Of a stretch of DNA of 64,000 nucleotides, positions 1 to 64,000 are shown piece by piece. Under the pieces are notes generated by a model. That model did not search any database, was not told the origin of the DNA, and worked only from the letters and a program-made list of their open reading frames with translations. How positions within the stretch are numbered: the stretch's first letter is position 1; the number at the start of each line of letters is the position of its first letter. The DNA comes from Saonia sp. (GTDB lineage: Bacteria > Bacteroidota > Bacteroidia > Flavobacteriales > Flavobacteriaceae), in contig JBATTK010000133.1 in assembly GCA_049670505.1 (NCBI GenBank), positions 4,681 to 68,680 on the forward strand. The letters are read 5' to 3'. The position numbers were made by a program, and so were the translations under genes.

Positions 1-2297
1 CAGCAAAAAAGGAAGAAGTTAAGGAGGTTGCCAAAGCCCCTGTACCTAAAAAAGAAAAAGAAGCCCCTGTTGTTGAAGAAAAGAAGGAAGTTGAGGTCCC
101 TGAGGAAGCAGCAGCTAAACCGGAGACCATAACTACAAAGTATAAGAAGCTGTCCGGACCCAAAATAATGGGGGATAAGATAGATCTTACCAAGTTCGAA
201 AAACCAAAGAAAAAGAAAGAAGCCCCCAAGCAGACCCAAAAAGACTCGGATGCCGCCGCCGATAGAAAGAAAAGAAGAAGACGTATCGTCAGTAATAAAG
301 GTAATGGTAGTGGCACAGGTGTTGCAGGCAGAGGTAAGCCAGGTGTAAGAAAAGCACCCGGACAACGTTTTTCAACGGTTTCCAAGGTAGAGCCTACAGA
401 GGAAGAAGTTCAAAAACAGGTGCGGGAAACTTTGGAGAAACTGCAGGGTAAGTCCAAAAAAGGAAAAGGCGCTAAATATAGAAGGGACAAAAGAGATCAG
501 CACCGTCAACAGACGGAGAAAGATTTGGAACAGCAGGAGCTGGAGAGTAAAATTCTGAAGGTAACGGAATTTGTTACCGTAAACGAAGTTGCTACCATGA
601 TGGATGTTTCTACGACAGAAATTATTTCGGCCTGTATGTCCCTTGGAATAATGATGACCATGAACCAGCGTTTGGATGCGGAGACCCTGTCCATTGTTGC
701 GGACGAGTTTGGTTATGAGGTAGAGTTTGTAACCGCGGATATAGATGAGTCTATTTTGGAAGACGAAGATGCGCCTGAAGATTTAAAGCCCAGGGCCCCT
801 ATCGTTACCGTTATGGGCCATGTGGATCATGGTAAGACATCTTTATTGGATTATATTAGAAAAGAGAATGTAATAGCCGGTGAAAGCGGTGGTATTACAC
901 AGCATATAGGTGCATATGGAGTAACGCTAGAGGGTGGCCAAAAAATCACATTTTTGGATACTCCGGGTCATGAGGCCTTTACGGCCATGCGTGCCCGTGG
1001 CGCACAAGTAACGGATATTGCTATCATAGTAGTTGCAGCTGACGATGATATTATGCCGCAGACCAAAGAAGCTATAAGCCATGCACAAGCAGCCGGTGTT
1101 CCTATCGTTTTTGCGATAAATAAAATAGATAGGCCAACGGCAAATCCGGATAAAATTAAAGAAGGGCTTGCCGCAATGAATCTTTTAGTAGAGGATTGGG
1201 GAGGTAAAATACAGTCCCATGATATTTCTGCCAAGACCGGTGATGGTATTAAAGATCTTTTAGAAAAGGTATTGTTGGAAGCGGAACTTTTGGAGTTGAA
1301 GGCCAATCCGGATAAACTGGCAACAGGAACCGTGGTAGAGGCATTTTTAGATAAGGGTAGAGGTTATGTTTCAACCATATTGGTGCAGGCGGGTACCCTT
1401 AAGATAGGAGATTATGTGTTGGCGGGTATATGCAGTGGTAAGGTGAAGGCCATGCAGGATGAACGAGGGAAAAATGTAAAAAAAGTAGGACCGTCCACCC
1501 CCATTTCCATACTAGGTCTAGATGGAGCGCCCCAAGCTGGTGACAAGTTCAATATTTTGGAGGATGAAAGGGAGGCCAAACAGATTGCTGCTAAAAGAGG
1601 ACAATTACAAAGGGAACAAACCGTTAGGACGCAACGTCATATTACACTGGACGAAATAGGCCGAAGAATCGCCTTGGGCGATTTCAAAGAGCTGAATATC
1701 ATTCTTAAAGGAGATGTAGACGGTTCAGTGGAAGCGTTGACCGATTCTTTCCAGAAATTATCTACTGACGAGATTCAAGTAAATATTATACACAAAGCCG
1801 TTGGTGCCATAACCGAATCCGATGTGTTATTGGCCTCGGCTTCTGACGCCATAATCATAGGATTTAATGTAAGGCCAATGGGTAATGCTAGGGCCATAGC
1901 GGAAAAGGAAGAAATAGATATTAGAATGTATTCTATTATTTATGATGCGATCAATGATCTGAGGGACGCCATGGAAGGAATGCTTTCGCCGGAAATGAAG
2001 GAGGAAATTACAGGGACTGCCGAAATTCGGGAAACCTTCAAAATATCAAAGGTCGGTACCATTGCCGGCTGTATGGTGACCAGTGGAAAAATATTCAGGA
2101 ATTCCAATATCAGACTTATCCGTGATGGGGTTGTCATCTATACCGGGGAATTGTCATCCTTAAAACGATTTAAGGACGATGTCAAGGAAGTGGCCAAGGG
2201 ATATGATTGCGGTCTGCAGGTGAAAAACTACAATGACATCAAAGAAGAGGATATTGTTGAAGCCTTCCAGGAAATCGCCGTTAAGAAAAAGCTCTAA
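1..2297 (+). CDS. infB: translation initiation factor IF-2 (5' end lies outside the window)
   Basis: The frame is open from nt 3 through a Lys/Glu/Pro-rich N-terminal region (..[22 protein letters not shown]). GTPase motifs [13 protein letters not shown] and NKID are present. Stop at 2295-2297. The listed ATG at 168 is internal. Confidence 0.95.
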
Positions 2298-2401
2298 ATT
2301 TCAGTATTGCTGATATAAAAGCCCTAGTTTTTATTGGAGAATGCAATTGGCATCGCCCTTTAGAAAAGGGAGGTGTCCTGGTCATACAGGATAGAAGGGA
2401 G

Positions 2402-2773
2402 TTATTTGGTCTTTTTTTCCGGTTTAAGCAACATGGCGCTAGGATATTTTTCCCGCACCTCAATAAGTTTTCGCTCCCCTTCTAATTTTGTTTTAAAACG
2501 CCCTACCCGGACACGGTAACTTGGGGATTCAAATTTGATCATGGAAGACCAACCGGGAAAGTCCACACCCACTTCGGATTTTATTTTTTGGGCTTTTTCA
2601 TAGGAACCGAAAAACACCTGAATTTGGTAAAATTCTGAACTTTCGTTGGCGGACTTATAAATGTTCAACAAATCCCCTATTTTTTCATCCTGTTGAATGT
2701 TAATGGTGCCTTGTTGAGCATAAGTAAATGATGATAAACATATAATAGCCAGTATGTTGACAAATATTTTCAT
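2402..2773 (-). CDS. SPOR domain-containing secreted protein
   Basis: Signal peptide MKIFVNILAIICLSSFTYAQ. C-terminal SPOR-like pattern (YQIQVFFGSYEKAQKIK ... YRVRVGRFKTKLEGERKL). Confidence 0.7.
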   Translation of the reverse strand: MKIFVNILAIICLSSFTYAQQGTINIQQDEKIGDLLNIYKSANESSEFYQIQVFFGSYEKAQKIKSEVGVDFPGWSSMIKFESPSYRVRVGRFKTKLEGERKLIEVREKYPSAMLLKPEKKTK

Positions 2774-2890
2774 AGTATTTTACAATTTAGTTTCTATAGG
2801 TAATACAAAAGTAAATTTTTAAAGATCAAACAAAAGATTTATTGCTTATTTAGAATTAGTATAAATTATAAATTATCAATCCCTTAACAT

Positions 2891-2920
2891 TTCGCAAATA
2901 AAGTCTATGTCGTATTTTTG
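2891..2920 (+). promoter_or_regulatory. candidate Bacteroidota-type promoter for the ACIII operon
   Basis: TATTTTTG at 2913-2920 matches the -7 box TAnnTTTG. The -33 element is imperfect (TTCG at 2891-2894). The site lies 86 nt upstream of the actA ATG. Support is motif match only. Confidence 0.3.
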
Positions 2921-3005
2921 CCTTCAATTTGAGCGGCGATATTTTAGCCTTACTTTCCTAGTAATATAAATATCGTGCCAAGATTTCGATAGAAATATTT
3001 TTAAT

Positions 3006-4388
3006 ATGAAAAAGGTTCCATACCGCAATCAAATTTCTAAAATTTTAGGTATCAGCTTAGTAGCTTTTCTACTCTCTTCAACCTTCCTTATTGCACAAGA
3101 CGAAACTCCGGCCCCGGAAACTGAGGCCGTTACGGAGGAAACTACCGATGCCTCCGGCGGGGATGCTGCCAAGGGGAAGTCGTTGTTCAATCAAAATTGT
3201 GCGGCCTGTCATGCTTTGAATCGAAAAATGACCGGACCTGCGTTGGCAAACGTGGAGTCCAGGCTTGCTTCCGAAGAAGGGTTGGATAGGGAATGGCTCT
3301 ATGCCTGGATAAAAAATAGCGCAGGGATGATCAGGTCGGGTGATGCCTATGCCAATAAAATTTATGCGGAATATAACCAATCCGCCATGACCGCTTTTCC
3401 AACCTTGTCCAATGCCGATATAGACGATATTTTGGCATATACGGCAGCACCGCCACCAGAGCCTCAAGCGGCTGCGGGAGGAGCTGTGGCCACTGGAGAG
3501 GGAGCCGGGCAGGCTACAGGTATATCCAATGAGATTATTTTAGGTGCTTTGGCCATGGTATTTGGGCTCTTGGTCGTGATGTTGATTTTGGTGAACAAGA
3601 CTTTGCGAAGAATTGCTGAAGCCAATGGTGTTGTATTGGAAAAGGAGAAAGCCGAAAAGCGCACTCCTATATGGAAAGCATTCGCACAGAACCAATTCTT
3701 GGTTTTGGTATCTTCAATATTTCTGTTGTTGGGCAGTGCATATTTTGCTTATGGATGGATGATGCAGGTAGGTGTAGATCAGGGATACGCCCCCATCCAG
3801 CCTATTCATTACTCGCATAAAATTCATGCCGGAACCAATAAAATCGAATGTAAATATTGCCATTCTTCCGCCAGGGTATCCAAGCACTCGGGCATACCTT
3901 CTTTGAACGTATGTATGAACTGTCATAAATCGATTTATGAATATACGGGCGGCGCCGAAGGACCAACACAGGAAGATTTGGCCAATGGTTACACCAATGA
4001 GTTCTATACCGGTGAGATAAAAAAATTGTATAAGGCCGTTGGTTGGGACGAAGAAAACCAAAAGTATACCGGTGAGTCACAACCGGTGGAATGGGTGAGG
4101 ATTCATAATTTACCGGATTTTGCCTATTTCAACCATTCCCAGCACGTTTCCGTCGCCGGCATAGAGTGTCAAACCTGCCACGGACCGGTAGAAGAGATGG
4201 AGATTATGTATCAATATGCTCCATTGACCATGGGATGGTGCATCAATTGTCACAGGGAAACAAATGTTAAAGTAGAGGGCAATGAGTATTACGCAAAAAT
4301 ACATGAAGAGCTTTCCAAAAAATATGGAGTCGATCAACTTACTGCAGCACAAATGGGTGGGTTGGAATGTGGAAAGTGTCATTATTAA
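3006..4388 (+). CDS. actA: alternative complex III multihaem cytochrome c subunit (ActA-like, with an N-terminal monohaem domain)
   Basis: One CAACH site, then a TM segment, then five CxxCH sites (CKYCH, CMNCH, CQTCH, CINCH, CGKCH). First gene of an act-type cluster. Confidence 0.85.
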   Translation: MKKVPYRNQISKILGISLVAFLLSSTFLIAQDETPAPETEAVTEETTDASGGDAAKGKSLFNQNCAACHALNRKMTGPALANVESRLASEEGLDREWLYAWIKNSAGMIRSGDAYANKIYAEYNQSAMTAFPTLSNADIDDILAYTAAPPPEPQAAAGGAVATGEGAGQATGISNEIILGALAMVFGLLVVMLILVNKTLRRIAEANGVVLEKEKAEKRTPIWKAFAQNQFLVLVSSIFLLLGSAYFAYGWMMQVGVDQGYAPIQPIHYSHKIHAGTNKIECKYCHSSARVSKHSGIPSLNVCMNCHKSIYEYTGGAEGPTQEDLANGYTNEFYTGEIKKLYKAVGWDEENQKYTGESQPVEWVRIHNLPDFAYFNHSQHVSVAGIECQTCHGPVEEMEIMYQYAPLTMGWCINCHRETNVKVEGNEYYAKIHEELSKKYGVDQLTAAQMGGLECGKCHY

Positions 4389-4422
4389 TCAAATTTAAGC
4401 AGCTAATTACAGAGATATACGT

Positions 4423-7566
<3,144 letters not shown>

Positions 7567-7602
7567 TCAATAAATAAAGTAACGTAACTATAATAAAAAT
7601 TT

Positions 7603-9348
7603 ATGGCGTCGCATTACGAAGCACCTATACGAAAACCCCTAGTACTTGGAGACAAAGGCTACCACGATGTAACCGTGGATATTGCCGCTCCGGTAGAAGG
7701 AAAAGCCAATAAGCATTGGTGGATAGTTTTTTCCATTGCTTTAGCAGCGTTCCTTTGGGGTGTCGGTTGTATTATCTATACCATTTCTACGGGTATCGGT
7801 ACTTGGGGATTAAATAAAACGGTAGGCTGGGCCTGGGATATTACCAACTTTGTTTGGTGGGTAGGTATCGGTCATGCCGGAACCTTGATCTCGGCGGTAC
7901 TATTGTTGTTCCGGCAAAAATGGAGAATGGCCATTAACCGTTCCGCGGAGGCCATGACCATCTTTTCTGTAATACAAGCGGGACTATTCCCCATTATTCA
8001 TATGGGACGTCCATGGTTGGCCTATTGGGTATTGCCCATTCCCAATCAATTTGGTTCCTTATGGGTAAATTTTAACTCACCCTTACTCTGGGATGTATTT
8101 GCAATATCCACCTATCTATCGGTTTCCTTGGTATTCTGGTGGACAGGTCTATTGCCCGATTTTGCTATGATACGGGATAGGGCGGTAAAACCTTTCCAAA
8201 AGAAAATATACAGTTTATTGAGTTTTGGTTGGAGTGGTCGTGCAAAGGATTGGCAACGTTTTGAGGAAGTTTCCTTGGTATTGGCCGGATTGGCAACACC
8301 GCTGGTACTTTCCGTTCATACCATCGTATCCTTTGACTTTGCTACATCGGTAATTCCGGGATGGCACACCACTATATTCCCGCCATACTTTGTTGCAGGT
8401 GCGGTTTTCTCCGGGTTTGCCATGGTAAATACACTGCTCATTATCATGAGAAAGGTATGTAGTTTAGAGGCTTATATTACCGTACAACATATAGAACTGA
8501 TGAACATCGTTATCATGATTACGGGTTCTATTGTTGGTTGTGCGTATATTACCGAGCTTTTTATGGCGTGGTACTCCGGAGTGGAATATGAGCAGTATGC
8601 CTTCCTTAACAGGGCTACAGGGCCTTATTGGTGGGCGTATTGGGCAATGATGACCTGTAATGTGTTCTCACCACAATTCATGTGGTTCAAAAAATTGAGG
8701 ACCAGTATCATGTTCTCGTTCTTTATCTCCATTGTGGTGAATATAGGAATGTGGTTCGAGCGTTTCGTAATTATCGTAACTTCATTGCACCGCGATTATC
8801 TCCCATCTTCTTGGACAATGTTCTCGCCCACATTCGTAGATATAGGAATATTCATTGGTACCTTGGGATTCTTCTTCGTACTTTTCCTATTGTATGCCAG
8901 GACTTTTCCGGTAATTGCTCAGGCGGAGGTGAAGTCTATTCTGAAATCTTCGGGTGAAAAATATAAAAAATTAAGGGAGGCCGGTCAGCCTTTATATCAA
9001 ATTGAAAAGCGTGGAACTGTTTCAAAAAAAGAAATCATCACGGATGATGTTCTAATGGGTGAAGTAGTTCCTAAAGTAGGGGATAAAGTAGGCGTGAATG
9101 AGCTTTTAAGTTCCCTTGGGGAATTCGACCCTACAAAACAGTCCCCCGATGACTTAAAGAAAGTAAAGGGAATAGGCCCTCAAATGGAGGTCACCCTTAA
9201 TCAGATAGGTATATATACGTTTGCCCAAGTGAGTAGAATGACCGAAAAGGAATACAACTTATTGGATTCCATCACAGGTTCGTTCCCAGGTAGGGCGCAA
9301 CGCGATGATTGGGCGGGACAGGCCAAAATTTTAAACAACAATAAATAA
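7603..9348 (+). CDS. actC: alternative complex III ActC (NrfD/PsrC-type quinol-interacting membrane subunit) with a 141-aa hydrophilic C-terminal tail
   Basis: Polytopic hydrophobic core typical of the NrfD family, in the expected position between actB and actD. Tail occupies 8923-9345. Confidence 0.85.
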   Translation: MASHYEAPIRKPLVLGDKGYHDVTVDIAAPVEGKANKHWWIVFSIALAAFLWGVGCIIYTISTGIGTWGLNKTVGWAWDITNFVWWVGIGHAGTLISAVLLLFRQKWRMAINRSAEAMTIFSVIQAGLFPIIHMGRPWLAYWVLPIPNQFGSLWVNFNSPLLWDVFAISTYLSVSLVFWWTGLLPDFAMIRDRAVKPFQKKIYSLLSFGWSGRAKDWQRFEEVSLVLAGLATPLVLSVHTIVSFDFATSVIPGWHTTIFPPYFVAGAVFSGFAMVNTLLIIMRKVCSLEAYITVQHIELMNIVIMITGSIVGCAYITELFMAWYSGVEYEQYAFLNRATGPYWWAYWAMMTCNVFSPQFMWFKKLRTSIMFSFFISIVVNIGMWFERFVIIVTSLHRDYLPSSWTMFSPTFVDIGIFIGTLGFFFVLFLLYARTFPVIAQAEVKSILKSSGEKYKKLREAGQPLYQIEKRGTVSKKEIITDDVLMGEVVPKVGDKVGVNELLSSLGEFDPTKQSPDDLKKVKGIGPQMEVTLNQIGIYTFAQVSRMTEKEYNLLDSITGSFPGRAQRDDWAGQAKILNNNK

Positions 9349-9349
9349 T

Positions 9350-9880
9350 ATGGCATCTAAAGTTATACAGGCATTTTACAACGATGACGACATATTGATG
9401 CATGCGGTCAAAAAAGTAAAAGCTGCCAAGCATCATATAGAAGAAGTATACTGTCCGTTCCCCGTACATGGTCTGGACAAGGCAATGGGACTGGCACCTA
9501 CTAGAATAGCGATAACATCTTTTTTGTATGGCTGTGTAGGGCTTATAGTGGCTATAGTTATGATGAATTATATGATGATCGGTGATTGGCCGCAAGATAT
9601 TGGAGGTAAGCCAAGTTTTAGTTATATAGAGAATATGCCCGCATTTGTGCCGATTATGTTTGAGCTGACCGTCTTCTTTGCGGCCCACTTAATGGTAATT
9701 ACCTTTTACCTTAGAAGTAGGTTATGGCCCTTTAAGGATGCGGAAAATCCGGATGTACGTACCACGGATGATCATTTTATTATGGAAATTGAAGTACATG
9801 GGAATGAAAAGGAATTGCAGGAGTTATTGGCGGATACCGGTGCGGTGGAAATAAATATTTCAGAAAAAAGTAGTCATTGA
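9350..9880 (+). CDS. actD: alternative complex III ActD (DUF3341-type membrane subunit)
   Basis: 176 aa with two TM segments. Position in the cluster fits. Its stop overlaps the next start (ATGA at 9877-9880). Confidence 0.8.
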   Translation: MASKVIQAFYNDDDILMHAVKKVKAAKHHIEEVYCPFPVHGLDKAMGLAPTRIAITSFLYGCVGLIVAIVMMNYMMIGDWPQDIGGKPSFSYIENMPAFVPIMFELTVFFAAHLMVITFYLRSRLWPFKDAENPDVRTTDDHFIMEIEVHGNEKELQELLADTGAVEINISEKSSH

Positions 9881-10437
9881 ATATGAGCAGTTTTAGCAAA
9901 ATAGGAATCGTATTGGGATTGGTTGTCTTGGTTGTTTCATGTGCGGACAAGAATAGTCCAAACTATCAATACATGCCCAATATGTACGAAGCGGTAGGTT
10001 ATGAAACCTATCAGGAGGTAGGTTTTCTCCCCAATGGAGCCGAAGCTTTGACCCCGGTTGAGAATACCATAAAAAGGGGATGGATGCCATATGGTTTTGA
10101 AAATACCCCTGAAGGAAAGGAATCGGCAAGATTGGATATAAGCCCGTTGGATTCCTTGCAGAGCGAAGGGAATTTGGCAAAAGGGAAAGAGTTGTACAAT
10201 ATTTACTGTGCCATTTGTCATGGCTCCAAGGGCGATGGAAAGGGCTATTTAGTGGAACAGGAGAAAATACTTGGTGTTCCAAGCTATGCCGATGCTGCGC
10301 GTAACATTTCTGTAGGTAGTACATATCATACCATGTATTATGGACTAAATTCTATGGGTTCTTATGCGTCCCAAATGAATAATGAGGAACTTTGGCAGGT
10401 TGCGGAATATGTAATGAAATTAAAGCAAGATTTATAA
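9877..10437 (+). CDS. actE: alternative complex III ActE (monohaem cytochrome c lipoprotein)
   Basis: Lipoprotein-type signal (LVVLVVSC). Single CAICH haem site. Position in the cluster fits. Confidence 0.8.
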   Translation: MNMSSFSKIGIVLGLVVLVVSCADKNSPNYQYMPNMYEAVGYETYQEVGFLPNGAEALTPVENTIKRGWMPYGFENTPEGKESARLDISPLDSLQSEGNLAKGKELYNIYCAICHGSKGDGKGYLVEQEKILGVPSYADAARNISVGSTYHTMYYGLNSMGSYASQMNNEELWQVAEYVMKLKQDL

Positions 10438-10461
10438 ATAACGTAGAGAACTCATAATAAT

Positions 10462-11796
10462 ATGTACACGTTTTCAAATAGATTAAAAATCGGTTCCTTC
10501 ATTTTAATGGCGGTAGGCCTATTATGTATCGGTATCGGTTTCGTCTCTGCACCTACTACAGTTGCAGATGCTAAAGCCATGGTAGCCGACCATAATGGAG
10601 GTCATGGTGATGCTCATGGCGAAACGGCTTCACACGGAGTTGTTGCCGAAGATCATGGGGACACGGTAGCGCATGGCGAAGAACATAGCGCATCCCATGA
10701 TGAGCATTTATTACATCAGTTGCAGAACAGGCCATGGTCTGCGTTATATGTCGCTGCTTTCTTCTTTATGATGATAGCCTTGGGCGTATTGGCGTTCTAT
10801 GCCATACAAAGAGCCTCACAGGCAGGCTGGTCCCCATTATTGTTTCGGGTGATGGAAGGTATAACGGCCTATTTGGTTCCAGGTGGTATCATTGTTTTTG
10901 TAATTTTGGTGTTATCCGTATTACATATGAACCATTTGTTTGTTTGGATGGATGCGGATGTAGTGGCACATGATAAACTATTGCAGGGTAAGGCAGGCTA
11001 TTTGAACAGTACTTTCTTCTTGGTGAGAGCGGCTATTTTCCTAGGGGGATGGATATTGTATCGCGAGTATTCCAGAAAATTTTCCTTGGCACAGGATGAG
11101 GCCGATGATAATTCGAATTTCAAAAAGAATTTTAGGATTTCGGCAGCCTTTTTGGTATTTTATTTAATAACGGAATCCATAATGTCCTGGGACTGGATCA
11201 TGAGTGTAGACCCACATTGGTTTAGCACTTTGTTCGGCTGGTACTTATTTGCCAGTATGATCGTTTCTGCAGTTACCGTAATTGCGATGGTTACGATCTA
11301 TCTGAAATCAAGGGGGTATTTGGAGAATGTAAACGATAGTCATATTCACGATTTGGCAAAATTCATGTTCGGTTTCAGTATTTTTTGGACCTATTTATGG
11401 TTTTCCCAGTTTATGTTGATATGGTATGCAAATATCCCGGAAGAAGTAACCTATTATGTTACCCGGATCGAGGATTATAATTTGCCGTTCTTTGGTATGG
11501 TAGCCATGAACTTTATTTTTCCCATATTGTTGTTGATGAACAGTGACTATAAAAGAATCAACTGGTTCGTAATTATGGCCGGTATTGTTATTCTTTCAGG
11601 ACATTATATAGATATATTCAATATGATAATGCCAGCTACCGTGGGAGACCAATGGTATATAGGGATTCCCGAAATTGGAGGAATACTGTTTTTTGCCGGA
11701 TTGTTTATTTTTTGGGTGTTCAGGGCACTTACCAATGCACCTTTACAGCCCAAACGCAATCCGTTCATTGAGGAAAGTAGGCAATTTCATTATTAG
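10462..11796 (+). CDS. actF: alternative complex III ActF (second NrfD-like membrane subunit)
   Basis: Polytopic membrane protein of 444 aa following actE. His-rich loop at aa 43-85. Confidence 0.8.
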   Translation: MYTFSNRLKIGSFILMAVGLLCIGIGFVSAPTTVADAKAMVADHNGGHGDAHGETASHGVVAEDHGDTVAHGEEHSASHDEHLLHQLQNRPWSALYVAAFFFMMIALGVLAFYAIQRASQAGWSPLLFRVMEGITAYLVPGGIIVFVILVLSVLHMNHLFVWMDADVVAHDKLLQGKAGYLNSTFFLVRAAIFLGGWILYREYSRKFSLAQDEADDNSNFKKNFRISAAFLVFYLITESIMSWDWIMSVDPHWFSTLFGWYLFASMIVSAVTVIAMVTIYLKSRGYLENVNDSHIHDLAKFMFGFSIFWTYLWFSQFMLIWYANIPEEVTYYVTRIEDYNLPFFGMVAMNFIFPILLLMNSDYKRINWFVIMAGIVILSGHYIDIFNMIMPATVGDQWYIGIPEIGGILFFAGLFIFWVFRALTNAPLQPKRNPFIEESRQFHY

Positions 11797-11834
11797 TAGT
11801 AGTAGAGTTTTTAAAGTATAACATAGATCATACA

Positions 11835-12893
11835 ATGACTGCATTATTAACAATAGCTGTTTTAATCCTAGTGGCAATTGCAATTTGGCAAATGACCAAA
11901 ATTTTTGAATTGTCCCAGGCTAAGGCAGATAATTCCCAAGTAGCGAACGATACGGATAACAAATACAACGGTTATTTGATGTTTGCGTTTTTAATATTTA
12001 TTTACGGAATTACCATTTTCAGCTTCTGGAAGTATACTAAAGTACTTTTGCCCGAGGCCGCATCCGAACACGGTGGGGATTATGACTATCTAATGTTGGT
12101 TTCCTTTGTCATCATATTTATTGTGCAGACGATAACACAGGCGTTGCTGCACTATTTCGGTTATAAGTATAGGGGCGAAAAAGGTAAAAAGGCACTTTTT
12201 TATGCGGATAATGATCGTTTGGAATTTATATGGACCATTATTCCCGTAATTGTTTTGGCCGGATTGATTCTTTGGGGATTATATACATGGACCAACATCA
12301 TGGATATCAATGAGGAGGACGATCCTTTAATCGTAGAGCTCTATGCACAACAGTTCAATTGGACCGCAAGATATGGTGGTGAAGACAATGTACTTGGTGA
12401 CGCTAGCGTTAGGATGATCGATATTGATAGGGCAAATGTGTTGGGTCTGGATGAATCAGATCCCAATGCGGCAGATGATATTATTGTAAAAGAGTTACAT
12501 CTACCGGTAGGCAGAAAGGTGAACTTTAAGATGCGCTCACAAGATGTATTACATTCGGCTTACATGCCGCACTTCAGGGCACAAATGAACTGTGTTCCCG
12601 GAATGATAACGCAATTTTCGTTTACGCCTTCTATCACTACGGAAGAAATGAGACAAAATCCGGATGTAGTGGATAAGGTAAAACGAACCAATACGATTAG
12701 GGCGGAGAGAGCTGCCAATGGAGAGGATAATTCAGATCCGTGGGAATTCGATTATATTTTACTCTGTAACAAGATATGTGGGAAATCTCATTACAATATG
12801 CAAATGAAGATTATTGTAGAGACCCAGGAGGAGTATGACAAGTGGATAGAAGGTCAACAGACTTTTGGTCAAACCATGACTCCCGCGCAATAA
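11835..12893 (+). CDS. ctaC: cytochrome c oxidase subunit II
   Basis: Two to three N-terminal TM helices. CuA ligand pattern HSAYMPHF ... CNKICGKSHYNM (C-x3-C-x3-H-x2-M). Confidence 0.9.
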   Translation: MTALLTIAVLILVAIAIWQMTKIFELSQAKADNSQVANDTDNKYNGYLMFAFLIFIYGITIFSFWKYTKVLLPEAASEHGGDYDYLMLVSFVIIFIVQTITQALLHYFGYKYRGEKGKKALFYADNDRLEFIWTIIPVIVLAGLILWGLYTWTNIMDINEEDDPLIVELYAQQFNWTARYGGEDNVLGDASVRMIDIDRANVLGLDESDPNAADDIIVKELHLPVGRKVNFKMRSQDVLHSAYMPHFRAQMNCVPGMITQFSFTPSITTEEMRQNPDVVDKVKRTNTIRAERAANGEDNSDPWEFDYILLCNKICGKSHYNMQMKIIVETQEEYDKWIEGQQTFGQTMTPAQ

Positions 12894-12938
12894 ACAAGGC
12901 TATAAAAAGAAAATTAATATAAATTAAAAAATTCGGTT

Positions 12939-14759
12939 ATGTCTACAACAGCACAAGCACACGTAGAGGATCATGCTCATGATCACGGACATCATCACAA
13001 AGAAACCTTTGTAACTAAATACATATTCAGTCAGGATCATAAAATGATTGCAAAACAGTATCTGATTACTGGTTTGATTATGGGATTCATAGGTATTGCC
13101 ATGTCTTTGTTGTTTCGTATGCAGTTGGCCTGGCCTGGTGAATCCTTTCCCATATTCGAAGCTTTACTTGGAAAATGGGCACCCGATGGTGTAATGGATG
13201 CCGATGTATATTTGGCATTGGTCACCATCCACGGTACCATAATGGTATTCTTTGTTTTAACGGCCGGGTTAAGCGGTACGTTCAGTAATCTGTTGATTCC
13301 ATTGCAGATCGGTGCAAGGGATATGGCATCGGGCTTCCTCAATATGCTTTCCTATTGGATGTTCTTTACCTCGTCTGTGATTATGGTACTTTCGTTATTT
13401 GTAGAAGCAGGCCCTGCGTCGGCAGGATGGACCATCTATCCACCCTTAAGTGCACTCCCAATGGCCCAGGCCGGTTCAGGAATGGGAATGACGCTTTGGT
13501 TGGTATCCATGGCCATTTTTATTGCTTCCTCCTTATTAGGTTCATTGAATTATATTGTAACGGTCATAAATCTAAGGACCAAAGGGATGTCCATGACTAG
13601 ATTGCCTTTGACCATTTGGGCGTTCTTTGTAACAGCTATTATAGGGGTAATTTCTTTCCCCGTTCTTTTTTCCGCCGCCTTATTATTGATTATGGATAGA
13701 AGTTTCGGAACATCTTTTTTCTTGTCCGATATCTTTATCCAAGGGGAAGTACTCCACTATCAGGGGGGATCTCCCGTATTGTACGAGCATTTGTTTTGGT
13801 TTTTGGGACACCCGGAAGTATATATTGTATTGTTACCGGCCTTGGGTATAACCTCCGAGGTAATGTCTACCAATGCACGTAAACCTATTTTTGGATATCG
13901 AGCCATGGTCGCCTCCATATTGGCGATTGCGTTCTTGTCTACCATTGTATGGGGACACCATATGTTTATATCGGGTATGAATCCGTTCCTAGGTTCCGTA
14001 TTTACATTTACTACGCTGTTGATAGCGATACCTTCGGCGGTAAAAGCTTTTAACTATATTACTACCCTCTGGAAAGGGAATCTACAATTGAATCCGGGAA
14101 TGTTGTTTTCCATAGGATTGGTCTCTACGTTTATTAGTGGTGGACTTACGGGGATTATTCTTGGGGATAGTACCTTGGATATAAATGTACACGATACTTA
14201 TTTCGTTGTGGCCCACTTCCATTTGGTAATGGGTATTTCGGCATTGTACGGTCTGTTCGCGGGAGTATATCATTGGTTCCCGAAAATGTTTAAAAGAATG
14301 ATGAACAAAAATCTGGGATATGTACACTTCTGGATTACCGCAATTTGTGCGTATGGTGTATTCTTCCCGATGCATTTTGTGGGTATGGCAGGTGTTCCAA
14401 GACGTTACTATGAAAATACGGCCTTCCCTATGTTCGATGAATTAACGGACGTTAACGTATTGATAACGGTATTTGCCCTTATCGCAGGTTTGGCACAATT
14501 GGTATTCTTGTACAATTTTATAAGTAGTATCTTTTATGGGAAGAAAACAGAACAGAACCCATGGAAATCCAATACCTTGGAATGGACTGCTCCTATAGAA
14601 CATATACACGGTAACTGGGAAGGAGAAATACCACATGTACATCGTTGGGCATATGATTATAGCAAGACACACGATAATGGGGAGTATATTATCCCGGGGC
14701 AGGATTTTGTTCCGCAAAATATTCCTTTACAGGATGATGAGGAAGAACTGAATCATTAG
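12939..14759 (+). CDS. ctaD: cytochrome c oxidase subunit I
   Basis: Haem-copper oxidase subunit I signatures (WFLGHPEVYI, WGHHMF, HFHLVMG). 606 aa. Confidence 0.95.
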   Translation: MSTTAQAHVEDHAHDHGHHHKETFVTKYIFSQDHKMIAKQYLITGLIMGFIGIAMSLLFRMQLAWPGESFPIFEALLGKWAPDGVMDADVYLALVTIHGTIMVFFVLTAGLSGTFSNLLIPLQIGARDMASGFLNMLSYWMFFTSSVIMVLSLFVEAGPASAGWTIYPPLSALPMAQAGSGMGMTLWLVSMAIFIASSLLGSLNYIVTVINLRTKGMSMTRLPLTIWAFFVTAIIGVISFPVLFSAALLLIMDRSFGTSFFLSDIFIQGEVLHYQGGSPVLYEHLFWFLGHPEVYIVLLPALGITSEVMSTNARKPIFGYRAMVASILAIAFLSTIVWGHHMFISGMNPFLGSVFTFTTLLIAIPSAVKAFNYITTLWKGNLQLNPGMLFSIGLVSTFISGGLTGIILGDSTLDINVHDTYFVVAHFHLVMGISALYGLFAGVYHWFPKMFKRMMNKNLGYVHFWITAICAYGVFFPMHFVGMAGVPRRYYENTAFPMFDELTDVNVLITVFALIAGLAQLVFLYNFISSIFYGKKTEQNPWKSNTLEWTAPIEHIHGNWEGEIPHVHRWAYDYSKTHDNGEYIIPGQDFVPQNIPLQDDEEELNH

Positions 14760-14780
14760 ATAAATACTAATTTACTACTA

Positions 14781-14807
14781 AAAAACCCATCATTTGATGG
14801 GTTTTTT
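14781..14807 (+). terminator. rho-independent terminator after ctaD
   Basis: AAAAACCCATCA / TGATGGGTTTTT perfect inverted repeat ending in a T-run. Confidence 0.8.
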
Positions 14808-14971
14808 AGTATCCGGAAATTGATGGATATGCATTATATCCGTTTTTGTGATATATTTAGTTGGTAATTGTCCCTTCGGATTACTATAAGGGTATTCATG
14901 AATTATATGTCAATTTTCATTTAGTTCACTACCTTTATGCCATGTTATTTTATAATCATGAATCATTTCAC

Positions 14972-15796
14972 ATGAAAAAAATAGTTGTCCTTATTTTAGT
15001 ATTGTCCAACTGCTTTGTTTATGCCCAAAGAAAGCCTAAAATAAAAGGGAATAGAACGGTAACGGAGGTGCGTGAGGTACTTCCTCCGTTTAATGCCATA
15101 GCGCTTAACGATGACCTTGAAATTACCTTGCAAAAATCGTCCGATCCCGGTTATTTTATTACGGCAGATGATAACTTAATCGACGTTTTAAAGCTAGAAG
15201 TGGTCGATAGTACCTTGGTCATCAGTTCCTTTTACAAGATTACCGCAAAAAAGAAATTGGAGATAACCGTAAACTATACGGAGTTGGAAGGTATTACCAT
15301 GCGAGAAGGAAAGATAGGTATGCAAGATATCCTTAACTCCGATAAGTTGTATGTAAATACCTTTGGTTATGCTATCTTACAGCTCAGCGGCAGTGCGTCT
15401 ATTATGAGCATTACCATGGAAGAGAATAGTACGGGCGATTTTAATTTGGATAGTGACTCGCTGAATATTACGTTAAAGGACAAGGTAAACGCCCAAATTT
15501 ATTCCGTAGGAGAAAAAAGTACGTTGGAGATGCATAAAAACGCATCCGCCATTATGGAGGGTACTACGGATAGTTTGCAGGTGAAGTTAACGGGAAATGC
15601 CAATTTAAAGGCAGAAAAATTAGAAGCGGCCACAATCGTGGCAAAGCTGGAAGAGTCCGTTAATGCCAGATTCTATGCATACAAAAATTTTGAGCTTTCT
15701 TCTAGTGGGACTTCCAGGACCCATCTATATGGCGATCCAAAGGTTACGATTTTGGAGTTTTTGGATACCTCTGCATTGTTTAAGAAAGAGGAATAA
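14972..15796 (+). CDS. secreted DUF2807 / GIN-domain-like beta-rich protein
   Basis: ATG at 14972 gives the signal peptide MKKIVVLILVLSNCFVYAQ. The listed TTG at 14861 would add 37 non-signal residues. The FNAIALNDDLEITL..ADDNLIDVLKLEVVDSTLVIS pattern resembles DUF2807. Confidence 0.6.
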   Translation: MKKIVVLILVLSNCFVYAQRKPKIKGNRTVTEVREVLPPFNAIALNDDLEITLQKSSDPGYFITADDNLIDVLKLEVVDSTLVISSFYKITAKKKLEITVNYTELEGITMREGKIGMQDILNSDKLYVNTFGYAILQLSGSASIMSITMEENSTGDFNLDSDSLNITLKDKVNAQIYSVGEKSTLEMHKNASAIMEGTTDSLQVKLTGNANLKAEKLEAATIVAKLEESVNARFYAYKNFELSSSGTSRTHLYGDPKVTILEFLDTSALFKKEE

Positions 15797-15995
15797 ATAC
15801 AGGCCTTCAACACATGTGCTTCCAAAATTTATGTTGCTTTTTCTAAAAGCCCGTAGGCTTTGATAATTTGTTGTATTTTTATAAGAGACTGTTTTAAATA
15901 TATCGATTATTTTTTTATGCCCCTTTTCGTTAAAAATTTATACCGTAGCTTGTGACTCCGCTAAAGCTTCAGCAACATGTGGGAGGCTATGCTAG

Positions 15996-16027
15996 TCCGC
16001 CAGCTGGCGGATGCCTAAAATGGCATC
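15996..16027. repeat. palindromic element TCCGCCAGCTGGCGGA followed by a second hairpin (GATGCC-N6-GGCATC)
   Basis: Perfect 16-nt palindrome. The same 16-mer recurs at 59184-59199. Confidence 0.7.
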
Positions 16028-16105
16028 GGAAAGTAACTATATAAATTCCAATCACACATTTCAAAACAGTCTCCAAGAAGGCGACCTTAATGAAAAAAAA
16101 GAACT

Positions 16106-17572
16106 ATGGAACAGATAAAGGAACAACCCCAAGTACAAAATTTTATCGACGGAAACTTTGAGAGAAATGGTCACACCGCCATGGATGTTATTAGTCCGGT
16201 CGATGGTAGTATTATATCTTCCCTTCCCCTTTCTACCTATAAAGATGTAGATAAAGCGGTACAAGTGGCAAATAAGGCGTATCCGGAATGGTCCTCGAAA
16301 ACACTAAAGGAACGTGTTCAGATATTTTTTAAATATCGGACCCTTTTGGAAGAACATATGGATGAACTGACCAAGTTGGTGCAATTGGAAAATGGTAAAA
16401 CCTATGGGGAAGCAAAAGCAGAGGTTGAAAAGAGCATTGAATTGTGCGAATTTGCCGTGTCCATGCCGCAAATTGTAGTGAATGAAATTCAAGAAGTGAG
16501 CAAGGGTGTGGAATGCAGGATCGAACGAAAACCTTTGGGGGTGGTTGCCTGTATAACCCCTTTTAACTTTCCTAATATGGTGCCGCACTGGACCATGCCA
16601 AACGCTTTGGTTTTGGGGAATACAATGGTGATGAAGCCCTCCGAACTTGTTCCGTTGAGTACCATGCGTATGGCGGCATTGCTCAAGGAAGCGGGTTTGC
16701 CAGACGGGGTCTTTAATATTGTAAATGGCGGTAAGGAAGTGGTAGAGGCAATTTGCGACCACCCAAAGATTCAGGCCGTTTCCTTTGTAGGATCCACTAA
16801 AGTTGCAAAAATTGTCTATCAGCGTGCTACTTCCTCCCTCAAAAGATGTGTCGCCTTGGGCGGGGCAAAAAACCACTTGTTGGTACTGCCGGACGCCAAC
16901 CCCGAAATGACGGCATCCAATGTAGTGGCATCTATGTCCGGTTGTGCAGGTCAGCGTTGTATGGCCGCTTCCGTAATGGTAGGTGTAGATAAAGTTCAGC
17001 ATATTATTGATAGGATGGTAGAAGAGACCAAGAAGATAGTACCGGGAGAAAATTTGGGTTCTGTAATAAGTGCCGAAGCAAAGGCCAGAATAGAGCGGTA
17101 TATCACCGAAGCTGAAAATAATGGTGCCCAGATATTGGTCGATGGTAGAAATACTGCTGTTCATGGAAAAGAAGGAGGTTTTTACGTAGGGCCTACCATC
17201 ATAGATTATGTAACCACGGATATGTCCGTAGCACGGGAGGAAATTTTTGGGCCCGTAATCTCCATTATCCGGGCCAAGAATTTGGATGAGGCCATTGAAA
17301 TTGAAAACGGCTCCAATTATGGGAATGCCGCTGCAGTGTTTACGCAAAGCGGCGGATTGGCCAAGCAGGTGATGGAAAGGGCCAGTGCCGGAATGATCGG
17401 CGTAAATATTGGCGTACCCGTTCCCCGCGAACCCTTTTCTTTTGGTGGCTGGAACGAATCCAAGTTTGGTGTCGGCGATATTACCGGAAGAAGCTCCATA
17501 GAATTTTGGACGCAGAATAAAAAGACCACCACCAAGTGGAACCCGGAAGCGCAGATCAATTGGATGAGTTAA
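16106..17572 (+). CDS. mmsA: CoA-acylating methylmalonate/malonate-semialdehyde dehydrogenase
   Basis: Aldehyde dehydrogenase fold with the MMSDH-type catalytic-Cys motif GQRCMA. 488 aa. Sits in the pyrimidine-catabolism context. Confidence 0.85.
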   Translation: MEQIKEQPQVQNFIDGNFERNGHTAMDVISPVDGSIISSLPLSTYKDVDKAVQVANKAYPEWSSKTLKERVQIFFKYRTLLEEHMDELTKLVQLENGKTYGEAKAEVEKSIELCEFAVSMPQIVVNEIQEVSKGVECRIERKPLGVVACITPFNFPNMVPHWTMPNALVLGNTMVMKPSELVPLSTMRMAALLKEAGLPDGVFNIVNGGKEVVEAICDHPKIQAVSFVGSTKVAKIVYQRATSSLKRCVALGGAKNHLLVLPDANPEMTASNVVASMSGCAGQRCMAASVMVGVDKVQHIIDRMVEETKKIVPGENLGSVISAEAKARIERYITEAENNGAQILVDGRNTAVHGKEGGFYVGPTIIDYVTTDMSVAREEIFGPVISIIRAKNLDEAIEIENGSNYGNAAAVFTQSGGLAKQVMERASAGMIGVNIGVPVPREPFSFGGWNESKFGVGDITGRSSIEFWTQNKKTTTKWNPEAQINWMS

Positions 17573-17582
17573 TGTTCACAAT

Positions 17583-17659
17583 AGTTCTCAGTTAGTAATT
17601 GGCAGTTGGCAGCCGGTGTAATCTACCTCCTGCCTACTGAAGACTGTTACTGCCGATAG
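17583..17659. repeat. heptamer-periodic intergenic hairpin element
   Basis: Reads as 7-nt units (agttctc agttagt aattggc agttggc ... gcctact gaagact gttactg). CAGTTGGCAG (about 17601-17610) can pair with CTGCCTACTG (about 17630-17639). Confidence 0.6.
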
Positions 17660-17675
17660 GCTTTCTAAAATATGG

Positions 17676-19049
17676 ATGAAGCGTAATACTATTGAATATG
17701 AACCTAAATTTAAGTATGTGAATAATAAAATAGTACAGAACAATCTAGACTATACGCTATTCTCTTGGGCAAAACAAGGGGGACTAAACCCTATAAATGC
17801 GCATCGTGCCAAGGGGTGTTATATTTTTGATCGGGAAGGAAAAAAATACCTGGACTTCTCCTCACAGTTGATGAATGTTAATATTGGACATGGCAATCAG
17901 CGTATCACGACGGCAGTAGCAAAGCAAATGGAAGATCTGAGTTACGTATATCCTGGCATGGCTACCGAAGTCAGAGGTGTTCTGGGAAAGAAAATCGCTG
18001 AGATTACACCGGGAAACCTTACCAAGACTTTTTTTACACTTGGAGGTGCAGAGGCGGTAGAGAATGCCATTAAACTAGCTCGGATATATTCCAAAAGGCA
18101 CAAAATTATTGGTCATTATCGTTCGTATCATGGAGCCACTTACGGGGCTATGTCCGCAGGGGGAGATCCCCGGAAGTTTGCTATGGATGATCAGGCCGTA
18201 AATAATTTTGTCCATGTGGAGAACCCTTATTTCTATAGATGCCCTTGGAATTCCGCTACTTTGGAAGAATGTGGGGAACGAGCTGCGGCCCATTTGGAAA
18301 GGGTCATACAATTTGAAAATCCGGATGCGATCGCGGCCATTTTGTTCGAGGGGGAATCCGGCTCTTCGGGATGCATAAAGTATCCTCCGATGTACCTTAA
18401 AAAAGTTCGAAAAATCTGTGACCGATATGGCATACTGCTGATTATAGACGAAACCATGAGTGGTTTTGGAAGGACAGGAAAAATGTTCGGTATAGACCAT
18501 CACGAAGTAAGTCCGGATATCATGTGTATGGCCAAGGGCCTAACCTCGGGCTACCTTCCCTTGGGAGCTATGACCGTTACAGATACCATCGCCGATCATT
18601 TTAACGATCATCCAATGCTTTTAGGGCTTACCTATTCCGCCCATCCGGTTTCCTGTGCCGCTGCCATAGAAAATATAAAGATTATAGAAGAGGAGGATTT
18701 GGCAAATAGGGCGGCCCAAACCGGAAAATACATAGAAGAAGAGGTAGAAAAATTAAAAGAAAGACATCCGTCAATAGGCGATTTTAGGAATACAGGTTTG
18801 CTAGGTTGTATTGAGCTGGTTAAAAACAGAAAAACCAAAGAACCTACAACACCATGGAATGCCAAGCCAAATCAGATGGAGGCAACCCTTAAAATGGCAT
18901 CTAAAATCAGGGAATTGGGGATGTTTACATTTGTGAGATGGAATTGGATTTTTATTGCACCTCCCCTAAATGTTAGTACCGATGAAGTCGATGAAGGCCT
19001 TGGAATCGTTTCACAAGCTGTTGCCATTGCCGATCAATATTGCAATTGA
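17676..19049 (+). CDS. class-III PLP aminotransferase (probable beta-alanine / beta-aminoisobutyrate transaminase)
   Basis: Motifs DETMSGFGRTGKMFG and MAKGLTSGYLPLGA. 457 aa. Substrate is inferred from operon context only. Confidence 0.8.
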   Translation: MKRNTIEYEPKFKYVNNKIVQNNLDYTLFSWAKQGGLNPINAHRAKGCYIFDREGKKYLDFSSQLMNVNIGHGNQRITTAVAKQMEDLSYVYPGMATEVRGVLGKKIAEITPGNLTKTFFTLGGAEAVENAIKLARIYSKRHKIIGHYRSYHGATYGAMSAGGDPRKFAMDDQAVNNFVHVENPYFYRCPWNSATLEECGERAAAHLERVIQFENPDAIAAILFEGESGSSGCIKYPPMYLKKVRKICDRYGILLIIDETMSGFGRTGKMFGIDHHEVSPDIMCMAKGLTSGYLPLGAMTVTDTIADHFNDHPMLLGLTYSAHPVSCAAAIENIKIIEEEDLANRAAQTGKYIEEEVEKLKERHPSIGDFRNTGLLGCIELVKNRKTKEPTTPWNAKPNQMEATLKMASKIRELGMFTFVRWNWIFIAPPLNVSTDEVDEGLGIVSQAVAIADQYCN

Positions 19050-19051
19050 AT

Positions 19052-20755
19052 ATGAGCGAAGATATTGTTGAATTAAAGGAAGATGTTTCCCAATCACCCC
19101 TATACAGCGGTGATCTTGCTCCCGTACCACTTGCACAACGTACCTGGAGCAAATGGCATTTAGCAGCTATCTGGGTAGGTATGGCGGTTTGTATCCCTAC
19201 CTATTTATTGGCTTCATACATGATTAAAACCGGATTGAATTGGTATGAGGCACTGTTGATCATAGGTTTGGCCAATCTGATTATTACCATACCCATGGTC
19301 CTCAATGGGCATGCCGGAGTAAAGTACGGAATTCCTTTTCCCGTAATAGGCCGAGCGGTTTTTGGGATAAAAGGTATACATCTGGCCTCGATAACAAGGG
19401 GAATTATAGCCTGTGGCTGGTTCGGGGTACAAACTTGGATCGGAGGTTTGGCCATCTATGCTATTTTCAATGCGGTTACAGGAACCCAAGGAGAACTGGG
19501 GCTGTCCCTTGGTAAGTTTATAGGCTTTATTATTTTTTGGTTTATCAATATCTACTTTATCTGGAAAGGCACGGAGAGCATCAAATGGTTGGAAGCCTAT
19601 TCCGCCCCGATCCTTGTCGCTATGGGATTGGCATTGATATGGTGGGGCTATGATCAAGCGGATGGTTTTTCCATTGTACTGCAACAAAGTGATCAATTGG
19701 AGAGACCGGCCGCTACATTTTCGACCGAAAACGGAAATACCTATCTATACCTGAACGCCCTTAAAAATAAAGATGGGAGTATCAAGGTAAATGATTACAA
19801 ATTACTAATGCCCAATGGTGACGGAAAATGGAAACCCTATACTTCGGAGCCCATAGCCGTTGATCGATTTTTACATGAAGCATCGGTATCCAGGGAACAA
19901 AGCTTGCAAGTTCAATTTAGAAATACAGAGACCGAACGCCCTATACTTTCGAGTATTGTTACGGCTTCTTTTTTGAATGCCGATGCAGGCGCCGGTTCCA
20001 AACTATGGAGCTATCTGTTATGGCTTACCGCCATGGTAGGTTTTTGGGCTACGATGTCCATAAGCATTGCGGATATAACTCGATATGCTAAAACACAAAA
20101 AGATCAGATTGCCGGCCAGTTTATTGGTCTGCCGGGAACCATGATGCTCTATTCCTTTGTCGGGATTTTTGTTACCTGCGCGGCGGTAATCAACTTTAAA
20201 AACGTACTTATTGCAGATGATGCGCCATGGGACCCCGTTTCCCTTATAGCGAATTTTGAAAATCCGATCGTGATCGTCATTGCCCAGATATTTTTGTTGA
20301 TCGCTACGCTCAGTACCAATATTGCAGCGAATGTAATTGCACCGGCAAATGCTTTTTCAAATGTATTCCCAAAAAAGATAAGCTTTAGAATGGGCGGCGT
20401 CATAACGGGAATCATTGGTATAGTAATAGCGCCATGGTGGTTGTTGAATGAAATATCGGGTTTTCTAATTTTTGTAAGCGGATTATTAGGACCGGTGCTG
20501 GGAATCTTAATTGTAGATTATTTTGTAGTGCGAAAGAAGAACCTTGCCCTGGCAGAGTTGTATAAGGAAAATGGAACGTATTCCTACGGGAAATTAGGGG
20601 TTAATTGGGCTGCTATGATAGCGCTCTTCACCGGTGTGTTTTTGGCCCTTATCGGTTACTGGGTGCCACAACTTAATTTTCTGTATTCCCTTTCATGGTT
20701 TACCGGATTTATTATTTCTTCCGTATTGTATTATATATTAATGATAAAAAAATAA
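19052..20755 (+). CDS. NCS1-family nucleobase:cation symporter
   Basis: Twelve-TM NCS1-like profile (..ISIADITRYAK..). ATG 19052 is preferred over the listed TTG 19040, which overlaps the upstream stop. Carries an insert of about 100 aa at 19682-19999. Confidence 0.8.
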   Translation: MSEDIVELKEDVSQSPLYSGDLAPVPLAQRTWSKWHLAAIWVGMAVCIPTYLLASYMIKTGLNWYEALLIIGLANLIITIPMVLNGHAGVKYGIPFPVIGRAVFGIKGIHLASITRGIIACGWFGVQTWIGGLAIYAIFNAVTGTQGELGLSLGKFIGFIIFWFINIYFIWKGTESIKWLEAYSAPILVAMGLALIWWGYDQADGFSIVLQQSDQLERPAATFSTENGNTYLYLNALKNKDGSIKVNDYKLLMPNGDGKWKPYTSEPIAVDRFLHEASVSREQSLQVQFRNTETERPILSSIVTASFLNADAGAGSKLWSYLLWLTAMVGFWATMSISIADITRYAKTQKDQIAGQFIGLPGTMMLYSFVGIFVTCAAVINFKNVLIADDAPWDPVSLIANFENPIVIVIAQIFLLIATLSTNIAANVIAPANAFSNVFPKKISFRMGGVITGIIGIVIAPWWLLNEISGFLIFVSGLLGPVLGILIVDYFVVRKKNLALAELYKENGTYSYGKLGVNWAAMIALFTGVFLALIGYWVPQLNFLYSLSWFTGFIISSVLYYILMIKK

Positions 20756-20756
20756 G

Positions 20757-22139
20757 ATGTCGATTTTAATTAAAAATGGTACGGTGGTTACGGCTTCGGA
20801 AAGTTACATCGCCGATGTATATACCAAAGGTGAAAAAATAATAGCTATTGGAAAAGATTTGAATTTCGAAGCGGATCGGATTATTGATGCTACGGATAAA
20901 TTGGTACTTCCTGGCGGTATCGATCCGCATGTGCATTTAGATATGCCCTTTATGGGCACTTATTCCAGCGATGATTATGAAACAGGAACCCGTGCGGCCC
21001 TTCATGGGGGAACCACCATGGTGATAGATTTTATATTGCAGACCCAAGGGGATACTTTGGCGAATGCATTAAAAACTTGGCAACAAAAATCCAAAGGCAA
21101 GGCAATCGGCGACTACTCCTATCATATGGCAGTGACGGATTTTAATGATTCGGTCGCCAAGGAAGTAGCGCATATGATCAACGAGGAAGGCATTACCTCC
21201 TTTAAAACCTTTATGGCCTATAAGGGAGCGCTAATGATAGATGATGGACAAATGGTGCAACTCATGAAGGTGGTTAAAAAACATGGCGGTCTAGTGACCG
21301 TTCATGCAACGAACGGCGATATGATCGACTCCTTGGTTGCCAAGAACAGGGCCGAAGGAAATCTGTCTCCCTTGTACCATTACTTATCCCAACCAGAGGT
21401 TACTGAAGCGGAGGCCTCTGCTAGATTCGCGGATATGCTCCATTATACGGACTGTCCGGGATACATTGTGCATATGACTTGTGAAGGGGCGCTTAACGCC
21501 GTTAGGAAAGCAACACAACGAAATCAAAAGGTGTTCGTAGAAACCTGTACCCAATATTTGTTATTAGATGCTTCCCTATATGAAAAGGATTTTGAAGGCG
21601 CCAAATGGGTGATGAGTCCACCCCTTCGGGAGAAAAAAGATCAGACAGCCTTATGGTCGGGAATTAATCAAGGTTTGGTACAGGTGGTGGGTACCGATCA
21701 TTGCCCCTTTACGTGGGAACAGAAAAAAATGGGAAAGGATGATTTTTCCAAGATTCCTAACGGCCATCCGGCTATAGAACACCGTATGGAATTGCTGTAC
21801 TCCGAGGGAGTGCATCAAGGAAAAATATCGCTCACAAAATTTGTTGAGCTAAGCGCTACCAATGCCGCAAAAATATTTGGGATGTATCCCAGAAAAGGAA
21901 CCATTGCCATTGGGTCAGATGCGGATCTGGTCGTGTTCAACCCTAAAAAGGAACATGCCATTTCTGTAGAGACCCACCATATGAATTGTGATTATTCCGC
22001 TTATGAAGGAAAAAAAGTGATGGGTAAAACCGAAAGCGTTATTTTAAGGGGCCAAGTGGCTATAGAAAATGGAGAATGTAAGCTTAAGGCCGGCCATGGT
22101 GAATTTATCTCTAGAAATAAAGTATCAAAGGTGATATAA
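20757..22139 (+). CDS. hydA: dihydropyrimidinase / D-hydantoinase
   Basis: Cyclic amidohydrolase with metal motif GGIDPHVHLDMPF. 460 aa. Confidence 0.9.
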   Translation: MSILIKNGTVVTASESYIADVYTKGEKIIAIGKDLNFEADRIIDATDKLVLPGGIDPHVHLDMPFMGTYSSDDYETGTRAALHGGTTMVIDFILQTQGDTLANALKTWQQKSKGKAIGDYSYHMAVTDFNDSVAKEVAHMINEEGITSFKTFMAYKGALMIDDGQMVQLMKVVKKHGGLVTVHATNGDMIDSLVAKNRAEGNLSPLYHYLSQPEVTEAEASARFADMLHYTDCPGYIVHMTCEGALNAVRKATQRNQKVFVETCTQYLLLDASLYEKDFEGAKWVMSPPLREKKDQTALWSGINQGLVQVVGTDHCPFTWEQKKMGKDDFSKIPNGHPAIEHRMELLYSEGVHQGKISLTKFVELSATNAAKIFGMYPRKGTIAIGSDADLVVFNPKKEHAISVETHHMNCDYSAYEGKKVMGKTESVILRGQVAIENGECKLKAGHGEFISRNKVSKVI

Positions 22140-22144
22140 ATTAT

Positions 22145-22235
22145 GAGTTAAGAATTAAGAGTTAAGAGTTAAGAATTAAGAGTTAGGAGTTATGAGTTAG
22201 GAGTTATGAGTTAGGAATTAAGAGTTATGAGTTAC
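22145..22235. repeat. 13 tandem heptamers GA[G/A]TTAN (upstream arm of the four-helix-bundle element)
   Basis: Direct reading: gagttaa gaattaa gagttaa gagttaa gaattaa gagttag gagttat gagttag gagttat gagttag gaattaa gagttat gagttac. Confidence 0.9.
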
Positions 22236-22617
22236 GAAACAGAAAAACGGAACTGAAAGGAAAAGTATCATAGCTGATAAAACATACAGTTTTGCTTTAA
22301 AAATCATAGCGATTTATAAAGATTTAAATAATGAAAAGGAATTTTTGCTTTCCAAACAAATTCTTAAATCAGGGACTTCAATAGGGGCCAATGTGAATGA
22401 GGCTATAGCTGCGGTTTCAAAAAAGGATTTTGTAAACAAACTTGGGATTTCTTTGAAAGAAGCTAGGGAAACAATGTATTGGTTAAACCTTTTAAAGGAT
22501 AGTGGTTATATCGATAATGAAAAGTTTAAAAATATGAATGCCGAATGTGATGAGATAATTAGAATTTTAAGTAGCATCATTCTCACCACCAAAGAACGCT
22601 ATTTAACTCATAATTAA
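22227..22617 (+). CDS. four-helix-bundle protein (23S rRNA intervening-sequence protein family), with an apparent frameshift near the 5' end
   Basis: Family-typical ..IIADKTYSFALKII..LLSKQILKSGTSIGANVNEA..KEARETMYWLNLL. The reading frame is open from 22231 but has no ATG/GTG/TTG before 22345. The ATG at 22227 is one frame off and stops after 9 codons. Confidence 0.7.
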
Positions 22618-22641
22618 TAATTCAAAACTCATAATTAAACA
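22603..22641. repeat. downstream arm of the four-helix-bundle element (taactca taattaa taattca aaactca taattaa)
   Basis: Heptamer units that are the reverse complement of the upstream GAGTTAT/AATTATG units. They abut the next ATG at 22646. Confidence 0.7.
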
Positions 22642-22645
22642 AATT

Positions 22646-23512
22646 ATGCCAAGAAAAGTAAAATCAGGATTGATACAAATGAGTCTTCCCATGACGGAAG
22701 GGGAAGGAACCATACAGGAGATTATGGATGCCATGTATGACAAGCATATTCCATACATAGAGGAAGCGGGAAAGCAGGGCGTACAGATTTTGTGCTTGCA
22801 GGAAATCTTTAACACCCCCTATTTCTGTCCCGGTCAAGATAGTAAATGGTATGCATCTGCAGAAGCTGTTCCCGGACCTACCACCGAGAAAATGCAGGTA
22901 TATGCCAAAAAATACAATATGGTCATCATTGTACCTATTTATGAAAAGGAACAGGCCGGAATATTGTATAATACGGCCGCTATTATCGATGCCGATGGCA
23001 CCTACTTGGGCAAATACCGCAAAAACCATATTCCCCATACCACAGGATTCTGGGAGAAGTTTTTCTTTAAGCCCGGTAATTTAGGGTATCCCGTTTTTCA
23101 AACCAAATATGCAAAAGTGGGAATCTATATCTGTTATGACCGACATTTTCCCGATGGTGCACGGGTTCTAGGGCTAAACGGCGCCGAAATTGTGTATAAC
23201 CCTTCCGCTACGGTCGCAGGATTGAGCGAATATTTATGGAAACTGGAACAACCTGCCCATGCAGCGGCCAATGGGTATTTTATGGGGTGCATCAATCGTG
23301 TCGGGGAAGAAAAACCATGGAATTTGGGGAAGTTTTACGGACAATCCTATTTTGTGGATCCAAGGGGACAAATATTTGCAGAAGCCTCTAGGGATGACGA
23401 TGAGTTGTTGGTTGCGGAATTTGATCTAGACCTTATCGATGAAGTACGTTCCACGTGGCAGTTTTACAGAGATCGTCGTCCGGAAACCTATGGCAAGCTT
23501 ACCGAACTTTAA
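22646..23512 (+). CDS. beta-ureidopropionase-like carbon-nitrogen hydrolase (nitrilase superfamily)
   Basis: CN-hydrolase fold with the catalytic Cys in GIYICYDRHFPD. 288 aa. Operon context supports the role. Confidence 0.8.
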   Translation: MPRKVKSGLIQMSLPMTEGEGTIQEIMDAMYDKHIPYIEEAGKQGVQILCLQEIFNTPYFCPGQDSKWYASAEAVPGPTTEKMQVYAKKYNMVIIVPIYEKEQAGILYNTAAIIDADGTYLGKYRKNHIPHTTGFWEKFFFKPGNLGYPVFQTKYAKVGIYICYDRHFPDGARVLGLNGAEIVYNPSATVAGLSEYLWKLEQPAHAAANGYFMGCINRVGEEKPWNLGKFYGQSYFVDPRGQIFAEASRDDDELLVAEFDLDLIDEVRSTWQFYRDRRPETYGKLTEL

Positions 23513-23656
23513 GTGAAGTTCCGGTAAAATAGAACACATAACTCGGATTAAAATGATAGCCGAGAACAGCTGTCGGCGACAGTCCGGAAGACCATCGTCA
23601 TCAGCGTTCCTTTAATACAATCCAAGTACTCATTACTTTGTACTAAATACTAAATC

Positions 23657-24982
23657 ATGGCAGAATATAAGAGACCCACATCGGAAGAAGAGTTCAAAGA
23701 GAACTTCAAACAGAAAAAACAGTTGATGAATCCTACCGAAGCCTTTTATGAAAGCTCCCGTTGTTTATTTTGCTATGATGCGCCATGCATACAGGCCTGT
23801 CCTACGGGAATAGATATTCCTTTGTTTATTAAGCAGATTCAGACCGGGAATACAGAAGGCGCGGCAAGGACTATTTTTGATTCCAACTGGTTGGGAAATG
23901 CCTGCGGTGTAGTATGTCCTACCGGGGTTTTATGTGAGGGTGCCTGTGTCTACAACCATCAAGATGTACCCCCGATCCAAATAGGGAGGCTGCAAAATTA
24001 TACCACCCATACTACCATAGATAAGGACAAACTGCTCTATAGGCCCGGTACACCTATAGGTAAAAAGGTAGCTATTATAGGAGCCGGGCCGGCGGGAATA
24101 GCCTGCGCTTGTGAATTACGGATCCTAGGGGTAGAAGTCGATATTTTTGAGGCAAAGGACAAACCCTCCGGGCTTACCGTTTATGGTATAGCCCCCTATA
24201 AGATTACCAATGCCGAAGTGTTAAAGGAAGTAGCTTACCTGCAACAACAATTGGGATTTAACATCAACTACGAGGCCGCAATTACTTCAAAGGAACAATT
24301 AAAGAGGTTGGAAGAGGATTATGATGCTATTTTCATGGGTGTCGGATTGGGAAAAACAGCTGCTTTGAAATTAGAAGGGGAAGATATGGAAGGAGTCGTC
24401 GGTGCGGTAGAATTCATTGCCGAACTGCGAATGGAACACCACAGGCTTACCGTACCTGATACGGTAGTGGTTATCGGAGGGGGGAATACGGCCATGGATG
24501 CCGCTTCCGAAGCCGCGCGGATGGGTGCCAAAAAAGTAGTATTGGCTTATAGAAGGGATAAAGGAGCTATGGGTGCCTATGGCTTTGAATATGATCTGGC
24601 CATCAGTGCCGGAGTAGATAGTCTATTTAATGCCACTCCTCTTGCCATTATTGGGGACGGAAAAGTAACAGCTGTACAGTTTGCGAAAACCGAAATGGTA
24701 AACGGTAAACTAAAGGTATTGGAAAGCAGCGAATTTATAATCGATTGCGACATGGTCATTAAAGCTACCGGACAGGCAAAACAAGGGAGCTTTTATCAAT
24801 TGGTAGACAAGCTTGAAATTGATGCCATGACCCGTATTACAGTAAACGATAGCTATCAAACGTCCAATCCACAATATTTTGCGGGTGGTGATGCCGTAAA
24901 TGGAGGTGCAGAAGTGGTGAATGCGGCCTATGAAGGTAAAATGGCGGCTCAAGGAATCCATACATGGTTGATGGATAATTAG
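23657..24982 (+). CDS. preT: NAD-dependent dihydropyrimidine dehydrogenase subunit PreT
   Basis: N-terminal Fe-S Cys clusters (CLFCYDAPCIQACP, CGVVCPTGVLCEGAC). Two dinucleotide-binding motifs (IIGAGPAG, VIGGGNTAMD). Confidence 0.85.
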   Translation: MAEYKRPTSEEEFKENFKQKKQLMNPTEAFYESSRCLFCYDAPCIQACPTGIDIPLFIKQIQTGNTEGAARTIFDSNWLGNACGVVCPTGVLCEGACVYNHQDVPPIQIGRLQNYTTHTTIDKDKLLYRPGTPIGKKVAIIGAGPAGIACACELRILGVEVDIFEAKDKPSGLTVYGIAPYKITNAEVLKEVAYLQQQLGFNINYEAAITSKEQLKRLEEDYDAIFMGVGLGKTAALKLEGEDMEGVVGAVEFIAELRMEHHRLTVPDTVVVIGGGNTAMDAASEAARMGAKKVVLAYRRDKGAMGAYGFEYDLAISAGVDSLFNATPLAIIGDGKVTAVQFAKTEMVNGKLKVLESSEFIIDCDMVIKATGQAKQGSFYQLVDKLEIDAMTRITVNDSYQTSNPQYFAGGDAVNGGAEVVNAAYEGKMAAQGIHTWLMDN

Positions 24983-25227
24983 TAATTTAGAATTAAGAGT
25001 TAAGAATTGAAAATGATACGTTACACGGTTTGGAGATTACGACATAATTCAAAATTCATAACTCAATACTCATTACTATTAACTAGAAAAATATGGCAGC
25101 TCAAAGAATCAACAAATGGTTGATGGATAATTAAGAATTGAAAATGATACGTTATATTGTTTGGAGATTACAGCATGAACTGATTTAAAACTCATAACTC
25201 CGAACTCATAACTCATAATTAAAAACA
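24941..25227. repeat. tandem duplication (period about 152/131 bp) of the preT 3' end plus a heptamer-armed intergenic element
   Basis: atggcggctcaaggaatccatacatggttgatggataatta (24941-24981) recurs as atggcagctcaaagaatcaacaaatggttgatggataatta (25093-25133). The core gaattgaaaatgatacgtta..tttggagattac occurs at 25004 and 25135. Confidence 0.85.
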
Positions 25228-26571
25228 ATGGCAGATTTATCAATAGATTTTGCAGGTATAAAAGCACCAAATCCATTTTGGTTGGCTTCAGCTCCCCCTA
25301 CCAATTCGGGATACCAGATCATGAAGGCCTTTGATGCCGGATGGGGCGGTGCGGTATGGAAGACTTTGGGTGTACCAGTGGTGAACGTATCTAGCCGTTA
25401 TGGCTCCGTAAACTATAGGGATACCAAAATGATGGGTTTCAACAATATTGAGCTGATTACCGATAGGCCCTTGGTAGATAATCTTAGGGAAATAGAAGAA
25501 GTAAAGAAGTACTTTCCCGATCATGCCATAATTGCTTCCCTTATGGTAGAGAGCAGGGCCGAATGGGAACAGATTATCAAGGATGTGGAAAATTCCGGAG
25601 CGGATGGTATTGAATTGAATTTTGGCTGTCCACATGGGATGTGTGAACGCGGAATGGGATCCGCTGTCGGGCAAGAACCCGAAGTGCTTAAGACTATTGT
25701 AGGTTGGGTAAAGGAAGCTGCCCATATTCCGGTAATAACCAAACTTACCCCCAATATATCGGAAATTGTAGATCCCGGTCTTGCCGCTTACCAAGGGGGA
25801 TCCGATGCCATTTCTCTCATCAATACCATAAAGAGTATCGTAGGGATCGATCTGGATACCTATGCGCCCTTGCCGGTAGTAGATGGAAAAGGAACCAACG
25901 GAGGGTACTGTGGGCCAGCGGTAAAACCTATCGCCATGAATATGATAAAAGATTTGGCACAGCATCCTGAAATTTCAAAAATACCGATTTCAGGTATCGG
26001 GGGAGTGGAAAATTGGCGCGATGTGGTAGAATTTATACTGCTAGGGGCAACTTCTGTTCAAGTGTGTACCGCAGTGATGCATTATGGATTCGGTATCGTT
26101 AGGGAAATGGAAACAGGCCTACGCCAGTTTATGGACGACAAAGGCTACCATACCATTTATGATTTTGCCGGAAAAGCCTTGCCCAATGTAACCGAATGGA
26201 AACATCTAAATTTGAAGCACAAAGTGGTTGCTGAGATCGATTCCGACAAATGTGTGGGATGCGAACTTTGTTATATAGCGTGTGATGATGGTGCGCATCA
26301 GGCTATTTCACAATCGGAGGACAGAACCATTCGAATACCGAGTATCATTGAGGAGAATTGTGTGGGATGCAATCTGTGTTCTTTGGTCTGTCCTGTTGAA
26401 GATTGTATTACCATGGTACAGCGCGATGATGGTACGCAGCACCTCACTTGGGATGAACGTACCAAGGCCGATGATGTTCCCGTTAGTTTTAATGATGATA
26501 GGGCAGGAGGCAAAGGACACTATGTTCCAGCGCCTACGGACGCTTTAAATAATTATTACACTAAAAAATAA
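25228..26571 (+). CDS. preA: NAD-dependent dihydropyrimidine dehydrogenase subunit PreA
   Basis: DHODH-like barrel (ELNFGCPHGM) plus a C-terminal 2x[4Fe-4S] ferredoxin (CVGCELCYIAC, CVGCNLCSLVCP). Confidence 0.9.
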   Translation: MADLSIDFAGIKAPNPFWLASAPPTNSGYQIMKAFDAGWGGAVWKTLGVPVVNVSSRYGSVNYRDTKMMGFNNIELITDRPLVDNLREIEEVKKYFPDHAIIASLMVESRAEWEQIIKDVENSGADGIELNFGCPHGMCERGMGSAVGQEPEVLKTIVGWVKEAAHIPVITKLTPNISEIVDPGLAAYQGGSDAISLINTIKSIVGIDLDTYAPLPVVDGKGTNGGYCGPAVKPIAMNMIKDLAQHPEISKIPISGIGGVENWRDVVEFILLGATSVQVCTAVMHYGFGIVREMETGLRQFMDDKGYHTIYDFAGKALPNVTEWKHLNLKHKVVAEIDSDKCVGCELCYIACDDGAHQAISQSEDRTIRIPSIIEENCVGCNLCSLVCPVEDCITMVQRDDGTQHLTWDERTKADDVPVSFNDDRAGGKGHYVPAPTDALNNYYTKK

Positions 26572-26633
26572 TAGCCGCTTATCTGTTACTATGGTCTAAA
26601 AAGGATGCTTTAATGGGGAAATTCAAATAATTT

Positions 26634-26725
26634 GTCATTCAGAGCTGTCACCCTGAGCGCAGTCGAAGGGAAAGCGAAGAATCTTGCTGTCCTAGGCCAA
26701 AAGACTCCCTGTACCTCGGAATGAT
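26634..26725. repeat. small palindrome-ended (MITE-like) intergenic element
   Basis: Terminal inverted repeats TCATTCAGAG (26635-26644) and CTCGGAATGA (26714-26723). Contains GTCACCCTGAGCGCAGTCGAAGGG. Lies between convergent genes. Confidence 0.45.
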
Positions 26726-26741
26726 ATATAAAATAGATTTT

Positions 26742-29006
26742 CTACGAGGCAATCGGCGCCGTTAAACAGTGTTCGGGGATACCAAAACCGTCCACCAATA
26801 CTTCAATATGGGGCCGCAGCTCCGTGCATAAACGTTCCACTCGTTGCCGAATGGCCTTGGATTTTGTACCTCCCAAATACCCTTGCTCCAAATACCAGGA
26901 AGCATCCTCCCTAATCTCGTGCAATGCATAGAGCGTTCCCATTTTTTCGAACAGCAAGCGGTATTTCTCATCCGTTATGGTCGGGACAAAATTGAGAAAT
27001 GTATCATAGGCCAATTCACAACTATATGCCTTGCCCAGGGCCAATAAATGGGTCTGCACTTTTAAAAATGCCTGATAGGAAGGCACCCCCTTTTTAATAT
27101 AATCACGGATGCGCATGGCCAAAGTGTAGGTGAGTCTTCTGGTCCTATAGTTAAAGGCATGCTTGTGAAAGATGGGATTGTACAGATGCTCTTTGTCTAC
27201 TTTATTGGAGTACACCGGACTAACGGTAGCGATCTTATCGCTTAGCCGTATACTCAACAGCTTTAGTACCGCCGAGAATCCGGCACTGTTGAATTCAGCC
27301 TTAAAATCGGAAAGCACCCCTTTGGCCGCAAGTTGTAGCAGTACATTATTATCTCCTTCGAAAGTGGTAAAAATGTCCACATCGTTCTTTAGATCTGCAA
27401 TCCGGTTCTCTATAAGATACCCCTTACCGCCACAAGCTTCCCTACATTCTTGAATGGTACTGTTGGCAAACCAGGTAATTACGGATTTTAAGCCCGCCGC
27501 CTGGGTCTCTATCTCACGTTTATCGGTAATACTATCATCGCTATAAACCTTCATCATATAGTCCAAGGTAATATGGTATACATAGCATTTTGCGACCGCG
27601 GGTGTTAATCGCAATTGATGGGTGGGATAATCCATGATCAAATCTTCCTGCACCTTTACACTATCATTAAACTGTCTGCGTTGTAATGCATGTTTAATGG
27701 CGATGGTCAATGCCATTTTAGCCCCACTTAAACCGCCTTTAGCTACGCAGATACGTCCACCGACCAGGGTACCCAACATGGTAAAGAAACGCTTGTTCGG
27801 ATTTTTGATATCGGAATGGTAGCTACCATCTGCTTTTATATCCCCGTATTTGTTCAATAAGTTTTCCCGTGGCACGGAAACTTGGTTGAACCAGATCTTT
27901 CCATTATCCACACCGTTCAATCCTAATTTGTAGCCATTGTCCACTATAGTTACTCCATCCATAAGCCTATGATCTTCGTCCCGGATGGGTACCAAAATGG
28001 CATGTACCCCTTCATTTTTTCCGTCCACGATCAATTGGGCAAAGACCGATGCCATAGTTGCGTGGAGCGCATTGCCGATATACTCCTTATTATCATTCTT
28101 TCCAGGGGTGTGGATTACAATGCTATCCGTTTCCTTTACATATGTGGCCGTTGTTTTTACCCCTCTTACATTAGATCCATGTCCTGTTTCCGTCATGGCG
28201 AAACAACCTAATAATGTGGCTTGCCCAGCAGCTGTCAGGTAGTTGTCATAATGTTTTTTGGTTCCTAGTTTTTGGATACTTCCTCCGAAGAGTCCGAATT
28301 GGACCCCGAATTTTATGGTAAGACTACCATCAACATACATTAAGTTTTCGAAAATTGAAGCGTAGGTGGACATATTTCCGGTACCTCCATACCCATCGGG
28401 ATAGGCCATAGCGCCATAACCTTGCTCCGCCAAATGTTTTAGTTGTTCCAATACTTTTTGCCGAAAGTCATCTTTATTCCTTTGAATTTCCCATTGAAAT
28501 ATAGGGTGGGAGAGCGCTTCACGGAATTTGTCGATTTCTCGGGCATGGTCTCCCTTCAGGATTTGATCTATAGTCTCTGCATTATAATAATTAGAGGTCC
28601 TTTCATGTATCACCGCTACATCGAACAAATGATTGTAGTGATTGGGCTGTATGCCCAGATTTACTTCAATATGTTTCAAATGGTCATTAAAGGGACATTC
28701 CTTTTGATAATTACAGACCATTTTTTGACTGAAAGAGGACAGGGGATAGGTGTCACTTTCCAATAATTTTACCTCCGAATTGGAGATGGTCCGTTTCCAG
28801 TTTTTAAGTTCACCATTGGGCGGGGGATTTTTTTTGCTCAACCAAGAAGTCAAGATCGTTTTGTCTTCCTTTGTTAAAGCGGCATCTTTTTCTACGGTTT
28901 TTTTTACAACGGCAATTTCGGAAGCCGAAAGCAGATTGTCCGACCAAATCACGTAAAAAAAAGGAATGTATTGTAGTGTTCCGGGAGAGTAATTCGTTTT
29001 TAGCAT
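26742..29006 (-). CDS. acyl-CoA dehydrogenase / acyl-CoA oxidase family protein
   Basis: ACAD core (CFAMTETGHGSNVRG, ..ACGGKGYL..). 754 aa, with an N-terminal extension of about 190 aa and an ACOX-like C-terminal region. Confidence 0.8.
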   Translation of the reverse strand: MLKTNYSPGTLQYIPFFYVIWSDNLLSASEIAVVKKTVEKDAALTKEDKTILTSWLSKKNPPPNGELKNWKRTISNSEVKLLESDTYPLSSFSQKMVCNYQKECPFNDHLKHIEVNLGIQPNHYNHLFDVAVIHERTSNYYNAETIDQILKGDHAREIDKFREALSHPIFQWEIQRNKDDFRQKVLEQLKHLAEQGYGAMAYPDGYGGTGNMSTYASIFENLMYVDGSLTIKFGVQFGLFGGSIQKLGTKKHYDNYLTAAGQATLLGCFAMTETGHGSNVRGVKTTATYVKETDSIVIHTPGKNDNKEYIGNALHATMASVFAQLIVDGKNEGVHAILVPIRDEDHRLMDGVTIVDNGYKLGLNGVDNGKIWFNQVSVPRENLLNKYGDIKADGSYHSDIKNPNKRFFTMLGTLVGGRICVAKGGLSGAKMALTIAIKHALQRRQFNDSVKVQEDLIMDYPTHQLRLTPAVAKCYVYHITLDYMMKVYSDDSITDKREIETQAAGLKSVITWFANSTIQECREACGGKGYLIENRIADLKNDVDIFTTFEGDNNVLLQLAAKGVLSDFKAEFNSAGFSAVLKLLSIRLSDKIATVSPVYSNKVDKEHLYNPIFHKHAFNYRTRRLTYTLAMRIRDYIKKGVPSYQAFLKVQTHLLALGKAYSCELAYDTFLNFVPTITDEKYRLLFEKMGTLYALHEIREDASWYLEQGYLGGTKSKAIRQRVERLCTELRPHIEVLVDGFGIPEHCLTAPIAS

Positions 29007-29185
29007 AGGCTGAATTTACAAATTTTTTTAACCAATTTGCTGATGGATGTTTGCCGTGTCAATTGATTTTTACAATTTATAATGTTGCTTGTCCTAAGGG
29101 CATTAAAGCAATTATTTTGGTATGGGAACTTTTGGGGTTGCCCTGATCCATAGATATCTCTATTTTCCGTTATCTTTGTTATGAT

Positions 29186-30208
29186 ATGAATGAGAACCTT
29201 GATCCATCGACAGATAAATTTTCACAAGAAGAGCTCGATATAGAAAGGGCCTTGCGTCCTATAACCTTTGATGATTTTACGGGACAGGAACAGGTTTTGG
29301 AAAACCTTCAAGTGTTCGTGCAAGCTGCAAATTTAAGGGGCGAAGCATTGGATCATACTTTGTTTCACGGCCCTCCAGGGCTTGGTAAGACTACCTTGGC
29401 CCATATCTTGGCCAATGAGTTGGATGTTGGCATCAAAATAACCTCTGGTCCCGTATTGGATAAACCAGGAGACTTGGCCGGACTGTTGACCAATTTGGAG
29501 GAGCGGGATGTTTTGTTTATAGATGAGATTCATCGCTTAAGCCCTATCGTAGAGGAATACTTGTATTCCGCTATGGAGGATTATAAGATCGATATTATGA
29601 TCGAGACCGGTCCGAATGCGCGGTCCGTGCAGATCAATCTAAATCCGTTTACCCTAATAGGGGCCACAACCCGTTCCGGATTGTTGACTTCCCCCATGCG
29701 GGCACGTTTTGGTATACAAAGCAGACTGCAATATTATTCAACGGAGTTATTGTCAACTATTGTCGAGCGCAGTGCCGAAATCCTGAAAGTACCCATCACT
29801 CAAGAGGCTGCTATTGAGATAGCCGGAAGAAGTAGGGGAACCCCAAGAATTTGTAATGCACTTTTAAGGCGTGTTAGGGATTTTGCCCAGATTAAGGGAA
29901 ATGGCAATATAGATATAGAAATTTCCAAGTTTGGATTAAGGGCATTAAATGTAGATGCCCATGGGCTGGACGAGATGGATAACAAGATTTTAAGTACGAT
30001 TATTGATAAGTTTAAAGGTGGCCCCGTTGGTATTACTACCGTAGCTACGGCGGTCTCTGAAAGTGCCGAGACCATAGAAGAGGTTTATGAGCCTTTTTTG
30101 ATACAACAGGGGTTTATTATGCGTACGCCCAGAGGCAGGGAAGTTACCGAATTGGCCTACAAACATTTGGGAAGGATAAAAGGAGGAATACAGGAAGGTT
30201 TGTTTTAA
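29186..30208 (+). CDS. ruvB: Holliday junction branch migration helicase RuvB
   Basis: Walker [18 protein letters not shown], and the C-terminal winged-helix region. 340 aa. Confidence 0.95.
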
Positions 30209-30311
30209 AGGTTCCTATCTTTCCTAGAGGACATATGGGTGGTTTGGTTTTGACAATTAGCAAAGAATTCCCTAAATAGGGACACCTATTATATTTGAAA
30301 GAAATTAGTTG

Positions 30312-31691
30312 ATGAATACCCCCACCACCCTCAAAACGGCGCCGACAAAAAAATCCCCTCCCATGAAAAAACCCTTGGCAACCATTTCACAGTTCACTGT
30401 ATTTAGGAACCGGGATAAGATTCTAAAAGATCCTTTGCCATTCCATAAAGAGAATTTTGAAAAGTACGGGGATACGTTTATAGTCAATATCGGAATGGGC
30501 AATAAGGTCGTCTTTACCAGGAGTGCGGCTTCGGTAAAACATATCCTTCAAAAAAACCACAAAAACTATCATAAATCCACCTTGCAAACAAGGGATTTGG
30601 CCAAATATATCGGTCATGGCCTACTGACTTCCAACGGAGATTTTTGGCGTGCGCATCGCAGAATGGTGCAACCTGCCTTTCATAAAAAGAAGCTAGCCGG
30701 TTTACTGAACATCATGTATGGTGCCATTAAGGCTGAATTACAGGAAGTACAGATCAATACCGAGAAAAATGTTTTCCCTTTGATGAGCGACCTTGCTTTT
30801 CAGGTAGTGGCCAAATCGCTTTTTAGCGCTGGCGATATCAGAGAACGTATGCGAAAGCTTCAGGGCATTACGGTCACCAACCAAAAGATGCTGATCAAAG
30901 AAACGCGCCAACCCTATTTAAAATGGTGGTTCCAATTATCGGGAGATATTGACCGACATCTGGGACTTTCCAAAGAGGCCCAGGATTTGTTGGACCATAT
31001 CATTCAAGAACGGGTTACATCTGAAGAAGAAAAAGACGATTTGTTGGATATGTTGCTCAAAGCCCGTTATGAAGATGGTTCGCCTATGTCTAGAAAGCAA
31101 CTCATAGACGAAGTGATGATACTCTTTACGGCCGGTCATGAGACTACCGCGAATACCTTGAGTTTTACATTGTTCTTGTTGGCGAAAAACCCGGAAGTAC
31201 AGGAAAAGTTGTTTGAAGAGGTCAAGGATATCTATTTTGATACATCTGATATCATGCCCCTATTGGGCAAATTGCCCTATACCAAACAATGTATAGAAGA
31301 ATCCATGCGACTATACCCTCCGGTCTATATCATAGATAGGGTAAGTTTGGCCAGTGATACCGTAGCGGGGCACGACTTTAAAAAGCGAACGGTTTGGCTA
31401 ATGAGTATTTTTGAGCTGCATAGACATAAAGAGTTTTGGGAAAACCCGTTACAGTTTATGCCGGAACGCTTTAGTCCCGAAAATAAAAAGGACTTTTCCG
31501 ATTATTACTTTCCCTTTGGCGCGGGCCCCCGAATGTGTGTGGGCAATAATTTTGCAATGTACGAGATGATTATAGTAGTGGCGACATTGATAAAAAAGTA
31601 TCGTATTTCAAGCTCCAAGGAAGCTGTGGAGATAAATCCGTTGATTTCTTTAAAACCAAAGACTGTCCCCCTAAAATTTATAGAGCGGTAG
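30312..31691 (+). CDS. cytochrome P450
   Basis: Haem-binding loop FPFGAGPRMCVGNNFA, EXXR (ESMRLYPP), and I-helix AGHETTA. The start is uncertain (ATG 30312 or 30360). Confidence 0.9.
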   Translation: MNTPTTLKTAPTKKSPPMKKPLATISQFTVFRNRDKILKDPLPFHKENFEKYGDTFIVNIGMGNKVVFTRSAASVKHILQKNHKNYHKSTLQTRDLAKYIGHGLLTSNGDFWRAHRRMVQPAFHKKKLAGLLNIMYGAIKAELQEVQINTEKNVFPLMSDLAFQVVAKSLFSAGDIRERMRKLQGITVTNQKMLIKETRQPYLKWWFQLSGDIDRHLGLSKEAQDLLDHIIQERVTSEEEKDDLLDMLLKARYEDGSPMSRKQLIDEVMILFTAGHETTANTLSFTLFLLAKNPEVQEKLFEEVKDIYFDTSDIMPLLGKLPYTKQCIEESMRLYPPVYIIDRVSLASDTVAGHDFKKRTVWLMSIFELHRHKEFWENPLQFMPERFSPENKKDFSDYYFPFGAGPRMCVGNNFAMYEMIIVVATLIKKYRISSSKEAVEINPLISLKPKTVPLKFIER

Positions 31692-31707
31692 ATAAACCCA
31701 AAAACAG

Positions 31708-31744
31708 TGAACCATTTTTACTACAATTTGAACCAAAAGTTCGA
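31708..31744. promoter_or_regulatory. degenerate copy of the TGAAY half-site array upstream of the first regulator paralog
   Basis: Reads tgaac-cattt-ttacta-caatt-tgaac-caaaa-gttcga. The 11-nt half-site spacing matches the sites at 35182 and 38515. Confidence 0.35.
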
Positions 31745-31820
31745 TTTTCCTACCACATTATGCGTATATTTATGATAATCAGAATATTAATGAGTTAAAA
31801 GTACAATTTTAAGCTTTTGT

Positions 31821-32927
31821 ATGCCGATTTACATGGATTCACATATTGTTCCCGGGGTCGAGGCCAAACATGCTGCTGAAGCACATAAAAAGGACCTTGG
31901 CATCCAGAATCAATTTGGTTGTAGAAATATGACCTATTGGATCGATGAAGATAGGGGAAGGGTCTTTTGTTTGATTGATGCTCCTAACGAGGAAGCTGTG
32001 AGAGAGATGCATAACCATTCCCATGGGTTGGTGCCCCATGAAATCATTCCGGTAAACAGTAAAGTTGTCGAAGCCTTTTTGGGAAGGATAGATGATCCGG
32101 AACCATACGTGGATCCAAAGGACCCCGAACTTAAAATATTTAACGATCCAGCTTTTAGGGTCATTTTAGCGATAAAGACAAAAGACGCAGGACTGCTACG
32201 CTATAATCTAGGGGAAAATAGGGCAAAGCATTTGTTTTCACTTTATTATGATACGGTCAGGGAACAAATCGAAAAATATGAGGGGAGCGAAGTAGAAATA
32301 AAGGGGATAGGTTTTGTAGTTTCTTTTGCCTCCGTTTCCATGGGGGTAGAGTGCGCCGTTGCCATCCAAAAAGCCCTACATGTAGCTGCGGAACTTATTG
32401 ATCTGCGGATGGGTCTGCACGCAGGTCTACCGGTAGATCAAAGCGACACCCTTTTTGGTAAAACGGTACAATTGGCCCGTTACCTTTGCTCTATTGGTAG
32501 GGAAAATCAGATTGTTATGTCCGCTATAGTCAGCGAACTTAATAATCCCGTTCCTTCAAAAAACAAGACATATCAGGACGGTATTAAAAGATTAAATGTC
32601 ACTGAAGAAAAATCACTTGCACTTTTCGTTGATATTTTGGACAAGAGTTGGCAGAATCCTGAGTTTGGAATTAATGACTTCTGCTATAAATTATCCATTA
32701 GCAAATCACAGCTATATAGAAAATGTAAAGGTATTACAGGAAAATCGCCCAATGCCCTTTTACGTGAATATCGATTGATTAGATCTCTGGAACTGTTAGG
32801 GAAAAAAGGATACAACGTTTCCCAGACCACCTTTGAGGCAGGATTTAACAGCCCTTCCTATTTCATCAAGTGCTTTCAACAAAGGTTTGGACTATTGCCT
32901 TTGAGTTATGCCAAATTGCAGACTTAA
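31821..32927 (+). CDS. one-component regulator: DUF4242-like N-domain + degenerate cyclase-homology domain + AraC-type HTH (paralog 1)
   Basis: N-terminus MPIYMDSH..YWIDEDRGRVFCLIDAPNEEA..HG. Middle region FRVILAIK..IGFVVSFAS..LRMGLHAGLPV..LFGKTVQLARYL. C-terminal AraC HTH (..GFNSPSYFIKCFQQRFG..). Confidence 0.75.
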   Translation: MPIYMDSHIVPGVEAKHAAEAHKKDLGIQNQFGCRNMTYWIDEDRGRVFCLIDAPNEEAVREMHNHSHGLVPHEIIPVNSKVVEAFLGRIDDPEPYVDPKDPELKIFNDPAFRVILAIKTKDAGLLRYNLGENRAKHLFSLYYDTVREQIEKYEGSEVEIKGIGFVVSFASVSMGVECAVAIQKALHVAAELIDLRMGLHAGLPVDQSDTLFGKTVQLARYLCSIGRENQIVMSAIVSELNNPVPSKNKTYQDGIKRLNVTEEKSLALFVDILDKSWQNPEFGINDFCYKLSISKSQLYRKCKGITGKSPNALLREYRLIRSLELLGKKGYNVSQTTFEAGFNSPSYFIKCFQQRFGLLPLSYAKLQT

Positions 32928-32948
32928 AAATTTAAATTGATAAACATC

Positions 32949-34022
32949 ATGCCACTTTATATGGATATACATATGGTTGATTCTGAAAACTTTACAGTTG
33001 AAGATGTAATAAAGGCGCATATGGGGGACATTGCTGTACAAGAGAAGTATGGTGTCTTACAGAGAAAATACTGGGTCAATGAACAGGACAAAATGGTATT
33101 CTGTTTGATGGAAGGGCCTAATAAAGAGGCATGCCATGCCACCCACGAAGAAGCTCATGGTATGACAGCATGCAATATAATAGAGGTATCGGAAGATGAG
33201 TATAATTTATTTATGTCCAAAAGTAGTACTAAAGAAAATGATTTAGCCTATACCCTGGATGGTGAGTTAGACGCAGGCTTTAGAACTATAATGCTGGTTA
33301 GCACTTCTGATCTTTCGGGTAAATATGGACACTATACCAATGAAATACACCGATTAATAAAACAATTCAATGGCGTAATGGTACTTCAGCCCAATGATGA
33401 GATTACGGTCTCTTTTCTCTTGGCTTCGGATGCTATTTTATGTGCTTTGGCAATAACCAAACTTTTAAAATCCATTCCTGACAATTTTGAATTCAGACTT
33501 GCTCTGGTCAGTGGAAATCCAGTGGATAAATATGGAACCGATTTATTTGAAGACACCAAACGGAAGGTAAAAATCCTATGCCAGATAGGACTGAGCAAGG
33601 TTATATATCTCGATGCCACCACGAAAGCCTTGTCGAAGAAGGAAGTCAATACTCCGAAAATGAACCATAGTGATATCAAAATAGTAGGGAACAACGATTT
33701 CTTATTGTGTGAAAAACTATCCCATATTCTAAATTTCGAATCGACTAATCCTAATTTTACAAGTGTGGAACTTGGAAATCAATTGGGCCTGAGCAAGGCT
33801 CAGACCTATCGAAAGATAAAATTGCTTACGGGCATGTCGCCCAACACGTTGATTCGAGAGCTTCGACTTCGCAAATCTTTAAAAGCCTTAAAAAAAAATA
33901 ACAAAACAGTAGCCGAAATAGCCTATGAACTAGGGTTTAATAGTCCTACCTATTTTACGCGGGTGTTCCGGAATAGATATGAAGTCCTCCCCACTTCCTT
34001 TGCCAAACTTTGCAGCTCATGA
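32949..34022 (+). CDS. DUF4242-like + degenerate cyclase-homology + AraC HTH regulator (paralog 2)
   Basis: MPLYMDIH start at ATG 32949 (the listed TTG 32937 is unlikely). Same three-part architecture. Cys/His-rich N-domain (FCL, EACHATHEEAHG, CNIIEV). Confidence 0.75.
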   Translation: MPLYMDIHMVDSENFTVEDVIKAHMGDIAVQEKYGVLQRKYWVNEQDKMVFCLMEGPNKEACHATHEEAHGMTACNIIEVSEDEYNLFMSKSSTKENDLAYTLDGELDAGFRTIMLVSTSDLSGKYGHYTNEIHRLIKQFNGVMVLQPNDEITVSFLLASDAILCALAITKLLKSIPDNFEFRLALVSGNPVDKYGTDLFEDTKRKVKILCQIGLSKVIYLDATTKALSKKEVNTPKMNHSDIKIVGNNDFLLCEKLSHILNFESTNPNFTSVELGNQLGLSKAQTYRKIKLLTGMSPNTLIRELRLRKSLKALKKNNKTVAEIAYELGFNSPTYFTRVFRNRYEVLPTSFAKLCSS

Positions 34023-34046
34023 TTTACACAATAAAAGTATAGTACG

Positions 34047-35168
34047 ATGCCTTTGTACATGGACATACACGTTATGGATTCAATTCCTATTACGGAAGAA
34101 GATGCCTATAAGTCACACTTAAGGGATTTAGCCGTGCAGGACAAATATGGTTTGATATATAAAAAATACTACATCAATTTTCAGCACAACACAATTTTTT
34201 GCCTAATGGATGGTCCTAGTAAGGAAGCCTGTCTAATTAGCCACGAAGCTGCACATGGCATTGGTCCGTGTAATATTGTTGAAGTATCGCCAGAATTTGA
34301 ATTTCATCCTTATTTGGGCGAAGGAACCAAAAATGATAAAGATCTTGCCCTTACCCTTTCTGGGGAAATAGACACTGGCTATCGTACATTAATGATGATT
34401 TGCCTGGCCGATTTTACAGGCAATTACGGATACTTAACTGATGAAATTTATCGATTGATACAAGTATACCACGGCAATAAGGTTATGCAGCCGGACGATA
34501 AATTCATAGCTTCTTTTCTGAACGCCTCCGATGCTATTTCATGTAGTATAGAGATATCACACTTGTTGAATAGCATCCCCAATAACATCGAATATAACAT
34601 GGCACTGGTGACCGGAAAACCAGTTGATGAAGTAGGATCTACCTTTTTTGGGGAGGCCAGAAAACGTCTACGGACACTTTGCCGGATCGGTCTGAGTAAA
34701 CTGATTTATATTGATGCCGGTACAAGGGCACTTATTCAAAAAGAAACGAATACTTCCGAAATAGACAAGAAAAATCTAAAATTCATATCCAAGAACGATT
34801 TTTCATTTTTAATGACACTGTACGAAATTCTTGATAGTCAAATTTTGAATTCCAATTTTAAAAGTGAAGACCTAAGTAAAGAATTGGGCTTGAGCAAATC
34901 ACAGACTTATCGAAAAATAAGGTCCCTTATCGGTATGTCCCCAAATACGTTAATACGGGAAATGCGTTTGCGACGTTCTCTCGGTGCCCTGAAAAAAAAC
35001 AGTAAAACAGTTGCGGAGATAGCTTATGATCTTGGGTTTAATAGCCCCACTTATTTTACAAGGGTCTTTAGAAGCAGATACAATACGCTCCCGACCAATT
35101 TTGCCAAACTTTCCCTAAAAAATGATGTGCTTAAGACAAATGAATCAAATGGTTCATCATTTGATTAA
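34047..35168 (+). CDS. DUF4242-like + degenerate cyclase-homology + AraC HTH regulator (paralog 3)
   Basis: MPLYMDIH.., EACLISHEAAHG..CNIVEV, and a C-terminal HTH nearly identical to paralog 2 (KTVAEIAY.LGFNSPTYFTRVFR.RY). Confidence 0.75.
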   Translation: MPLYMDIHVMDSIPITEEDAYKSHLRDLAVQDKYGLIYKKYYINFQHNTIFCLMDGPSKEACLISHEAAHGIGPCNIVEVSPEFEFHPYLGEGTKNDKDLALTLSGEIDTGYRTLMMICLADFTGNYGYLTDEIYRLIQVYHGNKVMQPDDKFIASFLNASDAISCSIEISHLLNSIPNNIEYNMALVTGKPVDEVGSTFFGEARKRLRTLCRIGLSKLIYIDAGTRALIQKETNTSEIDKKNLKFISKNDFSFLMTLYEILDSQILNSNFKSEDLSKELGLSKSQTYRKIRSLIGMSPNTLIREMRLRRSLGALKKNSKTVAEIAYDLGFNSPTYFTRVFRSRYNTLPTNFAKLSLKNDVLKTNESNGSSFD

Positions 35169-35181
35169 AAAGGTACATCTT

Positions 35182-35208
35182 TGAACCAATTGTTTCAATC
35201 TTTGAAAT
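35182..35208. promoter_or_regulatory. 27-nt composite inverted repeat TGAAC-N5-GTTTCA-N5-TGAAAT (candidate operator)
   Basis: Read directly. 21 of 27 positions are identical to the site at 38515-38541. Lies about 190 nt upstream of the 35399 ATG. Confidence 0.55.
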
Positions 35209-35398
35209 AAAACTTACATTTTTTTAAAGAAACCCACCCTAATTTTACAGTAGAAATTTCCAAGTACTTTGGCTAAAGTCAATTCGTAATACTCCCCCAA
35301 AATAGTTTTAAATAGAGACGGACATGCGATGTTCCGTAGGGACTTTGCTGTCAAAATTTGGGCATGTCAAATAGTAAAATGGACGTAATAAAAGAATA

Positions 35399-36445
35399 AT
35401 GAACACAAGTGGTCAACACAGATCGGTACAGGGAACCAAGGGACTAATTTGGCGGATTTGGGTACTCTTTGTTTTTATGCTATTAGTTTCAAGTATTTTG
35501 CTGTTAGCTTGTTTTGATAGTATACCCAAAAAATATATGGGAGACAATTTGATTAAGGATGTATATGCAATTAATTATGATGTTTCCCTATTGGATAATT
35601 CTGTGGAAAACAAAGAAATAAAATACGGTTATGAGGTGTTCAGGAAGACCCCAAAATATCTGGGGCCTAACAATGGGAATCCCGATATGGCCTATGCCGG
35701 AAACCGCTTGTCCTGTAACAACTGCCATTTGTGGTCTGGCACAAAACCCTATTCGGCTCCGTTAATAGGCATCATACAGCGATTCCCCCAATATAGAGGT
35801 AGGGAAAATAAGATGGGAACTATTGAGGAGCGCATCAATGGTTGTATGGAGCGTAGTATGAACGGCAGAATGATGCCGACGGATAGTAAAGAAATGAAGG
35901 CCATGGTTGCCTATCTAAATTGGTTAAGCCGATCTGCCCCTAAAGACGGGAAGATAAAAGGTCAGGGATTTGTAAAGATTGAAATTCCCGCGAGGGCGGT
36001 TAATCTAGAAAATGGAAAAAAGATTTTTAAATCCAACTGCATAGTATGTCATGGCAATAATGGACAAGGGGTAAAATCAACGGATGGTTTTACCTACCAA
36101 TACCCACCGCTCTGGGGAGATGATTCCTATAACAACGGGGCGGGAATGACCCGTGTGATTACAGCTGCACGATTCATCAAGGCAAACATGCCTTACGGTG
36201 CAACTTATGAAACTCCAATATTGACGGATGAAGAGGCCTATGACGTGGCAGGCTATATTAATCAGCAATTACGTTCCAAAAAAAGAAATTCAGAAAGGGA
36301 TTTTCCGGACCTAAAGAAAAAACCGGTCTCGACGCCCTATCCCCCCTATGCCGATACTTTTTCTATACAACAGCACCAATTAGGGCCCTTTCAACCTATT
36401 ATGGAATACTATAAAAATAAATTCAATATCGTTAAATCTAAGTAA
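35399..36445 (+). CDS. membrane-anchored dihaem cytochrome c, TsdA/SoxA-like (thiosulfate dehydrogenase family)
   Basis: Two haem sites (CNNCH, CIVCH). The blocks FPQYRGRENKMGTIEERINGCMERSMNG..MKAMVAYLNWLS and PPLWG..SYNNGAGM..AARFIKANMP resemble TsdA. Confidence 0.7.
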   Translation: MNTSGQHRSVQGTKGLIWRIWVLFVFMLLVSSILLLACFDSIPKKYMGDNLIKDVYAINYDVSLLDNSVENKEIKYGYEVFRKTPKYLGPNNGNPDMAYAGNRLSCNNCHLWSGTKPYSAPLIGIIQRFPQYRGRENKMGTIEERINGCMERSMNGRMMPTDSKEMKAMVAYLNWLSRSAPKDGKIKGQGFVKIEIPARAVNLENGKKIFKSNCIVCHGNNGQGVKSTDGFTYQYPPLWGDDSYNNGAGMTRVITAARFIKANMPYGATYETPILTDEEAYDVAGYINQQLRSKKRNSERDFPDLKKKPVSTPYPPYADTFSIQQHQLGPFQPIMEYYKNKFNIVKSK

Positions 36446-36451
36446 ATTATT

Positions 36452-37132
36452 ATGGAAACAAAGAACAGCAATTCAAGAAGAAAGTTTATGGGGGCGGTAG
36501 CACTCGGTTTAACCGCAAGTACCATTTCGGTAGTGACAAATCCTGTATACGCAAGTTTACCTTCCTTTGATGATGAAAAGATGGGTGAGGCAGACGATTG
36601 GTTCAAGAAAATAAAGGGCAAACACCGTATTGTCTATGATGGTTCTACGCCCCATGACGGTTTTCCCGTTATCTGGAACTGGGCCTTTTATCTGACCAAC
36701 AATGAAACGGGATCTAAGGATGATGATATTACGGCCATGACGGTCTTACGACACAACGCCATTCCTTTTGCCTTAAAATCGGAAGTGTGGAAAAAATACA
36801 AACTTGGTGAGGTTTTCGGGGTAACCGACAATGCAACCAAAGCCCCTTCTTTGCGCAATCCATATTATGAACCTAGGGAGGGAGATTTCCCCATGCCCGT
36901 GATTCAAGGGATAAAGGACTTACAGCAAAGGGGTGCACTATTCTGTGTTTGTGATCTGGCAATAAAAGTATATAGCGGGGCAGTAGCGCAAAAAATGAAC
37001 TTGGATGCTAAGCAAGTCTATGGGGAATGGATAAATGCTATCCATCCAGGAATACAATTGGTGCCATCTGGAGTGTGGGCTTTGGGTAGGGCACAAGAGA
37101 ATAACTGTGGTTATGTTTTTGCAGGGAACTAA
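36452..37132 (+). CDS. Tat-exported protein of unknown function (possibly DsrE-fold-like)
   Basis: Twin-arginine leader SRRKFMGAVALGL. The conserved GALFCVCDLA segment is reminiscent of DsrE-type proteins. The functional call is weak. Confidence 0.4.
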   Translation: METKNSNSRRKFMGAVALGLTASTISVVTNPVYASLPSFDDEKMGEADDWFKKIKGKHRIVYDGSTPHDGFPVIWNWAFYLTNNETGSKDDDITAMTVLRHNAIPFALKSEVWKKYKLGEVFGVTDNATKAPSLRNPYYEPREGDFPMPVIQGIKDLQQRGALFCVCDLAIKVYSGAVAQKMNLDAKQVYGEWINAIHPGIQLVPSGVWALGRAQENNCGYVFAGN

Positions 37133-37154
37133 TTAAAATCGTAAAGCAATAATT

Positions 37155-37568
37155 ATGAGAAAATATATCATTTTAGTTTTTGCACTATTCGGTACTTCGT
37201 GGATCCAAGCTCAAGAAGGTCCTATAAAAGTTGTATTCGATGTAACTAGTGACAAGACCGCTGTACATGGCGCCACAATAAGACACGTAAAATATATGTC
37301 CGAGGAATATCCAGACTCCAAATTTGAGGTAGTCATGTATAGCGGGGCCTATGATATGGTAAACAGGAACAAGTCCACGGTTGCTTCCGATATGGAAAAA
37401 CTGGCAAAAAGGAGAAACGTATCTTTCGTTGTTTGCAAGGCTACTATTGATAGGCATAATATAACGGCTTCCGATCTTGTTCCGGGTGTAACGACCGTAC
37501 CCAATGGCATTTATGAAATCTTTACAAAACAAAAAGAAGGCTGGGGATATATAAAGGAAGGGCAATAA
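37155..37568 (+). CDS. secreted DsrE/DsrF-like family protein
   Basis: Signal peptide, 137 aa. The KVVFDVTSD..FEVVMYSGAYDMV..VSFVVCKATI pattern matches small DsrE-like (COG1416-type) proteins. Confidence 0.6.
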   Translation: MRKYIILVFALFGTSWIQAQEGPIKVVFDVTSDKTAVHGATIRHVKYMSEEYPDSKFEVVMYSGAYDMVNRNKSTVASDMEKLAKRRNVSFVVCKATIDRHNITASDLVPGVTTVPNGIYEIFTKQKEGWGYIKEGQ

Positions 37569-37614
37569 CCGTCCTTCCTTTTACATCATCTAGAAATAAA
37601 GTATACAAAGCAAA

Positions 37615-38412
37615 ATGGAGACGCTACAAATTTTTGGTTATCTAGGAGCGTTGGCGGTAGGTATGATATTGGGATTGATGGGAAGCGGTGGATCTATGAT
37701 GGCCGTTCCTATTTTAGCCTATCTATTTCACATCAGTCCCGTTACAACAACCGCTTATTCCCTATTCGTAGTAGGTACATCCGCTTCGGTGGGTGCCTTT
37801 CGGAACTATAAAAAAGGAATGGTAGATTTCAGAATCGCTATTGTTTTTGCCATTCCCGCCTTTATTACTGTTTATATAGTGCGAAAGTTTTTAGTGCCTA
37901 TCATTCCGGAAAAGATTTTCGCTATAGGAAGTTTTATAGTAACAAAGGATATAGGCATCATGGTACTTTTCGCCATGCTCATGCTTTGTGCCTCGATTTC
38001 GATGATTAAAAAAAGAAAAAAGAAAATCGATATTATATCCGTTACCGACTACAACTACCCCACTATAGTTTTGGAAGGTATTCTGATAGGCATCTTAACA
38101 GGAATTGTTGGAATAGGAGGGGGATTTTTAATTATTCCCGCCTTGGTTTTGTTGGTAAAACTTCCTATGAAGAAAGCGGTAGGCACTTCCCTGTTCATTA
38201 TTGCCTTAAAATCGTTGATCGGGTTTATGGGGGATTTAGGTAATCTCGAAATAAATTGGTCATTTCTATTGAGTTTTACTATGGTTTCAATGCTTGGAAT
38301 ACTCTTTGGAGTTTATCTCTCTTCCTTTATCGAGGGTGAAAAACTCAAAAAGACCTTTGGCTGGCTGGTATTGGTAATGGCAATATTTATTTTCTATAAG
38401 GAACTACTGTAA
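37615..38412 (+). CDS. TauE/SafE-family sulfite/organosulfonate exporter
   Basis: Duplicated 4-TM repeats with GSGGS.. and GIGGGFLIIPAL motifs. 265 aa. Confidence 0.8.
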   Translation: METLQIFGYLGALAVGMILGLMGSGGSMMAVPILAYLFHISPVTTTAYSLFVVGTSASVGAFRNYKKGMVDFRIAIVFAIPAFITVYIVRKFLVPIIPEKIFAIGSFIVTKDIGIMVLFAMLMLCASISMIKKRKKKIDIISVTDYNYPTIVLEGILIGILTGIVGIGGGFLIIPALVLLVKLPMKKAVGTSLFIIALKSLIGFMGDLGNLEINWSFLLSFTMVSMLGILFGVYLSSFIEGEKLKKTFGWLVLVMAIFIFYKELL

Positions 38413-38514
38413 GGACAAATACTCTAATAGTAATTGGGCCACGATTGATCCAATGGTAAAGTAATGTATGAACCTGACCATTTTGTTATAAGATTCACTC
38501 ATTTAAATTAATTT

Positions 38515-38541
38515 GTGAATCAAATGTTTCAGGATTTGAAA
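38515..38541. promoter_or_regulatory. 27-nt composite inverted repeat TGAAT-N5-GTTTCA-N5-TGAAAC (candidate operator)
   Basis: Read directly. GTTTCA-N5-TGAAAC is a perfect inverted repeat. An additional GATTCAC-N16-GTGAATC inverted repeat spans 38491-38520. Confidence 0.55.
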
Positions 38542-38699
38542 CAAATCTTCTATTTTTTGGGAAGTACAAGTTGTACCTTTAAAGTAGCAGGTTATATCTA
38601 CATAGACTGTTCAAAAACTTCCCCTAATATATAGGTTGTGAAAACCTATCATTAATTTGATGGGCAGTAATGACTTTGCTCATCATAAACTTGGGGATT

Positions 38700-39584
38700 A
38701 TGAAAACATTACAACAAATATATTTTCTAATAGGATTCTTTATGTCGCTAACACTATTATCCTGTGGACCCTCCGATTCGGAACGGGATAAACACGACAT
38801 CGTGGAGGTGTTAAAAAGCGAGACCGAAACCTTTGTGCAAGGGAATTTTGACCTATGGGCGAATCATTGGAAACAAAGTTCCGATGTTCTATTTACCTAC
38901 ACCGCCAACAATGAGACTAATTTTGCGATAGGCTGGGAAAAATTAAGCGGGCTTATGAAGCAGCATATGGATACCGGAGTCGATTTGGAATATCCGGATT
39001 TTTCACGCGATTACCATACAATTAGGGTAGAGGGTAATATGGCTTGGGCACATTTTACACAAATCGATACCTTGGATGGCAAACCGACCCAAAAACACGA
39101 ATCACGAACTTTGGAGCGAGTCAATGGCGATTGGAAAATTATAGGGGCCAATATTGTGAACCAAACCTCCTTTGCTTCAAATCAATATTTGCTTAATGCC
39201 AAAGAGGTACATGGTGAGACCCATATTTCTTTGGAAGAATTTCCAAAAGGGATGATCATAAATCATGTGGAAGGTTGGGGCGGAATGACCGTTGCCATCA
39301 ATGAACCTCCTGCCGGTACCGATTTTACCCCCTTGTTGGAAGGATTGGAAAACAACAGTTGCCAAGTGCCCCATTGGGGCTATTTGGAAAAAGGAGCCAT
39401 ACGTATGAAATATGACGATGGCAAAGAGGAAGTGCTAAAAGCAGGCGAGGTTTTTTATATGCCCCCGGGGCATACTGGAGTCGTTGAAAAAGATGTGCGC
39501 TTAATTGACTTTAGCCCCCAACAGGAGTTCAAGGAAGTGGTGCATCATATTGAGGAGAAAGTAGCGGCAATGCAAAAACAATAA
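38700..39584 (+). CDS. lipoprotein with an NTF2/SnoaL-like N-domain and a cupin-like C-domain
   Basis: ATG 38700 gives the lipobox signal MKTLQQIYFLIGFFMSLTLLSC. DUF4440/SnoaL-like WANHW..GDWKIIG. Cupin-like C-terminal region (..VFYMPPGHTGV..). Confidence 0.55.
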   Translation: MKTLQQIYFLIGFFMSLTLLSCGPSDSERDKHDIVEVLKSETETFVQGNFDLWANHWKQSSDVLFTYTANNETNFAIGWEKLSGLMKQHMDTGVDLEYPDFSRDYHTIRVEGNMAWAHFTQIDTLDGKPTQKHESRTLERVNGDWKIIGANIVNQTSFASNQYLLNAKEVHGETHISLEEFPKGMIINHVEGWGGMTVAINEPPAGTDFTPLLEGLENNSCQVPHWGYLEKGAIRMKYDDGKEEVLKAGEVFYMPPGHTGVVEKDVRLIDFSPQQEFKEVVHHIEEKVAAMQKQ

Positions 39585-39604
39585 TCAAATAAAATACGGA
39601 TTGA

Positions 39605-40978
39605 ATGGAAACAAAAATTAATGAACTGAACAACAAAGTAAAAGGCGAAATCATCCTTCCCAGTGATGAAAACTACCATGAGGCCCGGAAAATATACAAC
39701 GCCATGATCGATAAGCATCCTGCTATCATCTTCAAATGCCTGGATAAAGATGATGTAATCCAGGCCGTGAATTTTGCCAGAGAGAATAATTTGGAAGTGG
39801 CGATCAGAAGCGGTGGTCACAATGGGGCGGGACTTGCCCTTGTAAATGATGGTCTGGTCATAGACCTTTCGGAAATGAAGTCTATACAGATTGATCCAGA
39901 TACCCAAATGGCAAAAATACAGCCGGGCAATACCTTGAGGGATGTAGACAAGGCTACCCACGAACATGGTCTGGCACTGCCTGTTGGTATAAACGGCACA
40001 ACGGGCGTAGCGGGGCTGACATTAGGTGGGGGATTGGGCTATCTAAGCCGTAAAGGCGGGCTGGCTATCGACAACTTATTGGAGGCCGAAGTGGTTTTGG
40101 CCTCGGGAGAATCGGTCATCGCCAATGAAACCAGTCACCCCGATCTATTTTGGGCCCTACGGGGAGGCGGTGGTAATTTTGGGGTAGTGGTTTCTTTTAC
40201 TTTTAATCTGATCCCCGTAAAGAATGTCTACGCCGGACCCATGTTCTGGCCCATAGAACAGGCTGAAGAGGCTATGAAGTTCTATGATAGTATCACCGAA
40301 AATGCGACTAACGACCTATACGGTTTTTTTGCCTTTTTGATCGTTCCGCCCGGAGATCCTTTTCCGAAACACCTTCATATGAAAAGAGTTTGCGGAGTGG
40401 TCTGGTGTTATACGGGACCTATAAAAAAGGCGGAAGAAGTATTTAGGCCCATACGGGAGTTTGGCCCCCCAATTCTTGATTTTGTGGGCGAAATGCCCAT
40501 GCCTTCACTTAACGGACTGTTCGATGAACTCTATCCGCCAGGTCTGCAATGGTACTGGAAGGCACATTACATCAATGAGTTATCGGAGGAGTGTATACAG
40601 GAGAACATCAAACATGGTTCCAATACCCCCTCTGTACACTCTACCATGCATTTGTATCCCATTGACGGAAAGGTCCATGAAATAGCACAGTCAGCTACAG
40701 CTTGGGCCAATAGGGGTGCACGCTGGGCACAGGTCATAGTAGGGGTAGATCCCGATCCGGCCAATGCGGAAAAAATCACCAAATGGTGTAGGGACTATCA
40801 TGCGGCAATGGAACCCTATGCAGCCGGTGGCGGTTACGTAAACTTTATGATGGAAGAAGGGCAAGAGCCTGTAAAAGCAGGGTATAAAGGGAATTATAAT
40901 CGATTGGCAAAAATTAAAAAGAAATACGACCCCGATAATTTCTTTCATGTGAACCAAAACATTCTACCTTCAAAATAA
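39605..40978 (+). CDS. FAD-binding oxidoreductase, berberine-bridge-enzyme (BBE/VAO) type
   Basis: FAD-binding PCMH region (IRSGGHN), and a C-terminal BBE motif YVNF..NY.RL.KIKKKYDPDNFFHVNQNI. Confidence 0.85.
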   Translation: METKINELNNKVKGEIILPSDENYHEARKIYNAMIDKHPAIIFKCLDKDDVIQAVNFARENNLEVAIRSGGHNGAGLALVNDGLVIDLSEMKSIQIDPDTQMAKIQPGNTLRDVDKATHEHGLALPVGINGTTGVAGLTLGGGLGYLSRKGGLAIDNLLEAEVVLASGESVIANETSHPDLFWALRGGGGNFGVVVSFTFNLIPVKNVYAGPMFWPIEQAEEAMKFYDSITENATNDLYGFFAFLIVPPGDPFPKHLHMKRVCGVVWCYTGPIKKAEEVFRPIREFGPPILDFVGEMPMPSLNGLFDELYPPGLQWYWKAHYINELSEECIQENIKHGSNTPSVHSTMHLYPIDGKVHEIAQSATAWANRGARWAQVIVGVDPDPANAEKITKWCRDYHAAMEPYAAGGGYVNFMMEEGQEPVKAGYKGNYNRLAKIKKKYDPDNFFHVNQNILPSK

Positions 40979-41006
40979 GAAAGCGTATCATATAGAATTA
41001 AAAAAG

Positions 41007-41513
41007 CGATTCGCGAGGTGTGAATTCCTAAAAAAATCAGGGGCCTTGGCCGCTCTCTCCACCATTATGTAGCGCAGCTCAGGGATTTTAAAAGTGCCTA
41101 TAACCAATGATGCCGCAATTGAAATTGCAGGAAGAAGCCAGGGAACTCCAAGAATCTGCAATGCGCTTTTGCGTAGGGTAAGGGATTTTGTCCAGATAAA
41201 AGGAAACGGAAAAATTGATATGGATATTTCCAGATTTGGATTATAGGCCTTGAACGTTGATGCCTATGGGCTGGATGAGATGGACAATAAGATTCTGAGC
41301 ACACTGATCGATAAATTTAAGGGCGGCCCCGTTGGTATTACCACGATTGTTATAACTGTTTCTGAAAGTGCCGAAACCATTAAAGAGGTTTATGAGCCTT
41401 TTTTGATACAATAGGGGTTTATTATGCGTACACCCAGAGGCAGGAAAGTTACCGAATTGGCTTATAAACACTTGGGTAGGATAAAAGGAGGCGCGCAACC
41501 AGGACTATTTTAA
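41007..41513 (+). pseudogene. ruvB: decayed copy of the 3' half of ruvB
   Basis: Translates collinearly with RuvB residues about 174-340 (..[70 protein letters not shown]). In-frame stops at 41070, 41244 and 41412. No 5' half is present. Confidence 0.85.
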
Positions 41514-41728
41514 TAAATAGTTCTTCCCGTTTTTCTAAAGAATTTCAAAAGATAGGCCACATATTACTGAATACGGTGCAATGACAATTAGTTGTCCAAT
41601 GGTATCGGACATCCAATAAAGTGGGATTATTTTACCAACGTTTGATGTAATTTTTCTACCTTAAAGGAAATTTCTCCCCTTTCTTTGTAGCGTAAAACTA
41701 GTTCCCTCCTAATTAAAAAAATATCATT

Positions 41729-42820
41729 ATGCCTTATTTTATGGATTTGCATGTGGTTCCGGGAATAACGCCAGAGATGGTTGCGGCTGCTCATAAGGAA
41801 GATATTAGAGTACAAGATGAGTTTGGCTGTAGATGCGCTACGTATTGGGTAGATGTAGAAAGAGAACGGGCTTTTTGTCTTATTGAGGCACCAAATAGGG
41901 AAGCAATCAATAAAATGCACAGAAAATCGCTTGGTGTCGAACCACTTGAGGTTATAGAGGTTTCAGAAGCTGCAGTGACTTCTTTTTTGGGAAGAATTAA
42001 AGATCCAGATACTTTTTATACCGAAGGTAAGAGCGATTTGAAAATATTCAATGATCCGGCTTTTCGGATAATTTTGGTTACAGATAGCTATCATAATAGG
42101 CTTCTTGAACTAAAACTTGGTAAAATAGAAGCAAAAAAACTTCTTTCTGAATATAGGTCAACTATTAAGTCCGCTATAAAAAACAGCAAAGGAAAGGAGG
42201 TTAAGGGCGAAGAATTTGTTGTTTCGTTTACCTCGGTTTTTAAGGCTGTTGAATGTGCCTTGTCCATTAAGAATAAAACGCAGTCAATTTCAAAACAATT
42301 GAACCTTAAAATTTCTCTTCATGCAGGTCTACCGATAGCAAAAGATAAATCTTTGTTCGGCGAGGTCGTAAATTTTGCTCGGTTTTTTGGTAATTCCGGT
42401 GCTGGAGAACAAATTATAATGTCGCCTATTATTCGAGAATTGTACAAAAAAGAGTACGAGAATTTAATGAAGGAGAAGGGAGTTAAATGCATGAATTCTT
42501 CTGAAGAAAATTTTGCTAAACAATTGATGCAAACACTACATAAGAATTGGCAAAATTCTGAGTTTGCGATTACAGATTTCTGCAAATCGATGTCGATGAG
42601 CAAATCGCAATTCTTTCGTAGAAGTAAATCGATAACCGGGAAATCTCCAAATGTCTTGTTACAAGAATTCCGGCTACATAAAGCGCTACAATTATTGAAT
42701 GAACCCGATCGAAATATTTCCCAAACCGCTTTTGATAGTGGTTTTAATAGCCTTTCCTACTTTACTAAGTGCTTTAGAAAGCATTTTGGTATCCAACCGA
42801 CCGCTTTTTTGAAAGGATAA
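41729..42820 (+). CDS. DUF4242-like + degenerate cyclase-homology + AraC HTH regulator (paralog 4, closest to paralog 1)
   Basis: MPYFMDLHVVPG..FGCRCATYWVDVERERAFCLIEAPN..FLGRIKDP..LKIFNDPAFRIIL.. and a C-terminal AraC HTH. Confidence 0.75.
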   Translation: MPYFMDLHVVPGITPEMVAAAHKEDIRVQDEFGCRCATYWVDVERERAFCLIEAPNREAINKMHRKSLGVEPLEVIEVSEAAVTSFLGRIKDPDTFYTEGKSDLKIFNDPAFRIILVTDSYHNRLLELKLGKIEAKKLLSEYRSTIKSAIKNSKGKEVKGEEFVVSFTSVFKAVECALSIKNKTQSISKQLNLKISLHAGLPIAKDKSLFGEVVNFARFFGNSGAGEQIIMSPIIRELYKKEYENLMKEKGVKCMNSSEENFAKQLMQTLHKNWQNSEFAITDFCKSMSMSKSQFFRRSKSITGKSPNVLLQEFRLHKALQLLNEPDRNISQTAFDSGFNSLSYFTKCFRKHFGIQPTAFLKG

Positions 42821-42863
42821 TTATCTTCTTGGTCATTTTTTACCAGCTTTTGGAATTAATGTA

Positions 42864-42895
42864 AAAGCCACCTTAAAAAAGTGGCTTTACTTTTA
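42864..42895 (+). terminator. rho-independent terminator after regulator paralog 4
   Basis: AAAGCCAC / GTGGCTTT 8-bp stem with a 9-nt loop, followed by a T-rich tail. Confidence 0.65.
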
Positions 42896-42987
42896 ATATG
42901 TCTTAAAATTCTAATTTTCAGACTTTTATTTGTACCCCTCCCCCGAGCAAACATGAATAGATTATTAACCATTAAACATTTTATATT

Positions 42988-43716
42988 ATGAAAAGTACAC
43001 AAAGGAAACTACCGTATTTATTGTTTATTTTAGCGATTATGTTTAGTTCATGTGCTAAGGATGGGGAAGACGGGGCCATAGGCCCACCAGGTCCACAAGG
43101 AGAGCAGGGCTTACCGGGAATGGATGGTGCTGATGGTCAAGACGGCGCAGATACCCCTGGGCTATTAATCTCTACTTCTGAAATAATAAACGCTGTCACA
43201 GGTGCTGTTTTGGGCAAATCAACACTTTACCGAGAAGAAAATGGAATTTTTGTCAACTACGAAGTAAGTGGTCTAGAGCCAAATTATGCATACACACTAT
43301 GGTGGACGGTTTGGAACCAACCACAAAACTGTATCGTGCCTGGAGAATGTGGGTTGGCTGATTTTGAAAATGCGATTGAGGTAGAAGTAGAGCTTATGAA
43401 TGCTTCGGGCGGCATCATCGGTGAAGACGGTGCGGCCACATTTACGTCCTATCTTGATGAAAATGACAATTCGGGATCTATCAATGAAGATATTTTTGGA
43501 ATACCAACTTTTAATGGGCTCCAAAATGCAATAGAAGCCCAAGTGACCGTGGTATTAAGAAGTCATGGGCCTGTGGTGCCTGAATTGGTTGCCGAGCAAA
43601 TTAACTCACATCAAGGTGGTTGCACCAATAATTTTGCTCCCTTTAGCGAAATACCAGATGCTGAGGGAGAATGTGGGGACATTATTTTTGCCATTCATAG
43701 CCCAGGAGCTAACTAA
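42988..43716 (+). CDS. lipoprotein with a collagen-like Gly-X-Y repeat and a C-terminal domain of unknown function
   Basis: Lipobox MFSSC. Ten uninterrupted GXY triplets (GEDGAIGPPGPQGEQGLPGMDGADGQDGAD). Confidence 0.7.
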   Translation: MKSTQRKLPYLLFILAIMFSSCAKDGEDGAIGPPGPQGEQGLPGMDGADGQDGADTPGLLISTSEIINAVTGAVLGKSTLYREENGIFVNYEVSGLEPNYAYTLWWTVWNQPQNCIVPGECGLADFENAIEVEVELMNASGGIIGEDGAATFTSYLDENDNSGSINEDIFGIPTFNGLQNAIEAQVTVVLRSHGPVVPELVAEQINSHQGGCTNNFAPFSEIPDAEGECGDIIFAIHSPGAN

Positions 43717-43755
43717 AAATGCATCCTTATTTGGAATTAGCTTTATCTTTAGTGT

Positions 43756-44676
43756 ATGAATGAAAAAAATCATGCACAGAAAATAAAAACCGAAGCCAAA
43801 CGCCTCGGTTTTTTGTCCTGTGGTATTTCCAAGGCCGATTTTCTTGAAGAGGAAGCACCCCGATTGGAAAAATGGCTCTCCAACAAGATGCATGGAGAAA
43901 TGGGCTACATGGAAAATCATTTTGACAAGCGTTTAGATCCACGTTTGTTAGTAGATAGTGCCAAGTCCGTTATTTCGCTCTTGCTGAACTATTATCCCGA
44001 AGAAGAGCAGTCGCCTGACACCTATAAGCTGTCCAAATATGCTTACGGACAAGATTACCATCATGTCATTAAATCCAAATTAAGGAAACTTCAAGAATTT
44101 GTTTCCGAAGAAATTGGAGAAGTCAACGGGCGTGCCTTTGTGGATTCTGCCCCTGTATTGGATAAGGCTTGGGCCGCAAAAAGCGGCTTGGGCTGGATGG
44201 GCAAACACAGTAACTTATTGACACAACAAGTGGGGTCCTTTTATTTTATTGCAGAACTTATTGTGGATCTGGAATTAGAATATGATACACCCGTCACGGA
44301 TCACTGCGGTACCTGTACGGCTTGTATAGATGCTTGCCCCACCCAGGCCATTGTGGAGCCCTATGTAGTGGATGGCAGTAAATGTATTTCCTATTTTACC
44401 ATCGAATTAAAAAATGAGATACCAACGGATGTAAAGGGAAAGTTCAACGATTGGATGTTCGGATGCGATATCTGCCAAGATGTATGTCCTTGGAACCGTT
44501 TTTCCAAATCCCATAACGAACCTTTGTTCCAGCCCCATCCAGAACTACTTTCCATGACCAAAAAGGACTGGGAAGAGATTACGACCGATGTGTTTAAGAA
44601 AGTCTTCCAAAAGTCGGCGGTAAAGCGAACCAAGTTTTCCGGTTTACAACGTAATGTACGGTTTTTGAACGATTGA
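43756..44676 (+). CDS. queG: tRNA epoxyqueuosine(34) reductase
   Basis: Fe-S motifs [13 protein letters not shown] and [12 protein letters not shown], and CISYFTIE. 306 aa. Confidence 0.9.
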
Positions 44677-44688
44677 TCTATGCTCTCC

Positions 44689-44769
44689 TGCTGGGAGAAG
44701 ACCAAGGTGGGGATAAAAAAAATCTTCCAAAAGTCTCCGGCAACACGGGCCAAAATCTTACGTTTATAG
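44689..44769 (+). pseudogene. short remnant resembling the queG 3' end
   Basis: Translates CWEKTKVGIKKIFQKSPATRAKILRL*, against QueG ..[30 protein letters not shown]... The two share the exact 14-mer TCTTCCAAAAGTC. Confidence 0.5.
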
Positions 44770-45018
44770 GTCGCTCTTCATTATTTGAGTTAATGCAAAC
44801 TACTACTATATCGATTGCGTTACCGATCAACGGCATTTAACTGTTAAGTTTTTTTTAAGAAAAAATTAAAAATACTATATTCGGAAACTGTAGCATTTTA
44901 TGAATTCTTCAATAATCACCTATGAAAGTTTTGATAAACCTAGATTATAGGACAAAAGTTTATGGAGAATCCAAAATAATTATACGGCACTAACTAACTA
45001 AACTAAATTGATACAATT

Positions 45019-46737
45019 ATGAACGGATTGGAAACCTTGGACATTGTTGTAATTCTGGTGTACCTTGTCGGGATTATTATTTATGGCATATCAAAATCTA
45101 AAAGAAGCAGTTCCGAAGATTACTTTTTAGGGGGTAGAACAATGACTTGGCCTATTGTAGGTATTGCCTTGTTTTCTGCAAATATCTCCAGTTCAACGCT
45201 AGTAGGCTTGGCTTCGGATGGATTTCAGACGAACATAAATGTATATAACTACGAATGGTTCGCCGTTGTCATTTTGATTTTCTTTTCCATTTTCTTCCTA
45301 CCATTTTATCTGAAATCCGGTGTATATACCATGCCGGAATTTATGCAAAAGAGATATGACATTCGATCTCGCTATTATTTCTCCCTTATTACCATTGTAG
45401 GGAATGTTATGGTAGATACGGCGGCTGGGCTATATGTGGGAAGTATTGTACTTAAGCTCCTTTTTCCGGAAATTAGTTCTACCTACATCATTATAATGTT
45501 GGCAGTCGCGGCGGCGGCATATACCATCCCGGGAGGGTTGAACTCGGTAATACAAACAGAAGTAATACAGGCGGTGTTATTAATTATAGGTTCTTGTTTC
45601 CTTACCTATTTCGCCTTTGAAGAATTAGGTGGCGGTTGGAGTGGTATGATGTCCAAATTGGACGGCATGCTTGCCGCTGGGGATGTTAGTTTTGGTGATC
45701 GTGCGGCGGAAGGAAAATATATTCCTTCCAATTCGGGAGAGGTATTTAGTTTGGTGCGTCCAGACAATGATGAATTTATGCCCTGGTGGGGCCTATTAAC
45801 AGGGGTTCCACTGTTAGGGTTCTATTTTTGGGCCAATAATCAGTTCATGGTTCAGCGTGTTCTTGGCGCCAAGGACCTAAATCATGGTAGATGGGGAGCG
45901 TTGTTTGCCGGACTTTTAAAGTTACCCGTCATATTCATCATGGTAATACCTGGTGTATTGGCGTTGTTGTTGTTCAGTGCTTTGGATATTTCGGGCTTAA
46001 ACTACCCTTTGCCCAATGGGGAAATGTGTACAAATCTATCGGACTGTCCCAACCTTACGTATCCTGTATTACTCTTTAATTTATTGCCAACAGGAATTTT
46101 AGGATTGGTAGTTGCAGGCCTGCTTGCGGCTATGATGTCATCGGTATCCGCCACCTTTAATTCCGCTTCTACTCTGATTACAATGGATTTTGTAAAACAA
46201 CTACGGCCAGAAATGACAAGTAAACAACTGGTAAGGGCCGGTCAGATAGCTACTTTGGTTTTAGTGATCTTGGCATCGCTTTGGGTGCCTTTTATAGAGC
46301 GGGTAAGCGACTCGCTTTGGGGGTATTTGCAGTTGGTGATCGCATTTACAAGTCCACCGGTAGTGTCGGCATTTATATTGGGACTGTTTTGGAAACGTGC
46401 CAATGGTACAGGAGCTTTTATAAGCTTATTGGTAGGGGGGGCTTTTGCCGTTTTTATGATTTTATCCATAACATTCGATATTTCTCCCTATTTGAACGAT
46501 TTTCACTTCTTGGCAAAGGCAAATCTATTGTTCATCATAAGCATTATAACACATGTAATCGTGAGTTTGGCCACAGCACTGCCCGATGCCCAAAAAGTGA
46601 AGGATTATACCTATAGAAAAGAGTTGTTTACGGAGGAGACCGAGGAGCTTAAAGGGCTGCCTTGGTATAAAAATTATAGATATTTGGCCATTGTATTGTT
46701 AGTGGTTACCGCTTTGGTCGTAGGCATGTTTTTATAA
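45019..46737 (+). CDS. sodium:solute symporter (SSS/SLC5 family)
   Basis: Hydrophobic profile of about 14 TM segments with SSS-type N-terminal motifs (..YFLGGR.M.W..VG..LFSANISS..). Confidence 0.85.
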   Translation: MNGLETLDIVVILVYLVGIIIYGISKSKRSSSEDYFLGGRTMTWPIVGIALFSANISSSTLVGLASDGFQTNINVYNYEWFAVVILIFFSIFFLPFYLKSGVYTMPEFMQKRYDIRSRYYFSLITIVGNVMVDTAAGLYVGSIVLKLLFPEISSTYIIIMLAVAAAAYTIPGGLNSVIQTEVIQAVLLIIGSCFLTYFAFEELGGGWSGMMSKLDGMLAAGDVSFGDRAAEGKYIPSNSGEVFSLVRPDNDEFMPWWGLLTGVPLLGFYFWANNQFMVQRVLGAKDLNHGRWGALFAGLLKLPVIFIMVIPGVLALLLFSALDISGLNYPLPNGEMCTNLSDCPNLTYPVLLFNLLPTGILGLVVAGLLAAMMSSVSATFNSASTLITMDFVKQLRPEMTSKQLVRAGQIATLVLVILASLWVPFIERVSDSLWGYLQLVIAFTSPPVVSAFILGLFWKRANGTGAFISLLVGGAFAVFMILSITFDISPYLNDFHFLAKANLLFIISIITHVIVSLATALPDAQKVKDYTYRKELFTEETEELKGLPWYKNYRYLAIVLLVVTALVVGMFL

Positions 46738-46760
46738 TAACCATTAAAACCAACCTTTGA

Positions 46761-46793
46761 AAAGCCCTGACGATGCTGTTAGGGCTTTTTTTT
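46761..46793 (+). terminator. rho-independent terminator after the SSS transporter
   Basis: AAAGCCCTGAC / GTTAGGGCTTT stem followed by T8. Confidence 0.8.
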
Positions 46794-46872
46794 ATAGTGA
46801 ATAGGATTAATCGTTTTTGATCCACCTAATATCGATGAATACATTTAAATTTGTCATTCAAACCCAAAGAAT

Positions 46873-49170
46873 ATGAGCAAACAAAAGGATAGAAGGGATG
46901 CCTTGGATTATCATTCCAAACCACAACCAGGAAAGATAAAGATTGTCCCTACCAAACCCTACGCCAAACAGCGCGATTTGGCACTTGCGTATTCTCCCGG
47001 TGTAGCCGAACCCTGCTTGGAAATCGAAAAAGACAAGGAAAACGTTTATAAATACACGGCAAAGGGAAATATTGTGGCCATAATCAGCAATGGTACCGCT
47101 GTCCTAGGGTTGGGCGATATTGGGCCCGAAGCTTCCAAACCTGTAATGGAAGGTAAGAGTCTTTTGTTTAAGATTTTTGCGGATATCGATGGTATAGATA
47201 TTGAATTGGATACCAAGGATGTCGATAAATTTATTGAGACGGTAAAGACCATTGCCCCAACTTTTGGAGGAATCAACCTTGAGGATATCAAAGCACCGGA
47301 GGCCTTTGAAATTGAAAGAAGGTTAAAGGAAGAGTTGGATATTCCAGTGATGCACGATGATCAACATGGTACCGCGATTATTTCCGCGGCCGCATTGCTC
47401 AACGCCTTGGAAATAACTAAAAAAGCTATTGAAAAAATACGTATCGTGGTCAGTGGAGCAGGAGCTGCCGCTGTTTCCTGCACACGTTTGTACAAGGCTT
47501 TCGGGGCCGTTGACAAAAATATCGTTATGGTAGATAGCAAGGGTGTCATCCGAAAAGATCGGGAGCATCTTACGAAAGAAAAATTGGAATTTGCGACCGA
47601 AAGGAAAATAGACACCTTGGAAGAGGCCATGCAAGACGCCGATGTTTTTATTGGTCTTTCCAGAGCGGATATCGTTACCCCTAAAATGCTGACCATTATG
47701 GCAGATAACCCCATCGTTTTTGCTATGGCCAATCCCGACCCGGAGATCGCCTATGATTTGGCCTGTAGCACAAGAAAGGATATTATAATGGCCACTGGGC
47801 GTTCCGACCATCCCAACCAGGTGAACAACGTTCTGGGGTTCCCTTTTATTTTTAGGGGAGCTTTGGATGTTAGGGCCACTAAAATTAATGAAGCGATGAA
47901 AATGGCGGCGGTCAAGGCCCTGGCGGACCTTGCCAAGGAACCCGTACCCGAACAGGTAAATATTGCCTACGGAAAGACCAGACTTACGTTTGGCAAGCAT
48001 TATATCATACCCAAACCCTTTGATCCCCGACTTATAGCGGAAATACCACCCGCCGTCGCAAAAGCGGCGATGGATAGCGGTATCGCCAAAAAACCAATTG
48101 AAGACTGGGAAAACTACAAAGAAGAACTGTTACAACGTTTAGGCAGTGATAACAAAGTGGTACGCTTACTGCATGATAGGGCCCGTCTGAATGCAAAAAA
48201 AATCGTTTTCGCCGAGGCCGATCAACTCGATGTTCTAAAAGCCGCGCAGATTGCGTACGATGAGGGCATAGCGGAACCTATTTTATTAGGGAACAAAGAA
48301 ATTATTCAAGAGTTAAAAAAAGAACTGGAATTTGATGCGGACGTGCCTATCGTGGACCCGATTTCGGAACAATCCAAGGACAAAAGAAATCAATACGCAA
48401 CAAAATATTGGGAAAACAGAAACAGAAGTGGCGTTACGCTATATGGGGCCCATATAAAAATGCGCGAACGCAATTATTTTGGCGCCATGATGTTGCTAGA
48501 AGGTGATGCGGACGGAATGATTTCTGGCTATTCCAGGGCATATCCCGCCGTGGTAAAGCCAATTTTCGAGGTCATCGGAAGGGCTTCGAGGGTTAAAAGA
48601 GTGGCTACCGTCAATATCATGACTTCCAACAGGGGGCCGTTGTTCCTAGCGGATACCTCCATTAATATTGATCCCAATGCAGAAGAGATCGCAGAGATTG
48701 CCCAAATGACGGCAAATGTGGCATCTACTTTTGGATTTGAACCCGTAATGGCCTTATTATCCTATGCCAATTTTGGTTCGTCTTCGCATCCGAATGCCAA
48801 AAAAGTAAGGGAGGCCGTAAAAATTTTACATGAAAATTGTCCCAATATTGTGGTCGATGGTGAAATACAAACGGATTTTGCACTGAACAAAAATCTGCGT
48901 CAAAGTAAATTCCCGTTTTCTAAATTGGCAGGAAAAAAAGTCAATACCCTGATTTTTCCTAATTTGGAGTCTGCAAATATCACCTATAAATTGCTAAAAG
49001 AACTGAACGGGGCGGACTCTATAGGGCCTATAATGGTAGGACTTAGAAAATCGGTACATATTCTTCAATTGGGGGCCAGTGTGGATGAAATGGTCAATAT
49101 GACGGCAGTTGCGGTAATAGACGCCCAGGAAAGGGAAAAAAGGAAGGAAGCCAAATTAGGGTATAAGTAA
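46873..49170 (+). CDS. maeB: NADP-dependent malic enzyme (malic enzyme + phosphotransacetylase-like domain)
   Basis: N-terminal malic-enzyme domains (..VISNGTAVLGLGDIG.., GAGAAA) and a C-terminal PTA-like domain. 765 aa. Confidence 0.9.
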   Translation: MSKQKDRRDALDYHSKPQPGKIKIVPTKPYAKQRDLALAYSPGVAEPCLEIEKDKENVYKYTAKGNIVAIISNGTAVLGLGDIGPEASKPVMEGKSLLFKIFADIDGIDIELDTKDVDKFIETVKTIAPTFGGINLEDIKAPEAFEIERRLKEELDIPVMHDDQHGTAIISAAALLNALEITKKAIEKIRIVVSGAGAAAVSCTRLYKAFGAVDKNIVMVDSKGVIRKDREHLTKEKLEFATERKIDTLEEAMQDADVFIGLSRADIVTPKMLTIMADNPIVFAMANPDPEIAYDLACSTRKDIIMATGRSDHPNQVNNVLGFPFIFRGALDVRATKINEAMKMAAVKALADLAKEPVPEQVNIAYGKTRLTFGKHYIIPKPFDPRLIAEIPPAVAKAAMDSGIAKKPIEDWENYKEELLQRLGSDNKVVRLLHDRARLNAKKIVFAEADQLDVLKAAQIAYDEGIAEPILLGNKEIIQELKKELEFDADVPIVDPISEQSKDKRNQYATKYWENRNRSGVTLYGAHIKMRERNYFGAMMLLEGDADGMISGYSRAYPAVVKPIFEVIGRASRVKRVATVNIMTSNRGPLFLADTSINIDPNAEEIAEIAQMTANVASTFGFEPVMALLSYANFGSSSHPNAKKVREAVKILHENCPNIVVDGEIQTDFALNKNLRQSKFPFSKLAGKKVNTLIFPNLESANITYKLLKELNGADSIGPIMVGLRKSVHILQLGASVDEMVNMTAVAVIDAQEREKRKEAKLGYK

Positions 49171-49432
49171 ATGGGCCGATAATCTTTGGTTGACAGTAAT
49201 GGGTATTGAGTAGGAAGTATACAGCGTTGGCTCAAAGCTTATGAATTGGCAATTAATAGGTTAGATACGTAATGAGTAGGTTATAGGTTAATGGATTATT
49301 GATCAGAAAGTAGTACAGAGTGCCCTGATTTTGGGCGCTAAGCTTAGGGCCTATGATTAAAGGATACTGGTGAATTGGCAGTAGGTAAAAAAAGTAGGGA
49401 TTTTACGATTTGGACCAAAAATTTCGGATCTT

Positions 49433-49510
49433 CATCTAACATCTAACATCTAACATCTAACATCTAACATCTAACATCTAACATCTAACATCTAACATCT
49501 AACATCTAAC
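49433..49510. repeat. (CATCTAA)x11 perfect tandem heptamer ending 2 nt before the ruvA ATG
   Basis: Direct reading: 11 perfect copies at 49433-49509, then c-at-ATG (ATG at 49513). Confidence 0.95.
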
Positions 49511-49512
49511 AT

Positions 49513-50094
49513 ATGATAACCCATCTAAAGGGAAAATTGGTTGAAAAGAACCCCACTTATGTGATTATTGAATGCGCTGGCGTAGGCTATTTTGTAAATA
49601 TTTCACTGCATACATTTTCCAAGATAGAGGATACGGAAAATATACAGTTGTTTACGCATCTTCAGGTAAAGGAGGATTCCCATACTTTGTTCGGTTTTGC
49701 GGAGAAATCCGAGCGCGACATATTCCGGTTATTAATATCGGTTTCCGGGATCGGTTCAAGTACGGCAAGGACTATGCTGTCTTCCATGTCACCTTTCCAG
49801 ATCAGGGATGCAATCGCCCTGGGAGATGTAGCATCCATACAAGCGGTAAAAGGCATTGGTCTCAAAACTGCACAGCGGGTAATTTTGGATTTAAAGGACA
49901 AGGTTTTAAAAATCTACGATATTGACGAAGTTTCCACTATTTCAAACAATACAAATAAAGAAGAAGCGTTATCTGCATTAGAGGTTCTTGGATTTGTCAG
50001 AAAACACGCCGAAAAGGCTGTTGACAGGGTTTTAAGCCAAGATTCTTCGCTAAGCGTAGAGGACATTATAAAATATACGCTGAAAAATTTGTAA
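49513..50094 (+). CDS. ruvA: Holliday junction DNA helicase subunit RuvA
   Basis: MITHLKGKL..GVGY start and HhH motifs (VSGIGSSTA, VKGIGLKTAQRV). 193 aa. Confidence 0.9.
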   Translation: MITHLKGKLVEKNPTYVIIECAGVGYFVNISLHTFSKIEDTENIQLFTHLQVKEDSHTLFGFAEKSERDIFRLLISVSGIGSSTARTMLSSMSPFQIRDAIALGDVASIQAVKGIGLKTAQRVILDLKDKVLKIYDIDEVSTISNNTNKEEALSALEVLGFVRKHAEKAVDRVLSQDSSLSVEDIIKYTLKNL

Positions 50095-50099
50095 TAAGT

Positions 50100-53000
50100 T
50101 TGAAAACAGGGGCAAAATTATTTCTTAAATCATCTTTATTTAAGCTTTTTTTCCTATCCGTCATTTTTCTTGGGGCCACACAAATTACCATGGCCCAAGA
50201 AACCAATGAACAGGAAGTGGATTCCGTTACCCAAGAGAGGGATTCCGTTAAAACAGGATTTGCTTTAGGTAGGATAGCTATTCAAAACCCCAACAGTATA
50301 GTTTCCAAATATATTTATGACCCTAAATTAGACCGATATGTCTATTCGGAGAGTGTAGGTGATTTTAATATCAGCTATCCCATAATCCTTACCCCTGAGC
50401 AGTACAGGGAGCTCGTCCGAAAAGAGGATATGAAGTCCTACTTTAAAGAAAAAATAGATGCCTTTTCCGGTAAAAAAGAGGGGAGTGAGGAAGCTCGGAA
50501 AAATCTATTGCCCAATTTTTATGTCAATAGTAGCTTTTTTGAGTCCGTATTCGGTGGGAATACCATAGAGGTAATTCCGCAAGGTTCGGTAGCCATCGAT
50601 CTTGGGGTTATTTGGCAAAAAAATGACAATCCGGCCCTATCACCTAGAAACCGTACGAACCTTTCTTTTGATTTTGATCAGCGCATCAGCCTTAGTATGC
50701 TAGGGAAAGTAGGGGAACGGTTACAAGTGACGGCAAATTATGATACCGAGGCGACTTTTGATTTTCAAAATCTGGTAAAACTGGACTATACACCAACCGA
50801 GGACGATATCATACAGTCCATAGAAGTAGGTAATGTAAATATGCCCCTAAATAGTTCGCTTATTACCGGTGCACAAAGTTTGTTCGGGGTAAAAACAAAA
50901 TTACAATTCGGCAGTACTACGGTAACAGCCGTTTTTTCCGAACAACGTTCCCAAAGTAATACGGTAGTTGCACAAGGGGGAGGCACGGTAAACGATTTTG
51001 AAATAACAGCCTTGGATTATGATGAGGATAAACACTTTTTCCTCGCACAATTCTTTAGGGACCAGTATGATGACGCACTTGCAAATTATCCGTTTATTCG
51101 AAGTCAGGTACAAATAACACGTTTAGAGGTATGGGTCACGAACAGAAGTCAACAGACGCTGAATGTAAGAAATGTGGTGGCCATTCAGGATTTGGGAGAG
51201 TTCAATTCGGATCAGACAAGAATAGGACAGCAAAACGGTGACCCGGCAGGTTTTTTTAATATTTCTTCCGCTGGGGATTTGCCAAGGAATAATGCCAATG
51301 ATTATGATCCTGAATTAATTGGTACTGCCGAGGGAGTTTTAACACCGGCCATCCGCGATATCGCTACAGTGGATGATGGATTTAACATTACAGGACCCTA
51401 CACGGCCAACGAAGGGTTTGATTATGCCATACTGGAAAATGCGAGAAAGTTAGATCAGGGAAGGGATTATCAATTCAATACCCAATTGGGCTATATCTCC
51501 CTAAACCAACGTCTAAGTAACGATGAGGTACTGGGAGTGGCCTTTCAGTATACTTTCAATGGAGAAGTGTACCAGGTAGGGGAATTTGCAAATGGAGGTG
51601 TCGATGCCACTACGGTAGCGCCGGGCGTTGATAATCCGATCATCAACAATAACACCTTGGTGCTAAAACTTCTAAAAAGTAATATCACCAATGTTAGCGA
51701 TCCTATTTGGGATCTGATGATGAAGAATATTTATTCAACAGGTGCTTTTCAGTTAAGTCAAGAAGACTTTAGGTTGAATATCCTGTATTCCGATCCTACC
51801 CCCAGAAACTACATCACTCCTGTTGAGCCTTTTCCCGTAATCGGGGGAGTACCGTTGGAAGAACGTATTTTATTGGATGTCTTTAATTGGGATCGGTTAA
51901 ATGTTTACAATGACGTACAGCCCAGAGGTGATGGTTTTTTTGATTTTGTATCCGGAATAACCGTAGATACCCAATCGGGAAGTGTTATTTTCACTAAGGT
52001 AGAACCTTTTGGTGAATTCTTGTTCGAATTGCTCGGGGGAGGAGTCTATGACGTGGAAAACGATCAAGGCTATAATGAAAATCAGCAAAAGTATGTTTTT
52101 AGAAATCTGTATGCGAATACCAAAGCGGCATCTTTGCAAGATGCGGAGAAAAATAGATTTTTATTAAAAGGGCGCTACAAGTCAGAAGGGAGCAATGGTA
52201 TTCCCATTGGGGCGTTTAATGTGCCTAGAGGTTCGGTAAGGGTTACTGCGGGAGGAAGGCAATTACAGGAAGGCATAGATTATACGGTAAACTATCAGGC
52301 GGGAACGGTACAGATCATTGATCCCAGCTTGGAAAATTCCGATACCCCTATCAATATTTCCGTAGAAAACAACGCTGTTTTTGGACAACAGACCAGAAGG
52401 TTTGCCGGAATTAATGTGGAGCATCAATTTAATGAAAAATTTGTTTTAGGCGGAACCTTTTTGAACCTGAACGAGCGTCCCTTGACACAAAAAGCGAATT
52501 TTGGGGTAGAACCGGTGAACAATACGATATTTGGTCTGAACGGAAATTTTTCTACCGAGGTTCCCTTCCTCACCAGATTGGTAAATAAACTACCTAATGT
52601 AGATACCGATGTGCCTTCTAACGTATCCATTCGTGGGGAAGTGGCATTTTTAAAGCCCAATTCTCCCAAAAACGCGGATTTTCAGGGAGAGACTACCACC
52701 TATGTAGATGATTTTGAGGGTGCTCAGGCTTTGATCGATATACGATCATCGTTGGGATGGTCCTTGGCAAGTACGCCCTTGGAATTTTTAAATGAGAGCG
52801 AAGATGATTTGGAAACGGGTTATGAGCGGGGAAAAATGGCATGGTATACCATAGATCCCATCTTTTATACCAATCAGCGCCCCTCCGGTATTAGTGATAA
52901 TGACATTTCTACCAATGCGGCACGTAGGGTATTCGTTGATGAAGTCTTCCCCCAGATAGATATTGCCCAAGGACAGACCACGGTTCAGAACACCTTGGAC

Positions 53001-56000
53001 TTAGTTTATTACCCCAATCAAAAAGGACCTTATAACAACAACCCGAATTTTGAAGCTGAGCAACCCAACGAAAAATGGGGCGGTATCATGCGGTCTTTGA
53101 GCAGCACCAATTTTGAACAGTCCAATGTAGAATTTGTACAATTTTGGGTCTTAGATCCTTATGTAGACGGTATTGCTACAGGAACGGGAGAACTGGTCAT
53201 TAACCTTGGGAATATCTCCGAGGATATATTGGATGACGGAAGAAAACAATATGAAAATGGGCTTCCGGGCGTCAACAGTAACGATCTAACGACCCCTACC
53301 GTATGGGGTAGGGTGCCCTCAACACAATCTTTGGTCTACGCATTTGATGCCGACGAAACCAATAGGGGTTTACAGGATTTAGGGTTCGATGGTAATGATG
53401 ATAATGACGAGGCATCCATTTACACGAATAACACGGGTAGCGACCCTGCTTTGGATAACTATCAATACTATTTAAATAGGGATGGCAATATCTTGGAACG
53501 CTATTTGGATTTTAATAACCCGCAAGGGAATTCACCTGTAGAGGTAACCAATACCAATAGGGGCTCTACCACCTTGCCCGATGTGGAGGATATTGATAGG
53601 GACCTTACCATGAATACGGTGAACAGTTACTATGAGTACAGAATACAGATTAAGCCCAATACCACTATAGATGACCAATACGTGACCGATATTCGGGAAC
53701 AGGTATTATCCGGAAGCCGTATTCCCAACGGAACGGAAGTCAGGGGTCGTTGGATACAATATAAGATTCCGTTAACCGATTTCACAAATGCCGTTGGCGG
53801 AATTGCCGATTTTAGGTCCATCAGTTTTATGCGGATGTACCTTACCGGTTTTTCGGACGATGTGATTTTACGTTTTGCGACCTTGGACCTGGTCAGGGGA
53901 GATTGGCGAACCTATACCAGAACGCTTCAGACCGATGAGGACGATCCCGCCGATGATGGCACTACCTTGGACGTAAACGCCGTTAATATAGAGGAAAACG
54001 AAGATAGGATACCTATTCCCTATGTGCTGCCTCCAGGAGTGGTGAGGGAACAATTGAACAATAACAATACAATTATTCGCCAAAATGAACAATCCTTGTC
54101 CATTATCGTAGAAAACTTGGAACCGGAAGATTCAAGAGGTGTTTTTAAGAACATTAACATAGATGTGCGTCAATATGAAAAAATGCGGATGTTTATGCAT
54201 GCCGAAAAGGTAAGTGACGGGGATTATGGAGATGATGAGACGCCCTTGGTAGGTTTTTTACGGATAGGAACCGACTTCTCCCAGAATTTTTATCAGATAG
54301 AATTGCCTTTGCGATTTACTCCCTTTGGTTCTGCTGCCCCTGACGATGTTTGGCCAGAAGAAAACGAATTAAATTTTTCATTGGACGATTTAAGGAGGGT
54401 AAAGACGGAGGGAATAGCAAACGGAACTTTGGGCGAAATCAATTTTTATGAAATCGTTGATGGAGAAGTGGTGTTGGTAGATGAATTTGCTCCAAGGACA
54501 TTGGGGAGAATACGTATAGGAATACGGGGTAATCCTTCGTTGGGCAGTATCAGGGGTATGATGGTCGGGATTAAAAATATAGACAATCTACCGGCCCGGG
54601 GAGAAATATGGTATAATGAACTGCGTTTGGCAGGTTTGGATAACAATGGTGGTTGGGCGGCAGTTGCCGCCATAGATGCAAATATGGCGGATTTCGCCAA
54701 TGTAACGGCCACTGGAGCCAGAAGTACATCCGGTTTTGGAGCTTTGGACCAAAGGCCAAATGAACGATTACGGGAAGATGCCATATCCTATGATGTGGTG
54801 ACCAATGTGAATGTGGGCCAATTGTTCCCTAAAAAATGGGGGCTTCAAATTCCTTTCAATTATGGTATCGCGGAACAATTGATCACTCCGGAATTTGATC
54901 CCGTATACGACGACCTTAAATTGGATGACCGTATCGCTGCTGCGGATACACCCGAGGAAGCGGAAACGATAAAACAACAGGCAGAGGATTATACCAAAAG
55001 GACAAGTATTAACTTTATTGGTGTTAGAAAAGATAGGGGAGAGGAAGCAGAGGCCAATTTCTATGATATAGAAAATTTTACGTTCAACTACTCCTATAAT
55101 GAAACCGATCACCGCGATTTTGAAATTGCGAGCCTAAGAGATCAAAATGTAGTCACCGGTTTTGTCTATAATCACAGCTTTAAGCCGGCACCCGTAGCTC
55201 CTTTTGCCAAAAAGGATTCTCTGTTTACGGGCCAATATTGGCAATGGCTAAAGGAGTTGAATTTTAATCTCTTGCCCACTAGCATATCGGTAAACTCCAA
55301 TATCAATAGGGCTTTTAATCAACAGCGGTTCAGGGATGTTTTGGAACCGGGAGTAGAAGCTCTGGATTTGCCCTTGTTGCAGCAACGCAATTATTTGTTC
55401 AATTGGCAATATGCCTTAAATTATAGTTTGACCAAATCTTTACGGGTAAACCTAACCGCATCCAACAACAACATTGTCCGGAATTATTTTGAAGAAGAAG
55501 GAGATCCCAGTTCCCTTATAGACCCCGACCTTAATCTATGGGACGGTTTCTTTGATGTGGGGGAACCCAATAGGCATTCGCAGCAGATGCAGGTTAACTA
55601 TGAATTGCCCTTGAACAAAATACCTGCTCTGGATTTTATCAATGCCCAGTACACCTATACCAGTAATTTTGATTGGCAACGTGGGGGGGATGCCCTCAAC
55701 GAGGTAATCCGCACTACTCCAGGACAAGAAGGGGTATCCATTAGTACGGTACAAAATGCCAACACCCATAATTTGACCGCTGCATTGAGTATGCAACGTT
55801 TCTACGACCGTATCGGTTTAAAGAAAAGGGGAAGTAAAGGAACAGCTACCAATAACAATTTCCGAAGGGATAAAGCTGGAAACGCTGCGGAGGGAGATCA
55901 GAAAAAACCTAAAGGAAAGACCAGTGGCCTATTTAACACGGTAGTAGATATTGTGACTATGGTAAAACGGTTGAACATCAACTATAACGAAAGTAATGGA

Positions 56001-57281
56001 ACCGTACTTCCGGGATATACCCAGTCAGTAGGTTTTGTAGGAACTACCAGACCCACCTTGGGCTTTGTGTTCGGTAGTCAATCCGATGTGCGTTTTGAAG
56101 CCGCACGTAATGGATGGTTGACCACCTTTCCCGAGTTTAACGAGCAATTTATACAGCGCACCAATAAACAACTTAATATTACCGCTACCGCACAGCCTAC
56201 GCAAGACCTTACCATAGATTTAGTGGCGGATAGGCAATTTTCCAGTAGCTTTCAGGAGAACTTTAACATAGAGGACGGTGAATATGTGCCCTTGACCCCC
56301 AATACCTTTGGTAATTTCAGTATTTCAACGGTAATGATCGGGACCATCTTTGGTAAGAGCGACGAGTTTGACTCCGAGGCCTTCGAAACTTTTAAGGACA
56401 ATAGGATTACCATAGCGAATAGGTTGGTTGCCGATCGAAATCAGGATACCGGTAATGTAGATGCCGATGGTTTCCCCGAGCTTTATGGAAAAACAAGTCA
56501 GGATGTACTGCTGCCCGCTTTCTTTGCCGCCTATACGGGTCAGAGTGCGGATCGTGTAAATTTGGATGCGTTCAGGGATATCCCCATTCCCAATTGGAAT
56601 ATTAAGTATACCGGTCTTATGAAGAACAAATGGTTCAAGAAAAAGTTCAAACGTTTTTCTTTAAGCCATGGTTATAGGGCTTCCTACAGCATCAATTCCT
56701 TTCAGACCAATTTGGTAAGAACGCAACTTGAAACAGAAAACGCACCTACCGTAGATCCTGTAACAGAGGATCAATTACCAGTGAATATTATAAATAATGT
56801 GGTGCTCAACGATCAGTTCAATCCCTTGGTGCGGGTAGATTTTGAGATGAAGAACTCGTTGAGCGTTATTGCCGAGGTACGAACGGATAGGGCCTTGTCC
56901 TTAAGTTTCGATAACAATCTCCTAACGGAGATCAACGGCAAGGAATATACCGTTGGATTGGGTTATCGATTTAAAGATGTAAAGTTCGTAACGAATATAG
57001 GGGGAGAAAAACAACGTTTAAAGGGCGACCTTAACCTTAAGGCCGATGTATCTCTTAGGGATAACATAACGATTATTAGAAATTTGGATATCGATAACAA
57101 CCAGATTACCTCCGGACAGAACTTATTGTCCATAAAGTTTACTGCGGATTATGCCTTGAACAAAAATCTAAATGCGCTATTTTTCTACGATCATTCTTTT
57201 TCTCAATTCGCCGTGTCAACGGCTTTCCCGCAAACCACTATAAATGCGGGCTTTACAATTAGATATAATTTTGGAAACTAA
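50100..57281 (+). CDS. sprA: T9SS translocon / gliding-motility cell-surface protein SprA
   Basis: 2393-aa beta-rich outer-membrane protein with a signal peptide. The ruvA-sprA synteny is typical of Flavobacteriia. A TTG start at 50100 is needed to include the signal peptide. Confidence 0.9.
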   Translation: MKTGAKLFLKSSLFKLFFLSVIFLGATQITMAQETNEQEVDSVTQERDSVKTGFALGRIAIQNPNSIVSKYIYDPKLDRYVYSESVGDFNISYPIILTPEQYRELVRKEDMKSYFKEKIDAFSGKKEGSEEARKNLLPNFYVNSSFFESVFGGNTIEVIPQGSVAIDLGVIWQKNDNPALSPRNRTNLSFDFDQRISLSMLGKVGERLQVTANYDTEATFDFQNLVKLDYTPTEDDIIQSIEVGNVNMPLNSSLITGAQSLFGVKTKLQFGSTTVTAVFSEQRSQSNTVVAQGGGTVNDFEITALDYDEDKHFFLAQFFRDQYDDALANYPFIRSQVQITRLEVWVTNRSQQTLNVRNVVAIQDLGEFNSDQTRIGQQNGDPAGFFNISSAGDLPRNNANDYDPELIGTAEGVLTPAIRDIATVDDGFNITGPYTANEGFDYAILENARKLDQGRDYQFNTQLGYISLNQRLSNDEVLGVAFQYTFNGEVYQVGEFANGGVDATTVAPGVDNPIINNNTLVLKLLKSNITNVSDPIWDLMMKNIYSTGAFQLSQEDFRLNILYSDPTPRNYITPVEPFPVIGGVPLEERILLDVFNWDRLNVYNDVQPRGDGFFDFVSGITVDTQSGSVIFTKVEPFGEFLFELLGGGVYDVENDQGYNENQQKYVFRNLYANTKAASLQDAEKNRFLLKGRYKSEGSNGIPIGAFNVPRGSVRVTAGGRQLQEGIDYTVNYQAGTVQIIDPSLENSDTPINISVENNAVFGQQTRRFAGINVEHQFNEKFVLGGTFLNLNERPLTQKANFGVEPVNNTIFGLNGNFSTEVPFLTRLVNKLPNVDTDVPSNVSIRGEVAFLKPNSPKNADFQGETTTYVDDFEGAQALIDIRSSLGWSLASTPLEFLNESEDDLETGYERGKMAWYTIDPIFYTNQRPSGISDNDISTNAARRVFVDEVFPQIDIAQGQTTVQNTLDLVYYPNQKGPYNNNPNFEAEQPNEKWGGIMRSLSSTNFEQSNVEFVQFWVLDPYVDGIATGTGELVINLGNISEDILDDGRKQYENGLPGVNSNDLTTPTVWGRVPSTQSLVYAFDADETNRGLQDLGFDGNDDNDEASIYTNNTGSDPALDNYQYYLNRDGNILERYLDFNNPQGNSPVEVTNTNRGSTTLPDVEDIDRDLTMNTVNSYYEYRIQIKPNTTIDDQYVTDIREQVLSGSRIPNGTEVRGRWIQYKIPLTDFTNAVGGIADFRSISFMRMYLTGFSDDVILRFATLDLVRGDWRTYTRTLQTDEDDPADDGTTLDVNAVNIEENEDRIPIPYVLPPGVVREQLNNNNTIIRQNEQSLSIIVENLEPEDSRGVFKNINIDVRQYEKMRMFMHAEKVSDGDYGDDETPLVGFLRIGTDFSQNFYQIELPLRFTPFGSAAPDDVWPEENELNFSLDDLRRVKTEGIANGTLGEINFYEIVDGEVVLVDEFAPRTLGRIRIGIRGNPSLGSIRGMMVGIKNIDNLPARGEIWYNELRLAGLDNNGGWAAVAAIDANMADFANVTATGARSTSGFGALDQRPNERLREDAISYDVVTNVNVGQLFPKKWGLQIPFNYGIAEQLITPEFDPVYDDLKLDDRIAAADTPEEAETIKQQAEDYTKRTSINFIGVRKDRGEEAEANFYDIENFTFNYSYNETDHRDFEIASLRDQNVVTGFVYNHSFKPAPVAPFAKKDSLFTGQYWQWLKELNFNLLPTSISVNSNINRAFNQQRFRDVLEPGVEALDLPLLQQRNYLFNWQYALNYSLTKSLRVNLTASNNNIVRNYFEEEGDPSSLIDPDLNLWDGFFDVGEPNRHSQQMQVNYELPLNKIPALDFINAQYTYTSNFDWQRGGDALNEVIRTTPGQEGVSISTVQNANTHNLTAALSMQRFYDRIGLKKRGSKGTATNNNFRRDKAGNAAEGDQKKPKGKTSGLFNTVVDIVTMVKRLNINYNESNGTVLPGYTQSVGFVGTTRPTLGFVFGSQSDVRFEAARNGWLTTFPEFNEQFIQRTNKQLNITATAQPTQDLTIDLVADRQFSSSFQENFNIEDGEYVPLTPNTFGNFSISTVMIGTIFGKSDEFDSEAFETFKDNRITIANRLVADRNQDTGNVDADGFPELYGKTSQDVLLPAFFAAYTGQSADRVNLDAFRDIPIPNWNIKYTGLMKNKWFKKKFKRFSLSHGYRASYSINSFQTNLVRTQLETENAPTVDPVTEDQLPVNIINNVVLNDQFNPLVRVDFEMKNSLSVIAEVRTDRALSLSFDNNLLTEINGKEYTVGLGYRFKDVKFVTNIGGEKQRLKGDLNLKADVSLRDNITIIRNLDIDNNQITSGQNLLSIKFTADYALNKNLNALFFYDHSFSQFAVSTAFPQTTINAGFTIRYNFGN

Positions 57282-57311
57282 GGCCTGAAAAGCTCAAGTT
57301 TTCCAAAGACC

Positions 57312-57523
57312 TAAGGACAAAAGACAAAAGACAAAAGACGAAAGACGGAAGACGGAAGACCGGAAATCAGTGTTCGGAAACTAGAAACTGAAAACCAAGA
57401 CCTTGAACCTTAACCCTTGAGCCAAACTCCTAGAAACCAGAAACGGAACTCCTGCCAACTGACACTGCTTACTGAAGACTGTTTTTCCAAAAACCAAAAC
57501 CTTGAACCGTAAACCTTGAACTT
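57312..57523. repeat. heptamer-periodic intergenic repeat tract
   Basis: aaaagac x3, gaaagac, ggaagac x2 (57319-57360). Degenerate 7-nt units follow (cttgaac cttaacc cttgagc ... cttgaac cgtaaac cttgaac). Confidence 0.8.
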
Positions 57524-57526
57524 ATT

Positions 57527-57558
57527 TTTGAATACCTAGGTTTAATCTTTTACTTTTG
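57527..57558 (+). promoter_or_regulatory. candidate Bacteroidota-type promoter for gcvH
   Basis: TTTG (57527-57530), a 20-nt spacer, then TACTTTTG (57551-57558, matching TAnnTTTG). Lies 25 nt upstream of the ATG. Confidence 0.45.
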
Positions 57559-57582
57559 CTAGCATAACTTTAAATATAAAAA

Positions 57583-57963
57583 ATGAATATACCGGCCGAA
57601 TTAAAGTATACCAAAGATCATGAATGGGTGAAAATAGAAGGCGATGTAGCCACTGTTGGGATAACCGATTTTGCCCAAGGAGAATTGGGAGACATTGTTT
57701 ATGTAGAAGTAGAGACCTTGGACGAAACTTTGGACAAAGATGAGGTTTTTGGAACAGTGGAGGCCGTAAAGACGGTTTCCGACCTTTTCCTACCACTCAG
57801 TGGAGAAATCATAGCATTTAATGAGGCTCTGGAGGACGAACCGGAAAAGGTAAATTCCGATCCCTACAATGAAGGGTGGATGATAAAAATAAAAATAAGT
57901 GATGCATCTGAAATAGAAGCTTTAATGAGCGATTCGGATTACAAAGAAGTCATAGGTGCTTAA
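57583..57963 (+). CDS. gcvH: glycine cleavage system H protein
   Basis: Lipoyl-lysine motif VEAVKTVSD. 126 aa. Confidence 0.95.
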   Translation: MNIPAELKYTKDHEWVKIEGDVATVGITDFAQGELGDIVYVEVETLDETLDKDEVFGTVEAVKTVSDLFLPLSGEIIAFNEALEDEPEKVNSDPYNEGWMIKIKISDASEIEALMSDSDYKEVIGA

Positions 57964-58360
57964 AAGGCATTTGTTTACGATAATTTTTATAAGTTGGATG
58001 GTGTTTATAACAGTATTCAGCTTATTTTCTTTTCCGGATGATACCTTGGCAATAGATATAGAAATCCCTCATTTGGACAAAGTGGTACATTTCATATTTT
58101 ATTTTATGGTGGTAATCTTGGGTAGCCTGTTTCTATGGGAAACAAGAAGGGATAGGTTACGTTTGGTAAATGCTGTTCTCATAGCCCTATGTTTTGCCAT
58201 TTTTTATGGTATAATTATTGAGGTTATTCAAAGTAAGTTTACGGTTAAAAGAGAAGGTGATCTATGGGATATTGTAGCAAATAGCATAGGAGCTTTAACG
58301 GGAACAATAGTTATAAAATTCATCTTTTCCGAGAAAAGGCGGTTAAAATGGAAGAATTAA
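57956..58360 (+). CDS. VanZ-family membrane protein
   Basis: Four TM segments and the VanZ-like DKVVHF pattern. The start is uncertain (GTG 57956 or ATG 57998). Confidence 0.6.
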   Translation: MLKRHLFTIIFISWMVFITVFSLFSFPDDTLAIDIEIPHLDKVVHFIFYFMVVILGSLFLWETRRDRLRLVNAVLIALCFAIFYGIIIEVIQSKFTVKREGDLWDIVANSIGALTGTIVIKFIFSEKRRLKWKN

Positions 58361-58413
58361 TTGTTTTTTTAGTAAATAAATAATTAAATTAGCGAACATT
58401 AAAAAGAATAATT

Positions 58414-59118
58414 ATGGAACCAAAAAAGAATCCAGAAGCCGATTTAACAAGAAATAGTAGTCTCTATTTCGTCATAGGTCTGGCCTTGGTCATGCTTATC
58501 GTTTGGAGAGGCTTGGAATGGAAGACGTACGATGACGATGGTAATTTTGATTACACATTGAACGTAGAGGATGAATTGGATGAAGAAGTTCCGATGACCG
58601 AACAGATTAAAACACCTCCACCCCCTCCACCTCCGGCAGCACCAGAGGTGATAGAAATAGTGGAAGATGAGGAAGAAGTTGAAGAAACTGTGATAGAATC
58701 TACGGAAACAAGTCAGGATGAAGAAGTTATAGAGGTAGATGACGTGGCCGTGGAAGAGGATTTTGAAGATGTGGATGTACCTTTTGCCGTAATTGAGGAC
58801 GTGCCGATTTTTCCGGGATGCGAAAGTAAAAGTGATAAGAGGGCATGTTTTAATGAAATGATGCAAAAGCATATCCGTAAAAACTTCCGTTATCCCGAGA
58901 TTGCTCAGGAGATGGGCGTCCAAGGTAGGGTGAGCGTTATGTTTACCATTCAAAAAGATGGTAGTATAGGAAACGTGAGAATGCGTGGACCTGATAAAAA
59001 TTTAGAAAAGGAAGCTGCACGGATTATAGGCAAGCTTCCAAAAATGACTCCTGGAAAACAAAGAGGTAGAGCGGTAAGGGTTCCATTTAGTATTCCAATC
59101 ACCTTTAAGCTACAGTAA
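58414..59118 (+). CDS. energy transducer TonB (paralog 1)
   Basis: N-terminal TM anchor, a Pro-rich/acidic linker (PPPPPPPAAPE), and a TonB C-terminal domain (..YPEIAQEMGVQGRV..). Confidence 0.85.
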   Translation: MEPKKNPEADLTRNSSLYFVIGLALVMLIVWRGLEWKTYDDDGNFDYTLNVEDELDEEVPMTEQIKTPPPPPPPAAPEVIEIVEDEEEVEETVIESTETSQDEEVIEVDDVAVEEDFEDVDVPFAVIEDVPIFPGCESKSDKRACFNEMMQKHIRKNFRYPEIAQEMGVQGRVSVMFTIQKDGSIGNVRMRGPDKNLEKEAARIIGKLPKMTPGKQRGRAVRVPFSIPITFKLQ

Positions 59119-59147
59119 AAAGGCCTTACAATATTATTCTAAACATT

Positions 59148-59176
59148 CCCCGGCCCTTGGGTCGGGGTTTCTTATT
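59148..59176 (+). terminator. terminator hairpin after tonB paralog 1
   Basis: CCCCGGCC-cttg-GGTCGGGG stem (one G:U pair) followed by tttcttattt. Confidence 0.6.
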
Positions 59177-59363
59177 TACCTCTTCCGCCAGCTGGCGGAC
59201 CATAACTGCCCCTTTCGGCAGTTCTGGGTGAGGTGAAAATATAAAATTTTGGTTTTTGGCCCCAAGGTCAAAATACCTGTATTGGGCTTCGTCGAAATGA
59301 AACCGAAAAAAGCACCCTCTATAGCTTATCTCGGAGATAGTCGGTTTCAAAAAAAAATTATTT

Positions 59364-59402
59364 AAAATCCCGTCCGCCAATTGGCAGGACGGGATTTTTT
59401 TT
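59364..59402 (+). terminator. strong rho-independent terminator with no annotated gene upstream
   Basis: ATCCCGTCC..GCCAATTGGC..GGACGGGAT stem followed by T8. It immediately follows a 22-codon ORF (59297-59365). Confidence 0.7.
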
Positions 59403-59468
59403 GGTACGCTTCTTGTGTTTTAACATATTGATAACATCCTGAATTTTCGGGATAAAAAACACATCATT

Positions 59469-60272
59469 ATGAATAAAAACACAGCAAAGTCTGTTGATTC
59501 CCACGGCAATGGGAAGAACAGCGAAACGACCGAACGTACCCACCGCAAAGGCAGTAAGTACGATGCAAATCTAAGAAAAAGAGGATTTATCCGTTTTCAA
59601 ATCGGATTACTATTGGCCATGATCCTTGTTTATGCGGCCCTTGAGGCCTCGTTTAAGGCATATGATACGGATGTTCCCGAAATCATGGAAATAGAGCCCA
59701 CACTCATTGAATATCACCCTGAGCTGAACAAATTCAAGGTGGAAAAAAAGAAACTAGTTGCCCCTAAGAAAATTGTTAATCCGTCAAAATTCATCATTGA
59801 CGAAGATGAGGGGAACGTTGACCCGGGGGAGGATGTCATCTTGGAAGTAGAACCGGAAGAGGGAACTATAGGTCTCGACGCTATTGCTTATGTGGATCCG
59901 GATGACGATGCGCCCCTTACCGTTCTAATCGATTTTCTAGATGAAATGCCCATATTCCCAGGTTGTGAAAATGTAGACCAGTCGCAGCGAAAGGCCTGCT
60001 TTCAGGAAAAATTACAGGAACACATCCTTAAAAATTTTGAATATCCGGAGGCGGCACAGACTTTACATATCCAAGGAAGGGTAAATGTTACCTTTAAAAT
60101 TGATACCGATGGCAGTGTCAATACCATTCAGATGAGGGGACCCCACAACATTCTGGAAAAAGAAGCCGCTCGGATTATCGGCAAGCTTCCAAAAATGACT
60201 CCCGGTAAACAGAAAGGAAGAGCTGTTAGAGTGCCTTATAGCATTCCCATATATTTTCAGTTGCGAAATTAA
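59469..60272 (+). CDS. energy transducer TonB (paralog 2)
   Basis: TM anchor, acidic linker, and a TonB C-terminal domain. The last 45 aa or so are nearly identical to paralog 1 (EKEAARIIGKLPKMTPGKQ.GRAVRVP). Confidence 0.85.
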   Translation: MNKNTAKSVDSHGNGKNSETTERTHRKGSKYDANLRKRGFIRFQIGLLLAMILVYAALEASFKAYDTDVPEIMEIEPTLIEYHPELNKFKVEKKKLVAPKKIVNPSKFIIDEDEGNVDPGEDVILEVEPEEGTIGLDAIAYVDPDDDAPLTVLIDFLDEMPIFPGCENVDQSQRKACFQEKLQEHILKNFEYPEAAQTLHIQGRVNVTFKIDTDGSVNTIQMRGPHNILEKEAARIIGKLPKMTPGKQKGRAVRVPYSIPIYFQLRN

Positions 60273-60411
60273 TGGCGATTGTGTAAAAACCTATACACCT
60301 AAGGAATAAGTACAAAGGACATCGGTAAGAAGCTATTTATCCTATGGATGAATGGAGGAGCGGAGTAGGGTAGCCAAAATAATCGGCACTACGCTACTTC
60401 GCTTTACTTTG

Positions 60412-61347
60412 CTACAGATCGGTTAAGCTTTTATAAAAAGTTTCCCGCATCACTTCGGGTTTAATATATCCATTGCCATGGGTAGCATCGTAAACTGAGG
60501 TAATACGATTATTTGCCTTTATTTCTTCCAAGGATTTGCCCGCATCGATTTCTACCAGAACCTTGGTCTTAATATCCTCTAACATCTTTACGTAGGTTTC
60601 CAGTTCCTTTTTATTGGAAGGCCGTCCATGTCCCGGAATAATTTTGGTTTCATTATCAATGATCATCAATACCTTTTTATGGGCGTCTATATAACCTTGG
60701 ACGCTTCCGCCGCTTTTTAAATCAATGTAGGGATATCTTCCGGAAAAATAAGTATCGCCCATATGAAGCACATTGTTTTTCATAAAATATATGATCGCAT
60801 CACCGTCCGTATGGGCATGGTGTACATGAAAGGCCATGATGGTTTCGTCCCCATCATAAAAAGTGATATCATCCGAGAATGTTACTTCAGGTAACATACG
60901 TCGGTAATGATCGAGAGATATTTTTTTTTCATCCAGATTTTGTTTTTGCCTAGTGCGTATTCTTTTACGCGCATTTTCATGGGCGACCAAGGTCGTTTTT
61001 TTAGTATTGAAATTTGCATTTCCGCCAGAGTGGTCCCCGTGCATATGGGTGTTGAACAGAAATGAAATGGGCTTATCGGTTATAGTACTTATGGCATTTT
61101 TAATTTTTTCACTTAGATGATCAAATTGGTCGTCGATCATAAATACATTATGCTGTCCTGTGTAAATACCTATGTTTCCACCACGTCCTGTCAACATATA
61201 AACATCGTTGGATAAAGTGTCGATCGCAATGGATACCTCCTTCTCCTGAGCCCTTAGGCGCATGGAGAAAAAAACGGACAGTACAAGGGGTATAAGGGTG
61301 TATTTTGCGGTCATAAAGGTCGGGTTTAGGATATAAGACGTAGTCAC
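60412..61347 (-). CDS. secreted MBL-fold metallo-hydrolase
   Basis: HMHGDHSGGN (HxHxDH) motif and a signal peptide. The real start may be ATG 61314 (MTAKYTLIPLVLSVFFSMRLRAQ). Confidence 0.8.
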   Translation of the reverse strand: MTTSYILNPTFMTAKYTLIPLVLSVFFSMRLRAQEKEVSIAIDTLSNDVYMLTGRGGNIGIYTGQHNVFMIDDQFDHLSEKIKNAISTITDKPISFLFNTHMHGDHSGGNANFNTKKTTLVAHENARKRIRTRQKQNLDEKKISLDHYRRMLPEVTFSDDITFYDGDETIMAFHVHHAHTDGDAIIYFMKNNVLHMGDTYFSGRYPYIDLKSGGSVQGYIDAHKKVLMIIDNETKIIPGHGRPSNKKELETYVKMLEDIKTKVLVEIDAGKSLEEIKANNRITSVYDATHGNGYIKPEVMRETFYKSLTDL

Positions 61348-61431
61348 TTTCCAAAAATAACATAAACATTGCTATTTCGTTGCAAAAAAAGCATTCGGGT
61401 CATATCTTTGCAAATCTATTATACGTTGTGC

Positions 61432-62331
61432 ATGAAGACTGCTATTAGTGCAGCAAAAAGTAGCTCTTGGGCTTTGATTTTTGCTGATTTTAAAGAGATT
61501 ACCAAGGCTCGACTAGCGGTAAGCGTTGTTTTTTCCTCCATTGCCGGATACTTTCTAGGTGCTTCCGAAATCAATATTTTGGCACTTCTTTTATTGGCCT
61601 TCGGAGGATATTGTATGGTAGGGGCCTCCAATATTTACAATCAGATTATCGAAAAGGACCTGGACGCGTTAATGAATCGCACCAAAAATAGGCCCATTCC
61701 TTCTGGCAGGATGTCGGTTAATACGGCTTTGGCAATAGCTTTGGCATTGACTTTTCTCGGGGTAGTTTCGTTATATGTCCTAAATCCCAAGACTGCTATG
61801 TTTGGGGCCATTTCCATTTTTTTATACACCAGCGTATATACCCCCTTAAAGACCAAAACACCCTTGGCCGTTTTTGTTGGTGCCTTTCCCGGTGCTATCC
61901 CTTTTATGTTGGGATGGGTGGCCGCTACCAACGATTTTGGTATTGAACCCGGAACCTTGTTCATGATCCAGTTTTTTTGGCAGTTTCCACACTTCTGGGC
62001 ATTGGGATGGATGTTGGATGATGATTATAAAAAGGGGGGCTTTAAAATGCTGCCTACCGGAAAAAAGGATAAAGGCACGGCACTCCAGATTATCATGTAT
62101 ACCATTTGGATGATGGTCATTTCCGTAATTCCCGTTTTTGGAATCACCGGTCAATTACAGTTATCCATTGTGGCGGCCATAATCATCTTTTTGATGGGAA
62201 TGGTAATGCTAATTTTTGCCTTTCGATTGTATAATAAACGAGATAATAGGTCCGCAAGAAGCCTCATGCTGGCAAGTGTAAGCTATATTACATTGATGCA
62301 AGTGGTTTATGTTGTGGATAAATTTATTTAA
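61432..62331 (+). CDS. cyoE: protohaem IX farnesyltransferase (haem o synthase)
   Basis: UbiA-family motifs (NQIIEKDLDALMNRTKNRP). ATG 61432 (MKTAISAAK) is preferred over the listed TTG 61369. Confidence 0.85.
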   Translation: MKTAISAAKSSSWALIFADFKEITKARLAVSVVFSSIAGYFLGASEINILALLLLAFGGYCMVGASNIYNQIIEKDLDALMNRTKNRPIPSGRMSVNTALAIALALTFLGVVSLYVLNPKTAMFGAISIFLYTSVYTPLKTKTPLAVFVGAFPGAIPFMLGWVAATNDFGIEPGTLFMIQFFWQFPHFWALGWMLDDDYKKGGFKMLPTGKKDKGTALQIIMYTIWMMVISVIPVFGITGQLQLSIVAAIIIFLMGMVMLIFAFRLYNKRDNRSARSLMLASVSYITLMQVVYVVDKFI

Positions 62332-62394
62332 AAAGAAGCGCTCTTAACGGATTTTAATTTTAAGCGTTTAATTTGAATTCTTACGAAGCTGATA

Positions 62395-62976
62395 ATGGAT
62401 TTGACACAGGGTACACAAAAAGAGAAGAACGATAGGGCCAAGAAAATGATGCTTTGGTTCGGTATTGTAAGCCTGTTGATGGGTTTTGCAGGATGGACCA
62501 GTGCCTATATCGTGAGCAGTTCACGGGAGGATTGGATCAAGGATCTGGAATTGCCCCCATCCTTTTTTATAAGCACGGTGGTCATCATACTAAGCAGTAT
62601 CACATACCATCTTGCTAAAAGGGCCATTAAAGTTGATCAGTATAAAACATGTACCACGTGGTTGTTGATTACCATGGGGTTGGGAATTGTATTTATCGTA
62701 CTGCAATTCAACGGATTTTCCCAAATGGTGGTCCAAGGATACTATTTTACAGGGCCAACCAGCAACATAAAGATGTCCTATGTGTTTTTAATTGCCATGG
62801 TGCATATAGTCCATGTAGTGGCAGGACTCGTTTCCCTATCGGTCGTATTGTTCAACCAATGGAGACATAAATATTCATCCAAGGAACTATTGGGTCTAGA
62901 ACTGGGAGCTACTTTTTGGCACTTTTTAGACCTGTTATGGGTGTATTTGATTGTATTTATGTATTTCGTTAAATAA
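62395..62976 (+). CDS. haem-copper oxidase subunit III family protein (short form)
   Basis: Five TM segments and the C-terminal pattern ..ATFWHFLDLLWVYL.. typical of subunit III. Confidence 0.8.
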   Translation: MDLTQGTQKEKNDRAKKMMLWFGIVSLLMGFAGWTSAYIVSSSREDWIKDLELPPSFFISTVVIILSSITYHLAKRAIKVDQYKTCTTWLLITMGLGIVFIVLQFNGFSQMVVQGYYFTGPTSNIKMSYVFLIAMVHIVHVVAGLVSLSVVLFNQWRHKYSSKELLGLELGATFWHFLDLLWVYLIVFMYFVK

Positions 62977-63073
62977 TAAATTGCAATTAAGTTGGTTTTG
63001 AATAGTATTTGACTTTTGTATGGAAGAAAAAAATGTAAATTTGTAAAAAATTTGTTAACGCTATAATTTTTAT

Positions 63074-64000
63074 ATGGATACAACGGCTACAACAGGTGCT
63101 GAAGAGAATGTATGGGGAGGTGGAAACCGACCTTTAGGAGCGAGTTACGGAAAACTAATGATGTGGTTTTTCCTAGTTTCGGATGCCTTGACTTTTTCTG
63201 GTTTTTTGGCCTCTTATGGATTTTCAAGATTTAAGTTTATCGAAACATGGCCGATTGCCGATGAGGTATTTACCCACGTTCCGTTCTTTCACGGCAATTA
63301 TCCGATGTATTATGTTGCCTTCATGACCTTTATTTTGATTCTTTCTTCCGTTACCATGGTATTGGCCGTGGACGCGGGCCATAGAATGAAGAAAAATGCC
63401 GTAATCTGGTATATGTTCGCTACCATAATCGGGGGTGCAATTTTCGTTGGTTCCCAGGCATGGGAATGGGCAACGTTTATAAAGGGGGATTACGGCGCTA
63501 TTGAAACCAAGGGAGGTAGAATTTTACAATTTGTAAAAGCGGATACCGGTGAGCGTGCGGCCTTAGCGGATTTTGCCAAGACCATCCCCGGGGAACGTAC
63601 CGCGCATGAAAGGAAAAATGGTATTTGGTATTATGATGAAGGTACATTGCCCTCCTATTCCGTTAAGGAAGTAGTGGAAGGCTTTAGGGCCGACCCGAAT
63701 ATTTTGATTCGGACCGAAACCATAAATGAAGAAGGCGAAAAAACACTGTTGAACAGGGAAGAATCCTTGAAGAAGTTAAACAATGCAATTGAGGTGGTGG
63801 AAGGGGCCAATCTTGTTCATAATGAGTATGGTAGCAGATTGTTCGCAGACTTTTTCTTCTTTATAACAGGGTTTCACGGGTTTCACGTATTCTCCGGAGT
63901 GTTGATCAACATTATCATCTTCTTTAATGTTATTCTGGGCACCTATGAAAGACGCGGACACTATGAGATGGTGGAAAAAGTAGGGCTGTACTGGCACTTT
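63074..64000 (+). CDS. cytochrome c oxidase subunit III (3' end outside the window)
   Basis: Open frame from ATG 63074 to the window edge. It is absent from the ORF track because no stop falls in the window. Subunit III motifs are present (..FFFITGFHGFHVFSG.., VGLYWHF). Carries a soluble insert of about 120 aa. Confidence 0.8.
   Translation, partial: MDTTATTGAEENVWGGGNRPLGASYGKLMMWFFLVSDALTFSGFLASYGFSRFKFIETWPIADEVFTHVPFFHGNYPMYYVAFMTFILILSSVTMVLAVDAGHRMKKNAVIWYMFATIIGGAIFVGSQAWEWATFIKGDYGAIETKGGRILQFVKADTGERAALADFAKTIPGERTAHERKNGIWYYDEGTLPSYSVKEVVEGFRADPNILIRTETINEEGEKTLLNREESLKKLNNAIEVVEGANLVHNEYGSRLFADFFFFITGFHGFHVFSGVLINIIIFFNVILGTYERRGHYEMVEKVGLYWHF

Follow-up and report, generated by a model that had tools for sequence, protein, structure and literature searches.

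The cassette and its host genes

The window (the whole stretch of 64,000 nucleotides analyzed here) holds, between two pyrimidine-breakdown genes, a spacer (positions 22141 to 22645) that is filled exactly by a tandem array, a four-helix-bundle frame, and a complementary 3' arm (Table 1). All three components, proposed in an initial annotation of this DNA, were recovered, and the cassette is real. It lies between protein-coding genes and not inside a 23S rRNA gene (helix 25 or 45), and an Rfam search of positions 20500 to 26000 returned no family at E values of up to 1. The upstream host gene scored above the TIGR02033 cut-off and keeps its name, dihydropyrimidinase; its stop codon (TAA, 22137 to 22139) adjoins the 5' arm. 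In contrast, the name beta-ureidopropionase, given at first to the downstream gene, is one of context only, because its CN_hydrolase product (22646 to 23512) missed every NCBIfam equivalog cut-off in the profile search. This context consists of PreT-like and PreA genes downstream and an NCS1 permease upstream.

Table 1. Positions of the cassette, its host genes, and the hairpins found downstream
Feature	Positions	Strand	Basis or remark
Dihydropyrimidinase, upstream host gene	20757..22139	+	TIGR02033, 600.5 bits (cut-off, 393); Pfam Amidohydro_1
5' arm, tandem heptamers GAGTTAA, GAATTAA, GAGTTAG, GAGTTAT	22141..22234	+	TRF
Ancestral cassette start ATG, inside the last heptamer	22227..22256	+	9-codon ORF, out of frame with the gene body
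Four-helix-bundle (PF05635/TIGR02436) open frame	22231..22617	+	128 codons followed by a TAA stop (22615-22617)
3' arm, heptamers complementary to the 5' arm (AACTCAT, AATTAAT, ...)	22603..22641	+	Repeat search, TRF, MFE pairing
CN_hydrolase, downstream host gene	22646..23512	+	Pfam CN_hydrolase, E value 4.3e-64
Two gene-less hairpins, PreT-like/preA spacer, two genes downstream of the cassette	24983..25227	+	Sequence, TRF
Hairpin 1 arms	about 24984-25008 with 25043-25077	+	Heptamer family as in the cassette
Hairpin 2 arms	about 25129-25143 with 25189-25218	+	Heptamer family as in the cassette

Tandem Repeats Finder (TRF) resolved the 5' arm (22141 to 22234) into 13.4 copies of a period of 7 (83% matches), in agreement with the 13 GA[G/A]TTAN heptamers annotated initially, or alternatively into 4.7 copies of a period of 21 (87%). 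This arm is G-rich, lacks C altogether, and includes four ATGs (22143, 22192, 22206, and 22227), the first three of which each meet a stop two codons on. The 3' arm contains C and no G. It covers the final codons and stop of the cassette gene, with 4 nt left between its end and the ATG of the downstream host gene, and an exact 13-mer occurs twice in it (22605 to 22617 and 22626 to 22638, within 22603 to 22638). Both arms, unequal in length in this copy (13 units 5' versus ca. 5 units 3'), are complementary over 34 nt at 82%, in several registers. The inverted-repeat score was 19.0, versus a 99th percentile of 11.0 among 1,500 random placements (windows around the Pfam domain), and wider windows gave 22.0 versus 15.5 (1,000 placements). 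RNAfold of positions 22137 to 22648 paired the outer arms (MFE of -99.6 kcal/mol; z, -2.97; matched by none of 100 shuffles), which, together with the complementarity, bears out the earlier suggestion that the downstream arm can pair with the upstream units. The opposite strand folded equally well (z, -2.98).

The frame (22231 to 22614) matched PF05635 (E value, 2.1e-29; 102.3 bits against a cut-off of 33.8) over profile positions 2 to 105 of 106, a complete domain, as well as TIGR02436 (113.8 bits; cut-off, 24) and PDB entry 2rld (E value, 2e-31). Its assignment to the four-helix-bundle family of 23S rRNA intervening sequences (IVSs) is therefore upheld, but not its status as an intact gene, as the in-frame start has been lost in this copy, a loss that had gone unnoticed. 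From the stop at 22228 to 22230, no ATG, GTG, or TTG occurs in frame up to TTG 22345, and a start there would cost helix 1. The frame of ATG 22227 ends at TGA 22254 to 22256, while the equivalent ATG (AATTATGAGT...) is the ORF start in 10 of 10 orthologues. By hand count, the distance from this ATG to the conserved AAAAGTAT is 34 nt in the window copy and 27 or 36 nt in orthologues L021, L023, and L024. The 5' array has 13 units in the window copy versus 3 to 5 in the ten orthologues. Thus, the window copy is decaying, its array having grown from 3 to 5 to 13 units and its ATG being out of frame, and, barring an assembly error behind the frameshift, the frame probably represents a pseudogene of recent origin. 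The cassette DNA itself was absent from the 20 relatives searched, where matches corresponded to flanking genes or to the heptamer array only.

The PreT-like/preA spacer contains two further hairpins without a gene. Between them lies a duplicated junction, in which a copied preA start is fused to copied terminal codons of the PreT-like gene. The two hairpin loops resemble each other (93% over 41 nt) but match nothing else in the genome. Hairpins of the same family were recognized by eye in this spacer at 8 of 55 related loci, and at one locus (L090), the spacer holds a PF05635 ORF. We read the two hairpins as relics of a second cassette, which would have been duplicated in tandem.

Armed cassettes across the genome and the Flavobacteriaceae

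With the arm score defined as the local alignment of the 5' arm against the reverse complement of the 3' arm, 29 of 41 PF05635 loci in Flavobacteriaceae scored above the 99th percentile of random placements. They comprised 8 of 12 loci in the genome of the window and 21 of 29 in relatives; as several of these 29 loci are orthologues of one another, the count overstates independence. The likeness to ORF-bearing 23S rRNA IVSs noted initially, i.e., arms plus a PF05635 ORF, is thus a recurrent one. As had also been envisaged, the genome harbors similar cassettes elsewhere, all 12 PF05635 loci being in intergenic spacers. Such arms were present at only 7 of 294 other small operon genes of the same genome (95 to 165 aa, with co-oriented neighbors), versus 8 of 12 for PF05635 (Fisher P, 1.7e-9). 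The inverted-arm layout is typical of, and specific to, the PF05635 gene family. RNAduplex on 135/180-nt flanks did not discriminate, with random placements (-48 ± 10 kcal/mol) in the same range as the cassettes, and pairing TRF arrays by unit gave only 7 inverted pairs because short arms fall below the TRF score. The 12 paralogous cassettes occupy 12 different operons, always exactly between genes, and co-orientation with both neighbors was found at 27 of 29 loci.

The best self-match lag was 7 in 21 of 29 5' arms and in 21 of 29 3' arms of PF05635 cassettes, with a median arm of 37 nt (ca. 5 units). Cassettes carrying PDDEXK_3 in the same bacterial family also had inverted arms (26 of 29 scored loci), but the lag in their 5' arms was 8 to 10 in 23 of 26 and 7 in only one (Fisher P for period versus cargo, 1.6e-7). 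Arm period therefore depends on cargo, being 7 nt for PF05635 and 8 to 10 nt for PDDEXK_3. Polarity, with a G-rich 5' arm, was seen in 26 of 29 PF05635 versus 11 of 26 PDDEXK_3 cassettes. Arm similarity was high for proteins >60% identical and at background below ca. 50%. For instance, L102 and L106/L107, which lie at different sites and have proteins 60 to 62% identical, have arms in common (score, 21 to 22.5). The arms travel and drift together with the gene.

The genome as a whole has 459 period-7 arrays, versus 132 of period 6 and 200 of period 8, and 318 of the 459 are outside crude ORFs, which cover 86% of the DNA. Gene-less arrays of the unit family of the window cassette were detected at at least 14 other loci, while neither its ORF nor its loop had an identical copy elsewhere in the genome, only the arrays matching. 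Across genomes, the pairs with the highest protein identity were all at orthologous sites. Single-linkage clustering of the heptamer units (one mismatch) was uninformative, with 444 of 450 arrays in one cluster. The commonest heptamer families without a matching-arm PF05635 cassette in this genome were AATACTG (27 arrays), AAAAGAC (16), AAACCAG (15), and AACCTTG (12). Since 4 of the 6 commonest units have none, the notion that each abundant heptamer family has a resident cassette was rejected, and there is no clean one-protein-one-repeat map.

Age and history at this site

Of 75 related operons, 10 carry an orthologue in this spacer, intact in every case (127 to 134 aa), among them those of Ichthyenterobacterium magnum DSM 26283 (L036) and a Spongiimicrobium strain (L014), and sister lineages have cassette remnants at the site. 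Across the genera of the family, the cassette can be seen at this one site with its gene intact, with a frameshift, with an internal deletion, or reduced to its arms; hence, gene-less heptamer hairpins can be cassette relics. The cassette ORF tree agrees with the host-gene tree where resolved, and the divergence at third codon positions was 0.42 for the cassette ORF versus 0.48 for the flanks. These comparisons show that the cassette is old at this site, as old as the divergence of the operons, with vertical descent and repeated loss. A recently "inserted" or "mobile" cassette, as the first annotation implied, is not supported, given the congruent trees, the similar divergences, the loss with remnants, and the lack of an identical copy. 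The expectation that some related operons would lack the cassette was correct, but the pattern is that of repeated loss. No target-site duplication could be defined from filled versus empty sites.

Amino acid divergence among the orthologues was 0.20, versus 0.42 at third positions, and all 10 are intact; the cassette protein is under purifying selection. The noncoding arms were 0.64 and 0.60 identical among orthologues, versus 0.58 for third codon positions, and the heptamer motif family of the window was kept in both arms in 11 of 11 lineages, with synonymous sites near saturation. Both in this genome and in relatives, arrays remain at sites whose gene has been disrupted or lost, and they are therefore not dependent on the protein in cis.

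Alternative explanations

One alternative, possible though doubtful in our opinion, is an IVS-like element acting at the RNA level, whose arms exist to pair in the transcript, with a stem that hides the cassette start and is cut by RNase III, the periodicity being incidental. The polycistronic mRNA would then be split, and this would determine how stable, or how well translated, the mRNAs of the cassette and of the downstream host gene are. RNase III cleaves the stem of the Coxiella S23p IVS in vitro, and does so at the first heptamer (PMC4990558), and an RNase III gene is present in the genome studied here. The predicted pairing of the arms (z, -2.97) is consistent with this, as is a long-range helix found by RNAalifold (alignment columns 87 to 99 with 480 to 492) and kept in 11 of 11 orthologues, the predicted duplex span covering the ATG in 10 of 10 and the stop codon in 9 of 10. 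Along similar lines, cassettes are co-oriented with their neighbors (27 of 29 loci), and a scan for sigma-70-type promoters and intrinsic terminators, a range outside which Bacteroidota promoters fall, was no richer than shuffles. However, the covariation term of that helix was almost nil (-0.23 kcal/mol), and wobble asymmetry, strand energy, and own versus cross-lineage pairing gave no indication that sense-RNA pairing is under selection. Among transition mismatches between the arms, 40 would be G-U in sense RNA versus 42 of the opposite kind (A-C), or 4 versus 3 when isolated ones only were counted, in tests that are low-powered (82 and 7 mismatches in total). At no more than 16 of 29 loci did the sense hairpin exceed the antisense one in stability (Wilcoxon P, 0.67), and the window copy folded just as nonrandomly in antisense. 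In 11 orthologous cassettes, 5' and 3' arms paired no better with each other (16.4) than across lineages (16.6; permutation P, 0.63), i.e., there was no lineage-specific covariation. The heptamer motif has been kept and the pairing register has not, while third positions diverged by 0.42 over the same time. In addition, the arms are unmatched in length, the stems are AU-rich, imperfect, about 370 to 430 nt apart, and flanked by translated genes, and a requirement for a stem leaves the tandem periodicity, and the way in which it varies with cargo, unexplained.

The lack of strand bias in the mismatch spectrum is what homogenization at the DNA level predicts, and thus favors a neutral origin, in which slippage makes arrays in AT-rich spacers, template switching keeps the quasi-palindrome symmetric, and the arms have no function. 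The excess of period-7 arrays, 318 of them outside crude ORFs, the lability of array length (13 versus 3 to 5 units, and an 83-nt 3' arm at locus L052), and arm identities close to that of third codon positions would also fit, and intergenic heptamer excess has been ascribed to polymerase slippage in print (PMC4692102). We nevertheless find such a by-product distinctly unlikely, given that arms accompany 8 of 12 PF05635 genes versus 7 of 294 other small operon genes, that the period differs by cargo within the same genomes, that arms move with the gene to a different site, and that the motif family is found in both arms in all 11 lineages despite near-saturated synonymous sites. The logic of a DNA transposon or MITE, with the arms as terminal inverted repeats read by a host enzyme or one encoded elsewhere and the cassette hopping between spacers, might account for 12 paralogous cassettes exactly between genes in 12 operons, for related cassettes with related arms at nonorthologous sites, and for gene-less hairpins of the same family in other spacers. 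Yet the ORF and loop copies are all unlike within the genome, with only arrays matching, the top identities across genomes are at orthologous sites, and descent here is vertical with loss, all of which makes this logic very improbable. One enzyme acting on all copies, whose arms are not alike in sequence, would need to recognize structure and not sequence. Membership in the insertion sequence/MITE class was rejected, as there were no near-identical copies and no definable target-site duplication.

Proposed interpretation

Our best reading, to which we assign a probability of roughly 40%, is that of a PF05635 protein with its own cognate heptamer arrays. In this reading, the spacer is a decaying copy of a cassette that is old, has come down by vertical descent, lacks a promoter, and is the counterpart outside rRNA of the ORF-bearing 23S rRNA IVSs. 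It is composed of a gene for a small ring-forming four-helix-bundle protein and two inverted arrays of 7-nt units, which span from the upstream host stop to the cassette ATG and from the cassette stop to the downstream host ATG, and it would ride on the operon transcript. The arrays may serve as cis sites of the cassette's own protein, each protein lineage having a single motif family whose units it would read in tandem; such binding is proposed by likeness to the REP-associated gene located between its own repeats. Given their inverted arrangement, the arms would pair in the operon RNA, and cleavage by RNase III, as in the rRNA-borne relatives, would be a likely consequence rather than the selected function. 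A reader of one RNA strand needs no complementary arm, and therefore the inverted symmetry would call for either duplex-DNA reading or a pairing role.

To our knowledge, PF05635 has no known catalytic or sequence-specific activity, and we know of no binding experiment or model for stand-alone PF05635 proteins. Solved relatives are homopentameric rings (PMC4990558), next to which the ca. 5 units of the median arm are only suggestive. A bolder version, which we consider unlikely, has PF05635 rings reading tandem 7-nt units in a sequence-specific manner, about one per pentamer subunit, and seeding and maintaining the intergenic heptamer repeats of bacteria, so that, with PDDEXK_3 (8 to 10 nt) and perhaps small GIY-YIG cassettes, they would make up a class of "repeat-armed" selfish cassettes. 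These would live in operons and rRNA genes, persist vertically for very long, and leave gene-less hairpins behind when the gene decays.

If the preferred reading of a protein with cognate arrays were true, one answer would serve two puzzles, namely, the role of the "S23p" proteins of rRNA IVSs and the excess of 7-base tandem repeats between bacterial genes; the cassette locus connects these so far unexplained repeats with a protein family of orphan status. The locus also gives a time axis, with the same cassette traced at one site across the genera of one family, and the contrast in period between two unrelated cargo proteins makes for a concrete, assayable binding hypothesis. Regarding annotation, such spacers would be neither regulatory leaders of the host genes nor terminators.

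Comparison with known systems

REP/REPIN systems have a mostly vertically inherited RAYT gene between inverted copies of its own repeats, with gene-less hairpin copies scattered in intergenic DNA, RAYT being a Y1 (HUH) transposase with a known catalytic fold. The cassette resembles them in that its gene is flanked by inverted repeats whose unit family recurs without a gene at at least 14 loci. It differs in having tandem 7-nt units in place of a single palindromic REP, and in that one genome carries many paralogous cassettes, with arms particular to each. No Y1 (HUH) transposase was found, the only Pfam matches of the frame being PF05635 and a weak one to bAvd.

Avd partners a reverse transcriptase and the RNA of its element. 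The bAvd model (PF22296) gave the window frame 20.6 bits versus a cut-off of 40, and there is no reverse transcriptase near the cassette, the only RVT_1 hit of the genome lying on contig C34, away from all 12 PF05635 hits. On these grounds, we rejected the identification of the protein as Avd, the accessory protein of diversity-generating retroelements. The position of the RVT_1 hit likewise lends no support to a link to reverse transcriptase through an Avd-like role or through extension of the ends by repeated short-template copying. End extension of this kind would also give a G-rich 5'-side arm on both strands. Avd does have a homologous four-helix bundle of the same superfamily (PMC10053308).

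Intergenic heptamer repeats have been described as GGGAATC arrays in Xanthomonas, with ca. 70 convergent (inverted) pairs per genome, and as heptanucleotide repeats in Calothrix and Nostoc, and they vary in length between close relatives (PMC4692102). The arrays described here share with them the period-7 excess in intergenic DNA, the inverted pairs, and the variation in length. The text of PMC4692102 deals with quadruplexes and slippage and makes no link to S23p/PF05635 ("S23" and "intervening" occur 0 times). Similarly, a search of open-access full texts and bioRxiv retrieved no paper in which PF05635 genes in a non-rRNA setting are flanked by heptamer or inverted arms, nor did the literature search yield a paper on PDDEXK_3 cassettes with inverted arms. 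The PDDEXK_3 (GxxExxY) cassettes are similar in being small promoter-less genes with inverted arms of tandem short units and gene-less hairpin derivatives in spacers. Unlike PF05635, their cargo has a nuclease fold, their period is 8 to 10 nt and not 7, and they lack the G-rich 5' polarity.

The S23p IVS of Coxiella burnetii has tandem heptamers directly upstream of the S23p start, in numbers that vary between strains, and reductive evolution has been reported for it; ORF-bearing IVSs are also cited from Leptospira and others (PMC4990558). The window cassette shares with the 23S rRNA IVSs the S23p/PF05635 ORF, the terminal inverted repeats able to form a stem, the upstream heptamers, and the tendency of the ORF to decay. 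It differs from them in its location between operon genes, with arms that adjoin the stop and the start of the neighbors, and in that cleavage of the stem is here a prediction.

Cassette anatomy and host genes

The 505-bp spacer between the dihydropyrimidinase stop codon and the carbon-nitrogen hydrolase ATG consisted of three parts (see the table). The reading frame matched PF05635 over profile positions 2 to 105 of 106 (E 2.1e-29). It also scored 113.8 bits with TIGR02436, the "four helix bundle protein" family, and hit the solved chain 2rld at E 2e-31. Its final codons and stop were overlapped by the 3' arm, which ended four bases 5' of the hydrolase ATG. PreA, among the neighbors, was assigned by an NCBIfam equivalog, while the name of the hydrolase, given its profile result, rests on context. 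The last 21 nt of dihydropyrimidinase (22119-22139) recurred with 86% identity at 22262-22282, directly after the heptamer array, where the cassette frame begins its conserved stretch; this may be chance or a relic of array growth.

Features of the cassette and its host genes in the window
Feature	Position	Description	Evidence
Dihydropyrimidinase gene	20757-22139		NCBIfam equivalog
5' arm	22141-22234	13.4 tandem heptamers, GAGTTAA/GAATTAA/GAGTTAG/GAGTTAT type	TRF, 83% matches
Cassette reading frame	22231-22614	128 codons, open	
3' arm	22603-22641	heptamers complementary to 5' arm	
Carbon-nitrogen hydrolase gene	22646-23512		no equivalog cut-off reached

The top match between the arms spanned 34 nt (82%). 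The arm score (local alignment of the 5' arm against the reverse complement of the 3' arm) was 19.0, versus a 99th percentile of 11.0 for random placements in this genome, and 22.0 versus 15.5 with a second window setting. RNAfold paired the outer arms (z, -2.97), and the opposite strand was equally non-random in folding (z, -2.98). With an arm match beyond the 99th percentile and the outer arms paired, the initial annotation of heptamer arms around a four-helix-bundle frame in the pyrimidine-operon spacer stands.

Inverted heptamer arms in the PF05635 family

PF05635 was present in 32 of the 41 Flavobacteriaceae genomes searched. The genome studied here (5.2 Mb, 40% G+C, marine to judge from its nearest named relatives) had 12 matches, nearly all in short spacers and with an arm sequence that differed from gene to gene; a genome-wide count of similar cassettes, as proposed in the initial annotation, gave significant arms at 8 of the 12. 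These genes were pooled with the top match from each of 29 other Flavobacteriaceae genomes. The arm score exceeded the 99th percentile of 1,000 random placements at 29 of the 41 loci (21 of the 29 in relatives), several of the relatives' loci being mutually orthologous, so that counts over the 29 are not independent events. As a context control we used every other crude ORF of 95 to 165 aa with co-oriented neighbors in this genome (n = 294). Only 7 reached the threshold, versus the 8 of 12 PF05635 genes (Fisher p, 1.7e-9), and 2 of the 7 were small GIY-YIG genes within another repeat family.

A lag of 7 was the top self-match in 21 of the 29 significant 5' arms and in as many 3' arms. The cassette ATG lay inside the 5' arm at 5 of these loci and no more than 30 nt past it at 17, while the stop fell in or against the 3' arm at 12, with the arm beginning within 30 nt past the stop at 13. 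Downstream, the arms came within about 0 to 13 nt of the neighboring genes, which were called by a crude ORF rule and were both co-oriented with the cassette at 27 loci. The G-rich arm was on the 5' side at 26 of 29 (p, 1.5e-5), a polarity that reads identically on either strand and by itself is silent on the direction of transcription. Together with co-orientation, it means that the arm immediately preceding the ATG of the next host gene is poor in G and rich in A. Given how translation starts in Bacteroidota, this A-rich arm may be what selection sees.

Heptamer repeats elsewhere in the genome

Among 1,992 tandem-repeat arrays, period 7 far outnumbered any other: 459 arrays had it, compared with 132 of period 6 and 200 of period 8. 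Of the 459, 318 lay outside crude ORFs, which make up 86% of the DNA. Within co-oriented spacers, 65 of 81 G-rich arrays lay in the half closer to the upstream gene (p, 3.6e-8). Gene-less arrays of the window's unit family were found at at least 14 other loci; the ORF and the hairpin loops were unique, and the paralogues mapped only partly onto abundant unit families.

The PreT-like/preA spacer (24983-25227) held two hairpins that lack a gene and whose arms belong to the cassette's heptamer family. The duplicated junction between them encoded 13 codons in which the preA start is fused to the final codons of the gene upstream, and the arrangement looks like a tandem duplication of ca. 125 nt that took in the end of one gene, the hairpin, and the start of the next. 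By eye, hairpins of this family occurred in the same spacer at 8 of 55 loci in related genomes (L-numbers), and in L090 it contained a PF05635 gene (52% identity with the window frame). By our own reading, the hydrolase/PreT-like spacer would be another landing place in relatives: it held an apparently intact PF05635 cassette that belongs to a different subfamily and has arms of its own (L048), a truncated remnant of that type (L024), a gene-less GAGTTAT-family hairpin of 82 nt (L021 and L036), or an ORF resembling a GxxExxY protein (L014).

Other repeats were also seen in this genome (G000; contigs as C-numbers). Small GIY-YIG genes at C24:41528-41848 and C71:1758-2045 (Pfam E, 2e-16 and 5e-19) were each enclosed by long inverted repeats. 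On C24 the arms belonged to a hairpin family with a core like GTCAGGTCGAGCGCAGTCGAGACC, and this family filled the dihydropyrimidinase/hydrolase spacer in L017, L032, L039, L040, L041, and L056. A perfect CATCTAA array (49433-49512, 11.4 copies) ended just before the ATG at 49514, equally perfect ones were present at C169:72592, C146:7777, and C106:20227, and the unit recurred in the 3' flank of the C152 PF05635 gene. Long intergenic mosaics (window 57290-57520; C58:27803-28081, C50:109285-109478, C81:48180-48600, and C13:60930-61069) set several heptamer families side by side, with units like AAAGACC, CAGTATT, GGAAACT, AACCTTG, and CATAACT. Their module order was partly repeated across loci, the C58 mosaic contained two tandem copies of a ca. 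200-nt block, and some modules doubled as arm units for PF05635 paralogues at other sites.

Age of the cassette at the pyrimidine-operon site

A dihydropyrimidinase protein scan with one genome per species gave 80 loci, 75 of them with both flanking genes. The comparison with orthologous operons suggested in the initial annotation revealed an orthologous PF05635 gene in the same spacer at 10 of the 75 (L014, L021, L023, L024, L031, L036, L042, L047, L048, and L052), 70 to 76% identical to the window frame and always intact (127 to 134 aa). Among the remaining 65 loci, 59 spacers (1 to 289 nt) were read, long ones without a PF05635 match (L061, L063, L071, L074, L086, and L089) being set aside. 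L016 retained both arms and about 25 first codons, and L037 (by reading of the sequence, also L049) only 3'-arm heptamers. Many other spacers lacked the cassette and had unrelated hairpin repeats, and some were just 8 to 15 nt long.

The two host genes were used to build a tree of the window and 42 loci (43 rows), after 33 loci that were more distant or had truncated flanks had been left out. Cassettes and remnants required 10 state changes on this tree, the backbone of which was largely unsupported, and four well-supported small clades were of mixed state (L048/L049, L037/L047/L064, L021 versus L039/L045/L084, and L016/L022). The cassette-gene tree (n = 11) was congruent with it wherever either was resolved. 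The window grouped with L014 (support of 82/84 in the cassette tree and 99 in the host tree), and L021, L024, and L036 formed one further group and L023, L031, L042, and L048 another (98/99). Over 55 pairs, third-position divergence was 0.42 in the cassette gene and 0.48 in the adjacent 600 nt of both the upstream and the downstream host gene, with amino acid divergences of 0.20, 0.12, and 0.065, respectively.

Tree congruence and similar third-position divergence indicate that the age of the cassette is close to that of the split between the operons. Inherited together with them and under purifying selection, it was lost many times and is no recent insertion. Thus, the earlier term "IVS-like cassette" (IVS, 23S rRNA intervening sequence) holds for anatomy and kinship, but recent insertion or mobility finds no support at this site, given the congruent trees and flank-like divergence. 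Dihydropyrimidinase was 72 to 92% identical across Flavobacteriaceae, Saprospiraceae, Chitinophagales, and Balneolaceae records (L013 to L092), unusually uniform for such distant hosts, so that the operon itself may move between hosts.

Decay of the window copy

No ATG, GTG, or TTG was present in the cassette frame between the stop at 22228-22230 and the TTG at 22345, and a start at the latter would remove the first helix. In all 10 orthologues, the start codon is an ATG within the last 5'-arm heptamer (AATTATGAGT..., giving M-S-x-E-L-K). From this ATG to the conserved AAAAGTAT there were 27 or 36 nt in three orthologues counted, versus 34 nt in the window, so that ATG 22227 reads a 9-codon ORF ending at 22254-22256. 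The frameshift is possibly an assembly error within a run of five A's. The window also had 13 5'-arm heptamers, versus 3 to 5 in the orthologues. The cassette type is old and widespread, and the window copy of it is broken and decaying.

Unit length follows the cargo

PDDEXK_3 (GxxExxY-type) frames were present in 18 of the same 41 genomes. The single one in this genome (L130, C18:56740-57090), broken by one internal TAA, had inverted arms. We took 30 loci (L130 to L159) and scored 29, one being too near a contig end; 26 of the 29 exceeded the 99th-percentile threshold. Their arm units were of 8 to 10 nt (cores like CACAGAG, CGCAAAG, and CACGAAT), with a top lag of 8, 9, or 10 in 23 of 26 5' arms. 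Lag 7 was found in 1 of 26, versus 21 of 29 for PF05635 (Fisher p, 1.6e-7), and there was no G-rich 5' polarity (11 of 26). Therefore, two unrelated small proteins share a common design, a gene between inverted tandem-unit arms, each with its own unit length.

Pairing in the sense RNA

If arm complementarity were selected in the sense transcript, G-U should be tolerated above A-C. Across the 29 significant PF05635 loci, no excess of sense wobble was found among transition mismatches (40 versus 42 opposite) or isolated mismatches alone (4 versus 3), and arm mini-hairpins were more stable in the sense direction at just 16 of 29 (Wilcoxon p, 0.67). Along similar lines, among the 11 orthologues, pairing between the two arms of one cassette had no advantage over pairing of a 5' arm with the 3' arm of a different lineage (16.4 versus 16.6; permutation p, 0.63). 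RNAalifold placed a long-range helix beside the start and stop codons in 11 of 11, with almost nil covariation. Together, the mismatch, hairpin, and own-arm tests gave no apparent sequence signature of RNA processing. Both arms retain their motif family rather than a pairing register.

Identity in the noncoding arms (0.64 and 0.60 over nine orthologues, leaving out L023) was nonetheless similar to that of third codon positions. On a longer time scale, the arms drifted along with the protein: pairs sharing more than 60% protein identity, almost all of them orthologous sites, had highly similar arms, and below ca. 50% the similarity was at background. At L102 versus L106/L107, the flanks differed and the proteins were 60 to 62% identical, yet the arms were still common to both.

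Proposed explanation and relation to known systems

A cassette protein that would read its own cognate repeat units predicts both the shared arm design and the cargo-specific unit length. For that reason, we rank cognate reading first, tentatively, with a probability of roughly 0.4. A purely RNA reading of the arms, for which the helix found in every orthologue might speak, comes second and seems to us somewhat less likely, as a bare stem requirement predicts neither of these two properties. Slippage alone could be considered as the source of the arms, in a genome so rich in period-7 arrays, but it predicts neither inverted tandem-unit arms nor a unit length that depends on the cargo.

In open-access full texts and bioRxiv, we found no account of heptamer arms around PF05635 genes other than those in rRNA, and this old, widespread cassette type appears undescribed in print. 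An excess of intergenic heptamer repeats has been reported, as have inverted pairs of them in Xanthomonas, with S23p, the PF05635 protein borne by ORF-bearing IVSs, left unmentioned (PMC4692102), and PF05635 is described as akin to Avd (PMC10053308). ORF-bearing IVSs, with heptamers in Coxiella, are already in print; the S23p-bearing Coxiella IVS is cut by RNase III in the stem, at the first tandem heptamer, and its heptamer number differs among strains (PMC4990558). This genome has an RNase III gene, and by analogy with the Coxiella IVS, RNase III would likely cut the cassette stem whenever it forms in the operon transcript.

Follow-up and report, generated by a model that had tools for sequence, protein, structure and literature searches.

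The window analysed here, 64,000 nucleotides of a 69,330-bp contig from an NCBI MAG labelled Saonia sp., carries a working ruvB and, about 11 kb downstream on the same strand, a second piece of the same gene. The locus raises the question of which copy is the resident one and how the other came to lie there. The original prediction was that an island had inserted into ruvB, supplied a new 3' half and displaced the old one, with partial duplication as the fallback. The features of the two copies are as follows.

29186..30208, + strand: intact ruvB, resident; 340 aa with Pfam domains RuvB_N, AAA_lid_4 and RuvB_C
29750..30208, + strand: part of ruvB homologous to the fragment (codons 189-340 and stop), aligned without gaps to 41055-41513
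30050..30175, + strand: probable gene-conversion tract, shared with 41355-41480; 89.7% identity inside, 73.3% outside
41055..41513, + strand: ruvB 3' pseudogene fragment, 459 bp (codons 189-340 and stop), most likely of foreign origin, as judged from its stops, its dN/dS and its best matches in loci L085 and L086

The homology of the two copies was confirmed by blastn (79.5% identity over 434 bp, 0 gaps, E=5.5e-110), and across the 456 coding bases the identity was 77.9%, in agreement with the estimate that roughly one base in five differs and that no recent duplication is involved. The fragment is collinear with codons 189-340 of ruvB and has no 5' half; the in-frame stops noted at 41070, 41244 and 41412 were all found, and the description of it as a dead copy was upheld. 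Only the start of the homology had to be moved, from 41007 (residue 174) to 41055 (residue 189, position 29750 in ruvB), as the 48 bases 5' of 41055 could be aligned neither with the window's ruvB nor with that of relatives. The fragment thus starts five residues into AAA_lid_4 (184-257) and ends exactly at the ruvB stop. The copies differ at 24 amino acids, 12 of which are common ortholog polymorphisms; at the other 12 the state in the fragment was absent from all 205 orthologs, a set picked by similarity to the intact gene in which fragment-like lineages are under-sampled, and these sites are mostly invariant or nearly so. At 205 columns with at least 97% conservation in 89 functional ruvB genes the fragment showed seven changes, all GC->AT, compared with an average of 0.6 in the functional genes. 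The decay after inactivation was about 3.4%.

The remaining divergence has the pattern of a functional gene. Differences between the copies by codon position were 21/9/71, with dN of 0.090, dS of 1.61 and dN/dS of 0.056, showing that each copy was for long a functional ruvB in a lineage of its own. A partial or tandem duplication of the ruvB 3' half in situ, with or without downstream genes and with later decay of the second copy, would account for the common strand, the collinearity and the paralogous regulators that follow both copies, and a true in-situ-type scar, of a P450 gene, does exist in L047 (differences of 3/4/5 by codon position). However, a copy born without a 5' half would have accumulated differences evenly over the codon positions and could not have evolved the pattern seen, nor would a dS of about 1.6 or a fragment nearer to the ruvB of L085/L086 than to the co-resident ruvB be expected. 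In-situ duplication is therefore excluded as the fallback, with hardly any probability left to it. The part of the original prediction which proposed horizontal origin holds, in that a transfer was involved.

The polarity of this transfer was assessed by comparing both copies with the orthologs. Nucleotide identity of the intact ruvB to L088 was uniform (5' part, 0.805-0.811; 3' part, 0.807, or 0.791 when the conversion tract was omitted). L088 ranked first of 88 orthologs for both parts and was also the closest relative by the adjacent ACOX gene (89%). Since the same relative ranks first for both parts, the intact ruvB is resident over its entire length. The fragment, in contrast, ranked L088 only 23rd of 88. 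Outside the conversion tract its top matches were L085 (0.767) and L086 (0.764), tied with L040, and its identity to the intact copy was lower (0.733). The combination S197, L272, I286 and P337 of the fragment was found only in L085 and L086 among 208 RuvB sequences, and the contigs of these two had been retrieved via the neighbouring regulator gene reg4, not via RuvB; the intact RuvB has E337 instead, which marks the native clade. Of 12 informative residues, L088 shared eight with the intact copy and one with the fragment, and in a site bootstrap 97.8% of the replicates put the intact copy, not the fragment, nearer to the native clade. The amino-acid bootstrap placed the fragment nearer to L085/L086 than to the native clade in only 72%, and L087, which has the closest reg4 (85%), has a RuvB without the four-residue signature. 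Synonymous sites are saturated, so that the affinity of the fragment rests on the ranks and the four residues; the nearest ruvB genes, those of L085 and L086, are only about 77% identical to it, and no close donor was found. With the fragment closest to L085/L086 and the intact gene closest to L088, it is the fragment that is the newcomer, most likely a piece imported from the ruvB of another flavobacterium, and the proposed polarity is reversed.

Inside the tract 30050-30175 / 41355-41480 the two copies resemble each other more than their histories would predict: in 90-nt windows across it, their mutual identity exceeded the best identity of either with any of 87 orthologs. This is probably the result of gene conversion between them. 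The longest stretch that they share exactly, 29 nt, lies inside the repeat (at 30078), and no att-like identical core was present at the repeat ends of the two copies.

The DNA between the copies consists of the following genes.

30309..31691, + strand: cytochrome P450 (Pfam), which usually follows ruvB in the family
31821..35168, + strand: reg1, reg2 and reg3, SCO4226-like/AraC regulators (Pfam)
35399..40978, + strand: SoxA/TsdA-type cytochrome c, 226-aa protein, DsrE-like protein, TauE, cupin and BBE-type FAD oxidase (Pfam)

Eleven non-core genes had been assigned to these 10,798 bp. Ten ORFs were counted (30209-41006): the P450, the three regulators, the cytochrome c, the 226-aa protein (no Pfam match), the DsrE-like protein, TauE, a weak cupin and the BBE-type oxidase (BBE below). 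Pairwise identity among reg1-3 was 30-55%, reg1 was 46% identical to reg4 and 80% to its counterpart in L085, and the module from the cytochrome c to BBE is kept without the cupin in L091, L092 and L096 at 70-81%. The stretch was rightly said to lack integrase, transposase and tRNA genes, as a tRNA scan of the full window gave no match, and the ORFs scanned for domains, those other than the syntenic housekeeping ORFs with clear orthologs, gave neither an integrase nor a transposase. It is not an inserted unit, however. The P450 starts less than 700 bp past ruvB in 42 of 89 Flavobacteriaceae loci, including that of the closest relative L088, and so its position after ruvB is not evidence of an island. 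Moreover, L100 has the order ruvB-P450-regulator-BBE-queG, with BBE just upstream of queG and no fragment. The contig of L088 stops within the P450, and no genome of the same lineage with an empty site was among the loci. The P450 of the window is 78% identical to that of L004 and 64% to that of L088; this discordance indicates that the left part of the slot was also exchanged, and "resident" is relative here.

Downstream of BBE the following features were found.

40979..41054, + strand: junction filler, 76 bp, between the BBE stop and the first base homologous to ruvB; the left join, which is non-homologous, lies here
41616..41728, + strand: upstream region of reg4, promoter/operator-like, conserved in the window, L085, L086 and L087 regardless of the upstream gene
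41729..42820, + strand: reg4, SCO4226-like regulator with AraC-HTH domain (Pfam)
42988..43716, + strand: coll, collagen-like gene of 242 aa; the order reg4-coll also occurs in L014, L086 and L087
43756..44676, + strand: queG (Pfam), resident right flank of the slot, collinear with L089, L090 and L012

The left junction is non-homologous. The filler, which contains the palindrome GGCCTTGGCC (41042-41051), gave no alignment with ruvB or with the sequence 3' of BBE in L091-L096, and no blastn match in any fetched locus. The gene reg4 probably arrived together with the fragment: its orthologs (80-85%) lie directly 3' of the intact ruvB in L086 and L087, and the 215-bp spacing between fragment and reg4 has its parallel in the same adjacency there. 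The right part of the imported segment was possibly, or even probably, coll, although it is only 48-51% identical to the genes of L086/L087 while reg4 reaches 80-85%. GC3 was 0.319 in reg4 (the minimum of the window) and 0.337 in coll, compared with 0.40-0.47 in core genes, and the 4-mer correlation of 41007-43755 with the core was 0.857 (controls, 0.904 +/- 0.020). No mosaic signal was seen along queG, which looks resident from its first codons, and no homologous anchor was detected on the right side of the import.

Across Flavobacteriaceae, ruvB and queG enclose a variable cargo slot, here without mobility genes. It ranges from 2 bp to 7.8 kb in 71 loci and measures 13.5 kb in the window, where the backbone to the left and right of it has the gene order of L089, L090 and L012. 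In the reading we consider likely, a donor segment with the 3' part of ruvB, reg4 and perhaps coll was imported between BBE and queG by way of an illegitimate left join. The resident arrangement before the import would have been ACOX on the minus strand, then ruvB-P450-regulators-sulfur module-cupin-BBE-queG. The donor would be another flavobacterial lineage related to L085/L086, with ruvB followed directly by reg4 and, further on, by coll, and the imported piece, from the same slot, would run from mid-ruvB (codon 189) through reg4 and probably coll. The joining would best be explained by homology-facilitated illegitimate recombination, in which coll or the start of queG served as the homologous anchor on the right and the join on the left was illegitimate; two illegitimate joins are the alternative. 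Without its 5' half the donor ruvB piece would have been functionless, and would then have drifted by about 3.4%, gaining three stops and GC->AT transitions; later, a stretch of about 125 bp would have been homogenised with the resident ruvB. The fragment would thus be a commonplace remnant of gene transfer, and would not point to an island that had cut into ruvB.

Displacement of the 3' end as originally proposed, in which an incoming ruvB 3' half with the genes from P450 to BBE recombined within the resident ruvB, as a site-specific island or by ruvB-anchored illegitimate recombination, and pushed the old 3' half downstream, predicts just the observed order of intact gene, 10.8 kb and 3' fragment. 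The illegitimate joint would lie near the anchor, as in known cases (PMC5361080), the discordant P450 would be part of the incoming DNA, and ruvB-reg4-coll-queG does occur as a complete order in L014, L086 and L087. This reading is nevertheless unlikely, since the ortholog ranks, the E337/P337 difference and the site bootstrap all put the native sequence in the intact copy, and the most atypical GC3 values of the window belong to reg4 and coll, the genes that would then be resident; a recombinase gene and an identical core at the repeat ends are also lacking. A still less probable route is a circular intermediate, in which a donor segment from the ruvB 3' half to BBE closed on itself (BBE/ruvB joint) and entered by a single crossover at a regulator paralog, so that an L085-like donor would have delivered reg1 to BBE, the fragment and reg4 in one event. 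L085, the top nucleotide match of the fragment, does have reg4 (83%), reg1 (80%), a third regulator and a cytochrome c (67%) 3' of ruvB in an order circularly permuted relative to the window. However, the identity of reg1 and reg4 is too low for a homologous crossover, a P450 lies between ruvB and reg4 in L085 while the spacing in the window is like that of L086/L087, GC3 is core-like in reg1 to BBE but not in reg4 and coll, and in L100 BBE adjoins queG without any fragment.

Two further explanations carry very little weight. A chimeric join in the MAG contig could have added DNA of a different organism from the sample; the only independent assembly, Logan assembly L001, is 100% identical over 28.4-34.3 kb of the window and stops short of the fragment, and exact look-up of reg4 and BBE gave no other contig. 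Such a join would have to have taken place twice, 2.7 kb apart, yet the two flanks of the slot share their gene order with one and the same set of relatives, at identities that match, the three stops and the seven changes at conserved columns do not fit the live gene of a neighbour, and the homogenised tract implies that both copies shared one genome. Equally improbable is a former stand-alone gene for the lid and winged-helix domains of RuvB, under selection until its recent death. The start of the fragment near the beginning of AAA_lid_4, its end exactly at the stop and the low dN/dS would be compatible with this. On the other hand, no in-frame start codon lies 5' of the homology, none of the other ruvB loci examined has a second RuvB-like match, and the rare residues of the fragment are common to it and the full-length RuvB of L085/L086.

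Integrative elements such as e14 and phage 21 in icd of E. coli target the 3' end of a gene and bring a replacement end. As there, a duplicated and diverged housekeeping 3' end flanks extra DNA; unlike there, integrase and identical att core are missing, the repeat measures about 460 bp and the polarity runs the other way. C-terminal displacement in rhs and T6SS effector loci (Jackson et al. 2009; Kirchberger et al. 2017, PMC5361080) likewise leaves an intact gene and a distant orphan 3' fragment of it, with foreign cargo involved, but there the intact 3' end is new and the orphan old, whereas here the orphan is the newcomer, and ruvB is a housekeeping gene without a variable 3' domain. Homology-facilitated illegitimate recombination is described in the studies cited in PMC5361080 (de Vries & Wackernagel 2002; Prudhomme et al. 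2002; Meier & Wackernagel 2003) and was also seen in conjugation (PMC3240628). It shares with the present locus at least one non-homologous joint, the lack of a recombinase gene and donor DNA from the homologous locus of a relative, and differs in its homologous anchor, which was not detected at the ruvB-queG slot. Natural transformation is not known in these flavobacteria. Transfer hotspots between conserved core genes without mobile-element genes have been described (Oliveira et al. 2017, PMC5635113), and the slot resembles them in its syntenic ruvB and queG flanks in 71 loci, in the widely varying content and length between these, in the lack of integrase, transposase and tRNA and in discordant identities indicating exchange among relatives. 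Those hotspots are, however, statistical and defined within species, while the present comparison spans genera of one family, and the evidence at the flank is a physical scar, a piece of the donor's flanking gene, instead of a raised recombination rate. Comparable flank-gene scars were observed in L047.

The window carries, besides an intact ruvB gene, a second and partial copy of the same gene. The original prediction placed this copy at 41007-41513. Translation of that interval gave the predicted peptide with its three in-frame stops (41070, 41244 and 41412), and the end of the copy was also correct, but the start was not: in a base-by-base comparison the ruvB homology begins only at 41055, the counterpart of ruvB position 29750, and continues free of gaps up to the common stop codon. 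No match to ruvB of the window genome or of its relatives was found in the 48 bases preceding 41055. Alignment of the two segments by blastn was highly significant (79.5% identity over 434 bp, 0 gaps, E=5.5e-110), and the ruvB 3' pseudogene is real and statistically solid. The scan for terminators found none around the fragment, and matches to promoters there were only weak. The features of the region are as follows.

29186-30208: intact ruvB, 340 aa, with the Pfam domains RuvB_N, AAA_lid_4 and RuvB_C
30209-41006: ten ORFs, comprising a P450, three SCO4226-like/AraC regulators (reg1-3), a SoxA/TsdA-type cytochrome c, a 226-aa protein without Pfam match, a DsrE-like protein, TauE, a weak cupin and a BBE-type FAD oxidase (BBE)
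41055-41513, same strand as ruvB: ruvB 3' pseudogene fragment, homologous from codon 189 to the stop
41729-42820: reg4, a fourth SCO4226-like/AraC regulator
3' of reg4, in order: coll (a collagen-like gene) and queG

Eleven genes had been predicted between the copies; the ORFs are present, but Pfam analysis of 30209-41006 gave ten. The predicted lack of an integrase, transposase or tRNA in this stretch was borne out. In Pfam scans of all ten ORFs, the flanking genes and the unassigned ORFs of the window, neither integrase nor transposase domains were detected. The window as a whole yielded no tRNA, and an Rfam scan of 28-46 kb returned no family.

The divergence between the two copies has the mark of purifying selection. 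Over the 456 common coding bases the differences were distributed 21/9/71 over first, second and third codon positions, with dN 0.090, dS 1.61 and dN/dS 0.056 (NG86). A copy lacking the 5' half would have been unselected from birth, and its changes would be expected to fall evenly over the codon positions. Nearly all of the divergence must therefore have arisen in working ruvB genes, and so in different lineages. Duplication of the ruvB 3' half in situ, which the original prediction had offered as its alternative, is excluded by this pattern and keeps almost no probability. Of the 24 amino-acid differences, 12 are ordinary polymorphisms seen among 205 orthologs; the other 12, including the three stops, occur in none of the 205, and most of them affect residues that never or hardly vary. 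Conservation of 97% or more across 89 functional ruvB genes defines 205 nucleotide columns, of which 7 are changed in the fragment (functional mean 0.6); this puts the drift since inactivation at about 3.4%, small against the saturated synonymous divergence. All seven of these changes (window 41140-41445) are GC to AT transitions, a small but clean view of the neutral mutation bias of this genome.

Two attempts to decide which copy is resident were not successful. Owing to saturation at synonymous sites, dS against the relatives exceeded 2 or could not be computed, and amino-acid distances over the whole segment to 205 orthologs gave no decision, the protein being too conserved. Polarity was settled after adding the closest relatives as judged by the neighbouring acyl-CoA oxidase gene (ACOX) and computing nucleotide ranks outside a tract at 30050-30175. 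These relatives, here called the native clade, are the Flavobacteriaceae loci L088 (ACOX 89%) and L089, L090 and L012 (83-84%). The L088 contig carries ACOX, ruvB and P450. The other three share the gene order of the window to either side of the ruvB-queG interval, on a backbone that runs from an amidohydrolase to ACOX and ruvB on one side and through queG, an SSF transporter, malic enzyme, ruvA and sprA on the other. Among 88 orthologs, L088 ranked first for the intact gene in its 5' part (0.811) as well as in its 3' part (0.791), but only 23rd for the fragment. The best matches of the fragment were instead L085 (0.767) and L086 (0.764, tied with L040), two loci which had been fetched as carriers of the closest reg4 homologs (83% and 80%) and not via ruvB. 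Despite its decay, the fragment is closer to these than to the intact copy in its own genome (0.733). Four rarer residues of the fragment, S197, L272, I286 and P337, co-occur only in L085 and L086 among 208 RuvB sequences; E337 is common to the intact copy and the native clade. When fragment-specific sites were masked, 97.8% of site-bootstrap replicates placed the native clade nearer to the intact 3' part than to the fragment. From these sequence comparisons we conclude that the intact ruvB is resident from end to end, the fragment being a foreign piece whose ancestry is linked to that of reg4. Its affinity to the donor lineage is moderate (72% in the amino-acid bootstrap), as no close donor was found.

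The tract left out of the ranking differs from the rest of the alignment. Over about 125 bp (30050-30175 against 41355-41480) the copies are 89.7% identical, compared with 73.3% outside, and in 90-nt windows their identity exceeds the best value of either copy with any of 87 orthologs. For this reason the tract probably reflects gene conversion between the resident gene and the fragment, and because it looks L088-like, the direction was probably from gene to fragment.

What separates the two ruvB copies is not a single inserted island, contrary to the original prediction of a 10.8-kb accessory insert. In 42 of 89 Flavobacteriaceae ruvB loci, L088 among them, a P450 gene begins less than 700 bp after the ruvB stop. 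In 71 loci ruvB and queG are on the same strand within 10 kb; the gap there measures between 2 bp and 7.8 kb (median 1.3 kb), and that of the window, 13.5 kb, is the largest. Which of P450, SCO4226-like/AraC regulators, coll and BBE occupy the gap, and in what combination, differs between loci, making the interval a variable slot between two core genes. Examples from related loci are given below.

L100: ruvB, P450, regulator, BBE, queG, malic enzyme, ruvA, sprA
L099: ruvB, P450, regulator, BBE
L014: ruvB, reg4-like gene, coll, queG
L086 and L087: ruvB, reg4, further genes, coll

The genes for cytochrome c, the 226-aa protein, DsrE, TauE and BBE form a conserved module (70-81%) in L091, L092 and L096. 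In these metagenome contigs the sulfur-type module, which occupies 35399-40978 in the window, is without the cupin gene; this gene (38670-39584) lies between TauE and BBE in the window, and a cupin-like piece follows BBE in L092.

Several genes of the slot show discordant relationships. The P450 of the window (30309-31691) is 78% identical to that of L004 (ACOX 78%) and 64% to that of L088 (ACOX 89%), so that it was probably exchanged as well, though the adjoining 3' end of ruvB looks resident. L085 has regulators (L085:10001-11095 and 13544-14659) that are 80% and 83% identical to reg1 (31821-32927) and reg4, and its housekeeping genes are more distant from the window or only similarly close to it (ACOX 76%, RuvB 89%, P450 65%). 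Regulators of the SCO4226-like/AraC type seem to be mobile between lineages. L089 and L090, the nearest relatives with full slot context, each have one such regulator and a stand-alone 121-aa SCO4226-like protein (L089:7112-7477, L090:5455-5820) in the slot, and hence the sensor domain also occurs unfused at this locus.

The insertion that fits best extends from 41055 to about 43750 and comprises the fragment, reg4 and perhaps coll. GC3 of reg4 (0.319) and coll (0.337) is the lowest in the window, against 0.40-0.47 in core genes, and the 4-mer profile of the fragment-reg4-coll piece is 2.3 sd below core controls of the same size. GC3 of the P450-to-BBE genes is in or near the core range. GC3 of the fragment itself is uninformative (0.414, compared with 0.395 in the intact 3' part). 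At the left side, homology to BBE loci ends at the BBE stop codon and ruvB homology starts 76 bp further on, in the middle of the donor gene; the left joint is, as judged from these alignments, non-homologous. The 76-bp filler (40979-41054) and the sequence just after the fragment had no blastn match in all fetched loci. The filler contains a perfect 10-nt palindrome, GGCCTTGGCC, at 41042-41051, four bases left of the start of ruvB homology. At the right side, the coll genes of L086 and L087 are too dissimilar to that of the window (48-51%) for the joint to be judged, and no signal of a crossover inside queG was seen, this gene looking resident from its first codons. An alignment of the spacers between ruvB and reg4 from the window, L086 and L087 showed conservation only next to reg4, with about 50 nt of strong match. 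This motif (TATTTTACCAACGTTTGAT.TAATTTTTCTACCTTAA, window 41616-41664) is conserved to about 90% among the window, L085, L086 and L087; it is kept whether the upstream gene is ruvB, the ruvB fragment or P450, and is likely the promoter or operator of reg4 itself.

The fragment is best read as a hitch-hiking scrap of the donor's flanking gene, left by a transfer of reg4, and possibly coll, into the slot. DNA from the homologous slot of another flavobacterium, in which ruvB is directly followed by reg4, would have entered the cell and been joined in between BBE and queG. Among known joining processes the best fit would be homology-facilitated illegitimate recombination, a process that anchors one end of the incoming DNA through homology and attaches its second end illegitimately (PMC5361080, PMC3240628), here acting in a hotspot without mobile-element genes. 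Thereafter the fragment would have drifted, and the stretch of about 125 bp would have been homogenised with the resident gene.

Other explanations were weighed against this transfer. In the original prediction an insertion into ruvB had supplied a new 3' half and displaced the resident one. The layout fits this model, but the ancestry data show the reverse polarity: displacement should leave a chimeric intact gene, whereas identity of the intact ruvB to L088 is even (0.805 in the 5' part, 0.807 in the 3' part) and flat in sliding windows. We consider it improbable. Less probable still is a circularly permuted import from an L085-like donor, which would account for the presence of reg1 (80%) and a cytochrome c (67%) in L085 as well; it needs a crossover between regulators only 46% identical, and the GC3 pattern does not agree with it. 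A chimeric assembly is very unlikely because the fragment is genuinely a pseudogene, the two flanks share one backbone and, given the conversion tract, the copies must have been in one genome; exact-protein look-ups of reg4 and BBE found no independent contig on record that spans the fragment. Equally unlikely is a former stand-alone gene for the RuvB C-terminal part, as the fragment has neither a start codon nor relatives of such a kind.

Comparison with known systems places the transferred piece among familiar things. A site-specific island at a gene 3' end should bring a tyrosine or serine recombinase gene, of which Pfam found none, and identical att cores, whereas the repeats here start at 29750 and 41055 in a region of 67% identity and their longest exact run, 29 nt at 30078, is internal. 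Such an island should also leave its own 3' end on the gene, and here the intact 3' part is the one closest to L088. The fragment resembles a xenologous pseudogene in its homology, its disabling mutations, its divergence under purifying selection and its greater closeness to L085/L086 than to the resident copy. The slot resembles the hotspots without mobile-element genes described by Oliveira et al. (PMC5635113): the core flanks ruvB and queG are constant, the content turns over, and the slot of the window has no mobility genes. Raised recombination in the flanking core genes is also used to define that class; ruvB and queG gave no mosaic signal against the relatives, which are distant and saturated at synonymous sites. 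The case is a new instance of two known kinds, a pseudogene of foreign origin and a hotspot flanked by core genes, and no new kind of element. Its significance is modest and opens no long-standing question. It prevents the wrong annotations "island inserted into ruvB" and "10.8-kb accessory insert", serves as a worked example of how codon-position pattern and neighbour-linked ancestry separate imported from displaced DNA, and marks ruvB-queG as a variable slot in Flavobacteriaceae where no mobile element is visible although genes for P450, BBE-type oxidase, the sulfur module and nickel-sensor-like regulators are being exchanged.

A second ruvB piece was found in no other ruvB locus examined. 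Two flank-gene scars of similar general kind occur in the ruvB-queG interval of L047, which is an unrelated MAG of the Flavobacteriaceae.

11618-11802 and 12855-13039: P450 3' end and its copy, 185 bp, 93.5% identical, after a collagen-like insert
15256-15438 and 18179-18361: queG upstream hairpin with the first ~23 codons, in two copies, 183 bp, 77% identical

The P450 copy, with differences of 3/4/5 by codon position and one stop, decayed in place. The copy of the queG start is 2.9 kb upstream of the real queG. It is a speculative extension, which we hold doubtful, that ruvB-queG is a family-wide, recombinase-free cargo slot, whose modules pass between genera with pieces of flanking genes and often with their own SCO4226-like/AraC regulator. 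If so, the scars of the ruvB 3' end in the window and of the P450 3' end and queG 5' end in L047 would represent recurrent flank-primed insertion. One candidate process would be chromosomal transfer by a conjugative element followed by one-sided homologous recombination; this flavobacterial group is not known for natural transformation.

Two pairs of tandem paralogs were also seen in the window. The regulators reg2 (33025-34011) and reg3 (34123-35112) are 55% identical in amino acids and 64% in nucleotides over about 1 kb, and two genes with TonB_C domains share a 181-bp stretch of 72% identity (58919-59099 and 60070-60250).
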